Shown here: one piece after another, positions 1-42,549 of the stretch
Layout: each line of letters opens with the position of its first letter
How positions within the stretch are numbered: the first letter of the stretch is position 1
Source: a virus
DNA: 42,549 nt
Strand: one strand, 5' to 3'
Virus record (IMG/VR): IMGVR_UViG_3300045988_103922
Made by a program: the position numbers and the translations under genes
The notes under the pieces: generated by a model
Seen by the model: the letters and a program-made list of their open reading frames with translations, nothing else
What the model was told of the DNA's origin: nothing
Databases searched by the model: none

Positions 1-141
1 ACGGAACGGAAATGAAATTTACCATAAAGAAAGCGCCGACGGACAGCCGGGCGCTGGTGATGAAAACCGTGGAGACCGAAAGCAACCGGGCCGTGCTGGC
101 ACTGGAACCGGGCGACACGCAGCAGCTGCAGCCGGGGCAGT
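1..141. repeat. Terminal direct repeat, copy 1. It is identical to 42409..42549 and is the overlap of a circular or circularly permuted genome.
   Basis: Base-by-base comparison shows ACGGAACGGAAATGAAATTTACC...CAGCCGGGGCAGT at both window ends, offset 42408. Confidence 0.95.
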
Positions 142-248
142 ACGTATACGACGTGCGGGTGAAGGCGGCCCTTGCGGAGGGCGTGGCGGGAACATACACC
201 CCGATGATCTACGGGATATTTCAATTACTGGATAACGTGGGGGCGTAA
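12..248 (+). CDS. C-terminal part of a junction-spanning small virion (fibre/baseplate-associated) protein. The ATG at 12 is internal and the likely true start is 42321.
   Basis: The ORF is in frame with 42321..42549 across the terminal repeat. The joined product is 111 aa (MLEVKGQNILLTRGDTAALTLTLEGDY...) and sits at the head of the fibre gene block. Confidence 0.6.
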   Translation: MKFTIKKAPTDSRALVMKTVETESNRAVLALEPGDTQQLQPGQYVYDVRVKAALAEGVAGTYTPMIYGIFQLLDNVGA

Positions 249-250
249 CA

Positions 251-787
251 ATGAGCAGCGAGCTGAAAATGAAGCTGACTACCTTCCGGGGCGAGAGCGC
301 CTACGAAGTAGCAGTGCGGAACGGATTTGAGGGCACGGAAGCGGAGTGGCTGGCCAGTCTGCACGCGTCCGCCGGGAAAGTGAACGGTGTGGGGCCTGAC
401 AAGGACGGGAACATCACCGTCTATGCCGGGAACATCCAGATGGACGAGGAAGACCCGAAGACGGTGAAGCAGACCGTGCAGGAGATGAACATGGCCATTG
501 GGCAGAAAGCTGTGACGGCCTTCTACACCGCCACGCTGACCGCCGCCGGGTGGACGGGCAGCTCAGCGCCCTACGTGCAGGAGGCGGCCGTGGAAGGGAT
601 GCTGGGCAGCGACTCGCCCATCGTGGCGGTGAGCATGGAAAACGCCACCACGGCCAACTATGAAGCCATCACGGAAAGCTGGACGAACGTGAGTACCATC
701 GACGCGGGGAACGGGAAGATCACGGCAAAGTGCTTCGGGGAAAAACCGGCGGCGGATCTGACACTGTTGATTAAGGTGGTGCGGTAA
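251..787 (+). CDS. Tail fibre-like protein
   Basis: The N-terminal motif GESAYEVAVRNGFEGTEAEWLASL is typical of Firmicute phage fibre N-termini. The ATG lies 3 nt after the upstream stop. Confidence 0.6.
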   Translation: MSSELKMKLTTFRGESAYEVAVRNGFEGTEAEWLASLHASAGKVNGVGPDKDGNITVYAGNIQMDEEDPKTVKQTVQEMNMAIGQKAVTAFYTATLTAAGWTGSSAPYVQEAAVEGMLGSDSPIVAVSMENATTANYEAITESWTNVSTIDAGNGKITAKCFGEKPAADLTLLIKVVR

Positions 788-788
788 C

Positions 789-1838
789 GTGGGCGAGTGT
801 TTATTGCTGAAAAGCGGAGGACAGACGAAGAAACTGCCGGTGCTGAACGCCAGTTACCCGGCAGATTTGACCATCTGGGCGGGAGAAACGGCCACGTTCA
901 AGGTGGAGATCGCCACGGACGGTGTTCCTGCGGAATACACCTACAAGTGGTACAAAAACGGGAACCTCATCACCAACGCGACGGCGGCAACGCTGAACCT
1001 GACGGGCCTTACCACGGCCACCACCGCGACCATCTACTGCGTTATAACGAACAAGGCCGGGGAAGTGACCAGCCGGGTGGCAACGCTGACGGTAAAGAAC
1101 CCCAACATGACCTATACCTACAGCGGCGACAGTGAGAAGATCGACGACGGGAGCGGCAACTGGCGCATCAAATTCAAGAGCAGCGGCACGTTGAAGTTTA
1201 CCAATCTGGGCAAGTGGGACGGCAAGCTGGACGTGTTCTGCGTGGGCGGGGGCTGCGCAGGCAGCAGCGGCAGCTGGAACGACGCGTCCTACAACTACGG
1301 CAAGGCGGGCAGCGGCGGCTACACCAAAACACAGAAGAGTGTTCAGGCGGCGGTGAACACGGCCTACAGTATCGTGATCGGCGCGGGCGGGCAAAGTCAC
1401 TTTGCGTCGGGCGGAAGCACCAGCGCCTTTGGCGTGACGGCGGGCGGCGGTACGAATCTGGGCGGCGGCAGCGGCGGCGGAGCCTACGGCAATACTCAGG
1501 TGAACAACGGCGGCTCCGACGGTGGAAATGGTGATCCGCAGGACGCCGCCAACATCGGCATTGACCATTGGGGTTCCCCCGGCAAGGGGCAGGGAACCAC
1601 GACCCGCGAGTTCGGTGAATCCACCGGCACGCTGTACGCAGGTGGCGGCGGTGCAGGCGGTAACGGTTCCGCACAAGCCCATGGCGGCGCTGGCGGTGGT
1701 GGAAACGGCGCGTGGAACGGACACCAGCCCACCAGCGGCGCGGCCAACACCGGCGGCGGTGGGGGCGGCATGTACTACGGCCTGACGAACGTCGGCAAGG
1801 GCGGCAGCGGTATTGCTGTTATCAGAAATCATCGGTAA
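789..1838 (+). CDS. Receptor-binding/tail fibre protein with an Ig-like domain and a glycine-rich C-terminal domain
   Basis: GTG start. The Ig-like segment reads YKWYKNG...IYCVITNKAGEVTSRVATLTVK. It is followed by FCVGGGCAGSSG...IVIGAGG...GGGGAGGNG glycine-rich repeats. Confidence 0.65.
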   Translation: MGECLLLKSGGQTKKLPVLNASYPADLTIWAGETATFKVEIATDGVPAEYTYKWYKNGNLITNATAATLNLTGLTTATTATIYCVITNKAGEVTSRVATLTVKNPNMTYTYSGDSEKIDDGSGNWRIKFKSSGTLKFTNLGKWDGKLDVFCVGGGCAGSSGSWNDASYNYGKAGSGGYTKTQKSVQAAVNTAYSIVIGAGGQSHFASGGSTSAFGVTAGGGTNLGGGSGGGAYGNTQVNNGGSDGGNGDPQDAANIGIDHWGSPGKGQGTTTREFGESTGTLYAGGGGAGGNGSAQAHGGAGGGGNGAWNGHQPTSGAANTGGGGGGMYYGLTNVGKGGSGIAVIRNHR

Positions 1839-1850
1839 GGAGGGAGAAGC

Positions 1851-2117
1851 ATGAACGAGACGTTTTATGCGCTGGTGGAAAACGGCGTGGTAACGAACGT
1901 GATGGTGCTCTACCCACCCAACGCGGCGGAATTTGAGGGGGCTGTGCCCTGCGGAGACTTGCCCGTGGCCATCGGGGATACCTACGACGGCGAACACTTC
2001 TACCGGGCCGGGGAGCGCGTCCTGACGGCTTTGGAACAGGCCCAGAAGGACGCGGAGGACATGGTGGCAGCGCTTGAGCTGCTGGGAGTCAAAAGCGAAA
2101 CGGAGGCGGCAGAATAA
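1851..2117 (+). CDS. Small acidic protein following the fibre gene; possible fibre assembly factor
   Basis: RBS GGAGGGAG precedes the start. The C-terminal motif DMVAALELLGV is shared with ORF 3892..4083. Confidence 0.55.
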   Translation: MNETFYALVENGVVTNVMVLYPPNAAEFEGAVPCGDLPVAIGDTYDGEHFYRAGERVLTALEQAQKDAEDMVAALELLGVKSETEAAE

Positions 2118-2368
2118 TGCAGGAACGTGCAAAACAGATCGTGGTGGACTACTTTAACTCTCACATGGACAAAACGGACGGAAAGCAAATCGGCCTTGAA
2201 GATGTGTATGTAGTGTGGTTTTGCAAAACGTTACAAAATTGGAAAGCTCTGTTGAGTACCAACGTCCGCGACGGGGTGTATTACGAAATCACCCACAACG
2301 GAGACAAAAACGAGACCTACGTGGACGTATACAAGAAGTGGGAGAACTACGCCGTAAGGGAGGACTGA
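2117..2368 (+). CDS. Conserved small phage protein of unknown function
   Basis: TAATG overlap with the upstream gene. The sequence VYVVWFCKTLQNWKALLST...YYEITHNGDKNETYVDVYKKWEN resembles a recurrent Firmicute phage family. Confidence 0.6.
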   Translation: MQERAKQIVVDYFNSHMDKTDGKQIGLEDVYVVWFCKTLQNWKALLSTNVRDGVYYEITHNGDKNETYVDVYKKWENYAVRED

Positions 2369-2370
2369 CC

Positions 2371-2787
2371 ATGGGGAAATACTACGACGCGGCGCTGGTG
2401 CTGCGTGGGATCATGGACAAGGCCGGGGCCATGCTGACGGACGAGCAGGCCTTGCAGGTGACAGCCCTGTATCCCCTGTGGGACGCTACGAAGACCTACG
2501 CCGTGGGCGACCGCGTGCGGTACGCTGGCAATCTGTACCGCTGCCTGACGGCCCACACAGCACAGGCGGCATGGACACCTACTGACGCGCCCAGCCTATG
2601 GGCCAAGGTACTGACCGACCCCAGCGGGGAGATTCTGCCGTGGGTTCAGCCGGACAGCACCAACCCCTACGCCAAGGGCGACAAGGTGACGCACAACGGT
2701 AAAACGTGGGAAAGCCTTGTGGACAATAACGTCTGGGAGCCGGGCGTGACAGGAACGGAAAGCCTGTGGAAGGAAGTGTCGGCATGA
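2371..2787 (+). CDS. Carbohydrate-binding protein with two CBM5/12-like repeats
   Basis: I chose the internal ATG, which has RBS AAGGGAGG. Repeat 1 is YAVGDRVRYAGNLYRCLTAHTAQAAWTP...SLW and repeat 2 is YAKGDKVTHNGKTWESLVDNNVWEPG...SLW. Confidence 0.75.
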   Translation: MGKYYDAALVLRGIMDKAGAMLTDEQALQVTALYPLWDATKTYAVGDRVRYAGNLYRCLTAHTAQAAWTPTDAPSLWAKVLTDPSGEILPWVQPDSTNPYAKGDKVTHNGKTWESLVDNNVWEPGVTGTESLWKEVSA

Positions 2788-2873
2788 TCGGCTTTGTGGT
2801 CGGCTTTTTGGTCGGCGGGATCGTCGGCTTTGTGGTGGCCGCGCTGCTGGCGGCGGGAAGGAGCGAGCTATGA
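2784..2873 (+). CDS. Possible 29-aa single-pass membrane micro-protein
   Basis: It is not in the ORF track because it is under 60 aa. Sequence MIGFVVGFLVGGIVGFVVAALLAAGRSEL. It overlaps the upstream stop, and its stop forms ATGA with the next start. Confidence 0.3.
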   Translation: MIGFVVGFLVGGIVGFVVAALLAAGRSEL

Positions 2874-3895
2874 GGCGTTTGACAACGGCACTGACGGCGG
2901 ACGAGTTTGGCCGGGCCGCGCTGAATCTGGGCCGAGCGGATGAAAACGCCGCCGTGCGGGTGGAGATCGACCTGAGCGCCATCCTGACGCAGGAACCCAG
3001 CGCCAGTGCCCATCTGACGGTGGAAAGCCCGGTTGGGGCGAAGTACCCGGCCAGCACCGTCATGGACGGAGGGAAGCTGATCTGGGACGTATCGGACGCG
3101 GACACCGCCGCCGAGGGGACGGGCCGCGCCCAGCTGACCGTGACCGGGCCGGGCGGCGAAGTGCTAAAAAGCGCCGTGGCCGTGACGCGGGTCGGCCATT
3201 CCATCCGGGGTGAGGGCGAAGCCCCGGAACCCCTGAAAAGCTGGGTGGATGACGCAGTGGCTAAGCTGGCGGCGGTGGAGAGCGCCATTGCCGACGCTCA
3301 AAAGGTGGCGGACAATATCCGCCAACAGCTGGAATCCGGGGCGTTTGTCGGCCCCAAGGGGGACAAGGGCGACAACGGCAAAGATGCGGAAGTGACCGCT
3401 GAAAGCATCAGAACCGCGCTGGGGTATACGCCGATAGCGCCGCACGAATTTGAGCTGATCGAGGAGATCACACTCAGCGAGGATGTGCGAAACATCAGCC
3501 GAAGCACATTCCCGGATGGAACGCCCTATAACCTGCGGTCGGTCATCGTCGTTATCGACACAGCCAGTCTGGAAAACAGACAGACCGCGTGGGGTTGGCT
3601 GCGGCTGAACGCGCAGAAGCCGTTCGATCAATGGCTCTATGTTTCGCAGGGGACGATCTCGGACAGCTCAACGGGCTATGCGGTATTCGCTTTCCGCGAG
3701 CGGGTAGACAAATCCTTTGAATCCATCTATTACGGGACAGTAAACAGCACAAACACCGCTTTTACGGAGCACGTGCGATTGATTCCCAGCAATACTGTGC
3801 GCTTCGGCTCGCGGGTCACGGATATCTACCTTTACACGACGGATGGGGTCATTCCGGCGGGCGCGAAAATATCCATTTATGGGGTGAGGGCATGA
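2870..3895 (+). CDS. Tail fibre/receptor-binding protein with a short collagen-like stretch
   Basis: A coiled-coil segment is followed by GPKGDKGDNGKD and then a C-terminal globular domain. It lies in the fibre block. Confidence 0.65.
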   Translation: MRRLTTALTADEFGRAALNLGRADENAAVRVEIDLSAILTQEPSASAHLTVESPVGAKYPASTVMDGGKLIWDVSDADTAAEGTGRAQLTVTGPGGEVLKSAVAVTRVGHSIRGEGEAPEPLKSWVDDAVAKLAAVESAIADAQKVADNIRQQLESGAFVGPKGDKGDNGKDAEVTAESIRTALGYTPIAPHEFELIEEITLSEDVRNISRSTFPDGTPYNLRSVIVVIDTASLENRQTAWGWLRLNAQKPFDQWLYVSQGTISDSSTGYAVFAFRERVDKSFESIYYGTVNSTNTAFTEHVRLIPSNTVRFGSRVTDIYLYTTDGVIPAGAKISIYGVRA

Positions 3896-4083
3896 AGAAA
3901 AACATCTTGGTCAGGGTCGGCGACCGGCTGGAAGCCCAGAACGTGGAAATGACGGTGGAGGAGATCGCCACGCTGGAAAAGGAGTGTGCGGTAATGCCCA
4001 CGCCGCCGAAGAACGACCGGGAAACCGTCGCCGACATGACGGCGGCGCTGGCGCTGCTGGGAATCAGCGGAGAGGAGGAATGA
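3892..4083 (+). CDS. Small acidic protein following the second fibre gene
   Basis: ATGA overlap at both ends. The C-terminal motif DMTAALALLGI parallels ORF 1851..2117. Confidence 0.55.
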   Translation: MKKNILVRVGDRLEAQNVEMTVEEIATLEKECAVMPTPPKNDRETVADMTAALALLGISGEEE

Positions 4084-4799
4084 CCATGACCGGCGAGAGA
4101 GCCGCTGCCTTTGCCCGGTCGAAGATCGGACAGGGGTATATCTACGGGGCCAAGGGCCAGACGTGTTCAGCGGCCTTCCGGCGCCAACAGGCCCAGCAGT
4201 ACTCCGATCAGGCGCAGAACATCCTCGTCACCGGGGCCAAGTGGGACGGGCGGCCCGTGTGGGACTGCGCCCAGCTGACGCGATACGCCGCCAAGGCGGC
4301 GGGGGTGGAGCTGCCCAGCGGGGCCACCAGCCAGTGGCGGAAAGGCCCGTGGAAGCGGAAAGGAACCATCGACACCCTGCCGGAGGGCGAGGTGGTCTAC
4401 CTCTACCGGCAGAAAGGCTCCATCATGCAGCATACCGGCCTCGCGCTGGGGGACGGCACCTGCGTCCATGCCCGGGGCACGGCCTACGGCGTGGTGCATC
4501 AGCCGGTCAGGGACTACCCGTGGACGCACTGGGCCAGCCCGTGGGAGGCGGAGAGCGCTCCCCTGCCGGTGGAACCAATCGAACCCATGACGGAGGCCAC
4601 CGTGTACGCGGAAAACGGTCTGCCGGTGAAGTTGAGGAACAAGCCCAGTCAGGGCGAGAACCTGTACTGGAATGTGGCGGACGGGGAAACCGTGACCATT
4701 GAGGAGCCGGGGAACGAGTGGTCGCTGGTCAGGGCCCGATGCACTGACGGCGTCCGGCGGCGGGGCTGGATGATGTCGGGATTTCTGGCCATGGGATAA
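4080..4799 (+). CDS. Endolysin: NlpC/P60 (C40) peptidase with a C-terminal SH3b-like domain
   Basis: The Cys motif is WDCAQLTRYAAKAAG and the His motif is MQHTGLALGDGTCVHA. The C-terminal segment ATVYAENGLPVKLRNKPS...WSLV...GWMMSGFL is SH3-like. Confidence 0.85.
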   Translation: MTMTGERAAAFARSKIGQGYIYGAKGQTCSAAFRRQQAQQYSDQAQNILVTGAKWDGRPVWDCAQLTRYAAKAAGVELPSGATSQWRKGPWKRKGTIDTLPEGEVVYLYRQKGSIMQHTGLALGDGTCVHARGTAYGVVHQPVRDYPWTHWASPWEAESAPLPVEPIEPMTEATVYAENGLPVKLRNKPSQGENLYWNVADGETVTIEEPGNEWSLVRARCTDGVRRRGWMMSGFLAMG

Positions 4800-4821
4800 T
4801 CACAACAACAGATCGGAGCTG

Positions 4822-5124
4822 ATGAAAATGGATTGGGTACAAATGATTGTAACGGTCGTATGCTCGGTGGTGGCTTCCTCCGGCTTCTGGGCGTTTATGC
4901 AAAACAGGGCGAGCAAAAAGGACGCAAACACGAAGCTGCTGATCGGGCTGGCCCATGACCGTATCTGCTACCTGGGTGTGAAGTACATCGAGCGCGGCTA
5001 CATCACGCAAGATGAGTTTGAAAACCTCAACGACTATCTGTACGTACCTTACCGTGAGCGCGGAGGCAACGGAAGCGCCCAGCGCGTCATGGAAACGGTG
5101 AAAAAACTGCCCTTCCGGGCGTAA
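4822..5124 (+). CDS. Lysis-cassette protein with an N-terminal transmembrane helix
   Basis: The hydrophobic N-terminus is MIVTVVCSVVASSGFWAFM. It lies between the endolysin and the holin-like gene. Confidence 0.5.
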   Translation: MKMDWVQMIVTVVCSVVASSGFWAFMQNRASKKDANTKLLIGLAHDRICYLGVKYIERGYITQDEFENLNDYLYVPYRERGGNGSAQRVMETVKKLPFRA

Positions 5125-5137
5125 AGGAGTGGGAAAC

Positions 5138-5404
5138 ATGACTTGGGAAGACATCAAGCGGAAACTGACCTCGCGGAAATTCTGGGCTGCTATCGTGGAA
5201 TTTGTGTCCATGCTGCTGCTGGCCAACGGCATGACGGAAAATCAGGTGGGCCAGATCACGGCCATCATCATGGCGGGCGCCGGCGTGCTGGCGTACATCA
5301 TCGCCGAAGGGCTGACGGACAAGGAGAGCGTGGCAAAAATCGAACCTAAGAAACCGCCTGAGAAAGCCTCCGCTACCGATCCTGCCGAGGTAGCGGAGGG
5401 CTAA
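5138..5404 (+). CDS. Putative holin with two transmembrane helices
   Basis: ATG with RBS AAAGGAG. The hydrophobic segments are SRKFWAAIVEFVSMLLLANG and ITAIIMAGAGVLAYIIAEG, followed by a charged C-terminus. Confidence 0.55.
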   Translation: MTWEDIKRKLTSRKFWAAIVEFVSMLLLANGMTENQVGQITAIIMAGAGVLAYIIAEGLTDKESVAKIEPKKPPEKASATDPAEVAEG

Positions 5405-5407
5405 CCC

Positions 5408-5602
5408 ATGGAGCACAGGCGGCAGGAATACGAGTGCGTGATAGATGAATGGGTCCTGAACGAAAGAGACAGGATCGCGCTAAAACGTAAGTACCTCGAC
5501 GGCATCCCCTACGAAGCCATTGCCGAGGAACTCGATATTAGCCGGAAAACTGTGCAAAACATCGTCAGACGATGGCGAAATACCATCGAACGGCATTTAT
5601 AG
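5408..5602 (+). CDS. Small sigma-70 region-4-like / RinA-like HTH regulator
   Basis: LKRKYLDGIPYEAIAEELDISRKTVQNIVRRW resembles a region 4.2 HTH. RBS GGAGGG precedes the start. Confidence 0.6.
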   Translation: MEHRRQEYECVIDEWVLNERDRIALKRKYLDGIPYEAIAEELDISRKTVQNIVRRWRNTIERHL

Positions 5603-5604
5603 AA

Positions 5605-5631
5605 GAGCTGCCTGCGGGCGGCTCTTTTTTT
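5605..5631 (+). terminator. Rho-independent terminator ending the late/lysis operon
   Basis: An 8-bp stem GAGCTGCC/GGCGGCTC with a TGCG loop is followed by T7. Confidence 0.75.
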
Positions 5632-5728
5632 GCGCCTTTTTTGCCGGGAATATGCCGGAAAGATGCGCCGGGCTTTCCTCGAAAAACGGGGCCGTTGCTG
5701 GCATGATGAGGGCAGGAGGGAGCGGAGC

Positions 5729-6106
5729 ATGTACCGGGAGTATAACCGAAACCCGCGGGGAAAACGAGTGGGCGACTGCGTGATACGAGCCGTCAGCCGG
5801 GCCACGGGAAAGACGTGGGAGGAGACCTACGCGGGGATCTGCGCAGCCGGGTATGAGCTTTGCGATATGCCCAGCGCCAATCAGGTGTGGGGGGCGTACC
5901 TCAGAAGGCAGGGATTCCGGCGGCACATGCTGCCGGACACCTGCCCGGACTGCTACACGGTGGAGACGTTCTGCCGGGATCATCCGTCCGGGGTGTACGT
6001 GCTGGCCATCAGCGGCCACGTGGTATGCGCGGTGGATGGAGACTGGTGGGACAGCTGGGACAGCGGACAGGAAACGCCGGTGTACTACTGGCAGAAGGAG
6101 GACTGA
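5729..6106 (+). CDS. Cargo protein; possible papain-fold cysteine peptidase-like protein
   Basis: Internal ATG with RBS GGAGGGAG. It has GDCVIRAVS (candidate Cys) and AISGHVVCAVDGDWWDSWDSG (candidate His/Asp). Confidence 0.5.
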   Translation: MYREYNRNPRGKRVGDCVIRAVSRATGKTWEETYAGICAAGYELCDMPSANQVWGAYLRRQGFRRHMLPDTCPDCYTVETFCRDHPSGVYVLAISGHVVCAVDGDWWDSWDSGQETPVYYWQKED

Positions 6107-6109
6107 GCC

Positions 6110-6547
6110 ATGTTTGGATATGGGTATCAGCAGCCGGGCTTTGGGGGCGGATATTACGGAGCCGCGCCGGATCAGCTGGCGCAGATGCGGATGGGACAGA
6201 ATCAGCCCATGCAGATGCAGCAGCAGGGGCAGCAGAACGGCGGCGGGCTGGTATGGGTGCAGGGCGAAGCCGGGGCCAAAAGTTACATGGTTGCCAACGG
6301 TTCCAGCGTCCTGCTGATGGACAGCGAGCGCCAGTGCTTTTATTTGAAAAGCTGCGACGCGGCGGGAATGCCATCCATGCGGGTCTTTGACTATCAGGAG
6401 CGCAAGGCCGCGCCCATCCCGGAAGAGGCGGCGGCGGAATACGTCACCCGGAAGGACTTTGAAGCCCTGCAGAACCGGGTGGAAGAACTGGTGAAGCGCC
6501 CAGCGCGGGCGAAGAAGGAGGCGGCGACAGATGAACCCACTGTTTGA
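6110..6547 (+). CDS. Q/G/Y-rich protein of unknown function
   Basis: RBS AAGGAGG. The N-terminus MFGYGYQQPGFGGGYYG...QMQQQGQQNGGG is low complexity, followed by a globular segment. Confidence 0.55.
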   Translation: MFGYGYQQPGFGGGYYGAAPDQLAQMRMGQNQPMQMQQQGQQNGGGLVWVQGEAGAKSYMVANGSSVLLMDSERQCFYLKSCDAAGMPSMRVFDYQERKAAPIPEEAAAEYVTRKDFEALQNRVEELVKRPARAKKEAATDEPTV

Positions 6548-6761
6548 AGAACTGGGCGGAACTGTGGGAATGCCGCTTCCCGGCCCCATGGGCGCGTTCC
6601 AGAGCATGATCCAGAAATTCAAGGAATTTCAGGCAAAATTCACAGGCGACCCAAAAGCGGAAGTGGAAAAGCTGCTGCGTACCGGGAAAATGAGCCAGCA
6701 GCAATATGACCAGCTGCAGCAGGCGGCGCAGATGTTCCAGAACCTGCTGGGCGGACAATAA
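6531..6761 (+). CDS. Small hypothetical protein
   Basis: RBS GAAGGAGG. It overlaps the upstream gene by 17 nt. Confidence 0.5.
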   Translation: MNPLFEELGGTVGMPLPGPMGAFQSMIQKFKEFQAKFTGDPKAEVEKLLRTGKMSQQQYDQLQQAAQMFQNLLGGQ

Positions 6762-6812
6762 GGCGGTAATCGTGGCCACGATGAAGCATATAAAAGAAGG
6801 GAGAAAAGAAAC

Positions 6813-7544
6813 ATGATGGAAAACGGCATGTCCCCTGCCGACCTTGCGGCGGTCACGGGGAGGAATAACAACGGCGACGGCATGTTCGGCGGAAACGGCG
6901 CATGGTGGATCATCATCCTGTTCCTGTTTGTGTTCTGCGGCTGGGGCGGCGGCTGGGGCGGAAACGCTCGCGGCGGTCAGGGTACGGCCATGGACGGATA
7001 CGTGCTGACCAGCGATTTTGCGAACATCGAGCGCAAGATCGACAGCGTGAACAACGGGCTGTGCAACGGCTTTTATCAGCAGGCGCAGCTGACCAACGGC
7101 GTGCAGATGCAGATGGCCAACGGATTTGGGCAGGCGGAGCTTTCCCGCTCCAACCAGCAGGCGGCGCTGATGCAGCAGCTGAACAACATGGCCATGCAGG
7201 CGGCGGAATGCTGCTGCAAGACCCAGACGGCCATCCAGGGCGTGAACTACAACATGGCCAATCAGGCCTGCGAGATCCGCAACACGATGCAGAACGGAAC
7301 CAGGGATATCATTGAGAACCAGAACTGCAACGCCCGCGCCATCCTTGACGCTTTGACCGCGCAGCGGATCGAGGCCAAGGATGAGAAGATCGCGGCCCAG
7401 AATCAGCAGCTCTTTGCGGCGCAGCTGGCGGCCAGCCAGGCGGCGCAGAACCAGTATCTGGTGCAGACCCTGCGGCCCGGCCCCATCCCGGCCTACACGG
7501 TGCCCAATCCGTACTGCTGCGGCCCGCAGCTTTGCAACGGCTGA
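6813..7544 (+). CDS. Membrane-anchored Q/N-rich, Cys-rich protein
   Basis: The Gly-flanked transmembrane segment is FGGNGAWWIIILFLFVFCGWGGGWGG. It also has Cys clusters ECCCKTQ, CEIRN, NCNAR and a PYCCGPQLCNG C-terminus. Confidence 0.6.
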   Translation: MMENGMSPADLAAVTGRNNNGDGMFGGNGAWWIIILFLFVFCGWGGGWGGNARGGQGTAMDGYVLTSDFANIERKIDSVNNGLCNGFYQQAQLTNGVQMQMANGFGQAELSRSNQQAALMQQLNNMAMQAAECCCKTQTAIQGVNYNMANQACEIRNTMQNGTRDIIENQNCNARAILDALTAQRIEAKDEKIAAQNQQLFAAQLAASQAAQNQYLVQTLRPGPIPAYTVPNPYCCGPQLCNG

Positions 7545-7607
7545 CAAGTGCATGACACAGCTTCCCGCCCTGACGGGATGACCGGCAAAGGCCGGTGCTG
7601 ACGATCT

Positions 7608-7640
7608 GCGGCGGGGGAAATATCCCTCGCCGCTTTTGTT
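7608..7640 (+). terminator. Rho-independent terminator or attenuator
   Basis: A 10-bp stem GCGGCGGGGG/CCCTCGCCGC (one G-T pair) with an AAATAT loop is followed by TTTTGTT. It sits immediately upstream of the next RBS. Confidence 0.75.
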
Positions 7641-7655
7641 GAAAGGAGAATGAAT

Positions 7656-8078
7656 ATGGCAGAATTTACCAATGCGGCCCTCCAAACGGTGGCCAGCGAT
7701 CAGAACGTGATCCTGACGGAAACGACGGTGTGCCCGTCCCGGTGCATCGTACACCGGGAAGGCAGCGGCATTGTGACCCTTCGGGGACTGACGAACCAGT
7801 GCAAGGCGCGATTCCGCGTGACCTTCGGCGGCAACATTGCCCTTCCGGATGGCGGTACGGCTGGGCCGATCTCCGTCGCGATTGCCATTGCCGGGGAACC
7901 GCTCCCGGCCAGCAAGGCCATTGTGACCCCTGCGGCAGTCGAGCAGTTTTTCAACGTCTGCGTGGATACGTTTATCGACGTACCGGCAGGCTGCTGCGTG
8001 ACGGTGGCCGTGGAGAACACCAGCGGCGTGAGCATTGAGGTGCAGAACGCAAACCTCATCGTCACCCGCGAAGCGTAA
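7656..8078 (+). CDS. Possible C1q/TNF-like jelly-roll protein (BclA C-terminal-domain-like)
   Basis: I prefer the second ATG because its RBS spacing is 7 nt. The beta-rich pattern QTVASDQNVILTETTV...FRVTFGGNIAL...VTVAVENTSGVSIEVQNANLIVT recalls exosporium BclA-CTD. This is recall only. Confidence 0.45.
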   Translation: MAEFTNAALQTVASDQNVILTETTVCPSRCIVHREGSGIVTLRGLTNQCKARFRVTFGGNIALPDGGTAGPISVAIAIAGEPLPASKAIVTPAAVEQFFNVCVDTFIDVPAGCCVTVAVENTSGVSIEVQNANLIVTREA

Positions 8079-8095
8079 GGAAAGGAGAAGCGAAC

Positions 8096-8530
8096 ATGAA
8101 AGCACTGCATAATTTGAAGGAAATGCTCTGCCGGGAGCTGGAAGAACTGGCGGAGAAGGAGAACCTGTCCATGGGCGATCTGGATCTGGCCCACAAGCTG
8201 ACGGACACGATCAAGAACATTGACAAGATCGTGATGCTGGAAGAGGACGGCGGGTACAGCCGCGCGGGCGGCTGGGAAGCCCGCGGGACCTATGGCCGCT
8301 ACAACGACGGAGGCAACAGCTACGTTGGCCGGGGCGAACACTACGTGCAGGGCCACTACAGCCGGGACGGCCAGGGCGGCAGCCAGGGCGGAGGCTACTC
8401 CGGGCGCGACGGATACAGCCGGGGCGGCGAGGACATGATGGAGGAGCTGGAACGGCTGAAGCAGCGGGCGACCCATCAGAGCGAGCGGGAAATGATCCAG
8501 CGCATGATGGACGAAATGCGCAGCCGCTGA
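8096..8530 (+). CDS. Coiled-coil protein with a central G/Y/S/R-rich low-complexity region
   Basis: RBS AAAGGAG. The central region reads GGYSRAGGWEARGTYGRYNDGGNSYVGRGEHYVQGHYSRDGQGGSQGGGYSGRDGYSRGG. Confidence 0.6.
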   Translation: MKALHNLKEMLCRELEELAEKENLSMGDLDLAHKLTDTIKNIDKIVMLEEDGGYSRAGGWEARGTYGRYNDGGNSYVGRGEHYVQGHYSRDGQGGSQGGGYSGRDGYSRGGEDMMEELERLKQRATHQSEREMIQRMMDEMRSR

Positions 8531-8541
8531 CCCCAAAATTC

Positions 8542-8560
8542 TGACCCCCGTTTTGACCCC
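8542..8560 (+). repeat. attP arm repeat, copy 1 (TGACCCCCGTTTTGACCCC)
   Basis: This 19-mer is identical to 8773..8791 and contains two TGACCCC heptamers. Confidence 0.85.
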
Positions 8561-8576
8561 CAAAGGGTGCAGAAAC

Positions 8577-8592
8577 GGGGGTCAAACGGGGG
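8577..8592 (-). repeat. attP arm repeat, inverted imperfect copy
   Basis: GGGGGTCAAACGGGGG matches the reverse complement of the 19-mer with one A missing. Confidence 0.7.
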
Positions 8593-8630
8593 AAAACGGG
8601 AGATATTGGGAAAGGGAAAATGGATAGAAA

Positions 8631-8665
8631 AAACCCGCAAACCGTTGTGGTTTGCGGGTTTCTTT
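8631..8665 (+). terminator. Rho-independent terminator after the cargo cluster
   Basis: A 13-bp stem AAACCCGCAAACC/GGTTTGCGGGTTT with a 5-nt loop is followed by CTTT. Confidence 0.7.
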
Positions 8666-8709
8666 GGTGAGCCCGGCGGGATTCGAACCCACGACCTTTT
8701 GATTCGTAG
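8665..8709 (-). other. tRNA-Arg(ACG) 3' fragment running from anticodon loop to CCA; putative attP core
   Basis: The reverse complement reads CTACGAA (anticodon loop, ACG), TCAAA, AGGTC, GTGGG-TTCGAAT-CCCGC (T arm), CGGGCTC-A-CCA. The 5' half of a tRNA is absent. It lies 59 nt from the end of the integrase gene. Confidence 0.7.
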
Positions 8710-8767
8710 GTAAATACTTGTGATTTATAAAATCGTTGAAAATAAAGGATTTTTTACCGTGAAAAAT

Positions 8768-9919
8768 TTAATTGACCCCCGTTTTGACCCCTTTACATAT
8801 TAGTTGGTCGATATAAGAGGCAGTCTGAGATTCTGCTTCAATGCGGCGAAGATCGGTAACGTGATCATAAATGCGGCGGATCATCTTATCGTCGCTGTGC
8901 CCCATCCACTGCATCAGAACTTCGATAGGCACATGAGCGTCGCAGCACATGGTGCAAAAGGAATGGCGGAAATCGTGGGTGCGAATGGTAATGCTGCGCC
9001 ATGGAAGGAGCTTACCTTCCGCCAGAAGCTGTTTATGCTCTTTGGTCTTGCCATACCAGCGTTTATGGCAGCCGTTGAGCTTGGTTTCCATGTCGGTAAT
9101 GTAGCTTTCCCAAGCACGATCAAAGGCGGAAAGGGTTGTTTGGCCGTTCTGGGCCTGAAAGGCAGAACCATGCTTGCCCTCCAAAACAGAACGAAGCGGA
9201 TTAAAAAGCGGAAGGGAGCGAACCCCGGCGGAAGTTTTGGGGGACTTGGTGCTGCCGCGAATCCCATCAGAAAAGGAAACAGCCTCCCGAACATAGATGC
9301 GACCGGAAGAGAAGTCTATATCACGGTCAATATTGAAGGCCAGAACTTCCCCTCGGCGGAGGCCCGCGTAAAGCATGAGCATGGCGGCGATGCCGAAACG
9401 ATGATCCACCATTTCATGAACGAGCTGACGTTCCCAAGGCTCCAAAGCCCGATGAGTACCGGTAGTCCCGGCGGGAGGCTTGACGGAGCGGGCGGGATCG
9501 GACGGAATGACACGATCATCTACTGCATCGGAAAAAAATGCGCGGATCAAACCCTTTGCCTTTGAAATGTAGGAATGACTGAGTTCGGAGAGACTGTTAT
9601 AATATTCGGCAATATCGGTCTTAGTGATGCTTTGCAACGGAATATCCTGGCCGACAAAGGAACAAAAACGTTCCAGTATGTTGACGTACTGATTATAGGC
9701 GGCGGGGTTGGACTGAGAGCGATAGGCCGGGAGCCAGCGGGAGACGTACTGCTGGACGGTGACGCCTGCGGCCTCGCGCCGGAGACCTGATTCCTCCTGC
9801 CGCTTATAGGCCTCGCGGGCGGCAAGGGCCTCGGACTGGGTGGAGCCGTAGAACTCAAGGCCCTTGTATTTGCAGCGGAAGCGTCCGTCCGGGCGCTGCT
9901 TGAGGGTTTGACGGGGCAC
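8768..9919 (-). CDS. int: Tyrosine recombinase (phage integrase)
   Basis: GTG start with RBS AAGGGGG. It has an N-terminal SAM-like region, the catalytic-region motifs LYAGLRRGE and HDFRHSFCT...WMGHSD...IYDHV, and it is adjacent to the tRNA-derived core. Confidence 0.92.
   Translation of the reverse strand: MPRQTLKQRPDGRFRCKYKGLEFYGSTQSEALAAREAYKRQEESGLRREAAGVTVQQYVSRWLPAYRSQSNPAAYNQYVNILERFCSFVGQDIPLQSITKTDIAEYYNSLSELSHSYISKAKGLIRAFFSDAVDDRVIPSDPARSVKPPAGTTGTHRALEPWERQLVHEMVDHRFGIAAMLMLYAGLRRGEVLAFNIDRDIDFSSGRIYVREAVSFSDGIRGSTKSPKTSAGVRSLPLFNPLRSVLEGKHGSAFQAQNGQTTLSAFDRAWESYITDMETKLNGCHKRWYGKTKEHKQLLAEGKLLPWRSITIRTHDFRHSFCTMCCDAHVPIEVLMQWMGHSDDKMIRRIYDHVTDLRRIEAESQTASYIDQLICKGVKTGVN
8773..8791 (+). 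repeat. attP arm repeat, copy 2, embedded in the last integrase codons
   Basis: It is identical to 8542..8560 and encodes the integrase C-terminus GVKTGV on the minus strand. Confidence 0.85.
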
Positions 9920-9925
9920 GGAAGA

Positions 9926-10456
9926 TTACCCCCTTTGGAAAGCATTGACCAGCAGGCTGCTATAGCGGATGAGACCCCGCCCGCCGTTGGTCACATCCCA
10001 CAAAAACCAGCTGAAAAACAGGGTGAGAAGGAAAAGCGCAGCAAGAGCGACGGCCCGCCAGACACGAAGTTCCTGATGCTGGGAGTGAAGGTGATCTTCC
10101 CGGACGGCGTTTTCGGATCTGTGGGCGTCTGACATTTCGGCAAGAGTCCGCTGGTGCAGGGCGTCTATTTCGCGGACGTACTCGGCACTGTAGCCAGAGT
10201 CGCTGGGAGACTCCGGGGAGCGGAGACCGGCCAGCTCGTCCAGCGAGATACCAAGAGCGGAGCAGACCAGAAAGACCCGGTCGAAGGAAGGCGTGGTCGA
10301 GCCGGAAAGAAAATTGTCGAGCGTACCCTTTGGGATCTGGGTATGATCGGCAAGATTCTGGACGGTCAGTCCGCAGAAGGAAAGACGGGCCTTGATGAGC
10401 GTCCGGAGAGCGTCCATATCAACGGGAATTGCCTGATTCGGAAACGAATGCTCCAT
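9926..10456 (-). CDS. XRE-family HTH regulator with a C-terminal transmembrane anchor
   Basis: The HTH is LTVQNLADHTQIPKGTLDNFLSG and the transmembrane segment is WRAVALAALFLLTLFFSWFLW. It is co-oriented with int, 7 nt upstream of it. Confidence 0.75.
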   Translation of the reverse strand: MEHSFPNQAIPVDMDALRTLIKARLSFCGLTVQNLADHTQIPKGTLDNFLSGSTTPSFDRVFLVCSALGISLDELAGLRSPESPSDSGYSAEYVREIDALHQRTLAEMSDAHRSENAVREDHLHSQHQELRVWRAVALAALFLLTLFFSWFLWDVTNGGRGLIRYSSLLVNAFQRG

Positions 10457-10620
10457 ATATAAGAATCCCTCTTTCGCATAAATTTTGTCGAACGAATGAA
10501 GCGCCCCGAATTTGCCGATTGAAGGAACGGGGCGAATGTGGTATGCCTGTAAATGACAGGTGATACGCTGAAAATATTGTATATCAAAAATGAAACAAAT
10601 GCAAGGAGGAGGCGGGAAAA

Positions 10621-10830
10621 ATGGACTGGCAGGAAGAAACTGTACAGATGCTGAAGGCCATTCGGAGCAGGAGGAACCTGAAAACCCTGTACAAGATGAC
10701 GAGGATGTTCTACAAAAAAGAAACGGAGAAGCAAGATGAAGTATCGAAAGGCCATCTGCAGGATGCTGGAGAAGATAGAGAACGAAAGGCTGCTGAAATA
10801 TGTGTACAGGATCGTAAAGGATATCTTTGA
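10621..10830 (+). CDS. Small ORF; its reading frame is uncertain beyond about codon 33
   Basis: Strong RBS AAGGAGGAGG. The N-terminal part MLKAIRSRRNLKTLYKMTRMFY looks natural, but the C-terminal part overlaps a better-looking +1 frame ORF. Confidence 0.35.
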   Translation: MDWQEETVQMLKAIRSRRNLKTLYKMTRMFYKKETEKQDEVSKGHLQDAGEDRERKAAEICVQDRKGYL

Positions 10831-10843
10831 AACGGGGAAATAA
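10736..10843 (+). CDS. 35-aa ORF carrying a paralogous motif in the +1 frame
   Basis: MKYRKAICRMLEKIENERLLKYVYRIVKDIFETGK ends just before the terminator. It is not in the ORF track. Confidence 0.3.
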   Translation: MKYRKAICRMLEKIENERLLKYVYRIVKDIFETGK

Positions 10844-10847
10844 AAAG

Positions 10848-10875
10848 AAGGGGCCGGGGAACCGGCTCCTTTTTT
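10848..10875. terminator. Bidirectional rho-independent terminator
   Basis: Stem GGGGCCGG/CCGGCTCC with a GGAA loop is flanked by an A-run on one side and T6 on the other. It lies between convergent genes. Confidence 0.65.
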
Positions 10876-11452
10876 AGAAACGTTTGCTTGCCTGACGGTA
10901 GCGGATGATGTAGAGAACGATCTGAACGATGAAACATGGAATGATGAGCAAGTGCGCATAGGTAAGATACGGTTTTTGAAAAAGGATAACAAGATCCCAG
11001 ACGTAAGCAATGGTGCAGAGGAAACCGGCAATGTCTTTCCACGTCATAACATAGATGAAGATATAAATAGCGATCACCCATGAAGGGACAGGAAGAATGA
11101 TTGTGGGAACAATATAAAGCGAAAAAGAAAAAAGCCACATGAGAACGAGCTTGACGCCGCCCATGAATCCAGCAAAGGAAACCCTTTTTTCTTTTTTGAA
11201 CGCATTTTCGACGTTTGATTTTTCCGGGGGAGCGCTGACGGCCTCGGGCTGCTTTTGGGCGTTTTCATATTTTTCCCGGCAGACCTGCAGAAGACCGTGG
11301 TATTCTTCTGATTTGGTTTTGTAGTATTCCAGCTCCGCCTTGCAGGACTGAAGTTCTTCTTTGGTTTTATAGTATTCCAGCTCTTCCTTGCAGGACTGAA
11401 GCTCCTGTTTGCATTGTTCAAGTTCAGAAGAAGGGTCGTTTGGGGAGCACAT
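10874..11452 (-). CDS. Prophage membrane protein: N-terminal Cys-containing coiled coil plus a C-terminal multi-pass membrane domain. Candidate superinfection-exclusion or abortive-infection factor.
   Basis: ATG with RBS AAAGGAG and 8-nt spacing. It has the tandem ELQSCKEELEYYKTKE / ELQSCKAELEYYKTKS followed by about 4 hydrophobic helices. It lies in a markedly AT-richer segment inside the immunity region. Confidence 0.65.
   Translation of the reverse strand: MCSPNDPSSELEQCKQELQSCKEELEYYKTKEELQSCKAELEYYKTKSEEYHGLLQVCREKYENAQKQPEAVSAPPEKSNVENAFKKEKRVSFAGFMGGVKLVLMWLFSFSLYIVPTIILPVPSWVIAIYIFIYVMTWKDIAGFLCTIAYVWDLVILFQKPYLTYAHLLIIPCFIVQIVLYIIRYRQASKRF
11312..11407. repeat. 48-bp tandem duplication (2 copies) inside CDS 10874..11452
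   Basis: TTTGGTTTTGTAGTATTCCAGCTCCGCCTTGCAGGACTGAAGTTCTTC is followed by a copy with 6 mismatches. Confidence 0.9.
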
Positions 11453-11539
11453 GGGGAACACTCCTTTATGATGAAAGTATCAGAACTGACACACATTGTA
11501 TACCGAAAAAGGAAAAAAAGCAAGAGAAAAGGCGAGCCG

Positions 11540-11896
11540 TCAGAGGCCCGCCTTTTTGAGGGTGTCGAGGATATCGCGGAGCTGCTGCCACTGATCGTCA
11601 CTGAGGGCGCAGAACGCGGCCATGGTCTGGCGGGCGAAGTCGTTTTCGCCGCGCATGACGCGGGAGACCAGTTCATCCCAGCCGGGGGCTTCGGGGTGCA
11701 TTTCCCCGGTGCCGAACTCCAGCCATTCCCGACAGATGTTGAATTCGCGGCAGATATTGCGTTTGAGCGCTTCGGTAGGCGTACGAGCGCCCTTTAACCA
11801 CATGTTGATGGTAGGCGGCTGTATTCCGATGCGGCGGGCGAATTCGGCCTGGGTGATATGGTTTTCATCCAGTATTTTTCGGATACGGTCTTTCAA
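11540..11896 (-). CDS. CI-like XRE-family repressor
   Basis: TTG start with a strong RBS AAAGGAGGT at 6-nt spacing. The HTH is ITQAEFARRIGIQPPTINMWLKG followed by WLEFGTGE. It is divergent from a consensus promoter. Confidence 0.8.
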   Translation of the reverse strand: MKDRIRKILDENHITQAEFARRIGIQPPTINMWLKGARTPTEALKRNICREFNICREWLEFGTGEMHPEAPGWDELVSRVMRGENDFARQTMAAFCALSDDQWQQLRDILDTLKKAGL

Positions 11897-11919
11897 GGGA
11901 TAACCTCCTTTCGAAAATG

Positions 11920-11948
11920 ATTATAGCACAAAAAATTATTTACGTAAA
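11920..11948 (-). promoter_or_regulatory. Leftward promoter for the CI-like gene, with an extended -10
   Basis: On the minus strand: TTTACG (-35), a 17-nt spacer, then TGCTATAAT (extended -10). The -35 overlaps operator palindrome 1. Confidence 0.55.
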
Positions 11949-11978
11949 TATTTCTGTTGACAAAATTATTTACGTAAA
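11939..11978. promoter_or_regulatory. Two operator-like perfect palindromes, TTTACGTAAA, inside 17-bp direct repeats
   Basis: AAAATTATTTACGTAAA occurs at 11932-11948 and 11962-11978. The palindromes are at 11939-11948 and 11969-11978, 30 bp centre to centre. Confidence 0.6.
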
Positions 11979-11985
11979 GTATAAT
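11957..11985 (+). promoter_or_regulatory. Rightward early promoter (PR-like) with a perfect sigma-70 consensus
   Basis: TTGACA at 11957-11962, a 17-nt spacer, TATAAT at 11980-11985. Operator palindrome 2 lies in the spacer. Confidence 0.7.
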
Positions 11986-12016
11986 GTTTGCGAAAGTAAG
12001 AAACGGAGGTGACAGC

Positions 12017-12226
12017 ATGACGGAGGCGCAGGAGCTGGCGATCCGATTTATGGAGACAAACTTCAGAAGCGCGGGACAAGGGAAAAGAGCGACAGGAGCG
12101 CCCTTTGCGGATCCGCCGAGAGCGGATAGCGGGAAATGTAGAACTCCAACGCCATGCGGCAGTTCAGGATTTCGCCGGAGGATAGTTGGTAACCGGGAAG
12201 GGCGAGACGAGACAGGAAAGCGTTGA
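12017..12226 (+). CDS. Doubtful 69-aa ORF downstream of the PR-like promoter, antisense to 12063..12314
   Basis: Good RBS GGAGGT at 7-nt spacing and a natural-looking first 15 codons (MTEAQELAIRFMETN). The remainder is R/G/P-rich and fully antisense to a better ORF. Confidence 0.25.
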   Translation: MTEAQELAIRFMETNFRSAGQGKRATGAPFADPPRADSGKCRTPTPCGSSGFRRRIVGNREGRDETGKR

Positions 12227-12314
12227 CGTCGGACACATCGGATGTGGGGAGCGCGTCATAGAACGCCTGAAAGGCATCCGCAAGGGAATCGAACTGCTGG
12301 GGAGTTAGGACCAT
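12063..12314 (-). CDS. 83-aa protein of unknown function, transcribed toward the CI-like gene
   Basis: Internal ATG with RBS AAAGGAGGT and its own extended -10 promoter. The amino-acid composition looks balanced (MVLTPQQFDSLADAFQAFYDALP...). Confidence 0.6.
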   Translation of the reverse strand: MVLTPQQFDSLADAFQAFYDALPTSDVSDVNAFLSRLALPGYQLSSGEILNCRMALEFYISRYPLSADPQRALLSLFSLVPRF

Positions 12315-12344
12315 GGAAAGACCTCCTTTGAAGATGATGAGGAC

Positions 12345-12373
12345 ATTATAGCACCGAGAAAAGGAAGTGAGAA
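12345..12373 (-). promoter_or_regulatory. Leftward extended -10 promoter facing the PR-like promoter
   Basis: On the minus strand: TTCTCA (-35), 17 nt, TGCTATAAT. The GTGCTATAAT string is the same as in the CI promoter. Confidence 0.55.
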
Positions 12374-12374
12374 T

Positions 12375-12512
12375 ATGACAGCCAAAGAGAAGGAAGCCAT
12401 TCTGGAGGAGATCGCGCGGCTGAAGGAGCCGGAGAAGCAGTTTATTCTGGGCTGGTGCGCCCACGCGGCGGCGACGGCGAAGGCGGAGGACGGGAAGAAG
12501 GCCAGCGCGTGA
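12375..12512 (+). CDS. Possible 45-aa protein
   Basis: It is not in the ORF track. Sequence MTAKEKEAILEEIARLKEPEKQFILGWCAHAAATAKAEDGKKASA with RBS AAGGAAG. Its stop lies in the loop of hairpin GCCAGCG/CGCTGGC. Confidence 0.35.
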   Translation: MTAKEKEAILEEIARLKEPEKQFILGWCAHAAATAKAEDGKKASA

Positions 12513-12542
12513 CGCTGGCCGAAGCCCGCTGCGGGCCGATAT

Positions 12543-12637
12543 GGGGCAGGGAGTTCATCAGGGAAAGAACGGCACTCACATGCGCGCGGCTGTGCTAAAG
12601 AGTGCAGGTGCGGGTTCGACGCCCGCCCGCCCCACCA
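12543..12637 (+). ncRNA. tRNA-like element 1 (95 nt, CCA-ending, non-canonical middle arm)
   Basis: Acceptor GGGGCAG/CCGCCCC (6 of 7 pairs). D-like arm GTTC-ATCAGGGAAA-GAAC. An irregular 34-nt arm spans 12572-12605. Canonical T arm GCGGG-TTCGACG-CCCGC, then A-CCA. I could not find an anticodon arm with a 7-nt loop. Confidence 0.4.
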
Positions 12638-12747
12638 GCGGCGCGTCTGGTCAACGCGCCGGTTGTCAGTCCCATTGAATTGGGAACCTCCAATGTGTGT
12701 GGCAAAGCGGAAAGACGCTTGGCGGCCCGGACAGACGGGCATTTTAT

Positions 12748-12809
12748 GGGGCTGATCCAGCGACCATGGCGCTGGATGATTGCTGGCTCGTACCCAGCCA
12801 GCCCCACCA
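12748..12809 (+). ncRNA. tRNA-like element 2 (62 nt, no D arm, CCA-ending)
   Basis: Perfect 7-bp acceptor GGGGCTG/CAGCCCC. An 8-bp hairpin ATCCAGCG/CGCTGGAT carries the 7-nt loop ACCATGG (CAT at the anticodon position). Then GATT, the arm GCTGG-CTCGTAC-CCAGC, and A-CCA. Confidence 0.35.
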
Positions 12810-13018
12810 ACCCCGGGCTGGACACACCCGGGTAACGTCTCAGGCATGGGACGTGTCATTACCTCCTAGGGGCATGACCCCGACCCTACCCCTTCACCAT
12901 CTTTCGGGGCGGGCGGCCCTCTGGCGCGCGGAGATCTGGTACGTCACCGGCGCTTTAAGAGGGCCTACACCAGAGAAAAAGCCCAAAGCGGGCCAAAAAT
13001 AGAAGCGAGGCGGACGGA

Positions 13019-13240
13019 ATGTTCAACAAAGAGCGGTTCAAGGCGGCGGTATTCCTGAAGGGCGAGACCATGGAGGACGCGGCGGAGGTGCTGGGAATGG
13101 CGTATTCGACGCTCTACCGCCGGATCAGGCTGAACGACTTTAAGTCAAGAGAGATCGAAACCTTTTGCGAGCACTACGGCGTGACGCGGGATGAGATCTT
13201 TTTTGATGGGAAGGAGCTGCCGAAATGGAGCGGCTGCTGA
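13019..13240 (+). CDS. Cro-like or other early HTH regulator
   Basis: The HTH is MEDAAEVLGMAYSTLYRRIRLND. It is the first well-formed gene of the rightward early operon. Confidence 0.7.
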   Translation: MFNKERFKAAVFLKGETMEDAAEVLGMAYSTLYRRIRLNDFKSREIETFCEHYGVTRDEIFFDGKELPKWSGC

Positions 13241-13533
13241 CGGCGGCGGAGGCTGCGGAGCTGCTGGGGCTGACGGAGCGGGCCGTGCAGGACCTGATGA
13301 AGAGCGGGGAGATCGAATGCCTGAGCGTGAGCAAGCGCCCGGGCGGCCCCCGGCCCAAGCTGCGCACCACGGAGAGCCGGTTGGAGCGCTGGGTGCAGCG
13401 GCGGGCGGAGGAACAGAAGCTGCGGCAATTCCCCCAGGACAAGCCCGTGCGGAGGAAGCGCCGGGCGGACGAGGTGCCGCCGGGCATGGAACGGACGGCG
13501 GACGGGCAGCTGCGAATTGCGAGGAGGCACTGA
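13225..13533 (+). CDS. Excisionase-family (MerR-like HTH_17) DNA-binding protein
   Basis: LLTAAEAAELLGLTERAVQDLMKSGEI with RBS GGAAGGAG and a basic C-terminal tail. Confidence 0.65.
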   Translation: MERLLTAAEAAELLGLTERAVQDLMKSGEIECLSVSKRPGGPRPKLRTTESRLERWVQRRAEEQKLRQFPQDKPVRRKRRADEVPPGMERTADGQLRIARRH

Positions 13534-13534
13534 C

Positions 13535-13780
13535 ATGATAGGGACCAAAGCGGCGTACCGCCGTCAGGCGGCGCTGAAACTATGGACGGGAACGGCCATT
13601 TATCACGGGATCGAAATTGTGCCCAGGACGGGGCTCAACCTGCGCAGATACAAGCGGAAGCTGATGAAGATGGCGGAGCCGGTGTGCCCGCCGGATAAGA
13701 CGTGGCAGGTGGCGATCTTGTACGTGGCGGTATTTGCCATGTGCACCTATGCCTTTGCAAAGTGGTGGTTTCTGTGGTGA
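13535..13780 (+). CDS. Small protein with a C-terminal transmembrane helix
   Basis: ATG with RBS GAGGAGG. The transmembrane segment is WQVAILYVAVFAMCTYAFAKWWFLW. Confidence 0.55.
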   Translation: MIGTKAAYRRQAALKLWTGTAIYHGIEIVPRTGLNLRRYKRKLMKMAEPVCPPDKTWQVAILYVAVFAMCTYAFAKWWFLW

Positions 13781-14277
13781 TGGGAAAGGATTTTCTGCAC
13801 GCTGTGCCGGGCCAGATGTCCAAGCAGATCACGCTGGGGACTAAAGTCTTTGCCTCGGACACGGTCACCGCGCCCAACCACAGCACTACCGACCCCCGAA
13901 AAATCAGAAGCACAAAGACACTGGAAAGAGCGCTGTGCTACAACGCCCGCTACGCGGTGGATTACAAGGGGCGAAGGGTGCCGGAACGCAAAATGGAAGG
14001 GCACAGATGGCTGCTGAACCTGGGCGCGTGCGTGGAGTGCGAAAGCCCCTGCGAGTACGGCATGGAGCGGCTGCGCAGGATGCAGATCCACGAACTTTTG
14101 GAGCTGGGCTGCGGCGGAGACTGTATGAAGTGCCCGGAGCCATGCCGGGTGTACAAGCTGGCGGTAACGAAGATCTGCGACGAAGAGTGCAAAAAGCAGG
14201 TGAAAAAGAAACAGGCGCAGGCCTTTGCGCGGGAAGCGCTGGCCATATACCTGCCGAAGGAGGCGGAAGGGACATGA
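13780..14277 (+). CDS. Cys-rich early protein
   Basis: ATGA overlap with the upstream gene. The Cys-rich stretch is CVECESPCEYG...GCGGDCMKCPEPCRVYKLAVTKICDEEC. Confidence 0.6.
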   Translation: MGKDFLHAVPGQMSKQITLGTKVFASDTVTAPNHSTTDPRKIRSTKTLERALCYNARYAVDYKGRRVPERKMEGHRWLLNLGACVECESPCEYGMERLRRMQIHELLELGCGGDCMKCPEPCRVYKLAVTKICDEECKKQVKKKQAQAFAREALAIYLPKEAEGT

Positions 14278-14759
14278 ACGACCAGAAAAGGCTGACCTGC
14301 CCGAAGTGCGGACAGCCCATGACCCGGATGGTGGTGAACAACCCCATGGAGGAAGGCTGGCGGGTATCGTACCGGTGCCTGAAGTGCGGGAAGATGGGGC
14401 CGCTGGTACGGGGCGGACGGCAGGAAGAAACGGAGAAGATGGCGGAGCTCCTGACGGAGAGCTGGATCCGGCGGCTGAAGGGAGAAAAGGAAGAACAGCC
14501 GGAGCGGCTGCGGGCGTGGGCTGAAGCACTGGAAGCCTACAAAGGCGCGGGCCTGCGGTACGAGGAAGAGATCGCCCGGCTGAAACGTATGGCGGCGGAG
14601 GATATCCTGCGGGCGGCGCAGAGCGGCTACCCCTGCGACAGCTGCATCAACAACACGCTGGATGAGCGGTGCGGCTGCGACTGCGCGGACTGCGAGCACC
14701 ATTGCACGTGCTATGAGTGCCACGACGATGAAAGCTTTGTATGGAGGGGTGGGAAATGA
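14274..14759 (+). CDS. Zinc-ribbon protein, Lar-like at the N-terminus with a Cys-rich C-terminus
   Basis: ATGA overlap. N-terminal CPKCGQP...YRCLKCGKMGP...ESWIRR and C-terminal CDSC...CGCDCADCEHHCTCYEC. Confidence 0.55.
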   Translation: MNDQKRLTCPKCGQPMTRMVVNNPMEEGWRVSYRCLKCGKMGPLVRGGRQEETEKMAELLTESWIRRLKGEKEEQPERLRAWAEALEAYKGAGLRYEEEIARLKRMAAEDILRAAQSGYPCDSCINNTLDERCGCDCADCEHHCTCYECHDDESFVWRGGK

Positions 14760-15346
14760 TCTGCAAACCGATTCTGTTCAACACCGATATGGTACGGGCT
14801 ATTCTGATGGGCCAGAAAACGCAGACACGGCGGGTGATCAAGCCGCAGCCCACAAGACCAAAATGGAACAATATCGGTTGGCTCGGTTGGAATGACGGAC
14901 ATGGTTACAGAATGAAGCCTCCTTGCGAAGATGGCGATGTTCTCTGGGTTCGGGAGACTTGGAGTACCACGGACAAGTGCGGAATTTACCCGAACTGGCC
15001 CATCGACGGAATCCACTACATATACAAAGCCGACGATCCGACCTGCAATGCGGCAAGGGAAACCCGCTGGTATCCTTCCATCCATATGCCGAAACAAGCT
15101 GCCAGAATCTTCCTGCGGGTGAAGGAAGTTCGGGTTGACTGGCTGCAAGCAATGGACGAAGAAACAGCTATTGCAGAGGGCTTTGCCGACTCTCCTGCGG
15201 GTATAGATTCTCCGCTCACACGTTTCGCGGAGCTTTGGGACAAAACGATCAAGCGAGAAGATTTGCGTGAATTCGGCTGGCAAGCCGATCCTTGGGTCTG
15301 GGTCATCGAATTTGAACGCTGTGAAAAGCCGGAAGAGTGGAACTGA
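14756..15346 (+). CDS. ASCH-domain-like protein
   Basis: ATGA overlap. Motifs KPILFNTDMVRAILMGQKTQTRRVIKPQP and GDVLWVRETW. Confidence 0.65.
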   Translation: MICKPILFNTDMVRAILMGQKTQTRRVIKPQPTRPKWNNIGWLGWNDGHGYRMKPPCEDGDVLWVRETWSTTDKCGIYPNWPIDGIHYIYKADDPTCNAARETRWYPSIHMPKQAARIFLRVKEVRVDWLQAMDEETAIAEGFADSPAGIDSPLTRFAELWDKTIKREDLREFGWQADPWVWVIEFERCEKPEEWN

Positions 15347-15348
15347 AA

Positions 15349-15579
15349 ATGACCGAAACCCAGAAACGAAAAAAACGACTGTTTCATCGGCAGTTCGCAA
15401 GGTCGATCTCAAAATATCCTGCCTGCGAACATTTGAACATGGCTCTTTGGTATCTGCTCAAAAAGCCGGAAGAAAACCGGGATGCGATTGGTGAGATCGT
15501 GTATGCGATCGTGAAATCAGGCGGCTATATCAATGACGTTCACGAAAAAACGTTGAAAGAAATGGGGTTTATGCCATGA
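15349..15579 (+). CDS. Hypothetical early protein
   Basis: The ATG lies 2 nt after the upstream stop, and there is an ATGA overlap downstream. Confidence 0.5.
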   Translation: MTETQKRKKRLFHRQFARSISKYPACEHLNMALWYLLKKPEENRDAIGEIVYAIVKSGGYINDVHEKTLKEMGFMP

Positions 15580-16031
15580 CCGAAACGCCGAAGTGCCCCT
15601 ATTGCGGGGCGGAGATGAAGGTTGATACTGTTAGGCTAACACAGCACAACTGGGTTGGATGGTCTCACTGCGAAAATTGCCGATCTGTGGGGCCAAGTAA
15701 AAGCAACTGCTACACGGAAAAAGACGCAGAAGAATCAGCCCTTTCCGCCGCCCTCCATCGCGCCGAGCCGGAAATGAGGCCGCTGACGCTGGAAGAAATC
15801 ATTGCGGAATTAGGAAACAAAGAGTTGGATGTTGTGTGGGTGGAGTGCACAGTGCTGATGGGTGCGGTGCCAATATTCCCGAGCCACAGACACGGAGATA
15901 CAGCCTTTTTCTTTGCACCGTTAACACGACAAGCATGCACAGAAACCCTATCAAATTACGGCAAAACATGGCGCTGCTGGCCCCGGAAGCCTACGCCGGA
16001 ACAGATGGCGGCGGAGAAGTGGGAGGAATGA
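15576..16031 (+). CDS. Lar-family-like restriction-alleviation zinc ribbon with an extra C-terminal domain
   Basis: KCPYCGAEM...HCENCRSVGPSKSNCYTEKDAEESALSAAL matches the Lar pattern CPxCG...CxxCg.gp...eA. Confidence 0.55.
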   Translation: MTETPKCPYCGAEMKVDTVRLTQHNWVGWSHCENCRSVGPSKSNCYTEKDAEESALSAALHRAEPEMRPLTLEEIIAELGNKELDVVWVECTVLMGAVPIFPSHRHGDTAFFFAPLTRQACTETLSNYGKTWRCWPRKPTPEQMAAEKWEE

Positions 16032-16034
16032 ACC

Positions 16035-16694
16035 GTGAAAATTCTGATCGCCTGTGAGGAATCGCAAAGAGTAACAATTGAAATGCGCAGGCTTGGGCAC
16101 GAGGCATATTCCTGCGACGTCCAGGAGCCGAGCGGAGGGCACCCGGAGTGGCATATCAACGGAGATGCGCTGAAGGCACTGAGGGGCGAGACCATCCAGA
16201 CCATGGACGGGGAAACGCATGTGATCGGAAAATGGGATATGCTGATCGCTCATCCGCCATGCACTCATCTTGCTGTAAGCGGGGCAAGGTGGTTCGCAGA
16301 AGGAAAAAAGCCATTGAGCCTGAGAAAAGAAGCAGCAGATTTTTTCTTAAAATTTGCCGAGGCAGACATCCCTAAAATTGCCATTGAAAACCCGGTAAGC
16401 GTTATGTCCACGATTTACCGCAAGCCTGATCAGATCATACATCCGTGGCAATACGGACATGAAGAAGAAAAAACGACCTGCCTTTGGCTGAAAGGACTGC
16501 CAAAGCTGGAACCAACAAATAATGTTCGGGAAAAAATGATGAAACTGAGCAAAAAAGAACGGGAACGAAACTGGTATATGTCCCCAGGGCCGGAACGGGC
16601 GAAAAAAAGAAGCAAAACATATCCGGGAATAGCACGCGCGATGGCAGAACAATGGGCCGGAGGGCAGACTGCTGTCGCGAAAAGGGAGGAATGA
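16035..16694 (+). CDS. Short C5-cytosine-methyltransferase-like protein (219 aa) with a degenerate motif I
   Basis: GTG start with RBS GGGAGGA. It has AHPPCTHLAVSG (PC motif IV), IAIENPVS (ENV-like motif VI) and a YPGIARAMAEQW tail. The N-terminus is KILIACEESQ where FxGxG would be expected. Confidence 0.65.
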   Translation: MKILIACEESQRVTIEMRRLGHEAYSCDVQEPSGGHPEWHINGDALKALRGETIQTMDGETHVIGKWDMLIAHPPCTHLAVSGARWFAEGKKPLSLRKEAADFFLKFAEADIPKIAIENPVSVMSTIYRKPDQIIHPWQYGHEEEKTTCLWLKGLPKLEPTNNVREKMMKLSKKERERNWYMSPGPERAKKRSKTYPGIARAMAEQWAGGQTAVAKREE

Positions 16695-17113
16695 GCATGG
16701 ACTGGATCAGCGTTAAGGACAGGCTGCCGGAGAGGGAACAACATGACTATGTCTTGGTTTGTTGCACCATGAATGTGACGAGCACAATTAACTATGAGAA
16801 TGCTGTTACGATGGCGTATGTCTGTGAGGAGGGGTTCATGGACGTGGAACTGAACGAGGTTATTACCAGGGGCGTCACCCACTGGATGCCCCTGCCGGAA
16901 CCACCAGCTGGAACCGCCGAAGGAGGCCAACCCGTGACCGCAAAACGACTATCCGCCATGCTGGTGCTGGCGCTGGCCGCTATCGCCCTGACCGTGTGCG
17001 CGGGGCTGGCCGCCGGGGTAAGCATGTGGCCGTGGGTCGTCGGCTACTGGGCCGTGCTGACGGCCAAAAATATCGTGGATTATATAGGGACGAAAGCGAG
17101 GAAAAGAAAATGA
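16691..17113 (+). CDS. DUF551-like protein with a C-terminal membrane segment
   Basis: ATGA overlap. Motif WISVKDRLPE...VTHWMPLPEPP, then two hydrophobic helices. Confidence 0.65.
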   Translation: MSMDWISVKDRLPEREQHDYVLVCCTMNVTSTINYENAVTMAYVCEEGFMDVELNEVITRGVTHWMPLPEPPAGTAEGGQPVTAKRLSAMLVLALAAIALTVCAGLAAGVSMWPWVVGYWAVLTAKNIVDYIGTKARKRK

Positions 17114-17700
17114 AAATGAGCGCTGTGTGGAACCTGCTGAAGAAGGACAGGCTGGGGACGATCATCACGCGGCCGGACAGGCAGTGGCTGCAGATCGGCG
17201 GATGCATCTACCCGCTGGACGGGCTGGGGATGGTGACGCCAGAAATGCTGTACACGCTGCTGGACGTGCCGGAGGACAAACGGAACGAATACCACATTTA
17301 TGAAATGAATGTGGAGACGGTGCCGGGATACCTGCAGGACGTGGACGAGACGGACGAGCTGGCGGAGGCTGCCAGCTTTATGGTGAGGACCGCCGGGAGC
17401 GTATATCAGATGTACAAGGCCGGGGAGAACCTGTTGACCATCAACCCCGATACGCTGAGACCGCTGGAAAACGAAGAAGACGTGAACTTGTATGTGCGAG
17501 AGTACGACGGAGGCCACGTGATGGTAGCCAGAAGCGGCTTCCTGCTGCGGGCGGTGATCGGTACGAGCACCTATTGGGCAAGAAACCCTCTGGTGTATGA
17601 GGACATGAAGGTCATGGCGGAGCTTGGAAAACGGGAATATGACCTGAGATACCGGGAAATGGACGAGGCAGCGGAAAATGAAAAATCGGATCATCGTTGA
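17110..17700 (+). CDS. Hypothetical early protein
   Basis: ATGA overlap with the upstream gene. It is 196 aa with balanced composition. Confidence 0.6.
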   Translation: MKMSAVWNLLKKDRLGTIITRPDRQWLQIGGCIYPLDGLGMVTPEMLYTLLDVPEDKRNEYHIYEMNVETVPGYLQDVDETDELAEAASFMVRTAGSVYQMYKAGENLLTINPDTLRPLENEEDVNLYVREYDGGHVMVARSGFLLRAVIGTSTYWARNPLVYEDMKVMAELGKREYDLRYREMDEAAENEKSDHR

Positions 17701-18109
17701 AACGGAGCGCCAGAAGCGGACATTTGGGAACGTGCTGGAGCTGCCAGAGCCGACAGAGAGCACCGAGCAGCAGCGATTATTCCAATGGGCGCGGATGGCC
17801 AGCGGGAAGTGGCCGGAGCTGGAACTTTTGTACCACATCCCCAACGAGGGGAAACGGAGCCGGGCCGCGGGAGCGCGGATGAAGGCGGAAGGGCTGAAGA
17901 AGGGCGTGCCGGATCTGTGCCTGCCGGTGAGCCGGGGCGAATGCCACGGGCTGTACATCGAGCTGAAGCGGGAAAAGAGCGGCAGGGCCACGCCGGAGCA
18001 GACCGCGTGGATGGAGGCCCTGCTGGCCCAGGGGTACGCCGTCAGCCTGTGCCACGGCTGGGAAACCGCGGCGGAGGTGCTGAAGACGTATCTGGAGGGA
18101 AAACCATGA
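17678..18109 (+). CDS. VRR-NUC domain nuclease
   Basis: YHIPNEGKRS...GVPDLCLPV...GLYIELKREKSGRATPEQTAWMEALLAQGY...GWETAAEVLKTYL carries the PD-(D/E)xK signature of VRR-NUC. Confidence 0.85.
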   Translation: MKNRIIVETERQKRTFGNVLELPEPTESTEQQRLFQWARMASGKWPELELLYHIPNEGKRSRAAGARMKAEGLKKGVPDLCLPVSRGECHGLYIELKREKSGRATPEQTAWMEALLAQGYAVSLCHGWETAAEVLKTYLEGKP

Positions 18110-18387
18110 TCCGCTGCCCCAGATGCGGCGGGCCGTCGCCTATCGTGTACCGCATGGATCGGGCGGAGGGATATGAGCGGAGGCGTATCTGTACGGAGTG
18201 CGGGTACGCCTTCGCCACCCTCGAGGCGGCGGAGCGGGAGCTGACGGAAGAGGAGAAGCACCCGGAAGCGCCGGGCTGCTGCGTGACCTGCTGCCACTAC
18301 CGGGCCGGGAAGGCGCAGGACTGCGCCGTGTTCAAAACCACGGCGGGGATCCGGGAAGACCAGTGCGGAATGAAAAGCCCTATATAA
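18106..18387 (+). CDS. NrdR-like zinc-ribbon protein
   Basis: ATGA overlap. MIRCPRCGG...RRRICTECGYAFATLE. Confidence 0.55.
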   Translation: MIRCPRCGGPSPIVYRMDRAEGYERRRICTECGYAFATLEAAERELTEEEKHPEAPGCCVTCCHYRAGKAQDCAVFKTTAGIREDQCGMKSPI

Positions 18388-18506
18388 TGAAGAAACAGCT
18401 GCGGGACGTTCAGAAAAGTCAAAGAAAGTCAGAAACGGAACAGGGCGCAGAGAGCGCCGAAAACTCAACAAGATCAAGGGACGGAAGTCCCTTTGACACC
18501 CTGTAA
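18387..18506 (+). CDS. Possible 39-aa basic/acidic peptide
   Basis: TAATG overlap. It ends just after hairpin AGGGAC-GGAA-GTCCCT. Support is weak. Confidence 0.2.
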   Translation: MKKQLRDVQKSQRKSETEQGAESAENSTRSRDGSPFDTL

Positions 18507-18554
18507 AGACGATTAAGTATTCGCACATTTGGAAGAAGATACAGGAGGCCGAAG

Positions 18555-19316
18555 ATGCCGTACTACGAGAAGCGGATCCGCTCCGGGAAGGTGCTGGAGG
18601 TGCTGACCTACTTTGCCACCCGGGATGGACGGAGGATCGACCGGGGCTTGAACGAGCGGGAGTCCGACGAGGAGCAGGCGGCGAAGAACGACCTGGAAGC
18701 CCGGATGCAGCTGGCGCGGATCCTGCGGTGCAACTTCAGCCGGGACGCGGGCGACCTGTTTGTGACGCTGACCTTTGCCGGAGAGGTAAGCGAGACGGAA
18801 GCCTACCGGGAAGAGCGGAACCTGTACCTGCGGATGGAGCGGCTGAGGAAGAAAAAGGGACTGGAACCACTGAAGCGGCTGGCCGTGGTGGAAAAGCAGG
18901 GACACTGGCACATCCACCTGGTGATGAACAGCGGGCTGACGCTGGAAGAAGTGCAGAGCCTGTGGGGAAACCGGGGCCGGGTGGTGATGAGCCTGGTGGA
19001 CGACAGCGAGGGGTTCCGGGATCTGGCGAACTACCTGTGCCGGGAACAAAAGCCCAAGAAGGGCCGCAAGGACGGAGAGAACCTGAAGCAGCCGCGCCGG
19101 AAGTGGCAGCGCCGCTGGCACGCCAGCCGGAACCTGAAGCAGCCGGAGGTGACGAAAAAGCAGGTGAAGCGGGTGCCCGTGGGACAGCCCAGGAAGCTGC
19201 CCGGTTACCGGCTGCTGCCGGAATGGACCATCCGCAGCGACCGTTTCGGAAACATCTCCACCTATGCGCAGTACGTGAAAGAGCCGGAAAAGAAAGCAAA
19301 ACCGAAAAAGGAATGA
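18555..19316 (+). CDS. HUH-superfamily rolling-circle replication initiator-like protein
   Basis: Motif I FVTLTF, motif II HWHIHLVMN and motif III LANYLCREQK appear in the canonical order and spacing. RBS AGGAGG. Confidence 0.7.
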   Translation: MPYYEKRIRSGKVLEVLTYFATRDGRRIDRGLNERESDEEQAAKNDLEARMQLARILRCNFSRDAGDLFVTLTFAGEVSETEAYREERNLYLRMERLRKKKGLEPLKRLAVVEKQGHWHIHLVMNSGLTLEEVQSLWGNRGRVVMSLVDDSEGFRDLANYLCREQKPKKGRKDGENLKQPRRKWQRRWHASRNLKQPEVTKKQVKRVPVGQPRKLPGYRLLPEWTIRSDRFGNISTYAQYVKEPEKKAKPKKE

Positions 19317-19403
19317 GGCCCTGCCGCGAAGCGGCCTTATTGCTGTAGCCAAAAAGGGGTCCGGGGCGCAGCCCCGGTGGGGTGAGGGGCGAAGCCCCCC
19401 TGT

Positions 19404-19421
19404 CGGCCCACTCCATGCCTT
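19404..19421 (+). repeat. 18-bp direct repeat, copy 1 (CGGCCCACTCCATGCCTT)
   Basis: It is identical to 19499..19516. Confidence 0.9.
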
Positions 19422-19498
19422 CGGCAAGTTGTGGGCTTCGGACTGCGCTGCCTCTTTGAGGCATGCTCGTCCTCGGTTCGCTTCGCTCACCCTCCACA

Positions 19499-19516
19499 CG
19501 GCCCACTCCATGCCTT
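19499..19516 (+). repeat. 18-bp direct repeat, copy 2
   Basis: It is identical to 19404..19421, with 95-bp spacing. Confidence 0.9.
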
Positions 19517-19535
19517 GGGAAGAAAGGAGAAGGAT

Positions 19536-19766
19536 ATGCCCAACACCAGAGCGGCGGCCAGTTGCATCTGTCCGTACTTTTTGCGGGAGCGTCCGCGGGC
19601 GGTGGTCTGCATGGGATTCGCCGCAGGAAGCCAACTGGAACACAAGTTTGAGACGGAAGCGCAGAAGGAAAAACATATGCGGAGCTGCTGCTGCGGGTAT
19701 CACTATGCCCGGCGGTGCGTGGTGGCGCATATGTGGGAAAAGGTGGAAGAAAAAAAGGCAAAGTAA
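19536..19766 (+). CDS. Small Cys-rich protein (76 aa)
   Basis: Internal ATG with RBS GAAAGGAGAAGG. Cys-rich stretches are CICPYF...VVCMG...SCCCGYHYARRC. Confidence 0.55.
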   Translation: MPNTRAAASCICPYFLRERPRAVVCMGFAAGSQLEHKFETEAQKEKHMRSCCCGYHYARRCVVAHMWEKVEEKKAK

Positions 19767-19767
19767 A

Positions 19768-19797
19768 AGCCGGGGATCATTCCCCGGCTCTTTTTTT
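19768..19797. terminator. Bidirectional rho-independent terminator
   Basis: A 9-bp stem AGCCGGGGA/TCCCCGGCT with a TCAT loop is followed by T7. It lies between convergent genes. Confidence 0.75.
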
Positions 19798-20248
19798 ATG
19801 GCAGAAGATTCTCCATGGGGCAGCCCAGCACATCGGAAAGCCGCTGCAGGGCGGAGGCGTTGGGAGAGAACTCCCCGCGCTCCCAGCGGGAAATGGTGAG
19901 CTGCTTGCAGCCGATGGCCTCTGCCAGCTGGGCCTGCGTCATGCCTGCCGCCATGCGGGCGGCGGCAATGGGAGACCTGGAGCCGCGGGAGCGGGGGGCG
20001 GCGTGGTCGGAAGGGCCTTTGCCCCATTCCCCGCCGCCCGCCACATTGGCGACATAAAAATACTCCATGGGGGTGACGGAAGGGACGGCGGCCAGGCGGC
20101 AGAGCGTCTGGCAGAACAGCTTCGCGTCCTGCACGGAGGAAAGAAAGGGATAGCGGGCGACGGCCCGGTCATAAATGGGAAGATCGGTGGAGACCATGCG
20201 GAGATCCTTTCTGCCGGGCTTTGGCCCGCCCGGCGGGGTTTTTGCCAT
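19796..20248 (-). CDS. Protein with a C-terminal XRE-type HTH and an unknown N-terminal domain
   Basis: MTQAQLAEAIGCKQLTISRWERGEFSPNASALQRLSDVLG lies at the C-terminus. It is the last gene of the leftward operon. Confidence 0.7.
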   Translation of the reverse strand: MAKTPPGGPKPGRKDLRMVSTDLPIYDRAVARYPFLSSVQDAKLFCQTLCRLAAVPSVTPMEYFYVANVAGGGEWGKGPSDHAAPRSRGSRSPIAAARMAAGMTQAQLAEAIGCKQLTISRWERGEFSPNASALQRLSDVLGCPMENLLP

Positions 20249-20269
20249 CGTAACATCCGGGGCGGAACC

Positions 20270-20548
20270 TCAGCAAAAGGTGCCACCGTAATGTATTTCG
20301 ATGTTGCCATCGACGTCGGCAACAAGCGTGTAACTACACTTGTCATCATGGGCATCCTGCTGCCAGCATCCATGCTCGCAATGCGGATCCCCGTCCTGCT
20401 GCCAGATGTCAGGCTCGTAATACGGCTCGCCATCAATGACGAGATCGGCTATCTCTTCATCGTCATTATTATTAAACAACCAATCGTTGACCATATCTTT
20501 CACGTCATCGGGAGTCCAGAGGTTCTTCGGATAATGATTGTAAGTCAT
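20270..20548 (-). CDS. Highly acidic small protein (92 aa); candidate DNA mimic or anti-restriction protein
   Basis: RBS GAAGGAGAT. By my count it has 22 Asp/Glu against 3 Lys and no Arg. It is AT-richer than the flanks. Confidence 0.6.
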   Translation of the reverse strand: MTYNHYPKNLWTPDDVKDMVNDWLFNNNDDEEIADLVIDGEPYYEPDIWQQDGDPHCEHGCWQQDAHDDKCSYTLVADVDGNIEIHYGGTFC

Positions 20549-20597
20549 TTTTTGCTATCTCCTTCGTTTTGCCCCGCCCGGCGGGGGCTGATTTGAT

Positions 20598-21068
20598 TTA
20601 CTTTTTGATGAGGTCGGCCATGAAATCATCGGAATGCAGGTCGCCGTCTTCCACACCGTTAAAGACCACCGTGCGAGTCAACAGTTTCTCGTCAGACCAG
20701 TTCTTTTCAGGGGCGAAGTCCACAAGGCATTCAGAGCTATCCCAGCCCTGAATGGTGATGACGCACTTGGCGTCTTCGCGCTGGATGTGCACGCTCTTGA
20801 TCTTGTAACCGGAGATGCCGAACATCCGGGCGGCGCGCACGATCCTATCCCAGTTGCGCTCGATGGCGACTTCCAGCGGGTACTGGACGCCGACTTCGGA
20901 GGTGATGGTGGGCTGACTGTCGCAGACGTTGATCCGCAGCTCATCGGAAGCCCACTCGTGGATCATCAAGGGCTTAGCGGACGGGTGCTTGAAAAGGTGT
21001 TCGTTGAGCTTGGTCTCACTGGCAAAAGAGGTGCGGAAAGAACCATCGACTGCGTAAAACTTTTTCAT
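20598..21068 (-). CDS. Hypothetical protein (156 aa)
   Basis: RBS AGGAGAT is preceded by the conserved leader repeat. Confidence 0.65.
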   Translation of the reverse strand: MKKFYAVDGSFRTSFASETKLNEHLFKHPSAKPLMIHEWASDELRINVCDSQPTITSEVGVQYPLEVAIERNWDRIVRAARMFGISGYKIKSVHIQREDAKCVITIQGWDSSECLVDFAPEKNWSDEKLLTRTVVFNGVEDGDLHSDDFMADLIKK

Positions 21069-21083
21069 GATTTTATCTCCTAT

Positions 21084-21110
21084 GCCCGGCGGTTTGTCCC
21101 GCCCGCGGCT
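21084..21110. repeat. Conserved leader/intergenic element, copy A
   Basis: GCCCGGCGGTTTGTCCCGCCCGCGGCT is nearly identical to 21485..21512 (one inserted C there). Each copy lies immediately upstream (minus sense) of an RBS GGAGAT(A). Confidence 0.85.
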
Positions 21111-21469
21111 TAGTTCCTCGAGCCTCCCCGGACAATGATCTCATCCCGGCAATAATCATCGTCCGTGGAACATACGGCGATGCGGATCTCCAGTCCGTCG
21201 TTCTCGGGCTTCCTAGCCTCCTGTCTGGCCATGCGGAGCGCTTCGCGCTTCACGGTGCTGCCGTTATCAGAGGCGTAGTTGCTGCCGACCTGTACCGCCT
21301 GGCAATAATCATCGTCCGTGGAACACACGGCGATACGGACTTCCAGCCCGTCGTTCTCGGGCTTTTTGGCTTCCTGCCGGGCCATGCGGAGCGCTTCGCG
21401 CTTCACGGTGCTGCCGTTATCAGAGGCGTAGTTGCTGCCGACCTGTACCGCGTACCAATTCTTGCTCAT
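21110..21469 (-). CDS. Hypothetical protein built from two tandem 51-aa repeats
   Basis: AVQVGSNYASDNGSTVKREALRMARQEA(K/R)KPENDGLE(V/I)RIAVCSTDDDYC occurs twice. RBS GGGGAGAT. Confidence 0.7.
   Translation of the reverse strand: MSKNWYAVQVGSNYASDNGSTVKREALRMARQEAKKPENDGLEVRIAVCSTDDDYCQAVQVGSNYASDNGSTVKREALRMARQEARKPENDGLEIRIAVCSTDDDYCRDEIIVRGGSRN
21148..21453. repeat. 153-bp tandem duplication (2 copies) inside CDS 21110..21469
   Basis: There are 12 mismatches over 153 bp. The last 71 bp of each copy are identical. Confidence 0.9.
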
Positions 21470-21484
21470 GGTTCTATCTCCCCT

Positions 21485-21512
21485 GCCCGGCGGCTTTGTC
21501 CCGCCCGCGGCT
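21485..21512. repeat. Conserved leader element, copy B, in the 5' UTR of the leftward operon
   Basis: GCCCGGCGGCTTTGTCCCGCCCGCGGCT. A related GC hairpin, GCCCCGCCCGGCGGGGGC, lies at 20571-20588 upstream of the acidic gene. Confidence 0.85.
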
Positions 21513-21531
21513 CAATCTTGATTACGTGATT

Positions 21532-21560
21532 ATTATATATCATAAATGATAAATAGTCAA
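21532..21560 (-). promoter_or_regulatory. Near-consensus sigma-70 promoter for the leftward four-gene operon
   Basis: On the minus strand: TTGACT (21560-21555), a 17-nt spacer, TATAAT (21537-21532). It lies in the only AT-rich intergenic stretch here. Confidence 0.6.
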
Positions 21561-21675
21561 GCAGAATTTGAAAAAAAGTTCGAGAAATTTTTCCGGGGAG
21601 AAACGGGACGGGGAGATGTGCCACAATGGCCCTGTGGAAAACGCAGCGGAAACAACGGAGAGAGGGGGCCGGGAC

Positions 21676-22212
21676 ATGGCGGAGGAGCGGAACGCGGAAA
21701 AGCAGACGAAGAAGACGGCCAGAAGCAAGGCCCCGCCGAAGAAAAAGACGCGCTACCACTGGGGAAAAATCCGAACGGAATATGTGACCGGGGAGAAAAG
21801 CTACCGGGAGCTGGCGAAAAAGCACGGCGTGAGCATGAGCCAGCTGTCGGAGGTGGCCTCTAAAGAAGGCTGGGCGAAGCTGAGGGCGGAACACCGGGCC
21901 GAAACTGCCGCAAAAGCGGAACAGAAACTGAAGGAGCAGCAGGCCGGGGCGCTGGCGGACGAGCTGGAAGGCATCCGGAGGACGGCGCGGAACCTGAGCG
22001 CGGCCATCGAAAAAAAGAGCCTGGGCAAGCGGCTGGACTCCAAGAGCCTGCGGGAGCTGGTGAGCGCCACCAAGGATCTGGCGGCCATCCTGCGGGACGT
22101 GTTCGATCAGCCGAATTTGCTGAACCAGGCGAAGCTGGACAAGGAGACGGGCAAGGGGCCGGAGGCCGTGGAAGTCTTGCTGGACGAGGAGGCGGAAGAG
22201 CTGAGTGAGTGA
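21676..22212 (+). CDS. terS: Terminase small subunit
   Basis: The HTH is GEKSYRELAKKHGVSMSQLSEVASKEGW, followed by a coiled coil. It lies directly upstream of and overlapping terL. A start at 21568 is also possible. Confidence 0.6.
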   Translation: MAEERNAEKQTKKTARSKAPPKKKTRYHWGKIRTEYVTGEKSYRELAKKHGVSMSQLSEVASKEGWAKLRAEHRAETAAKAEQKLKEQQAGALADELEGIRRTARNLSAAIEKKSLGKRLDSKSLRELVSATKDLAAILRDVFDQPNLLNQAKLDKETGKGPEAVEVLLDEEAEELSE

Positions 22213-23608
22213 CGCGAAGATCCGGCTGGCGCTGGGACGGCCCAACGACCGCCAGCGGGAGGCGCTGAAGGAAAAGCACAAGTATATCGCCTTCGGCGGG
22301 GCGCGTGGCGGAGGGAAGAGCTGGTTTGTGGATTTTAAGGCCGTGGCGCTGTGCCTGCGCTACCCGGGGATCAAGATCCTGATCGTCCGCAAGACCTACG
22401 AGGAGCTGCGGCGGAACCACATCGACAAGCTGCGGGAGCAGGTGCCCAAGGCGGCGGCCAGCTACCACGACGGCAAAAAGGAGATGCGGTTTTGCACGGG
22501 CAGCACCATCAGCTTCGGGTACTGCGCCTGCGCCCGGGATCTGGACCGGTATCAGGGCCTGGAAGTGGACGTGCTGTTTGTGGACGAGGCGACGCAGTTT
22601 GACTTTGAGGTGTACACGCGATTAAAAGCCTGCGTCCGCGGCGTGAACGACTTTCCAAAGCGGATCTATCTGACGTGCAACCCGGGCGGCGTGGGCCATG
22701 GCTGGGTGAAGCGGCTGTTTGTGGACAGGGCCTTTGAGGAGGGCGAGGACGCGGAAGAATACGCGCCCATGATCCAGAGCCTGGTGACGGACAACGTGGC
22801 GCTGATGCGGGCGAACCCGGACTACCTCAAGCAGCTGGACAGCCTGCCGCCGAAGCTGAAGGCCGCGTGGCGGTACGGGGATTGGAACGTGTTCGAGGGG
22901 CAGTTCTTCGAGGAGTTTGTCAACAACCCTTCGGCGGAGGGGAACCGCTGGACGCACGTCATCCATCCCTTTGCCATCCCCAAGGGCTGGCGCATCTACC
23001 GCAGCTACGACTACGGCTACCGGCGGCCCTTCAGCTGCGGCTGGTGGGCGGTGGATCACGACGGGTGCTACTACCGCATTTTGGAGTACTACGGCTGGAA
23101 CGGGCAGCCCAACGAGGGCGCGAAGCTCCCGGCGCACAAGCAGTTTGAAGAGATCGCCCGCATTGAGCGGGAGCACCCGTGGCTGGCCGGGCGGGAGATC
23201 ACCGGCGTGGCAGACCCGGCCATCTGGGGCGACGGAGACGGAGCGCCCAGCACGGCGGACATTGCGGCGAAGTACCACGTGTATTTTGAAAAGGGACGGC
23301 ACGACCGCATCAACGGCTGGATGCAGGTGCATTACCGGCTGGCCTTTAACGAGGACGGCTACCCGATGATGTATGTGTTTGATAACTGCGCGGCATTTAT
23401 CCGCACCATCCCCCTGATGGTGTACGACGAGCATGTGCCGGAGGACCTGGACAGCAGCCTGGAAGACCACGTGGCGGACGAGGTGCGGTACTTTTGTATG
23501 CTCAACCCCATGGCTCCGCCGAAATATGCGAAACCGAAGCAGCGGGTGTACAGTCCGCTGGACGTGTACGACACGGATCACCTAAACGAGGGCGCGAGCC
23601 TGTACTGA
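22205..23608 (+). CDS. terL: Terminase large subunit
   Basis: Walker A is FGGARGGGKS and Walker B is VDVLFVDEA. A C-terminal nuclease region is present. GTG start overlapping the terS stop. Confidence 0.92.
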   Translation: MSDAKIRLALGRPNDRQREALKEKHKYIAFGGARGGGKSWFVDFKAVALCLRYPGIKILIVRKTYEELRRNHIDKLREQVPKAAASYHDGKKEMRFCTGSTISFGYCACARDLDRYQGLEVDVLFVDEATQFDFEVYTRLKACVRGVNDFPKRIYLTCNPGGVGHGWVKRLFVDRAFEEGEDAEEYAPMIQSLVTDNVALMRANPDYLKQLDSLPPKLKAAWRYGDWNVFEGQFFEEFVNNPSAEGNRWTHVIHPFAIPKGWRIYRSYDYGYRRPFSCGWWAVDHDGCYYRILEYYGWNGQPNEGAKLPAHKQFEEIARIEREHPWLAGREITGVADPAIWGDGDGAPSTADIAAKYHVYFEKGRHDRINGWMQVHYRLAFNEDGYPMMYVFDNCAAFIRTIPLMVYDEHVPEDLDSSLEDHVADEVRYFCMLNPMAPPKYAKPKQRVYSPLDVYDTDHLNEGASLY

Positions 23609-23624
23609 TGGGAGGAACAGGGAT

Positions 23625-25859
23625 ATGGCGAGGAACAGGGAAGAAAACGAGAGAACGCAGGGAAAGGGAAGGTTCTCCACCCGAAGCGAACGAGACCCGC
23701 AGGAAGAAAAGGCGGGCGGGATGCAGCCCGGTACTGGCGCGGACGAGGTGGCGGCCCGGAAGGCGGAAATGGACGCCATGATGCAGCAGCGCCAGGCGGA
23801 GGAATCGGCCCAGATCGAGAAAGAGGTGACCCAGAGCCGCCCGCCGGAGGGCGCAGAGAAAAGCGGCGAACCCATGCAGAGGCCCGAAAGGGTGAGCGAA
23901 GCGGAGCGGGGCTGGCCGCAAGAGGAGCAACAGACCGGCGGCATGAGCCTGGCGGAGGCGCTACCGGAGGAAGAATACCCGGGCCGGGTGGGGCCCATCG
24001 GGCGTGAGGAGATCGCGGAGGCAGACCGGCTTTTGCAGAAGTACAAGGCGGCCAAGACGATGCTGGAAGCCCGGGCCGTGGAAAACGAGGAGTTTTTTAA
24101 GATGCGGCACTGGGAGAGCATCGACGCGGCCAAGCGGCGGAACCCCACCGACCCGGAACCGGCCAGCGCGTGGCTCTTAAACTGCCTGATCAACAAGCAC
24201 GCGGACGCCATGGACAACTTCCCGGCCCCAAACGTGCTGCCACGGGAAAAAAGCGACGAGGAGGCGGCCAAGAGCCTGAGCGCGGTGCTGCCAGCCGTGC
24301 TGGAAGAATGCCAGTACGAGGAGCTGTACTCGGACGCGTGGTGGGACAAGCTGAAGCTGGGCACCAGCATCAAGGGAATCTTCTGGGAACCCAGCAAGCA
24401 GAACGGGCTGGGCGACGTGGACATCCGGCTGATCGACGTGCTGAATATTTTCTGGGAGCCGGGCGTGACGGACATCCAGAAAAGCCGGAACGTGTTCCAC
24501 GTGGATCTGATGGACCGGGAAGAAGCCATGGAGCGATACCCCTTCCTGAAGGACGCCATGCGCAGCGGGAGCTTTGACCTGACGAAATACCGCTACGACG
24601 ACACAGTGGACACCACGGACAAGGTGCTGCTGGTGGACTGGTACTACAAGCGGCGGAACCCGGGCGGACAAACAGTGCTGCACTACTGCAAGTACTGCGC
24701 GGGCGAGCTGATCTACGCCAGCGAGAACGACGAGGCCTACGCGGAGCGGGGCTACTACGACCACGGGCGATACCCCTTTGTGTTCGACAGCCTGTTCCCG
24801 GTCAAGGGAACGCCGGTGAGCTTTGGCTATCTGGACATCTGCAAGCACCCGCAGCTGTACATTGACAAGCTGGATCAGGGCATTCTCAAGCACGCGGTGC
24901 TCAACGGGCGGCCCCGGTATTTCATGCGCAAGGACAGCGGCATCAACGAGCGGGAATTTGCCGACTTACAGAAGGACATCGTGCATTATGAGGGCGCGGG
25001 CAACCCCAACGACGCCATCATGCCCATCACGCCGCCCGCCATGGACGGAAACGTGACCAACGTAAAACAGCTGAAGATCGACGAGCTGAAGGAAGTGAGC
25101 GGCAACCGGGACTTCCAGCAGGGCAGCACTGCCAGCGGCGTGACGGCGGCCAGCGCCATCTCCGCCCTGCAGGAGGCGGGCAGCAAGGGCGCGCGGGACA
25201 TGATCAAGGCCAGCTACCGCAGCTTTGTGCAGGAGTGCTACCTGGTGATCGAGCTGATGCGGCAGTTTTACACGGAGGAGCGGTACTTCCGGGTGGCGGG
25301 CGAGGAGGGCGACGAGTATGTGAGCTTTTCCAACGCCCAGATCGCGCCCCAGCAGACGGAGCAGCCCTTCGGCGGAGGGATGAGCGAGCGGCTGCCGGTG
25401 TTTGACATCAAGGTCAGCCCCCAGAAAAGCAGCCCCTTTTCCACCGTGGCCCAGAACGAGCGGGCGAAGGATCTGTACAGCATGGGCTTCTTCCGGCCCG
25501 ACATGGCGGATCAGGCGCTGGCGGCGCTGGAAATGATGCAGTTTGACGACATCGACAAGGTGCGCCGCACCATCCGCCAGAACGGCACCATGTACCAGCA
25601 GATGCAGCAGATGATGCAGCTGGCTATGGCCATGGCCCAGCAGCTGGACGCTATGGAGGGCGGCATGAACCAGTACGCCCTGCAGGTGCAGCAGGTGGTG
25701 CAGCAGGTGAGCGGCGGGCTGACCAGCACCCCCAGCGGCGGAGGCGACGACAACGCCATGCGGGTGGACGCGCTGGGCGCGGCGTACAACATGAGCAAAA
25801 ACCAGACGGCGGCGGCGGCCCGGAACGAGGCGGCCAGCCAGTCCACGCCCAGAGCGTAA
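23625..25859 (+). CDS. Portal protein
   Basis: It is 744 aa, lies immediately after terL, and has charged N- and C-terminal extensions. RBS GGGAGGA. Confidence 0.8.
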   Translation: MARNREENERTQGKGRFSTRSERDPQEEKAGGMQPGTGADEVAARKAEMDAMMQQRQAEESAQIEKEVTQSRPPEGAEKSGEPMQRPERVSEAERGWPQEEQQTGGMSLAEALPEEEYPGRVGPIGREEIAEADRLLQKYKAAKTMLEARAVENEEFFKMRHWESIDAAKRRNPTDPEPASAWLLNCLINKHADAMDNFPAPNVLPREKSDEEAAKSLSAVLPAVLEECQYEELYSDAWWDKLKLGTSIKGIFWEPSKQNGLGDVDIRLIDVLNIFWEPGVTDIQKSRNVFHVDLMDREEAMERYPFLKDAMRSGSFDLTKYRYDDTVDTTDKVLLVDWYYKRRNPGGQTVLHYCKYCAGELIYASENDEAYAERGYYDHGRYPFVFDSLFPVKGTPVSFGYLDICKHPQLYIDKLDQGILKHAVLNGRPRYFMRKDSGINEREFADLQKDIVHYEGAGNPNDAIMPITPPAMDGNVTNVKQLKIDELKEVSGNRDFQQGSTASGVTAASAISALQEAGSKGARDMIKASYRSFVQECYLVIELMRQFYTEERYFRVAGEEGDEYVSFSNAQIAPQQTEQPFGGGMSERLPVFDIKVSPQKSSPFSTVAQNERAKDLYSMGFFRPDMADQALAALEMMQFDDIDKVRRTIRQNGTMYQQMQQMMQLAMAMAQQLDAMEGGMNQYALQVQQVVQQVSGGLTSTPSGGGDDNAMRVDALGAAYNMSKNQTAAAARNEAASQSTPRA

Positions 25860-25869
25860 GGAGAAAGGC

Positions 25870-26202
25870 ATGGTAGAGATCACAGTCAAGGTGAGCGAGG
25901 ACGGATTTGGGATCCGCTGCAAGGGACACGCCAGCGACAGCCGGGTATGCGCAGCGGTGAGCATGTTGGAACAGGCAGTGACCCAGGCGGCGTACTGGGA
26001 GGAGAGCTGCCTGGTGCGCTACGGCCCGGGCGTGATGGAGGAATTGAACGGTGAATTTTGGGCGAATGTGCGCTACGGAGACGAGACCGACCGCCGGAAG
26101 ATGGCGGGCATGGCGGCGGTGGCCGTGGCGGGATTTGAGCTTTTGCAGTACCGCTACCCGGACGAAGTGAGGGTAGTGAGGGTGCGAAGCACCGAGCCGT
26201 GA
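25870..26202 (+). CDS. Prp-like (DUF464) cysteine protease
   Basis: KGHASDSRVCAAVSMLEQA matches the GHA...VCAavS catalytic His/Cys signature of the ribosomal-processing protease Prp. It lies between portal and scaffold. Confidence 0.75.
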   Translation: MVEITVKVSEDGFGIRCKGHASDSRVCAAVSMLEQAVTQAAYWEESCLVRYGPGVMEELNGEFWANVRYGDETDRRKMAGMAAVAVAGFELLQYRYPDEVRVVRVRSTEP

Positions 26203-26362
26203 GGACGTGCAAGGGCACCCGCAACGGCGAAGCCCGCGACGCGAAGCGGGGCGGGCCGATAAAGAAGCGGGGAGAAAAGAAAAACGGTTTTTGATAGCAT
26301 AAGTCCAGACACACCGGAAAGACGGTAGACGACGCGCCGGAGAGACGGCAGAGGAGAAGCAT

Positions 26363-27247
26363 ATGAACGAGCTGTTTTTGGTGAACCTTGGGATCCACGA
26401 CGGAGAAGGCGGCGGAGGAACTGCGGGAGCGGCTGCCGGAAGTGCGGAAAGCGCGGGGACGCCCGCGGGAACGGAAGCGGCAGGGCAGGAAGCCCAGCAG
26501 GGAGCCGACGACCGGGCGGAATTTGAGCGCCTGATCAAGGGCCAGTACAAAGCCTACTACGACGAAAAGGTGCAGGGGCACATCAAAGAACGGTTCAAGG
26601 CCAGCAAGCAGGCGGAAGCGCGGATGCAGAAGACCATCGACGGGATGCAGCCGGTGATGCAGATGCTGGCGGAAAAGTACCACGCAGACCCGGGGGACGT
26701 GGAAGCCATTTCCAAGGCCATCCAGGAGGACAGCAGCTACTACGAGGACGAGGCCGCCGAGCGCGGCATGAGCGTGGAGCAGCTGAAGGAGTTCAAACGG
26801 ATCAGCCGGGAGAACGCGGCCCTTCGTGCGGCGGAGGAGCAGCGGCAGGAGAAGGCGGGCCAGCAGGAGGCCATGCTGCGCTGGCAGCAGCAGAGCGAGA
26901 CCGTGGCCCAGAAATACCCGGGATTCCAGGGGCTGGAAGAAGAAGCCAACGACCCTGTGACGGGCGAGCGGTTTTTGCAGCTGCTGTCGTCCGGCATTGA
27001 CGTGGAGAACGCCTACAAGGTAGTGCACATGGACGACCTGATCTCCGGTGCGCTGGAATACGGAGTGAACAAGGCGCGGCAGGACACGGTGCAGACCATC
27101 AAGGCCCGGGGGATGCGGCCCAGCGAAAACGGGGCCAGCGGAACCGGCGCGGCGGTGCAGCACAAGGACGTGGCCAGCCTGACCAAAGACGAGCGGGCGC
27201 AGCTGATGAAGCGGGCGCTCAGAGGTGAAAGCATCGACTTGAAGTGA
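26363..27247 (+). CDS. Scaffolding protein
   Basis: It is alpha-helical and charged, lies before the capsid gene, and has the N-terminal VNLGIHD motif. Confidence 0.65.
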   Translation: MNELFLVNLGIHDGEGGGGTAGAAAGSAESAGTPAGTEAAGQEAQQGADDRAEFERLIKGQYKAYYDEKVQGHIKERFKASKQAEARMQKTIDGMQPVMQMLAEKYHADPGDVEAISKAIQEDSSYYEDEAAERGMSVEQLKEFKRISRENAALRAAEEQRQEKAGQQEAMLRWQQQSETVAQKYPGFQGLEEEANDPVTGERFLQLLSSGIDVENAYKVVHMDDLISGALEYGVNKARQDTVQTIKARGMRPSENGASGTGAAVQHKDVASLTKDERAQLMKRALRGESIDLK

Positions 27248-27372
27248 ACAGGCGTTCGGCCAATGGCCGCCCGCCTATCGAAGACCCATGCGGGCGGCGC
27301 TCGCTATGGAACGGGGAACCCAAACCCCATTCCTGCGCTCGCTGCAGCCCATAGTGAGAAGGAGGAACGAAC

Positions 27373-28695
27373 ATGGATATGATCTACAAGCAGTACATGA
27401 ACATGCTCCCGCTGAACCTGCGGGTGCATGACAACACCAACGTGACCACCGACGCGGGCCTGTCCGCCGAAATGAAGACGTATTACCATGATACGCTCAT
27501 CGACATGGCGGAGCCCAAGCTGGTGTATGACACCTTCGGCCAGAAGGTGCCAATCCCCAAGGGCAAGGGCAAGGTGGTGGAGTTCCGCAAGTTCGGCACC
27601 CTGCCCAAGGCGCTGACCCAGCTGGTGGAAGGCGTGACCCCCGTGGGCCGCAAGATGAACGTGAGCGTCATCACCAGCGAGGTGAAGCAGTTCGGTGACT
27701 ACATCGAGTACAGCGACATTCTGCAGATGACCACCATCGACCCCATCGTGGCCCAGGGCATGAAGATGCAGGGCGGCCAGGCGGGCCGCACCAGCGACAC
27801 CATCACCCGGGATATCCTGATGGCGGGCACCAACAAGATGTTCGTGCCCAGCGTGGTGAACGGCGTGGAAACGGAAGTGCTGGCCCGCGCGGACGTGAAG
27901 GCCGACAGCTGCGAGCTGACCGCCGATCAGGTGCTGCTGGGGCTGGGCCGCCTGAAGCGCATGAACGCCGAGCCTGCGGAGGACGGCGCGTATGTGTGCA
28001 TCATCCACAGCGACGTGGCGACGGACCTTGCCCGTAGCAAGGACTGGAAGGACTGGAACGCCTACACCAGCCCGGAGAAGCGCTTCCCCGGCGAGATCGG
28101 ACGCATCGGCGACGTGCGGTTTGTGCAGAGCACGGAAGCGAAGATCATCGGCCCCGGCTGGATCTTTGGAAATGAAAACAGCGGCGGCGTGTGCCGCCTG
28201 ACCCTGAAAACCGCCCTGACCAGCAGCGGCAGCACAGACATCGTGGTGAACGAGACCATCACGGCGGCCCAGGCCAAGGAGCTGACCGACCGCATCAGCG
28301 GCGGCGAGACCGTGAAGATCTACGTGGGCGGCAAGGAGGCCACCGTGGCCAGCGTGACCGCCGGTGCGGGCACGGGCAAGTTTGTGGTATCCGCCGCCGT
28401 GACCGACGTGGCCGCAGGCGCGACCGTGTGCGGCGTTGGCGCGGGCAAGGACGGCAGCGCCATCTACTGCAGCCTGCTGGTGGGCGCGAACGCCTACGGC
28501 GTGACCGAGCTTTCCGGCATGGGCCTGGAATACATCGTGAAGCAGCTGGGCAGTGCTGGCAGCGCCGACCCCCTGAACCAGCGTTCTACCACGGGCTGGA
28601 AGCTGACCAAGACCGCCGAGCGGCTGGTGGAGGAGTACATGATCCGCATCGAGCACAGCAGCCGGAGCTTCGGCAAGGTGGCTGTGAGCAACTGA
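27373..28695 (+). CDS. Major capsid protein (HK97 fold, N4-gp56-like family)
   Basis: It is 440 aa with the pattern KVVEFRKFGTLPKA...LVEGVTP...QFGDYIEYSD, and it follows the scaffold gene. Confidence 0.85.
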   Translation: MDMIYKQYMNMLPLNLRVHDNTNVTTDAGLSAEMKTYYHDTLIDMAEPKLVYDTFGQKVPIPKGKGKVVEFRKFGTLPKALTQLVEGVTPVGRKMNVSVITSEVKQFGDYIEYSDILQMTTIDPIVAQGMKMQGGQAGRTSDTITRDILMAGTNKMFVPSVVNGVETEVLARADVKADSCELTADQVLLGLGRLKRMNAEPAEDGAYVCIIHSDVATDLARSKDWKDWNAYTSPEKRFPGEIGRIGDVRFVQSTEAKIIGPGWIFGNENSGGVCRLTLKTALTSSGSTDIVVNETITAAQAKELTDRISGGETVKIYVGGKEATVASVTAGAGTGKFVVSAAVTDVAAGATVCGVGAGKDGSAIYCSLLVGANAYGVTELSGMGLEYIVKQLGSAGSADPLNQRSTTGWKLTKTAERLVEEYMIRIEHSSRSFGKVAVSN

Positions 28696-28700
28696 GGGAC

Positions 28701-28724
28701 GGGGCGCAAGCCCCTTCCCCTTTG
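28701..28724 (+). terminator. Weak terminator or attenuator hairpin after the capsid gene
   Basis: GGGGC-GCAA-GCCCC is followed by TTCCCCTTT. Confidence 0.35.
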
Positions 28725-28743
28725 ACGAGAAGGGAGAAAAACC

Positions 28744-29106
28744 ATGGCGGAGACCGATCTGAAAAAACTGACGAAGGACGAGCTGATCGCACTGGCGGAG
28801 GAACAGGCCGCAAAGCTGGCCGCGGCGGAGGAACAGACCGCATCCGCAGCGCCCCAGCCCGCCGACCCGGAACTGAAAAGCCAGATGGTGCGCATCCGCA
28901 TCCACAGGAGCCGGACGAACAACGCGCCGGTGTATGTAGCGCTGAACGACTACAACGCCATGATCCCACGGGGCGTAGAGGTGAGCGTGCCCAAGTACGT
29001 GTACCTGCACCTGCAGGAGTGCCTGGACGCGGACGAGGCGGCGGCGCTGAAGCTGGATCAGATGCAGGAAGAATTTGCGGCGCGGACGAGATCGTATTTC
29101 GGCTGA
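28744..29106 (+). CDS. Head-associated protein of unknown role
   Basis: It has an N-terminal Rho_N/SAP-like segment LKKLTKDELIALAEEQ and follows the MCP gene. Confidence 0.55.
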   Translation: MAETDLKKLTKDELIALAEEQAAKLAAAEEQTASAAPQPADPELKSQMVRIRIHRSRTNNAPVYVALNDYNAMIPRGVEVSVPKYVYLHLQECLDADEAAALKLDQMQEEFAARTRSYFG

Positions 29107-29206
29107 AACATTGCGCCACGGCGGCGGGTGCCTTAAAGGCGCTCGCCGTTTTTTGTTTGTTCACACGTCCGGCAATGCCGTCCGTGTATGGATGGAGGGA
29201 AACAGG

Positions 29207-29578
29207 ATGGACATGAATGTGCTGATCGAGCGGGTGCGGCAGCTGAAGCCCAACAGCTACCCGGAGGAGATGCTGAAGGGATGGGCGCTGGAACTGGAAG
29301 CCAGGGTGCGGCAGGAGGTGTACCAGGACTACGACCGGCCGGAAGCAAGGAGCGCGGCGACGGAAGGGCTCTGGGTGGAGGAAGGCATGGACGAGCTGAC
29401 GGTGCCATTCCCCCACGACGAGCTGTACGTGCTGTGGCTGTGCGCGAAGATCGACTTTTACAACGGAGAATACGACCGGTACAACAACGAAATGACGCTG
29501 TTCAACAGCCAGATGGAGAACTTCTGCGGGTGGTTTACGCGGACGCACTGGCATCCGCCGGTGAACCTGCTGATGTAA
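29207..29578 (+). CDS. Putative head-tail adaptor/connector protein
   Basis: Internal ATG with RBS GGAGGGA. It is 123 aa; the call rests on position only. Confidence 0.5.
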   Translation: MDMNVLIERVRQLKPNSYPEEMLKGWALELEARVRQEVYQDYDRPEARSAATEGLWVEEGMDELTVPFPHDELYVLWLCAKIDFYNGEYDRYNNEMTLFNSQMENFCGWFTRTHWHPPVNLLM

Positions 29579-29591
29579 GGAGGCGGCGAGG

Positions 29592-31325
29592 ATGGGGATC
29601 AACCTGCCCCAGATGGGGAGCGTGGCCCGAACGACCACGGGTGTGACCAGCTTTGCGGGCCTTGACCGATTGCTGAAATGCCAGGAGTACGAGTTCGCGG
29701 CTATGACCAACATGGAGACGAAACAGCTGCCGGTGATGAGCACGCGCCCGCCAAGGCGGCTGCTGCGGAAGCTGCAAAAGCCAAACATGCTGGCGGCCCA
29801 CGACAGGATGTGCTGGGTGGACGGGACAGACCTGTACTGCGGCGGGCGCGTGGTGGGACAGGTGAAGGACAGCCGGAAGACCTTTGTGCGCATGGGGGCG
29901 CAGCTGGTGATCTGGCCGGACAAGGTGCTCTACAACGTCAAGACGGACACGCTGGAAAGCCTGGAAAACAAAAAGGTGACCACGGGAACGGTGAACTTTA
30001 CCCTGTGCCGGGCGGACGGAACGCCATACGAGGGCTACGCCGTGGGCAAGACCGCGCCGGAAAGCCCGAACAACGGCGACCTGTGGATGGACACCAGCGA
30101 GGAAAAAGCGGCCCTGCGCCAGTACGACGCGAGCCTTGCCATGTGGGTGAGCATCCCCACGGTGTTTACGATGATCGCGGCGGCGGGCGTCGGGGAAGGA
30201 TTTAGCAAGTACGACGGCGTGACGGTGAGCGGCTGCACGGCGCTGCCGGAATTAAACGGAGAGTTTTTCCTGATGGGCGCACAGCAGGACGCGGTGATCG
30301 TGACGGCGCTGATAACGCAGGCCGGGAGCCAGACGGAGCCGGTGACGGTGCAGCGGAAGGTGCCTGACCTGGACTATGTGTGCGAGTGCAACAATCGGCT
30401 GTGGGGCGTGAAGAAAGACGTGCATGAAATTTACGCCTGCGCCCTGGGCGACCCGAAGAACTGGAACCAGTTCATGGGTCTAAGCAGCGACAGCTACGTG
30501 GTAAACGTGGGCAGCGCCGGGGACTTTACAGGCGCGGCGGCCCACATGGGAAGCGTGCTGATGTTCAAGGAGGATTGCGTTCACACGGTAATGGGCACGC
30601 TGCCCAGCAATTTTACCGTCAGCGTGATGCAGTGCCGGGGCGTGGAGGACGGCAGCGCCGGGAGCCTGAAGCGCATCAACGAGGTGCTGTACTACAAGAG
30701 CGAGGATCACGTGTGCGGCTATGGGAGCGCCCTGCCGTCCAGCGTGAGCCAGAAGCTGCCGGAGCTGGGCGGGAACGCTGTGGGCGGGCAGATCGGCGAC
30801 CGATACTACCTGTGCGTGGACGCGAAGGACGGCGGGCGGGAGCTTTTGTGCTACGACACACAGGCGGCGGCGTGGGTGCGGGAGGACGGGCTTAACGTAC
30901 AGTGGATGGCCACGCAGGACGGGAGACTGTACCTGCTGGCGGCGGACGGCAGCCTGTACTGCACGGAGCCGGGCGCGAACGAATACGACGGCGAAGGCGC
31001 GGCAGACGAAGAGGCCCAGCCCTATGAGCTGGTGACCGGCCCCATCGGGCTGGACGAACCCTATGCCAAGTACATCAGCCGGATCCAGCTGTACGGGGAG
31101 ACGGAGCCGGGAACCAGCCTGCGGGTGGAGATCCAGTACGACGAGCGGGGCGAGTGGGAGCGGGTGTACGACGGGATGCCCACCCCGCGCCAGAGCATGG
31201 TGCTGCCCTTCACCACCCGGCGCTGCCGGACGCTGCGGCTGCGGCTGAGCGGCGTGGGCGGGATGCGGCTGTACAGCATCATCAAAAACGTGGAAACGGG
31301 GAGCGATCACTATGCAGCTAGGTGA
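29592..31325 (+). CDS. Large tail structural protein, beta-rich and possibly propeller-like
   Basis: It is 577 aa with repeated beta-strand/turn segments (DGRLYLLAADGSLYC and similar). It lies in the structural operon. Confidence 0.6.
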   Translation: MGINLPQMGSVARTTTGVTSFAGLDRLLKCQEYEFAAMTNMETKQLPVMSTRPPRRLLRKLQKPNMLAAHDRMCWVDGTDLYCGGRVVGQVKDSRKTFVRMGAQLVIWPDKVLYNVKTDTLESLENKKVTTGTVNFTLCRADGTPYEGYAVGKTAPESPNNGDLWMDTSEEKAALRQYDASLAMWVSIPTVFTMIAAAGVGEGFSKYDGVTVSGCTALPELNGEFFLMGAQQDAVIVTALITQAGSQTEPVTVQRKVPDLDYVCECNNRLWGVKKDVHEIYACALGDPKNWNQFMGLSSDSYVVNVGSAGDFTGAAAHMGSVLMFKEDCVHTVMGTLPSNFTVSVMQCRGVEDGSAGSLKRINEVLYYKSEDHVCGYGSALPSSVSQKLPELGGNAVGGQIGDRYYLCVDAKDGGRELLCYDTQAAAWVREDGLNVQWMATQDGRLYLLAADGSLYCTEPGANEYDGEGAADEEAQPYELVTGPIGLDEPYAKYISRIQLYGETEPGTSLRVEIQYDERGEWERVYDGMPTPRQSMVLPFTTRRCRTLRLRLSGVGGMRLYSIIKNVETGSDHYAAR

Positions 31326-32136
31326 GATACGGGCCAACGGGCCGCAGGACGGGCAGACGGCGGAGCAGCAGGTGCGGGCGCTGTACGAGTACGTGCTGGC
31401 GCTGAAGCGGCAGCTGGACTTTGTATTGAGCAACCTGGAAGACGACAACCTGAGCGACGACCTGCAGGAGAACATGAAGGCCGGAAGCCAGGTGGAGCAG
31501 GTGATCCGCCGGTTCACCAACGGGGACTTCGAGAGCTACTTCCGCCAGACGGCGAAGAGCATTGAAGCCAAGGTAGAAGAGGACGGCGTGGTGGCGGCCA
31601 TCAATTTAAGCCCGGAGGGGCTGAAGATCGACGCGGACCGGCTGAACGTGAACGGCGTGGTGAGCATCAACGGGTATTTCAAGGTGGGCGAGGACGGCAA
31701 GCTGTACGCGGTGGCCGGGCGCATCGGCGGGTTTGAGATCGGCGAGAAGCAGCTGTACACCGGCGAGAACAGCGCGTCCGCAGTGCCGACCCTCTATCTG
31801 GGCAGCGAAGACCTGCAGAAGAACTTTGAGGTAGGCGGCAGCGGAGCGCGGAAGGACTGGCGGCTGAAGGTGGGCAGCAACTTCGGCGTGACGGCGGACG
31901 GAACGCCCTATTTTACGGGCGGGAAAATATTGGGGGCGCAGCTGATCGAGCAGGGCGGAGGAAGCAGCATCGACGTGGGAGCGAAGGTGAAGGAGATCAC
32001 CGAAGGGATAGCGGGCCTGCTGGAACTGAACCGAGTGAAGCTGAACGCCCTGACCTTCGGCACAGCCGCGCTGGAACTGCGGGATGTGACCATTGACGGC
32101 GTGACCTACAAGGTGCTGGCGCAGGCCAGCGAATAA
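31312..32136 (+). CDS. Tail fibre/spike-like structural protein
   Basis: INLSPEGLKIDADRLNVNGVVSINGYFKV is a motif common in Firmicute phage tail proteins. Confidence 0.55.
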   Translation: MQLGEIRANGPQDGQTAEQQVRALYEYVLALKRQLDFVLSNLEDDNLSDDLQENMKAGSQVEQVIRRFTNGDFESYFRQTAKSIEAKVEEDGVVAAINLSPEGLKIDADRLNVNGVVSINGYFKVGEDGKLYAVAGRIGGFEIGEKQLYTGENSASAVPTLYLGSEDLQKNFEVGGSGARKDWRLKVGSNFGVTADGTPYFTGGKILGAQLIEQGGGSSIDVGAKVKEITEGIAGLLELNRVKLNALTFGTAALELRDVTIDGVTYKVLAQASE

Positions 32137-32151
32137 AGGGGGACAAGAACC

Positions 32152-33156
32152 ATGGCGGTAACAGTGAAGAAGCAGGAACTGCAGGAGGGAACGCCCCTGC
32201 AGCAGGCGGCCAGCGCGGCGTGGAAGCGAACCACGCCCACGGCCAACGCGGGGCAGATCACCCAGAGCTACTACACGGGAAAAACGAACAAGAGCAACTA
32301 CGAGCAGGGGCAGCCCAACTATGTGCAGAGCGACGCGGTGAAGAAGGCGGCGGAGGATCTGGCCAACGCGGAGCAGCAGAAGCCGGGGCCGTTCCAGAGC
32401 AACTACGGGGACAAGATCCAGGGGCTGCTGGACACCATCCTGAACCGGGGAAAGTTTACGTATGACTTTAACGCGGATCCCATCTACCAGCAGTACGCTC
32501 AGCGGTATCAGGAGCAGGGGCAGCAGGCCATGAAGGACACCATGGCCCAGGCGGCGGCGCTGACCGGCGGCTACGGCAGCACCTACGGGCAGAGCGTGGG
32601 CCAGCAGACCTACCAGCAGTATCTGCAGCAACTGAACGACAAGATCCCAGAGCTGCGGCAGGCGGCGTACCAGCAGTATCAGGACGAGGGGCAGACCCTG
32701 CGGGACAACCTGGGCATGCTGCAGGGGCAGGATGACCGGGACTACAACCGCTACCGCGACGACGTGAGCGACTACCAGACGGAGCTGAGCTATTTCTATA
32801 ACAAGTTCAGCGATATGAGCCAGCAGGAATACCAGCGCTACCAGAACGACCTGGCGGCGTGGCAGAAGGACAGGGACTACTGGTACAACAAGTGGCTGGC
32901 GGAGGAAGAGCTGGCGCTGAAGAAGGGAAGCGGCGGAGGCGGCGGCGGAGGAAGACGGAGCAGCAAGACGGAACAATACGTGCTGCAAAGTACGACCTGG
33001 CAGGGCGCAGCCAAGGAATTAAAAAGACTTGAGAAGCAGGGCATCCTGACCCCGGAACAGGCGGCGGAGATCGCGAAGACACAGATCCCGAAGCTGAAGA
33101 AGGGGACCACCCCCACCACAAAGACCGACAAGGGCTACACGGGAGCGACGAGGTAA
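32152..33156 (+). CDS. Q/Y-rich virion protein, possibly internal
   Basis: It is 334 aa with YQQY/QQYLQQ repeats and a GSGGGGGGGRR linker. It lies directly upstream of the giant gene. Confidence 0.55.
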   Translation: MAVTVKKQELQEGTPLQQAASAAWKRTTPTANAGQITQSYYTGKTNKSNYEQGQPNYVQSDAVKKAAEDLANAEQQKPGPFQSNYGDKIQGLLDTILNRGKFTYDFNADPIYQQYAQRYQEQGQQAMKDTMAQAAALTGGYGSTYGQSVGQQTYQQYLQQLNDKIPELRQAAYQQYQDEGQTLRDNLGMLQGQDDRDYNRYRDDVSDYQTELSYFYNKFSDMSQQEYQRYQNDLAAWQKDRDYWYNKWLAEEELALKKGSGGGGGGGRRSSKTEQYVLQSTTWQGAAKELKRLEKQGILTPEQAAEIAKTQIPKLKKGTTPTTKTDKGYTGATR

Positions 33157-33162
33157 AAGCAG

Positions 33163-36100
33163 ATGGCGAAGAAAAAGAAGACCACCAGTCAGAAGAACTA
33201 CAGCGCCCAGGACTACCTGAACATGGCCCGGGACGCGGAGAAGAAGACCCAGCGGGAAACGGAACTGCGGGAGAGCCGGACGGCAACGGACTACCTGAAC
33301 ATGGCCCGGCAGGCCCAGGGGGAGCAGCCCATCCCGAAGCGGAAGAAAGAAGACGATCAGGAAAAGGGAAACGCCGGGGAAAAGCTGAACCGGGCGGCGC
33401 TGCTCATGAGCCGGATACCGGGAGCGGGCGACCTGAAGCGGCAGGAGTTGAACCGCACGGCCAGAGCCCTGCAGCAGGCGGCAGCCCGGAGCTACAAAAG
33501 CGACGGGAAGAATTGGAGCCTTGCGGGCACGGGCAGCGTATTTGACCCCATCGGCACAACGGCGAAGCGGCGGGAATTTGAGAGCGGACTGGACACGGAG
33601 CTTTTGCAGAGCAATCTGAACCGGCTGACGGAGCAGGAGAAGCGGGAGCAGAGCGCCCAGAAGGAGCAGAACGCCAAGAAGAACGCCAGCAGCCTGCACC
33701 AGCGGACGCAGCCCAAGGAATGGATGATGCCCGTGAAGCGGGAGTTCGGCAGCCGGGTGGGCAGCGGCGTGGAGACCTTCGGCGGAGGCGGCGGGAAGAT
33801 CGACGCGCAGAAAGAGCCTGAGACGGCCCGGGAAGCCATGTTGGGGGAAAGTCTGACCGACAGGAAGGCCCGGGTGCAGAACGCCCTGTACGAGGCCGCC
33901 AGCGCGGCGGACAGGGCGCAGCGCTCCGCCTTTGACCGTAAGGGGGCACAGGAGCGGCTTGCGGAGATCGCCGGGCTGAAGCAGACGGACGAGCAGCAGC
34001 GCGAGGCGGACTACCTGGACATGGCCGAGGGAGACGATACGGCATGGCTCAGCCCGGAGGAGATGCAGACGCTGAAGGAAAAGAACGGCACCTACGGCGA
34101 GAAGTACGCGCAGGAGGAGCGGGCGCTGAACCGGGGCCTGAACCGCAGCGAGCGGTACGTGTACGAAAACGCCATGAACACAGACAGCAGCTTTGACCGG
34201 CTGGCGGAGGAAGGCCGCGCCATGGACACGCGGATGAAGAACGCGGAGGACGTGCTGGCCTATCCCCACGACGCGAAGGCGGCGGCAGAGGCGGAGAAGC
34301 TGGTGAAGTACACCACGGACGCGGAAAGAAAGACGTACTACTACACCCTGCGAACCAAGGGGCAGGAGGCGGCGGACGCCTATCTGGACGCGCTGGACGC
34401 AGACCTGAACCGGCGGAGGGGCGAGGCCCAGCTGGAAGCCACCCGGCAGACGGTGAACAGCGGAGCGCTGGGAGCCATCGGAGCCAACGCATACAGCGTG
34501 CTGAGCAGCGTGGGCGAAACGCCCGCGTATATCTCCAACCTGATCCAGTTCCTGCGGGGGCAGGACATCGACCCGTACAGCCCGGAGAACATGGTGAGCC
34601 GGGTGAACGAGGAGATCCGCAGCCAGACCACGCAGAATATTGAAAACGGCGCGCCGGGATTCCTCGGCAAGGCGCTGGGCTTTGGCTACGGCGTGGGCAT
34701 GGACTTGGCCCGGAGCCGGTACAACATGATGCTGGGCCTGGGCATGGGCGGGAACAGCAAGATCGGCAAATGGACCAGCTCCGCCCTGATGGGCACCAGC
34801 GCGGCCCAGAGCGCCCTGACGGACGCACTGGACAGGGGCGCCACGGACGAACAGGCCACGGCGACCAGCATCTTCAGCGGTATCTGGGAGACGCTGTTTG
34901 AAGAGATGAGTTTGGAGCGGCTGCTGGATCTGAAAAGCCCGAAAACCGTGCGGCAGTTTTTGACAAACACGCTGCTGCAGAGCGCCACGGAGGGCAGCGA
35001 GGAGCTGTTTACCGAAATGGCGAACACGCTGACGGACGAGCTGATCATGAAGGACCTGAGCAACTACCGGCTGAACAAGAAAGCCTACGAGGCCAGCGGC
35101 CTGACGGAGGAAGAAGCCCGCAGGAACGCCATGGCGGACGTGGCCAAGAATTGGGGCATGGCGGCGCTGGGCGGCTTTGCCTCCGGCGCTGTGGGCGCGG
35201 GCGTGCATCAGGGGATCGCTTACGGGCAGAACCGCAGGAACGAACGATTCCAGAATGCGATCAGTGCCTATGAAAAAGGCCGCCAGCAGCAGACGACCCC
35301 TCAGACGGTGGAGGAAGCGGCCAGCGCGGCGGCACAGAATGACAGATTAAATAATTCTGAACAAAATATTACAAAAACGCAACAAATGAACGAAGAGACG
35401 AACGGCGCGGCCCGGCAGACGGCGGCGCGGGACGGCTCTGTTCCGGCTGCCTACGAAGGCGGAGGAACAAGCGAAAACGTGGAGATCGACCAGCAAAGCC
35501 CGGTGAGCCGGGTGGAGAAGGGAACGGTCTACCTGCGCACGGCGGACGGCAGCGACGTGCGGGCCAGCGACGTGACCTTCGGCGACGAGCGGGACAACCT
35601 GCTGGCGGCGGAAGGCGTGGGCCGCATGAGTCCGGCGGGGATCACCGGGATGCTGAACCACTATGACGGCACGAAGGCCACGGCGAAGGAATACGCCAGC
35701 GCCTATCTGTCGGTGTACAACCGCGCCCGGGCGGGCATGACGGTGCAGCAGGCGGTATACGACAGTGCGCAGACCCGCAGCGCCCTGACGGAGGAAGCGG
35801 CCATGGCGGCCTACGCGGCGGGCGAGAAGATGAACATGGGGCGCATCGTGCCCATGACCCGGGCGGAGAAGCAGCGGCAGCAGGCGCAGCTGGATCTGGT
35901 GAGCGCCATCAACGAGAAATTTTCCAAGAGCGGCGTGAAGATCGAGATGGTAGACCGCATCGAGGGATACGGCGGGCAGGAGGCCAACGGGCGCTGGGAC
36001 AGCGAGACCAACACCATCTACGTGAGCAAAAACGCGGACGACCATGCATATGCATACATTGCCATGCATGAACTGACCCATGCCATGAAAAGCCGGAATG

Positions 36101-39100
36101 CCAGCGAATTTGAGGAATTCGGCGACTGGGTGGTGTACTACCTGAACGAAAGCGGCCAGGACGCGGACGCGCTGGTGCGCGGGGAGATGATCGCCCAGGC
36201 GCAGGCCATGGGGCTGATGGAGCGGCAGAAGGCGAACCTGACCACCGAGGAACAGCTGAAGCTGCTGGACGGCCTGAGCGAGGAACAGTACAAACAGCTG
36301 AACGAGCTGGCACAGGAGGAGCTGATCTGCAACACGGTGCCCAGCATACTGCAGAACGAGAACGTGCTGATGGACCTGTACCACACGAAGCCCACGCTGT
36401 TTGAGCGGATCAAGAACTTCCTGAAGGAGTTCATCGACGCGGTGCGCGGCACGGGCAGGGAGCTTGGGAAGACCCGGGCCTTCCAGCAGATGGAGGCCAT
36501 GGGAAAGAACCAGGCGGCGCTGGAAGACATCTACAACCGCATGGTGCAGATGGCGGAGAACGGGGAACAGCAGCGGCAGGCGGAAGAGACGAAGTTCAGC
36601 CAGAAGGAAACGGATCACTACGACTACAGCACGCCGTTTATCCAGCAGGTGGACGATCTGCTGGAAGGAAAGATACCGAAAAACGACGCGCTGGTGATCG
36701 GCGGAACGCCGGACGTGCTGAAAAACATCGGCTTCAGCAATCTGCCGATGACCATCAACACGGAGCATATCAAAAACATGAACCGCGATACGGAGCATGT
36801 ATTGAGCAGGGCGTTTATGGAGCAGCTGCCGGAGCTGATCAAGGATCCGCTGGCGGTGATCGAATCGAAGACGAGCCCGGAAAGCAGCACGGTGATGCTG
36901 CTGAACGCCGTGGTGAACGGAAAGCCGTATATTGCGCCGGTATATATAACAACGACAAGTATGCAAAATGGATTAAAAATAGACAGCAACAACATTGCCA
37001 CGGTATTCCGAAAAGGAAACGCCATCACCAAGCTGCTGACGGACGCGCTAGAAAAAGAAAACGCCGGTAAGACCGGCGTGTACTACTGGAAAAAGAAAGA
37101 GGCTCGTGACCTGTTCGAGAGCGCCGGGGTCCAATTCCCCGGAGGTTCTATGCAGGACGGCCTCATCCATAGTATATTAAAAAATGATTCCCCTGTCAAC
37201 AGGAAATTTGTGGAGCAGACTGAAACGAAGCAGTTTAAGCGCTGGTTTGGGGACAGCAAGGTGGTGGACAGGGACGGCGAGCCGCTGGTGGTGTACCATG
37301 CCACGGATGCGGAATTTACTGTGTTTGACCGTGACAAATTGGGGAAAAGAACAAAGGAACGGGATATAGAAGATTTTAACAGGAACATGGAAGACAGCGT
37401 TGGACTTTTGAGAAGCGCAGAGCTGGGCTTCTGGTTTAGCGAAAAAAATCTGGCAGAAGATGAATACGGAGGACGGGATGTACTGAAATTAGAAGATGGT
37501 AAAAGAATAGGGATGCCTGTGTATCTGAGCATTGAAAACCCGAATTACGTTGATACCTATGACCTGATGGAAACGCTCGATAACATGACCGTGGAAGAAT
37601 ATCTGCAGGAGATGGAAGACTATGGATATGACGGCCTGATCGTAACAGATCAGGAGTTTGACAATGCGACGAGCTACGTTGTCTTTAAGCCGAACCAGAT
37701 CAAGAGCGCAACGGATAATGTGGGAACGTTCGACTATTTCAATCCGGACATCCGCTACAGCCTGAAGGAAACGGACGAGAACGTGCGAAAGCAGGTAGAC
37801 CTGACCCGGGAGCTGATGGAGGAGACCGGCGGCTACCGGCTGACGCAGGCGGACGCGGAGCGGGTGATGAAGCGGGTGGCGAAGGAATTTGGCAGCCAGA
37901 CGGACGCAAGCGAACTGGCGGCGGACTTCGCCCGGGTGATGGAATACGCAAGGCAGCAGAACGCGGACATGGATCAGGTGGACAACGAGCTTTTGAGCAT
38001 TGCGGACAAGATGATCGCCAACAGCCAGCAGCTGGACGAGGAGCACGAGGAGGAAGTGAAGCCCATCCGGGAGAAACTGCGGAAGACGGCCATCAGCCTG
38101 ACGGACAGCCAGAAGGCGGAGGCGGCCAGCATGACCGGCAGCCTGGGCGCGTACCGAAAGGCTCTGTTCGGGCAGGTGAGGCTGAGCCAGCAAAGCGGCG
38201 TGAGCCTGGACAGCGTGTGGAGCGAGCTGAGCAACCTTTCCCCCACCCTGTTCCCGGCGGACACGGCGGAGGGCGATATGCCACGGCTGCTGATGGAGGC
38301 GGCGGACGCGGTGAAGCCAATCATCGAAAATCAGTACGGGCTGGACAGCGAGGAAGCGGCCCAGTACGCCGTGATGCAAATGGTGGACCAGTACATGAAG
38401 CTGCCGGGCGTGCAGACGGCGGCGAAAAATCAGAAGCGGATGGGACTGACCGCCAGCCAGTACCGGGAGCTGATGGACGCATTCCTTCAGAAGAGCGAGA
38501 AGCAGTTCCAGAGCGCTTGGGTAAAAACGTGGATGCAGAAGGAAAAGGCAATCGGCGCTCAAAAGGAGCAGGAGGCCCGGGCGAAGTATCAGGAATGGAA
38601 AAGAAAACAAATACAGCGAAATCAGGAATGGAGAAAAGAAGAACTGCAAAGCGAAAAAAACTGGAAACAGGAAAAGCGGCAAGAAATGTCGCTATGGAGG
38701 CAGGAACAGAGGAGCGCCATGCAGGAAAGCGCCAAAGAATGGAAACAGGAAAAGCGGCAAGAAATGTCGCTATGGAGGCAGGAGCAGCGGAACGCCATGC
38801 AGGAGAAATACCGGCAGTGGCGGCAGACGGACACGGAGACCCGGAAGAACCGGGAAGCGGTGAACACCTACCGCGACCGGCTGGAACGCACCACCCGGAC
38901 GCTGCTGAACTGGATGGAAAAGCCCAACAAGACCCAGCATGTGCCCATGGAACTGCAGAGCGACGTGCAGAAGGTGCTGGCGGGGCTGGACTTCAGCGGG
39001 AAGACCACGCTGGCGGCCAAGGATCTGGGCAGCCGGATCGAGGCCATGACAAACCGGATCGCAAACTTGCAGGAGAAGACCGACGAGAACGGAGCCAGCA

Positions 39101-42100
39101 GCCAGACCTTCTACCTGGAACGCGACCAGCAGATGCTGGACGAGCTGCACCATCTGGCGGCGGTGATCGGCGCGAACAACGGGAACGTGTACGAGCTGAG
39201 CGCGGCGGAGCTGCGAGACCTGAACAAGTGGATGAACGCGGTGAAGCACGTGATCACCGACGTAAACAAGAACCACGCCAAATACTATCAGGGGAAGTAC
39301 TACCGGGGCGAGAGCCAGTACGGCACCATCGAGGAAGTGGCGGACAGCACCAAGGCGGAGCTGCACCGGAAGAAAGCCTACGCGGACAAGAAGGGCGTGA
39401 CCCGGGCATGGAACGAGATGCTGGGCAAGGGCATGGTGGACTGCTTCAGCTTCTTTGACAAAATGGGAAGCGCGGGCGGAGAAGTGTTTGGCAACCTGCG
39501 GAAGGGATTTGACAAGCACATCCGCAATGTGAGCGCGGCCAAGAGCTACACCGAAAGCCTGCTGAAGGGCGTGGATCAGAAGACACTGCGGCAGTGGACG
39601 GACGAAAAGAAGCGCACGGAGTACAAGACCGACCGGGGCGAGACCATCCGCCTGAACACGGCGGAGGTGATGGAGCTGTACGTGCTGAATAAACGCGAGC
39701 AGGCCCAGAGCCACCTGTACGGGCAGGGCATCCGCACCAACGAGAAGGTGGAGCCGGTGATGCTGACCCGAGGGGACGTGCAGAACATCACGGGGACGCT
39801 GACGAAGGAGCAGAAGCAGATCGCCGACAGGATGCAAAAGTTCCTGGCCAAGGACTGCGCCGCCTGGGGCAACGAGGCCAGCCGGGTACTGGTGGGCTAT
39901 GACAAATTCGGCGAGGAACACTACTGGCCCATCCGCACCGACCCCAACAGCAACCGCACCCTGAACGCGGACGGCAGCGCGGCCAACCTGAGCTACATCA
40001 AAAACCAGAGCTTCACAAAGGAACTGACCGAAAAAGCCCAGAACGCCATCATGGTGGAAAGCATTTTCGGGACGTACACGCGGCACATCAGCCAGATGAG
40101 CGCGTACAACGCCTACGCGGTAGCCATGACGGACCTGCAGCGGTGGTTTAACACACCGGGGGTGAAGACGGAGATCGAGCGGGCCTACGGCAGCAACGGC
40201 GTGCGGTACATTACCGACCTGATGAAGCAGATCAACGGCACGGCAGACAACGGAAAGACCTTCGGCGGAGTGCCGAAACTCGTCAGCCATGCGAAAGCCG
40301 CTGCTGTAGGCGCGAACTTGAGCGTGGCCATCCAGCAGCCCACGGCCTATGTGCGGGCGGCGGACATGATCAGCCCGAAGTATCTGCGCGATGGGCTGTT
40401 CCAGAAAAGCGACCCGGAACTGGTGAAGAAGTGGTGCCCCATTGCGGAATGGAAAAGCTGGGGATTCTACGAAACGGACGTGGGCCGGGGGCTGAACGAT
40501 CTGATCGTAGACCAGAGCAACGCGCTGGAGAGGGCCACGGAGAAGAGCATGATCCTGGCGGAGAAGGGCGACAAATGGACCTGGGGAAAGCTGTGGAACG
40601 CGGTGGCGGCGGAGACCCGCGACCTGTACGCGGGCGAACTGGAACCGGGAACGGACGCCTTCTATGAAAAGGTGGGCCAGCGGCTGAGCGAGATCATCGA
40701 CAAGACGCAGGTGGTGGACAGCGTGTTCCACCGAAGCCCCATCATGCGCGACCGGGGATACAGCTCCATTTTTACCAGCTTCATGTCGGAATCCATCAAG
40801 ACCTACAACATGGTGGAGCGGGCCATTGCGAACTTTGCGGAGAACCGGAAGGATCCGGCGGCCAAGCGGCGGCTGATGCGCACCATGGCGGTGTACGTGG
40901 TCAACGCGCTGGCAGGAGCCATGGCAAAGAGCATCCCTGCGGCGGCCAGAGACGACGATAAGGAGAAGAACTACTGGGAGAAATATCTGGAAGCGCTGGT
41001 TGAAAACGGCAAGGAAAACCTTCTGTTTACCAACAATATTCCGATGATCAAGGACTGGCTGGCGGTCCTGAACGGCGAAGAGACCAAACGATTGGAATAT
41101 CAGAGCATTGAACGGCTTGCGTCTCTTTTGGCTGAAATGGATAAAGTACGTACAGGAAAAGGAAGCAAGTGGAGCGGATTCAAATGGTTCTACCGAATTG
41201 CTCAAAGCGCCAGCGACATCACCGGCGTACCGGCGTATGCGGCCATCCGGGACGCGAAGGCCATTGTGCAGACGGTGGGCAGCGCCATTGGGCAGGACTG
41301 GTACATCCCCATGGAGAACGAGACGGCCAGCTTCAGTTACGCGGCGGAAAACCTGTACGAGGCCATCCGCAAGGGCGACAGCACAGCGGAAACGCGGCTG
41401 AGGGAAAAGCTGGGCGCAACGAAAAGCCCGGCTCAGATCGACGCGGCGGTGGCAAACGTGCTGATGCAGCAGGACAGCCGGGTGGCGGAGGCGGCGGCGC
41501 TGAAGCTGCAGGGCAAGGCCACGGAGCTGAACCAGAAGAAGCAGGAGATGGTGGCGGACGGGTTTACGGCGGAAATGGTGGACAAGGCCGTGAACCGCTA
41601 CATCACCGAAGGCCAGGCCGAGAAGGAAAAAGACCTGACCAAGGAGCTGAAAGCCAACCTGTGGAGCAAGGATGAGGCCGTGACGGCCCTGCGGACGGCG
41701 GCGGGCCTGATGGAAGGAAGCGCCACGGCGGACGACGTGAAGGCCATCGTGAGCGAGCTGGTGGCGGACAGCACGGCCAAGGATCCGGCCAAAACGGTGA
41801 AGAGCGGCATCGTGAGCGAGGTGAAGAAGGACTATGTGAGCCTGATGGAGGAAGGCAAGACCACGGAGGCCAAGGGGCTGCTGCGTGTGCTGCAGGACAC
41901 GCTGGGCGTGACGGACGCGGACGCCAAGGGCTGGGTGACGGAAGGCCACCAGGAGAGCCTGCGGACGGCGGCGGAGGCTATGGACGTGCGGGCGCTGAAG
42001 GCGGCCATGACGAAGCTCAAGAAGGACGGCAAGACCGACCAGAGCATGAAGAGCAGCATTGAGGGCGTACTGAAGAAGCAGTACCTGGCTGCGAAGGAGG

Positions 42101-42216
42101 CGGGCGACCGGGGACAGATGGAGAAGATCATCCGTTTCCTGACGGGGCTGGACCTGAAGAACGCCAAAGGCGAAAAGTACTTCACGCGGAAGAAGATTCA
42201 GGCGTGGGGCGAGTAA
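33163..42216 (+). CDS. Giant (3017-aa) polyvalent virion protein, likely packaged and injected
   Basis: A single uninterrupted ORF with RBS GAGGT. It contains Gly-zipper hydrophobic segments, an HExxH zincin, a MuF-C-like domain, an ART-PolyVal-like domain, coiled coils and a long alpha-helical C-terminal half. Confidence 0.85.
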   Translation: MAKKKKTTSQKNYSAQDYLNMARDAEKKTQRETELRESRTATDYLNMARQAQGEQPIPKRKKEDDQEKGNAGEKLNRAALLMSRIPGAGDLKRQELNRTARALQQAAARSYKSDGKNWSLAGTGSVFDPIGTTAKRREFESGLDTELLQSNLNRLTEQEKREQSAQKEQNAKKNASSLHQRTQPKEWMMPVKREFGSRVGSGVETFGGGGGKIDAQKEPETAREAMLGESLTDRKARVQNALYEAASAADRAQRSAFDRKGAQERLAEIAGLKQTDEQQREADYLDMAEGDDTAWLSPEEMQTLKEKNGTYGEKYAQEERALNRGLNRSERYVYENAMNTDSSFDRLAEEGRAMDTRMKNAEDVLAYPHDAKAAAEAEKLVKYTTDAERKTYYYTLRTKGQEAADAYLDALDADLNRRRGEAQLEATRQTVNSGALGAIGANAYSVLSSVGETPAYISNLIQFLRGQDIDPYSPENMVSRVNEEIRSQTTQNIENGAPGFLGKALGFGYGVGMDLARSRYNMMLGLGMGGNSKIGKWTSSALMGTSAAQSALTDALDRGATDEQATATSIFSGIWETLFEEMSLERLLDLKSPKTVRQFLTNTLLQSATEGSEELFTEMANTLTDELIMKDLSNYRLNKKAYEASGLTEEEARRNAMADVAKNWGMAALGGFASGAVGAGVHQGIAYGQNRRNERFQNAISAYEKGRQQQTTPQTVEEAASAAAQNDRLNNSEQNITKTQQMNEETNGAARQTAARDGSVPAAYEGGGTSENVEIDQQSPVSRVEKGTVYLRTADGSDVRASDVTFGDERDNLLAAEGVGRMSPAGITGMLNHYDGTKATAKEYASAYLSVYNRARAGMTVQQAVYDSAQTRSALTEEAAMAAYAAGEKMNMGRIVPMTRAEKQRQQAQLDLVSAINEKFSKSGVKIEMVDRIEGYGGQEANGRWDSETNTIYVSKNADDHAYAYIAMHELTHAMKSRNASEFEEFGDWVVYYLNESGQDADALVRGEMIAQAQAMGLMERQKANLTTEEQLKLLDGLSEEQYKQLNELAQEELICNTVPSILQNENVLMDLYHTKPTLFERIKNFLKEFIDAVRGTGRELGKTRAFQQMEAMGKNQAALEDIYNRMVQMAENGEQQRQAEETKFSQKETDHYDYSTPFIQQVDDLLEGKIPKNDALVIGGTPDVLKNIGFSNLPMTINTEHIKNMNRDTEHVLSRAFMEQLPELIKDPLAVIESKTSPESSTVMLLNAVVNGKPYIAPVYITTTSMQNGLKIDSNNIATVFRKGNAITKLLTDALEKENAGKTGVYYWKKKEARDLFESAGVQFPGGSMQDGLIHSILKNDSPVNRKFVEQTETKQFKRWFGDSKVVDRDGEPLVVYHATDAEFTVFDRDKLGKRTKERDIEDFNRNMEDSVGLLRSAELGFWFSEKNLAEDEYGGRDVLKLEDGKRIGMPVYLSIENPNYVDTYDLMETLDNMTVEEYLQEMEDYGYDGLIVTDQEFDNATSYVVFKPNQIKSATDNVGTFDYFNPDIRYSLKETDENVRKQVDLTRELMEETGGYRLTQADAERVMKRVAKEFGSQTDASELAADFARVMEYARQQNADMDQVDNELLSIADKMIANSQQLDEEHEEEVKPIREKLRKTAISLTDSQKAEAASMTGSLGAYRKALFGQVRLSQQSGVSLDSVWSELSNLSPTLFPADTAEGDMPRLLMEAADAVKPIIENQYGLDSEEAAQYAVMQMVDQYMKLPGVQTAAKNQKRMGLTASQYRELMDAFLQKSEKQFQSAWVKTWMQKEKAIGAQKEQEARAKYQEWKRKQIQRNQEWRKEELQSEKNWKQEKRQEMSLWRQEQRSAMQESAKEWKQEKRQEMSLWRQEQRNAMQEKYRQWRQTDTETRKNREAVNTYRDRLERTTRTLLNWMEKPNKTQHVPMELQSDVQKVLAGLDFSGKTTLAAKDLGSRIEAMTNRIANLQEKTDENGASSQTFYLERDQQMLDELHHLAAVIGANNGNVYELSAAELRDLNKWMNAVKHVITDVNKNHAKYYQGKYYRGESQYGTIEEVADSTKAELHRKKAYADKKGVTRAWNEMLGKGMVDCFSFFDKMGSAGGEVFGNLRKGFDKHIRNVSAAKSYTESLLKGVDQKTLRQWTDEKKRTEYKTDRGETIRLNTAEVMELYVLNKREQAQSHLYGQGIRTNEKVEPVMLTRGDVQNITGTLTKEQKQIADRMQKFLAKDCAAWGNEASRVLVGYDKFGEEHYWPIRTDPNSNRTLNADGSAANLSYIKNQSFTKELTEKAQNAIMVESIFGTYTRHISQMSAYNAYAVAMTDLQRWFNTPGVKTEIERAYGSNGVRYITDLMKQINGTADNGKTFGGVPKLVSHAKAAAVGANLSVAIQQPTAYVRAADMISPKYLRDGLFQKSDPELVKKWCPIAEWKSWGFYETDVGRGLNDLIVDQSNALERATEKSMILAEKGDKWTWGKLWNAVAAETRDLYAGELEPGTDAFYEKVGQRLSEIIDKTQVVDSVFHRSPIMRDRGYSSIFTSFMSESIKTYNMVERAIANFAENRKDPAAKRRLMRTMAVYVVNALAGAMAKSIPAAARDDDKEKNYWEKYLEALVENGKENLLFTNNIPMIKDWLAVLNGEETKRLEYQSIERLASLLAEMDKVRTGKGSKWSGFKWFYRIAQSASDITGVPAYAAIRDAKAIVQTVGSAIGQDWYIPMENETASFSYAAENLYEAIRKGDSTAETRLREKLGATKSPAQIDAAVANVLMQQDSRVAEAAALKLQGKATELNQKKQEMVADGFTAEMVDKAVNRYITEGQAEKEKDLTKELKANLWSKDEAVTALRTAAGLMEGSATADDVKAIVSELVADSTAKDPAKTVKSGIVSEVKKDYVSLMEEGKTTEAKGLLRVLQDTLGVTDADAKGWVTEGHQESLRTAAEAMDVRALKAAMTKLKKDGKTDQSMKSSIEGVLKKQYLAAKEAGDRGQMEKIIRFLTGLDLKNAKGEKYFTRKKIQAWGE
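34456..35225 (+). other. Glycine-zipper / hydrophobic region of the giant protein (about aa 432-687)
   Basis: Segments include GALGAIGANAYSVLSSVG, GFLGKALGFGYGVGMDLA, MMLGLGMGGNSKIG and GMAALGGFASGAVGAGV. Confidence 0.6.
35800..36250 (+). other. Zincin-like metallopeptidase module (MPTase-PolyVal-like)
   Basis: HELTH lies at 36067-36081 (aa 969-973), preceded by NGRWDSETNTIYVSKNADDHAYAYIAM. Confidence 0.55.
36618..37150 (+). other. MuF-C-terminal-like alpha/beta domain of polyvalent proteins
   Basis: LVIGGTPDVLKNIGFSNLPMTINTEHIKN...HVLSRAFMEQLPELIKDPLAVIES...VMLLNAVVNGKPYIAPVYI matches my recollection of the MuF_C pattern. Confidence 0.4.
37228..37770 (+). other. ART-PolyVal-like ADP-ribosyltransferase module
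   Basis: KQFKRWFGDSKVVDRDGEPLVVYHATDAEFTVFD...GFWFSE...PVYLSIENP...GYDGLIV...YVVFKPNQIKSATDNVGTFDYFNPDIRYS closely follows the recurrent ART-PolyVal sequence pattern. Confidence 0.65.
38662..38817 (+). repeat. 78-bp (26-aa) tandem duplication in the giant gene
   Basis: WKQEKRQEMSLWRQEQR(S/N)AMQE occurs twice. The first 44 nt of each copy are identical. Confidence 0.9.
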
Positions 42217-42223
42217 AAACCAT

Positions 42224-42252
42224 GGGGGCGGCAGAAATGCCGTCCCCTTTTT
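42224..42252 (+). terminator. Rho-independent terminator after the giant gene
   Basis: Stem GGGGGCGGCA/TGCCGTCCCC (one G-T pair) with a GAAA loop is followed by T5. Confidence 0.7.
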
Positions 42253-42320
42253 GCGGGGAGAAATGGGACGGCGGAAATGGTAGCATGAGGCAGAGAAAGC
42301 GGGAGAGAGGGGCGGCTGAA

Positions 42321-42549
42321 ATGCTGGAAGTGAAGGGGCAGAACATCCTGCTGACCCGGGGAGACACGGCGGCGCTGACGCTGACGCTGGAAGGCGACTA
42401 TGTGCCGGACGGAACGGAAATGAAATTTACCATAAAGAAAGCGCCGACGGACAGCCGGGCGCTGGTGATGAAAACCGTGGAGACCGAAAGCAACCGGGCC
42501 GTGCTGGCACTGGAACCGGGCGACACGCAGCAGCTGCAGCCGGGGCAGT
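42321..42549 (+). CDS. N-terminal part of the junction-spanning small virion protein; it continues at 142..248
   Basis: ATG with upstream GAGAGAGGGG, downstream of the terminator, and in frame with ORF 12..248 through the terminal repeat. Confidence 0.6.
   Translation, partial: MLEVKGQNILLTRGDTAALTLTLEGDYVPDGTEMKFTIKKAPTDSRALVMKTVETESNRAVLALEPGDTQQLQPGQ
42409..42549. repeat. Terminal direct repeat, copy 2
   Basis: It is identical to 1..141. Confidence 0.95.

Follow-up and report, generated by a model that had tools for sequence, protein, structure and literature searches.

Why should a temperate phage keep a densely folded, non-coding island beside its lysis-lysogeny switch, and what use could it have there for tRNA-like folds that do not decode? 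The window analysed here, a 42,549-nucleotide stretch of viral DNA (IMG/VR record IMGVR_UViG_3300045988_103922), holds such an island at 12513-13018, folding on the plus strand between the end of a 45-aa ORF (12512) and the start of an HTH (cro-like) gene (13019). The initial annotation took this interval to be non-coding, and comparison with the closest homologue agrees: the indels of 5, 2, 1, 2, 1 and 10 nt break the frame and are not multiples of three, substitutions fall 9/6/6 by codon position with no 3-nt periodicity, and a 184-aa antisense ORF has no Pfam match. A coding region is ruled out on these grounds. As a whole, the island folds more stably than its shuffled counterparts (z = -3.55; 0 of 100 as stable). 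The surrounding features are as follows.

~8660-8710, minus strand: phage attachment site (attP), a tRNA 3′ fragment ...GGUCGUGGGUUCGAAUCCCGCCGGGCUCACCA, abutting the tyrosine integrase gene
8768-9919: tyrosine integrase gene, adjoining attP
11540-11896, minus strand: cI-like HTH gene, flanking the island
11957-11985, plus strand: PR-like early promoter, TTGACA-17-TATAAT, matching the sigma-70 consensus at 12 of 12 positions

Judging from its sequence, the promoter probably gives rise to a rightward transcript that crosses the island. The 3′ fragments of tRNAs and tmRNAs often serve phages as attP, and the minus strand of the island has long stop-free stretches, which would be the grounds for seeing here an attachment site or a misread coding region. 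Both acceptor strands are present in the island elements, however, the island lies 2.6 kb from the integrase gene, and the real attP abuts that gene; together with the indels and the lack of periodicity, this refutes the reading and leaves it a negligible probability. The true attP had escaped the initial annotation. Its tRNA fragment and the tRNA-Met of another locus (L018) both end in CCA, so that tRNA genes in this setting typically encode the CCA.

Within the island, the following elements were delineated.

12524-12536, plus strand: hairpin GCCCG-CUG-CGGGC, 6 nt 5′ of E1 (from the sequence)
12543-12637, plus strand: E1, a 95-nt tRNA-shaped module with an encoded ACCA (from its fold, variants and covariation, and from Rfam and ARAGORN results on its copies)
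12640-12660, plus strand: spacer hairpin GGCGCG-UCUGGUCAA-CGCGCC, directly 3′ of the E1 CCA
12670-12691, plus strand: hairpin UCCCA-UUGAAU-UGGGA, then single-stranded ACCUCC at 12686-12691 (from the sequence)
12701-12740, plus strand: motif M, a 40-nt tandem hairpin ending 7 nt before E2 (from conservation and covariation)
12748-12809, plus strand: E2, a 62-nt D-armless tRNA-like module with an encoded ACCA (from its fold z-score and wobble-only variants)
12810-12975, plus strand: C3, a conserved structured tail (from the consensus fold of nine homologues)
12980-12994, minus strand: terminator-like hairpin at the right island edge (from a sequence scan)

Two CCA-ending tRNA-like folds had been proposed for the island, and E1 and E2 are present as described, as are the additional stems at 12640-12660 and 12813-12833 and the ACCUCCU tract at 12861-12867. 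When both window strands were scanned loosely for a T arm with a closing acceptor and NCCA, three matches emerged, two of them in the island and the third a weak chance match at 23176-23082. The two elements had also been called non-canonical, and the island had not been recognised as a known RNA family, which held up: ARAGORN with default settings found 0 genes in the window, Rfam at its gathering threshold gave 0 matches there, and neither element has a decoding anticodon loop. In further ARAGORN runs, tmRNA calls were confined to artefacts at a lowered threshold, the D-armless (mitochondrial) mode did not recognise E2, and runs with introns or lowered thresholds made implausible calls except for E1, which in the window was called tRNA-?(SeC|Val) at a lowered threshold. 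E1 and E2 are not decoding tRNAs, not tmRNA and not attP.

On its sequence, E1 is a recognisable tRNA body. Its acceptor GGGGCAG/CCGCCCC is paired at 6 of 7 positions, the exception, 6:67, being an A x C opposition that stays unpaired in every variant; the D-like arm GUUC/GAAC has GG in its loop, AUCAGGGAAA, and the T arm GCGGG-UUCGACG-CCCGC is canonical, with a UUCRA loop. The anticodon loop is replaced by a long extended helix with an invariant apex, AUGCGCGCGGCUGUGCUAA. Between the anticodon-stem strands lie 22-25 nt (25 nt versus 7 in the Rfam alignment) that form this covarying helix, and the usual 5-bp anticodon stem with its 7-nt loop, U33 and anticodon is missing. Relative to shuffled sequences the fold has z = -1.8. 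The copies of E1 measure 94, 95 or 96 nt and comprise 12 distinct variants, in which double compensatory changes affect 4 of the 6 pairs of the long-arm stem. The sister copy in L014 scores 35.8 bits with the Rfam tRNA model (gathering score 29), and those of L020 and L023 are reported as 'tRNA-???' by ARAGORN.

Tandem-hairpin loci of Dysosmobacter and of large phages contain tRNAs of 116-124 nt (~50 bits, canonical arms) with a ~50-nt hairpin insert in the anticodon loop, the flanks of which, AUGCG...CGCUAAC, resemble the AUGCGC...GUGCUAA of E1. Therefore, tRNA bodies carrying foreign hairpins are a recurrent design in such loci. Lak megaphages have tRNA genes with 'enigmatic introns', overlong and with a highly conserved anticodon-loop insert for which there is no known splicing mechanism (bioRxiv 10.1101/356790). 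E1, which has both the tRNA body and a conserved insert, and the 116-124-nt tRNAs are comparable to these; the description does not apply to E2, with its missing D arm. Unlike the Lak genes, E1 has an insert of only ~18 nt, a covarying extension of the anticodon stem whose removal leaves no plausible 7-nt loop, and it sits in the compact cassette of a 42-kb temperate phage rather than in a megaphage tRNA bank.

E2 has a perfect 7-bp acceptor, a single 8-bp hairpin arm with the palindromic loop ACCAUGG, a T-like arm GCUGG-CUCGUAC-CCAGC with a non-canonical T loop, and no D arm (z = -3.7; 0 of 200 shuffles as stable). Its four variants show wobble-only differences that keep every pair on the plus strand and would produce mismatches on the opposite one. 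The loop occurs as ACCAUGG, GCCAUGG or UCCGCGG (CCAUGG exchanging with CCGCGG), with C at position 33, and is not the 7-nt loop with U33 of a decoding anticodon arm.

E1 and E2 belong to a larger set of eight tRNA-like module types (E1, E1b, E2a, E2b, E2c, TLS18, an unrelated module of L128, and that of L092). All have 5-7 of 7 acceptor pairs, and the remainder is wholly different; the T stem is complete (5/5) in every type but L092, where one pair is mismatched. For example, the paralogue E1b has a different acceptor sequence with all pairs intact, and E2c is a mere 46-nt acceptor/T minihelix. Across the set the anticodon half is replaced, shrunk or absent, and the acceptor/T-arm 'top half' is always retained. 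The slot after M may hold E2a, E2b, E2c, a second E1, or E2b/c followed by an insert and E2a, and in other phages genuine tRNAs (Lys, Thr, Ile, Leu) occupy the same position. G3-C70 is found in all modules, and G3-U70 in none.

This last pair bears on whether the island descends from a degenerate or split phage tmRNA still acting in, or interfering with, trans-translation. The tRNA-like domain of tmRNAs (RF00023 and RF04321, mini and two-piece forms) also has a GGGGC... 5′ end, a T arm, a ...CCACCA end and no anticodon. An Rfam tmRNA model aligns end to end with E1 (13 bits) and with the E2b of L014 (14.9 bits), the 5′ end of E2b, GGGGCGCACGGUUUGGGCACGGG, resembles that of a tmRNA, the permuted-tmRNA model reaches from the E1 T arm to the 5′ end of E2, and in two Acidimicrobiia M-type GAAAGA hairpins lie between pseudoknots 2 and 4 of real tmRNA genes. 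Nevertheless, we regard a tmRNA derivation as very unlikely. The window scores of 13.0 and 16.6 bits are far under the gathering score of 47, the tmRNA-type G3-U70 pair and the pseudoknots are missing, each element closes on itself, and E1, with its true D arm, agrees better with the tRNA model. Moreover, default ARAGORN makes no tmRNA call and, at -ps80, yields nothing beyond 'tag not identified' artefacts, and the scan of window proteins turned up no SmpB. A functional tmRNA was rejected on the absence of a tag-like peptide in any frame, the missing G-U pair and the sub-threshold scores.

The island is one instance of a cassette common to 30 related human-gut phage contigs, with a fixed order: a tRNA-like module, hairpins and an ACCUCC tract, M, a second, interchangeable tRNA-like module, and a structured tail. 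It is 85-100% conserved between two phage lineages with unrelated flanking genes, and within a lineage 9 of 21 substitutions fall in the 25-nt linker just 5′ of E1, the modules being better conserved than the linkers. A search for close relatives without the island, made with the downstream HTH protein as query, yielded just three contigs, all of them already among those bearing the island. Covariation among homologous phages had been proposed as a check on the stems, and it is present, as double compensatory changes in E1 and wobble-only changes in E2; these support the view that the cassette helices are upheld on the plus strand, with the qualification that the 30 islands are closely related and the covariation stems from few independent events.

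The low diversity of those 30 islands (85-100%) would also suit a simpler explanation, namely that the modules are pseudogenised phage tRNA genes, functionless and retained through the recent kinship of the phages. The imperfect E1 acceptor points the same way, as does the blank ARAGORN default output for modules in the window and eight related loci, and likewise the lack of Rfam matches at gathering score in the window. Decay, however, would not be expected to leave double compensatory changes in E1 and wobble-only changes in E2, modules conserved above their linkers, or the same cassette amid unrelated flanking genes. Rumen and other Clostridia phages (L128, L092), moreover, show the same architecture with sequences that are unrelated. 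Taken together, decaying remnants seem quite unlikely.

M is the best-conserved module of the island. It was overlooked in the initial annotation. Its first hairpin (HP1) is GGC-AAAGCG[GAAAGA]CGCUU-GGC and its second (HP2) GCCCG[GACAGA]CGGGC. Exact or near-exact copies were found in 103 IMG/VR stretches and 25 GTDB species of six phyla, and the stems covary, with 95.7% of positions paired versus 80% in shuffles (0 of 500 shuffles reach 95.7%). A covariance model gives the window copy 64.7 bits, and M had no match in Rfam at E <= 10. The invariant GANAGA loops and UGRC linker point to a specific partner or a tertiary fold, with the proviso that the copies were collected with a pattern fixing the loops and most of HP2, so that these invariances are partly imposed by the search. 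In a BLAST search against GenBank phages, the only match to the island was one of 39 nt, falling on M, in a prophage record, and none was found in 5,426 E. coli genomes. Nothing relevant on phage tRNA-like RNAs or decoys, or on the sequence of M, came up in full-text literature searches.

M is positionally linked to tRNAs. In 12 of 35 independent contexts it is followed within 30 nt by the 5′ end of a tRNA or tRNA-like module, compared with 2.8% for random positions in the same loci, a count made with a canonical-T-loop detector that misses the E2 of the window and the E2b of L014. The enrichment lies 5-30 nt upstream of the tRNA or tRNA-like module, and in ~11 contexts a tRNA or tRNA-like 3′ end is also found 45-82 nt upstream of M. 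M also occurs within tRNA arrays and in late regions, and, in Neisseria/Eikenella prophages and several other contexts, with no neighbouring tRNA; in the Neisseria prophages it stands between the repressor side and the replication genes. All-against-all ORF clustering within 4 kb at 105 loci found no protein that travels with M; only a cI-like repressor recurs, in 3 of 13 flank families.

A promoter-like reading of M, with the linker TTGRCN as a sigma-70 -35 element and HP2 as the 17-nt spacer, failed on inspection for want of a conserved -10, and it was rejected because the stems covary and M lies inside tmRNA genes. A promoter scan of a Neisseria locus likewise found no plus-strand promoter at M.

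Alternatively, the whole island could form an extended, structured 5′ leader for the HTH (cro-like) operon, in which M acts as an attenuator or terminator and the structure around it tunes transcription or translation of the downstream early genes, the tRNA-like folds being stable but incidental. The early-operon position downstream of a strong promoter would suit this reading, M is often 20-40 nt upstream of ORF starts, HP2 and the AUUUUAU after it resemble a terminator in the window (5 T in 8), and in one phage family U6 follows M, behind a gene whose C-terminus is RinA-like by eye only. U-rich tails, however, accompany M in only about one-third of its contexts, about two-thirds being without them, M is also found in tRNA arrays and in a tmRNA gene, and the genes behind the cassette are unrelated in different phages. 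Nor would a leader explain why CCA-bearing tRNA top halves are retained. We therefore consider a purely cis-regulatory role improbable.

The reading that we prefer, at a probability of roughly 45%, is that the tRNA-like modules are RNase P and 3′-end processing handles and scaffolds, which divide up the early transcript so that small RNAs protected by hairpins are released. The island would then be a mobile, modular non-coding RNA cassette, co-transcribed with the rightward early genes. E1 and E2 would be tRNA-derived elements that have lost decoding and kept the part recognised by host maturation enzymes. This part would be the top half, in which acceptor and T arm stack coaxially, with U at -1 and G at +1 of its 5′ end and an encoded ACCA at its 3′ end; the half with the anticodon would have been replaced in E1, shrunk in E2 and deleted in sister modules. 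What is observed at both 5′ ends is an AU|G junction, giving U-1/G+1 next to an intact top half, and a hairpin 4-7 nt upstream: 12524-12536 before E1 and HP2 of M before E2. The place before E1 is filled by different hairpins in homologues, such as CCGGCUC-UUCG-GAGCCGG (L010) and UCCCC-UUUGAGC-GGGGA (L002).

RNase P would cut at U12542/G12543 and U12747/G12748, with 3′-end trimming halting at the CCA. The early transcript would be resolved into four products. The first would be the mRNA of the upstream 45-aa ORF, with 12524-12536 as its proposed protective 3′ hairpin. The second would be the two small tRNA-like RNAs. The third would be a ~110-nt spacer RNA with an exposed ACCUCC and the double hairpin M at its end, and the fourth the structured tail joined to the mRNA of the downstream HTH gene. 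In this scheme the spacer RNA, once released, would have M as its conserved 3′ structure, and M would in some contexts also be a weak terminator; the ACCUCC tract, capable of pairing with Shine-Dalgarno sequences, would be the likely working surface of that RNA.

Eukaryotic and herpesviral systems provide a comparable model. In MALAT1/mascRNA and in the TMERs of MHV68, an embedded tRNA-like fold recruits RNase P or RNase Z, and the cut creates the end of a neighbouring functional RNA, which a structure next to it protects; the tRNA-like piece gains or already has a CCA and does not decode. Similarly, the cassette pairs a non-decoding, CCA-ending tRNA-like piece with an adjacent, presumably protecting structure, and would be processed in the same manner; it differs in its bacterial host, its genome-encoded CCA and its double hairpin in place of a triple helix. 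Several observations sit less comfortably with processing handles. The invariant loops and linker of M would be superfluous for a plain exonuclease block, the invariant E1 apex suggests a function beyond that of a handle, M stands without a tRNA in the Neisseria/Eikenella and several other contexts, and E1 carries its unpaired 6:67 throughout. The few independent covariation events and the partly imposed invariances of M also count on this side.

Another role for such modules would be that of decoys. CCA-ending minihelices could soak up toxins or enzymes that attack tRNA acceptor ends or bodies, such as CCA-pyrophosphorylating toxSAS, MenT-type nucleotidyltransferases and tRNA nucleases, and thereby spare the real tRNA pool early in infection. 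Phage tRNAs are known counter-defences, the single slot accommodates several acceptor-stem types, and the cassette lies in the early region beside the switch, where it would presumably be expressed early. Furthermore, the acceptor stem is read by published toxins, for example FaRel2 (PMC11559606). Against this, no link was seen between the modules and any defence system, the modules lack anticodon loops, the usual target of most known tRNA nucleases, and decoys would leave the tight coupling to M and to the upstream hairpins unexplained; on balance, we find this role unlikely. The initial annotation had listed decoys, substrates for CCA-adding or aminoacylation enzymes, primers and stability elements among possible functions. 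Of these, the comparative evidence favours stability, together with processing, and lends no specific support to decoys or primers; the scan of window proteins found no reverse transcriptase and no tRNA-related enzyme.

Other structured viral RNAs bear a looser resemblance. Plant-virus 3′ tRNA-like structures are non-decoding, CCA-ending mimics that host tRNA enzymes recognise and that are aminoacylated for replication or translation. The island modules are also viral, non-decoding, CCA-ending tRNA mimics, but they are internal, DNA-encoded modules of a dsDNA phage, unlike structures at the 3′ ends of RNA genomes. GOLLD and ROOL are large structured prophage RNAs associated with tRNAs. Like the island, these 500-900-nt RNAs of Firmicutes prophages lie beside or contain tRNAs, are divided into variable and conserved halves and are not known to have a function; unlike them, the island consists of a series of small, autonomous modules and not of a single large fold, and their Rfam models matched neither 12300-13100 nor the L014 island at gathering score or at E <= 10. 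Finally, among antiterminator RNAs, HK022 put combines a triplex with two long stems in ~70 nt, and lambda nut boxB is a single pentaloop hairpin with boxA (PMC9378689). These are small early-transcript hairpins just past the switch, and M in Neisseria is comparably placed. Because M differs in size and architecture, with two 5-9-bp hairpins, GANAGA hexaloops and occurrences in tRNA arrays, late regions and tmRNA across six phyla, the comparison with put remains only a loose analogy.

If the handle reading is correct, temperate phages of abundant gut Clostridia employ look-alikes of tRNAs as punctuation marks and not as adaptors, and an early transcript is processed into small RNAs right beside the lysis-lysogeny switch. 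To our knowledge, such tRNA-like punctuation of a transcript has until now been described solely from eukaryotic cells and the viruses that infect them. The handle reading would, in addition, provide a definite role for phage tRNAs that are oversized or 'intron-containing' and are skipped or called enigmatic by annotation pipelines. Regardless of the model, M is compact, covaries in its stems and lacks any Rfam match; it is tractable for pull-down and structure work, and its presence in phages of at least six phyla and in two tmRNA genes suggests a universal cellular partner. It is conceivable, though rather unlikely, that M and the ACCUCC leader constitute a new pan-bacterial class of phage small RNA excised by host tRNA-maturation enzymes. 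On this account some flanking tRNAs of gut phages would now be pure handles or scaffolds, making the system a prokaryotic counterpart of MALAT1-mascRNA or of the herpesviral tRNA-miRNA arrangement, and the incorporation of the hairpin into some actinobacterial tmRNAs would imply a conserved cellular partner.

The hairpin directly 3′ of E1 is conserved in L002-type islands, where it has a G-U-compatible change (GGUGCG...CGUGCC). The spacer ACCUCC is anti-Shine-Dalgarno-like and stands 10 nt before M, and a CCUCC or CU-rich tract is found at the equivalent place in many unrelated contexts. C3, which served as the anchor for homologue searches, includes the CCCGGG/CCCGGG hairpin at 12813-12833, the second tract, ACCUCCU, 5′ of a hairpin GGGG-CAUGA-CCCC, a pairing of CCCUACCCC...GGGGCGGG, and a long stem GGCCCUCU.../...AGAGGGCC; the tail of L018 shows a compensatory change, with GGCCCCCU/AGGGGGCC. 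When the two ACCUCC tracts were folded as duplexes with 17 phage translation-initiation regions, no target stood out. At the right edge, the minus-strand terminator-like hairpin could, from its sequence, end an antisense RNA covering the start of the HTH gene, and at the equivalent place L014-type islands have a minus-strand TATAAT and then a strong terminator.

The window also contains a more distant relative of M.

26303-26353, plus strand: second, diverged M-like tandem hairpin with loops GAAAGA and GAGAGA (covariance model, 22 bits, E = 2e-4)

This copy lies directly upstream of an ORF starting at 26363.

Every stem named in the initial annotation was found in the sequence of the island (12513-13018, +). 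The first of its two CCA-ending elements, E1 (12543-12637, +), closes its acceptor around a 4-bp D-like stem, a long arm and a canonical T arm, and the second, E2 (12748-12809, +), folds into an acceptor, an 8-bp arm and a T-like arm. Relative to shuffled sequences, E2 is far more stable (z = -3.7), E1 modestly so (z = -1.8), and the 506-nt island as a whole has a z of -3.55. A 29-nt direct repeat comprises the T-arm and 3' acceptor strands of both elements, and direct sequence comparison matched the differences within it to pairing changes in the 5' strands. When both strands of the genome were scanned for a T arm with a closing acceptor and NCCA, a pattern set deliberately loose, two of the three matches fell in the island. 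The original view that the island is non-coding also stands: it is separated from its closest relative by indels of 5, 2, 1, 2, 1 and 10 nt and by 21 substitutions, which split 9/6/6 over the three phases. A Pfam search with the long antisense ORF of the island returned no matches. In agreement with the initial annotation, neither element is a canonical tRNA; a default ARAGORN run found nothing in the window, and Rfam gave no matches there at gathering thresholds. A decoding tRNA was rejected for E1 because a helix stands in for the anticodon loop, and for E2 because the D arm is absent, the T loop non-canonical and the arm loop variable.

Comparison among related phages provides evidence, at the level of sequence, that the tRNA-like folds are real RNA structures of the plus strand, with the covariation representing few independent events because the phages are closely related. 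Copies of E1 are 94-96 nt long, and 12 distinct sequences keep all proposed pairs except position 6:67. Their long-arm stem has double compensatory changes at four of six pairs (GCACUC/GAGUGC versus UCGCCG/CGGCGA, plus C-G to U-A), their apex AUGCGCGCGGCUGUGCUAA is invariant, and shuffled and slid pairing controls score far lower. Stem changes among four variants of the E2-type module E2a are exclusively Watson-Crick to G-U (A67G, C69U and one T-stem C-to-U), and would be mismatches if read on the opposite strand. A further module, E1b, shares the T-like arm and inner hairpin of its paralogue E2 and has a different, fully paired acceptor (GGGAAGG/CCUUCCC), and the arm loop of E2-type modules alternates between the palindromes CCAUGG and CCGCGG. 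In the structured tail C3 (12810-12975), the consensus fold is conserved, and the long stem in the related locus L018 carries a compensatory change from GGCCCUCU/AGAGGGCC to GGCCCCCU/AGGGGGCC. That the elements are functionless remnants has to be set against this maintained pairing, and is considered rather improbable.

E1 is clearly a tRNA body: its copy in the locus L014, with 25 nt in place of the 7-nt anticodon loop, exceeds the Rfam tRNA gathering score, and two other copies are called tRNA-??? by ARAGORN. Of the eight module types compared, six belong to the island family, and the other two (L128 and L092) were taken from unrelated phages of Clostridia. What stays invariant across them is the stack of an acceptor stem, with 5-7 of 7 pairs formed, and a 5-bp T stem, in which the L092 module has one mismatched pair; ACCA usually lies 3' of this part, and E2c is a bare acceptor/T minihelix of 46 nt. 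In tRNA maturation, such a "top half", together with U-1/G+1 and the 3'-CCA, is the part recognised by the CCA enzyme, by RNase P and by the enzymes that trim 3' ends.

Segments of the island, used as exact search patterns, located the same kind of island in 14 IMG/VR contigs and in 15 contigs from human-gut metagenomes. When a module library was mapped onto these islands, a single order resulted: E1 or E1b, spacer hairpins, the tandem double hairpin M (12701-12740 in the window), a slot, and the tail parts C3a and C3b. The slot holds E2a, E2b, E2c, a second E1, or E2b/c followed by a 244-nt insert and E2a; two loci have E1 and C3 only. The cassette is flanked in the window's lineage by the 45-aa ORF and an HTH gene. 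Unrelated genes flank it in the L002 lineage, where the modules are still 85-100% identical, and some copies carry GC-rich repeat elements between modules. Given these unrelated flanks, conserved modules and inserted repeats, the cassette behaves as an autonomous, shuffled unit.

GC-rich repeats of ~50-90 nt (e.g. GGGUGCGAAGCACCGAGGCCGAGGACAGCCCCCGAAGGGGG...), resembling REP or MITE elements, are scattered in intergenic regions of these phages:
window, 26213-26258: GC-rich repeat element
L007, 2-66, 194-261 and 357-448: GC-rich repeat elements
L002, 2105-2182: GC-rich repeat element

The 244-nt insert between E2b/E2c and E2a lies at L016 2694-2937 and L023 1698-1941, and also occurs in L144 and L145. 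The E2b/E2c copies preceding it end CCCCACAAG, without CCA, and within the insert lie a T-arm-like hairpin and one or more additional acceptor/T minihelices that lack CCA (CUUGAUC...GCGGGUUCGAUCCCCGC GGAUAAG). L018 has a related sequence at this position, outside the module-search mapping.

The sole BLAST match of the island among GenBank phages, 39 nt (12703-12741) at 97% identity in a proteobacterial-host prophage record, falls on M. With a relaxed pattern, M was found in 103 IMG/VR stretches from 13 unrelated flank families and in 25 GTDB species, which belong to Oscillospiraceae and other Clostridia, Neisseria/Eikenella, Bacteroidota, Treponema, Planctomycetota and Actinobacteria. The motif is built as G-R-C-(A)-N4-G[GAAAGA]C-N4'-(U)G-R-C-N-G-CCCG[GAMAGA]CGGG-C, in which the invariance of the loops and most of hairpin 2 was partly imposed by the search pattern. 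The upper stem of hairpin 1 takes many pair types (AAGCG/CGCUU, GCUG/CAGC, GAUG/CAUC, ACGGG/CCCGU, GGCGG/CCGCU, GAUCG/CGAUU), the outer pair of hairpin 2 also covaries, and 95.7% of cells pair versus 80% in shuffles. A covariance model additionally detects diverged copies, including one in the structural-gene region of this genome (26303-26353, +; loops GAAAGA and GAGAGA), and single-hairpin units (UGRC-N-stem-GAAAGA-stem) directly before tRNAs. A search of Rfam with M at E <= 10 matched no families, and a full-text literature search for its sequence found nothing relevant.

M and its neighbouring tRNAs are always on the same strand. Of 35 independent contexts, 12 have the 5' end of a tRNA or tRNA-like element within 30 nt after M, versus 2.8% at random positions in the same loci; the window and L014 add two such cases, whose tRNA-like partners have non-canonical T loops. 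Downstream partners include genuine tRNA-Lys, -Thr, -Ile and -Leu. Some 11 contexts also have the 3' end of a tRNA or tRNA-like element at a distance of 45-82 nt upstream of M, with a hairpin and a CCUCC or CU-rich tract in between. Other copies of M precede ORF starts by 20-40 nt, stand between a U6 run and a preceding gene with a C-terminal sequence that is RinA-like by eye, or lie, in Neisseria/Eikenella prophages, between the repressor side and the replication genes; the copy at 26303-26353 overlaps the ribosome-binding region of an ORF starting at 26363. The sites before ORF starts and before the U6 run would suit a cis-acting leader or attenuator, an explanation that is unlikely for the island beside the recurrent association of M with tRNAs.

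In two Acidimicrobiia MAGs, two or three tandem M-type hairpins, with GAAAGA/GAGAGA loops and GAC separators, form part of the tmRNA gene in the stretch that separates pseudoknot 2 from pseudoknot 4, the usual place of pseudoknot 3:
L106, 2893-2923: M-type hairpins in tmRNA gene 2663-3043
L129, 4037-4067: M-type hairpins in tmRNA gene 3811-4191

A tmRNA was itself rejected for E1 and E2: the Rfam tmRNA and permuted-tmRNA models reach generic ends only (13-17 bits versus 47), and the tag frame and G3-U70 pair are absent. With these hairpins on one side and those absences on the other, a tmRNA derivative is very unlikely.

M-bearing loci of Dysosmobacter and large phages also encode oversized tRNAs (116-124 nt) in which the acceptor, D and T arms are perfect (~50 bits) and a ~50-nt hairpin insert sits in the anticodon loop. 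The flanks of this insert, AUGCG...CGCUAAC (also written AUGCG...CGCUAACAGC), resemble AUGCGC...GUGCUAA of E1, and its loop is CCCCCUCCCCC in one tRNA and GAGGA in another. Oversized phage tRNAs with conserved "enigmatic introns" are described from Lak megaphages (bioRxiv 10.1101/356790).
L121 (Dysosmobacter segnis), 930-1053, 1321-1436 and 1576-1696: oversized tRNAs, with the same array in L053, L120 and L124

Identical 141-bp ends (1-141 = 42409-42549) mark the window as a complete temperate phage genome, either closed into a circle or terminally redundant, with a length of 42,408 bp. It encodes a replication-initiation protein with a second, weaker match to a rolling-circle initiator family, as well as a P22-type portal and a large terminase. 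Around the island lie:
8768-9919, minus strand: tyrosine integrase, lysogeny module
9926-10456, minus strand: HTH protein, lysogeny module
11540-11896, minus strand: cI-like HTH protein, lysogeny module
11957-11985, plus strand: perfect sigma-70 consensus promoter, rightward, from a promoter scan
12375-12512: 45-aa ORF, left neighbour of the island, rightward early region
13019-13240 and 13225-13533: two HTH genes, right neighbours of the island, rightward early region

An attP function was rejected for E1 and E2, since a textbook attP lies at ~8660-8710 (-). Consisting of a tRNA gene's 3' part (...GGUCGUGGGUUCGAAUCCCGCCGGGCUCACCA), it abuts the integrase gene directly downstream, so the phage would integrate into a host tRNA gene.

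In the simplest account of the island, given a probability of about 45%, the tRNA-like folds serve as stable scaffolds and processing handles. Four observations argue for it: what survives of the tRNA is the enzyme-recognition half alone; the modules can replace one another freely, and in other phages real tRNAs take their place; a hairpin always lies 4-7 nt before each AU|G junction; and tRNA-type elements bracket a conserved, M-bearing spacer. Acceptor-end decoys are an unlikely alternative. As processing handles, the folds would direct cleavage of a putative early transcript by RNase P and 3'-end maturation at 12542/12543, 12637, 12747/12748 and 12809. These cuts would release tRNA-like RNAs and a ~110-nt spacer RNA with its ACCUCC tract exposed and with M forming its 3' structure. 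Further partners are implied by the invariance of the M loops and of the E1 apex.

Earlier work covers viral tRNA mimics, phage tRNAs, oversized phage tRNAs and, in eukaryotes, tRNA-guided processing. Neither Rfam nor the literature searched yielded a compact, shuffled cassette that lies beside a phage switch and consists of tRNA top halves, or the motif M with its cross-phylum spread and presence in tmRNA.

At the right edge of the island, terminator-like hairpins occur on the minus strand (12980-12994 in the window; about 944-1008 in L014). Islands of the L014 type have a minus-strand TATAAT ~40 nt upstream of the hairpin, predicting a ~55-nt antisense RNA opposite the downstream gene's 5' leader. 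To the left, an 83-aa gene (12063-12314, -) is equipped with a strong RBS (AAAGGAGGU) and, at 12345-12373 (-), with an extended -10 promoter of its own; this gene and the PR-like promoter (11957-11985) face each other, and the rightward early transcript would therefore read through the gene in antisense. Tandem repeats of 48 nt (11306-11401, 90% identical, within a minus-strand 195-aa gene adjoining the repressor) and 153 nt (21145-21450, 92% identical) were also seen, and a single 3,017-aa ORF (33163-42216, +) takes up a fifth of the genome.

Follow-up and report, generated by a model that had tools for sequence, protein, structure and literature searches.

A 3017-residue polyvalent-type protein with an exchangeable internal cassette, encoded among the structural genes of a temperate phage

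The window analyzed here, a stretch of viral DNA of 42,549 nt, carries an exact 141-bp repeat shared by its two ends, and the genome is therefore circular with a length of 42,408 bp. The genes are arranged in the order of TerS, TerL, a P22-like portal, Prp, a scaffold candidate, the capsid, proteins of 120, 167, 577, 274, and 334 aa, and a giant ORF, and are followed on the 3′ side of the giant gene by fibre-like genes and an NlpC/P60 lysin past the circular junction. A tyrosine integrase is encoded at 8768–9919 on the minus strand and relatives are found in bacterial genomes, in keeping with the temperate lifestyle that the first-pass annotation had assigned. The features around the giant gene are as follows.

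29592–31325, plus strand: conserved partner of 577 aa, a tail or nozzle candidate, matching phrog_511 (labelled “internal virion protein”)
32152–33156, plus strand: Q-rich conserved partner of 334 aa encoded just ahead of the giant gene, found in 45 of 80 genome loci
33149–33152, plus strand: Shine-Dalgarno sequence GAGG, 10 nt 5′ of the giant-ORF ATG, as seen in the sequence
33163–42216, plus strand: giant ORF of 3017 aa, with an identical protein (P0001) in a public collection
42224–42257, plus strand: terminator-like hairpin (10-bp stem with 8 G-C pairs) with TTTTT, beginning 8 nt past the stop codon

The 9-kb ORF is a genuine gene. It starts with ATG and runs uninterrupted through 3017 codons to its stop, with GC3 of 0.82 against GC2 of 0.39, and the chance of an open frame of this length is about e^-98 when the stop-codon frequency is taken as about 0.032 at 60% GC. 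Its product (338.7 kDa, pI 5.6) has more than 120 homologues of 2700–3800 aa in addition to the identical protein, and the ORF takes up 21.3% of the circular genome, as the first reading of the sequence had it (21 percent). The stop codon of the preceding gene is located at 33154–33156, only 7 nt ahead of the ATG, and this closeness suggests that the giant gene is translationally coupled to the gene upstream. The hairpin behind the gene is the strongest of the listed sites, while the total number of such sites in the region is not above that in shuffled sequences.

In 41 of the 80 genome loci, the giant gene is preceded by a homologue of the 577-aa protein, a putative nozzle; PDB sequence searches with the 577-aa and 167-aa neighbours gave no match. 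The homologue of the 334-aa partner in one relative, L006, carries PG_binding_1. A megablast search with the genome's right half over 50,697 phage records yielded a single match of 446 bp.

The giant gene had been proposed to stand at the place of ejection proteins. Indeed, it occupies the slot of the T7 internal virion proteins: in T7 as well, the genes for gp13–16 follow those for portal, scaffold, capsid, and tail tube and precede the one for the fibre. T7 gp14, gp15, and gp16 are stacked on the portal, are ejected, and build a conduit across the envelope. Like the giant protein, the T7 internal proteins are large and helical, and gp16 has an enzymatic domain. They differ in that three or four proteins stand in place of a single chain of 3017 aa, whose effectors are directed to the cytoplasm and whose host is likely Gram-positive. 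Comparison of the giant protein with gp14, gp15, and gp16 gave 5.4 bits as the best score, most scores being negative, and no match of PDB folds.

For the virion type, 31 of the larger ORFs including the giant one were scanned against PHROGs, and 11 of them, all within or beside the structural operon, were scanned against Pfam too. Families of tape-measure, tail-tube, sheath, and chaperone proteins found no match in these ORFs, and thus the absence of tail-tube, chaperone, and tape-measure genes noted at first sight was borne out at this scope. This result bears on the idea that the virion is long-tailed with highly divergent tail genes and that the giant protein belongs to the tail, as a tape measure or another structural component. 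Some tape-measure proteins resemble it in being long, helical, and Gly-rich and in enclosing a peptidase, its gene lies between head and fibre genes, and many neighbour genes have no annotation. But the portal is of the P22 type, 3017 residues at about 1.5 Å each would give a tail of about 450 nm, and the C-terminal core of the protein (see below) is compact, conserved, and globular, not a low-complexity ruler. There is also a comparable case in Enterocloster (Clostridium) clostridioformis LM41, whose temperate prophages phi1 and phi4 of ~41 kb contain an 8-kb ORF of about 20% of the genome; the prophages are predicted podoviruses, and cultures of the strain release mostly podovirus-like particles by TEM (PMC11318856). 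From the missing tail-gene matches and the portal type, identity as a tape measure was rejected, and we regard it as very improbable.

The giant protein itself is composed of the following parts.

33163–33642, plus strand: basic leader, aa 1–160, K/E/Q-rich and poorly conserved, pI 9.8, with a repeated DYLNMAR motif
33640–35802, plus strand: N module, aa 160–880, conserved and helical, without Pfam family, AF2 model of low confidence
35800–36582, plus strand: zincin-type metallopeptidase domain, aa 880–1140, from invariant residues and AF2 topology
36067–36081, plus strand: HELTH motif, aa 969–973, the sole HExxH of the protein
36319–36321, plus strand: E1053, putative third zinc ligand, invariant in homologues
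36580–37197, plus strand: swappable segment holding MuF_C, aa ~1143–1345, GC 51.8%
36778–37044, plus strand: MuF_C (PF18819), aa 1206–1294, a PBECR-type, BECR-fold RNase-like domain, from Pfam
37267–37731, plus strand: ART-PolyVal (PF18760), aa 1369–1523, from Pfam, segment GC 47.4%
37795–38472, plus strand: acidic helical linker, aa 1545–1770, retained by roughly half the distant homologues
38470–41292, plus strand: C-terminal core, aa 1770–2710, conserved, all-alpha, and basic (pI 9.2, 108 kDa)
38648–38804, plus strand: tandem duplication, 78 bp × 2, giving a 26-aa repeat
41290–42213, plus strand: C-terminal tail, aa 2710–3017, variable and helical

The N module was detected in 112 of the 129 representatives of at least 2000 aa. 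It contains Gly/Ala-rich segments of the GxxxG type at aa 433–450, 496–530, and 660–685, so that the glycine-zipper character initially described for aa 432–687 stands, while the strong hydrophobicity does not: hydropathy peaks stay below 0.9 (Kyte-Doolittle, 19-residue). Because of these low peaks the segments are not classical membrane helices, and such an assignment is unsupported. In the AF2 model of aa 150–1150, the part corresponding to the N module was unusable (pLDDT 51).

The following domain is better defined. All 27 diverse homologues compared, with identity to the query down to 18%, keep H969, E970, H973, and E1053 unchanged, and this invariance indicates that the zincin is real, as had been proposed from the HELTH motif; the HExxH with the downstream Glu is a conserved zincin signature, gluzincin-type as judged from sequence. 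The domain was detected in 106 of the same 129 representatives. AlphaFold modelling, which had been suggested as a check and was run on parts of the protein, gave a zincin-like topology here, consisting of a helix, three strands, the HExxH helix, and the Glu helix with pLDDT of 70–88, and an almost purely helical C core. The top PDB matches of the zincin model by Foldseek were anthrax LF, IrrE/PprI, and PPEP-1, all of them zincins, with a best E of only 0.1. In Pfam, DUF6782 (E = 5e-4) and Peptidase_M78 (E = 0.039) matched the segment below threshold, and in PHROGs the metallo-protease phrog_87 matched with E = 0.0027. The family named beforehand, MPTase-PolyVal (PF18818), had no match at E ≤ 1 with the whole protein or at E ≤ 10 with aa 880–1140, and this assignment was discarded. 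Cleavage of the giant protein by the Prp-like protease of the phage was also rejected: the L27-like leader motif LxLNL[RG][VI]HD is confined to the scaffold and capsid proteins, where it is N-terminal, and is absent from the giant protein.

Downstream of the zincin, two more domains of the first-pass annotation were recovered by Pfam profiles. The MuF-C-like domain, placed at about aa 1153–1329, corresponds to PF18819 at aa 1206–1294 with E = 5e-11 and scores of 43.1 bits (whole protein) and 47.0 bits (segment) above the gathering threshold of 27.6. In Mu gp30, the copy of this domain is inactive while its orthologues are active (Iyer et al., 2017; PMC5512222), and by analogy the MuF_C/PBECR domain of the giant protein may be catalytically dead. 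The ART-PolyVal module, placed at aa 1356–1536, is matched by PF18760 at 77.1 bits (gathering threshold 31.2, E = 3e-21) over the full profile (1–140 of 140). As for its active site, H/Y/E-equivalent residues had been expected; the candidate triad is better read as H1379-Y1454-D1490, residues kept in 73%, 86%, and 95% of 100 unique ART domains of the family, respectively, which would place it in the H-Y-D clade. In this configuration the residues belong to strands 1, 2, and 5, as in the Tox-ART-HYD2 clade (Iyer et al., 2017; PMC5512222).

These modules form a variable cassette at aa ~1140–1545, in which modules are exchanged between near-identical relatives. The ART is present in just 30 of the 129 representatives, and the cassette types among relatives are MuF_C+ART, LPD3+ART, PBECR5+MuF_C+ART, two ARTs, and ART alone. 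Flanks of cassette-swapped relatives are about 86–97% identical (94–97% in those examined closely), with break points at aa ~1142–1155 and ~1342–1355. GC content of the cassette is 47–52% (GC3 0.59–0.70) versus 59–65% (GC3 0.82–0.89) in the rest of the gene. In contrast to the cassettes, the neighbouring genes are constant, being 123, 577, 274, 334, GIANT, 111/139, 178, and 348 in aa, and since they are the same with every cassette, no cassette-linked immunity ORF is visible; an immunity gene tied to the cassette was thus rejected.

Such swapping of ART and nuclease-type modules among close relatives in a temperate phage is reminiscent of MuF toxins, which occur in temperate phages only and in many cases bear ART, nuclease, or metallopeptidase domains, and for which loading into the head and delivery together with DNA have been hypothesized (Jamet et al., BMC Biol 2017; PMC5576092). 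The giant protein might accordingly be a phage-borne polymorphic toxin for bacterial competition or lysogen advantage, with an immunity protein protecting the lysogen. But no Pfam match to the N-terminal Phage_Mu_F domain was found in it, the toxic-type modules are central and not C-terminal, the conserved chassis, which makes up 75% of the chain, has no relation to toxin trafficking domains, and the giant protein is about 5–10 times larger than MuF toxins. With the constant neighbours in addition, we consider this quite unlikely.

No part of the giant protein is more conserved or more widespread than the C core of about 930 aa. All of 44 distant homologues retain aa ~1800–2700, and the core is found in 3472 protein clusters (50% identity), nearly all of which are prophage proteins of 2000–4500 aa from Clostridia. 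Hence the C-terminal half described at first as coiled-coil and helical and impossible to assign is helical and has no Pfam match, as stated, but is not idiosyncratic. The roughly 1500 residues of this half are helical without a Pfam match even at E ≤ 10; for the C core, single-sequence and profile searches found no Pfam family and no PDB sequence, and Foldseek of its model against PDB gave nothing significant. Among 12 sequences with 31–44% identity, about 59 positions of the core are invariant, including W and many charged or polar residues (R, H, K, D, E, N, and Q), and the motifs QQPT, TQVVD, and FxxE.

Invariant charged residues would fit an unknown enzyme as well as a conduit. The protein would then still be a packaged polyvalent protein, but its essential function would be catalytic, the core being a new enzyme with nucleic acid or cell wall as its substrate, for instance, and carried into the cell by the phage. 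The basic nature of the core agrees with this, and several unassigned LPD domains have been judged enzymatic on the same grounds (Iyer et al., 2017; PMC5512222). However, besides the lack of matches to families, sequences, and folds, the giant protein shows no motifs of polymerases, helicases, or nucleases, and the core model is nearly all helix with no recognizable catalytic fold. An enzymatic core is therefore unlikely in our estimation.

A more specific proposal is a virion-packaged RNA polymerase of the N4 gp50 or crAss-like gp66 type fused to effectors. The size and genomic position resemble those of N4 vRNAP gp50 (3500 aa), also a giant encoded at the end of the structural operon, one match (cr85_1) is annotated as “RNA-polymerase subunit”, and ART-PolyVal is fused to virion RNA polymerases in some phages (Iyer et al., 2017; PMC5512222). 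Nevertheless, DxDGD and T7-type motifs are absent, there is no match to N4 gp50 and no polymerase match by Pfam, PDB sequence, or fold, and the model has almost no beta structure for a palm or double-psi barrel. This possibility was rejected and is effectively refuted. What remains in common with N4 is the domain type: the zincin MPTase domain of gp50 is required for its encapsidation (Iyer et al., 2017; PMC5512222). Packaging and injection, established traits of gp50, would be shared by the giant protein on the reading preferred below.

The combination of domains had been regarded as unusual, but hundreds of near relatives exist, one of them is already named “PolyVal ADP-Ribosyltransferase” in NR, and 8-kb ORFs that are probably related were in print in 2024 (PMC11318856). 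The giant protein thus joins a large family that is held in databases and as yet uncharacterized, and its kind is known from the description of polyvalent proteins, a concept introduced together with a proposed processing role of the MPTase (Iyer, Burroughs, Anand, de Souza & Aravind, J Bacteriol 2017; PMC5512222). Those are multi-domain giants amid virion genes with a zincin hub, H-Y-D ART, and MuF-C/PBECR domains, whose architecture is shuffled between orthologues and which are predicted to be delivered with DNA. The same traits are seen here: at least two unrelated effector or enzyme domains in one chain (zincin, MuF_C/PBECR, and ART-PolyVal), a virion-gene setting of a phage (terminase, portal, capsid, and fibre genes, with integrase), and module shuffling among orthologues with at least five cassette types and aberrant cassette GC. 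Domains and gene context therefore agree with the initial view of a polyvalent effector-like protein encoded within the structural operon, the phage being temperate and of the short-tail type. Unlike the proteins of Iyer et al., three-quarters of the giant protein (N module, linker, C core, and tail) matches no LPD or other Pfam model derived from that work, its zincin misses PF18818, and the constant chassis, not the effectors, defines the family.

Close prophages were absent from 185,579 species genomes by single-sequence scan, and a profile scan of the same genomes found only relatives of at most 38% identity (40% on two short fragments). Because only such distant relatives were obtained, the host is narrowed to probably Clostridia. 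Enterocloster genomes carry the C core, the ORF in E. lavalensis being 2674 aa. The 8-kb ORFs of LM41, which were noted in the original report without dissection, have LPD3-type similarity as do the close relatives P0018 and P0029, and they are probably related to the giant ORF. There is also a split case: in the relative L006, the protein is divided among four abutting genes of 247, 788, 744 (ART), and 1112 (core) aa, supporting separable units in the giant protein.

Giant proteins of other phages provide further comparisons. In the Stx phage phi24B, gp47 (vb_24B_48; 2807–2811 aa) contains MuF-C and LPD domains. Proteomics detected it in abundance in purified virions, while it is invisible in the cryo-EM map, and a role in ejection has been proposed for it (preprint 10.64898/2026.04.10.717836). 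phi24B is a temperate podovirus, and aa 1695–1869 of its giant, in MuF-C, are 30% identical to aa 1138–1326 of the giant protein. By hmmsearch, both the N module and the C core are missing from it, and LPD5, LPD1, and LPD38 are present instead; furthermore, its host is Gram-negative and its gene is at the genome end, not between nozzle and fibre genes. The cultured Pseudomonas phage F116 encodes the giants p60 (1649 aa) and p59 (2129 aa). The ART-PolyVal of p60, a protein with two HExxH motifs, is 37% identical to that of the giant protein, while p60 and p59 have no N module or C core and differ in architecture and host. No sequence homology of the chassis was detected with T7 gp13–16, N4 gp50/51/53/54, the phi24B giant, or F116 p59/p60, and homology to known internal or ejection proteins was rejected for it, the shared parts being only MuF_C (phi24B) and ART (F116).

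Taken together, we consider it probable that the giant protein is a phage polyvalent protein made of a constant chassis and an exchangeable payload, which is packaged in the capsid and co-injected with DNA as an ejection and effector protein. The chassis would comprise the N module (aa 160–880), the zincin (aa 880–1140), and the C core with the tail (aa 1770–3017), and the payload at aa ~1140–1545 the predicted MuF-C/PBECR RNase-like domain and H-Y-D-type ADP-ribosyltransferase. Beyond what is read directly from domain identities, conservation, cassette exchange, gene position, and phage context, packaging and co-injection are most likely by analogy. The ejection role rests on position and analogy, since the chassis has neither detectable sequence homology to the known ejection proteins compared nor a PDB fold match. 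It counts against the preferred reading that the Gly-rich segments are too weakly hydrophobic for obvious membrane helices.

On this chassis-and-payload reading, the protein would be synthesized late, with its translation coupled to that of the head and neck genes, and a few copies would enter the procapsid at or above the portal. It would exit the capsid via the short tail before or with the DNA, and the helical chassis might aid passage of DNA over the thick Gram-positive wall and membrane, or pilot or protect the DNA end. The zincin would cleave the polyprotein into units, or it could be an effector itself instead of a self-processing protease. The freed ART and RNase-like modules would then modify host proteins or RNAs, by which defence would be blunted or early infection and lysogeny biased. 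More tentatively, and with doubt outweighing confidence, the constant part may represent an undescribed, self-contained DNA/protein-delivery chassis of short-tailed phages of Clostridia, replacing the T7 gp14–16 or P22 gp7/16/20 type, with an internal docking site at aa ~1140–1545 where recombination would exchange the enzymatic payloads and from which the protein's own protease would free them.

The family bears on how DNA of short-tailed phages crosses the thick wall of Gram-positive gut anaerobes and on what is co-injected. It is abundant among Clostridia of the human and animal gut (including Oscillospiraceae, Lachnospiraceae, and Enterocloster), with one protein taking one-fifth of the genome, and natural variants differing only in the internal payload cassette make a clean system for protein co-injection. 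It is also a system for counter-defence by ADP-ribosylation or RNase-type enzymes, and offers a large conserved module that is structurally uncharted. If the chassis-and-payload reading is true, the cassette site could be used to deliver chosen proteins into gut bacteria that are hard to transform, and if the constant part is indeed a delivery chassis, it would be a natural modular platform for protein injection into Gram-positive gut bacteria.

As a minor observation, the 26-aa repeat produced by the tandem duplication, K-x-WKQEKRQEMSLWRQEQR-x-AMQE, is part of a long coiled helix running on into the C core.

The giant open reading frame runs in a single frame on the + strand from an ATG at 33163 to a stop at 42214–42216 and encodes 3017 residues. 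The chance of a 3017-codon open frame at the base composition of the window is about e^-98, and the codon-position GC (GC3 0.82 versus GC2 0.39 in a genome of 60% GC) is as expected for a genuine gene. A GAGG Shine-Dalgarno sequence is found 10 nt, and the stop of the preceding gene 7 nt, 5′ of the ATG, and the public protein collection contains an exact copy of the protein together with over 120 homologues of 2700–3800 aa, mostly from 40–44-kb contigs. Positions 1–141 and 42409–42549 are an exact 141-bp direct repeat; the window is therefore a genome assembled as a circle of 42,408 bp, of which the ORF occupies 21.3%. Thus, ORF calls, codon GC, Shine-Dalgarno sequence and homologues agree that the uninterrupted 3017-aa ORF, taken in the first-pass annotation to fill 21% of the genome, is real. 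The gene 3′ of it (111–139 aa in relatives) is broken by the window ends. The strongest terminator-like hairpin of the region, followed by a T-run (42224–42257), begins 8 nt past the stop and suggests that a transcription unit from the head genes to the giant ORF may end or be attenuated ahead of the fibre genes.

Judged from its sequence, the giant protein is a polyvalent protein of the phage type. Its modules, in residue numbers, are as follows.

1–160: leader, basic (pI 9.8), poorly conserved
160–880: N module, helical, conserved
880–1140: predicted zincin-type metallopeptidase (invariant residues, AlphaFold2, Foldseek, sub-threshold Pfam)
~1140–1345: swappable segment with MuF_C, the latter at 1206–1294
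1345–1545: segment with ART-PolyVal at 1369–1523
1545–1770: linker, acidic, helical
1770–2710: C core, basic, conserved
2710–3017: tail, helical, variable

The ART-PolyVal module (PF18760) and the MuF-C-like domain (PF18819), both proposed earlier by eye, are recovered by Pfam in the whole protein with E = 3e-21 (77 bits, cut-off 31.2) and E = 5e-11 (43 bits, cut-off 27.6), respectively. Outside these two and the HExxH segment, ten overlapping segments gave no Pfam match at E ≤ 10. Iyer et al. (PMC5512222) place the ART of polyvalent proteins, an H-Y-D enzyme, in the Tox-ART-HYD2 clade. Among 100 unique ART domains of the family, H1379, Y1454 and D1490 are conserved in 73, 86 and 95%, respectively; the giant protein has all three, and this complete set argues that its predicted ART domain is probably active. 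MuF-C is classified as a PBECR (barnase/EndoU/colicin-E5/RelE-fold) RNase-like domain, and that of Mu gp30 itself is inactive (Iyer et al., PMC5512222).

The zincin assignment was made from HELTH, the sole HExxH of the protein. Aligning 27 homologues, some with as little as 18% identity to the query, shows H969, E970, H973 and E1053 to be invariant. AlphaFold2 modeling of residues 150–1150 was poor overall (pLDDT 51), and the N-module model is unreliable; residues ~770–1090 reached pLDDT 70–88 and form a helix, a three-stranded sheet, the HExxH helix and an E1053-bearing helix, the element order that Iyer et al. (PMC5512222) give for the zincin core. In a Foldseek search of this region against the PDB, the best 19 matches are all zincins, namely anthrax lethal factor, IrrE/PprI, PPEP-1/Zmp1 and an ImmA-like regulator; their E values, at best 0.1, are not significant. 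The HExxH segment has sub-threshold Pfam matches to DUF6782, “putative metallopeptidase” (E = 5e-4), and Peptidase_M78/IrrE (E = 0.039). The assignment of 880–1140 as a putative zincin therefore stands on its invariant residues and modeled topology, while membership in PF18818 does not, as the ten segments gave no match to that family at E ≤ 10. The glycine-zipper hydrophobic segments claimed earlier for 432–687 are present as Gly/Ala-rich stretches (433–450, 496–530 and 660–685), but their hydropathy peaks below 0.9 and they are no obvious membrane helices.

The C core is the most widespread part. A phmmer search with residues 1760–2720 against 1.84 billion cluster representatives returned 3472 proteins at E ≤ 0.001 (2694 at E ≤ 1e-30), and nearly all of the 150 matches listed place the core in the last third of a 2000–4500-aa protein. 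When single genomes of each prokaryotic species were scanned with a profile, 91 relatives came up, nearly all of them in Clostridia (Oscillospiraceae, Lachnospiraceae, Ruminococcaceae, Christensenellales, Enterocloster, Flavonifractor, Gemmiger), the best being 36–38% identical over the core. Among the carriers are the cultured Enterocloster lavalensis KCTC 15153, Flavonifractor sp. An100, Alitiscatomonas aceti, Gallibacter intestinalis DSM 108706 and Clostridium sp. AM22-11AC. At these genome loci, 55 of the 59 complete ORFs are 2146–3873 aa long; that of Enterocloster lavalensis has 2674 aa. A few contigs with the core (L030, L037, L074 and L081) are binned as Bacteroides, Thermoguttaceae, Desulfovibrio or “archaeon” genomes, one of them (L037) under an isolate label instead of as a metagenome bin; because nearly all other matches are Clostridia, misbinning or contamination is a likelier explanation than a true host.

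AlphaFold2 modeling of the core from 27 sequences (pLDDT 68, pTM 0.65; 70–93 across most of ~2060–2610, with several low-confidence stretches) gave an almost wholly helical structure headed by a long coiled helix. Within the long helix ahead of the core, a tandem duplication of 78 bp × 2 (window 38648–38804, 91% match) encodes a repeated 26-aa unit rich in W, K, Q, E and R. The model has no fold match in the PDB (best E 0.03, TM about 0.1), the profile matches no PDB sequence, and in PHROGs the core falls in families of unknown function alone (phrog_22978 and phrog_28077). In BFVD, 80 models match it at E ≤ 0.001, with a TM of about 0.5 across some 900 columns; those listed are nearly all second or third chunks of uncultured-phage giant proteins, under names such as “MuF C-terminal domain-containing,” “Nuclease,” “PolyVal ADP-ribosyltransferase” and “Large polyvalent protein associated domain.” The core (108 kDa) is basic, with pI 9.2, while the other modules are acidic, and about 59 positions, many of them charged, are invariant in sequences just 31–44% identical. 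Either a delivery module (oligomeric or binding nucleic acid) or an enzyme would be compatible with these features; with no PDB fold matched, we consider the enzyme unlikely.

What varies lies in the middle. BLASTP of the giant protein against 120 listed homologues defined two constant blocks (1–~1145 and ~1345–3017), which in the close relatives examined share about 86–97% identity. Between the blocks, the giant protein has MuF_C and ART, and relatives have an extra ART copy, LPD3 with ART, PBECR5 nuclease with MuF_C and ART, or ART alone; ADPrib_exo_Tox or DUF3990 occurs in more distant homologues. The MuF_C segment has 51.8% GC (GC3 0.70) and the ART segment 47.4% (GC3 0.59; window 36580–37797), against 59–65% (GC3 0.82–0.89) in all other segments of the ORF, and this drop indicates that the cassette is compositionally foreign and was recently imported. 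In 44 homologues of less than 50% identity, residues ~1800–2700 are kept in all 44, most retain ~400–880, about half the zincin and few the cassette. By family profiles, 112 of 129 cluster representatives of at least 2000 aa have the N module, 106 the zincin and only 30 ART. This retention pattern argues for a conserved function in N module, zincin and C core, and ART and MuF_C are, from such comparisons, optional cargo. The result is a constant chassis (N module, zincin, and C core with tail) with a payload exchanged by recombination. Close relatives have the same neighbor genes regardless of cassette type, and no cassette-linked immunity gene is visible beside the giant gene in those compared. 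That the giant protein is a polymorphic toxin, a reading on which both the exchangeable effectors and this result bear, seems quite improbable.

Furthermore, in a related temperate phage (L006, 4652–13339) the parts are encoded by four abutting genes for 247, 788, 744 (ART and linker) and 1112 (core and tail) aa, preceded by homologues of the 577- and 334-aa proteins encoded upstream of the giant gene. The parts can hence function as polypeptides of their own, and such separability would fit proteolytic release from the fused protein.

The genes around the giant ORF are listed below by window position or order.

8768–9919, minus strand: tyrosine integrase
also present: XRE-type repressor-like ORF, rolling-circle-type replication initiator, DNA methyltransferase
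upstream of the giant ORF, in order: TerS, TerL, P22-type portal (PF16510)
25870–26202: Prp-like cysteine protease, between portal and scaffold genes
26363–27247: scaffold candidate, N-terminus with L27-leader-like motif LFLVNLGIHD
27373–28695: major capsid protein, N-terminus with L27-leader-like motif LPLNLRVHD
then: two small proteins
29592–31325: 577-aa protein
then: 274-aa protein
32152–33156: 334-aa Q-rich protein
downstream of the giant ORF, past the circular junction: fibre-like, Ig-like and glycine-rich proteins

The scanned ORFs matched no tape-measure, tail-tube, sheath or chaperone family. With the integrase and the head-gene order, this bears out the earlier reading of a temperate phage whose giant gene sits in a structural operon lacking long-tail genes, and makes it very improbable that a protein in this tape-measure-like position is a tape measure. 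The leader-like motif is absent from all other proteins checked, which suggests that the scaffold candidate and major capsid protein may both undergo Prp-type N-terminal trimming, known in some Firmicute phages. Near the repressor-like region, a 119-aa ORF (21110–21469, minus strand) consists of two near-identical halves of ~50 aa (…VQVGSNYASDNGSTVKREALRMARQEAKKPENDGLEVRIAVCSTDDDYC… twice).

The 577- and 334-aa genes accompany the giant gene in distantly related prophages of Clostridia, with homologues just 5′ of it in 41 and 45 of 80 genome loci, respectively, many of the other loci being truncated. Neither protein has a match in Pfam or PDB sequence searches; the PHROG label of the former is “internal virion protein,” and the L006 homologue of the latter bears a PG_binding_1 domain, hinting that the 334-aa neighbor may act at the cell wall. 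The downstream fibre-like genes are not conserved; in relatives, the next genes after them encode a chitin-binding-type domain protein and an NlpC/P60 lysin. The giant gene thus belongs to the virion operon of a temperate phage with a P22-type portal and is co-inherited with two neighbors.

The gene order of the present phage matches that of T7 (portal, scaffold, capsid, tail tubular A and B, internal virion proteins gp13–16, fibre), and it resembles N4, where the structural operon ends with a virion RNA polymerase of 3500 aa. Family profiles of the giant protein found no chassis homology to T7 gp13–16, N4 gp50/51/53/54, the phi24B giant or F116 p59/p60; phi24B shares only MuF_C and F116 only ART. 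A virion RNA polymerase, for which the N4-like position would speak, is hardly credible for the giant protein. Probably, it serves instead for capsid-loaded, DNA-co-injected and self-cleaving delivery of effectors, a mechanism we infer from the polyvalent-protein concept and the processing role proposed for the MPTase of such proteins (PMC5512222), from positional analogy with T7 and N4, and from the precedent of phi24B gp47, a 2811-aa protein with MuF-C that is abundant in purified virions and missing from the cryo-EM map (10.64898/2026.04.10.717836). The protein would be made late, loaded into the procapsid near the portal, and exit via the short tail ahead of the DNA or together with it. 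The helical chassis would help to cross wall and membrane or pilot the DNA, the zincin would cleave the polyprotein, and the ART and RNase-like units would hit host targets, countering defence or steering early infection.

In NR, the close homologue P0029 already bears the name [quoted passage not shown], and the published 8-kb ORFs of phi1 and phi4 of C. clostridioforme LM41 (PMC11318856) very probably belong to the same family. New here are the apparent dispensability of the effectors, a three-part chassis that defines a very large Clostridia-centred family, and a C core for which current resources hold no profile, structure or function; the family is a good experimental entry point rather than a new kind of system. 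As a minor observation, two low-GC islands (9000–12000 and 15000–17000; 49–53% versus 60–64%) lie in the lysogeny/early region around the integrase and the DNA methyltransferase (16035–16694) and may be moron or defence cargo.
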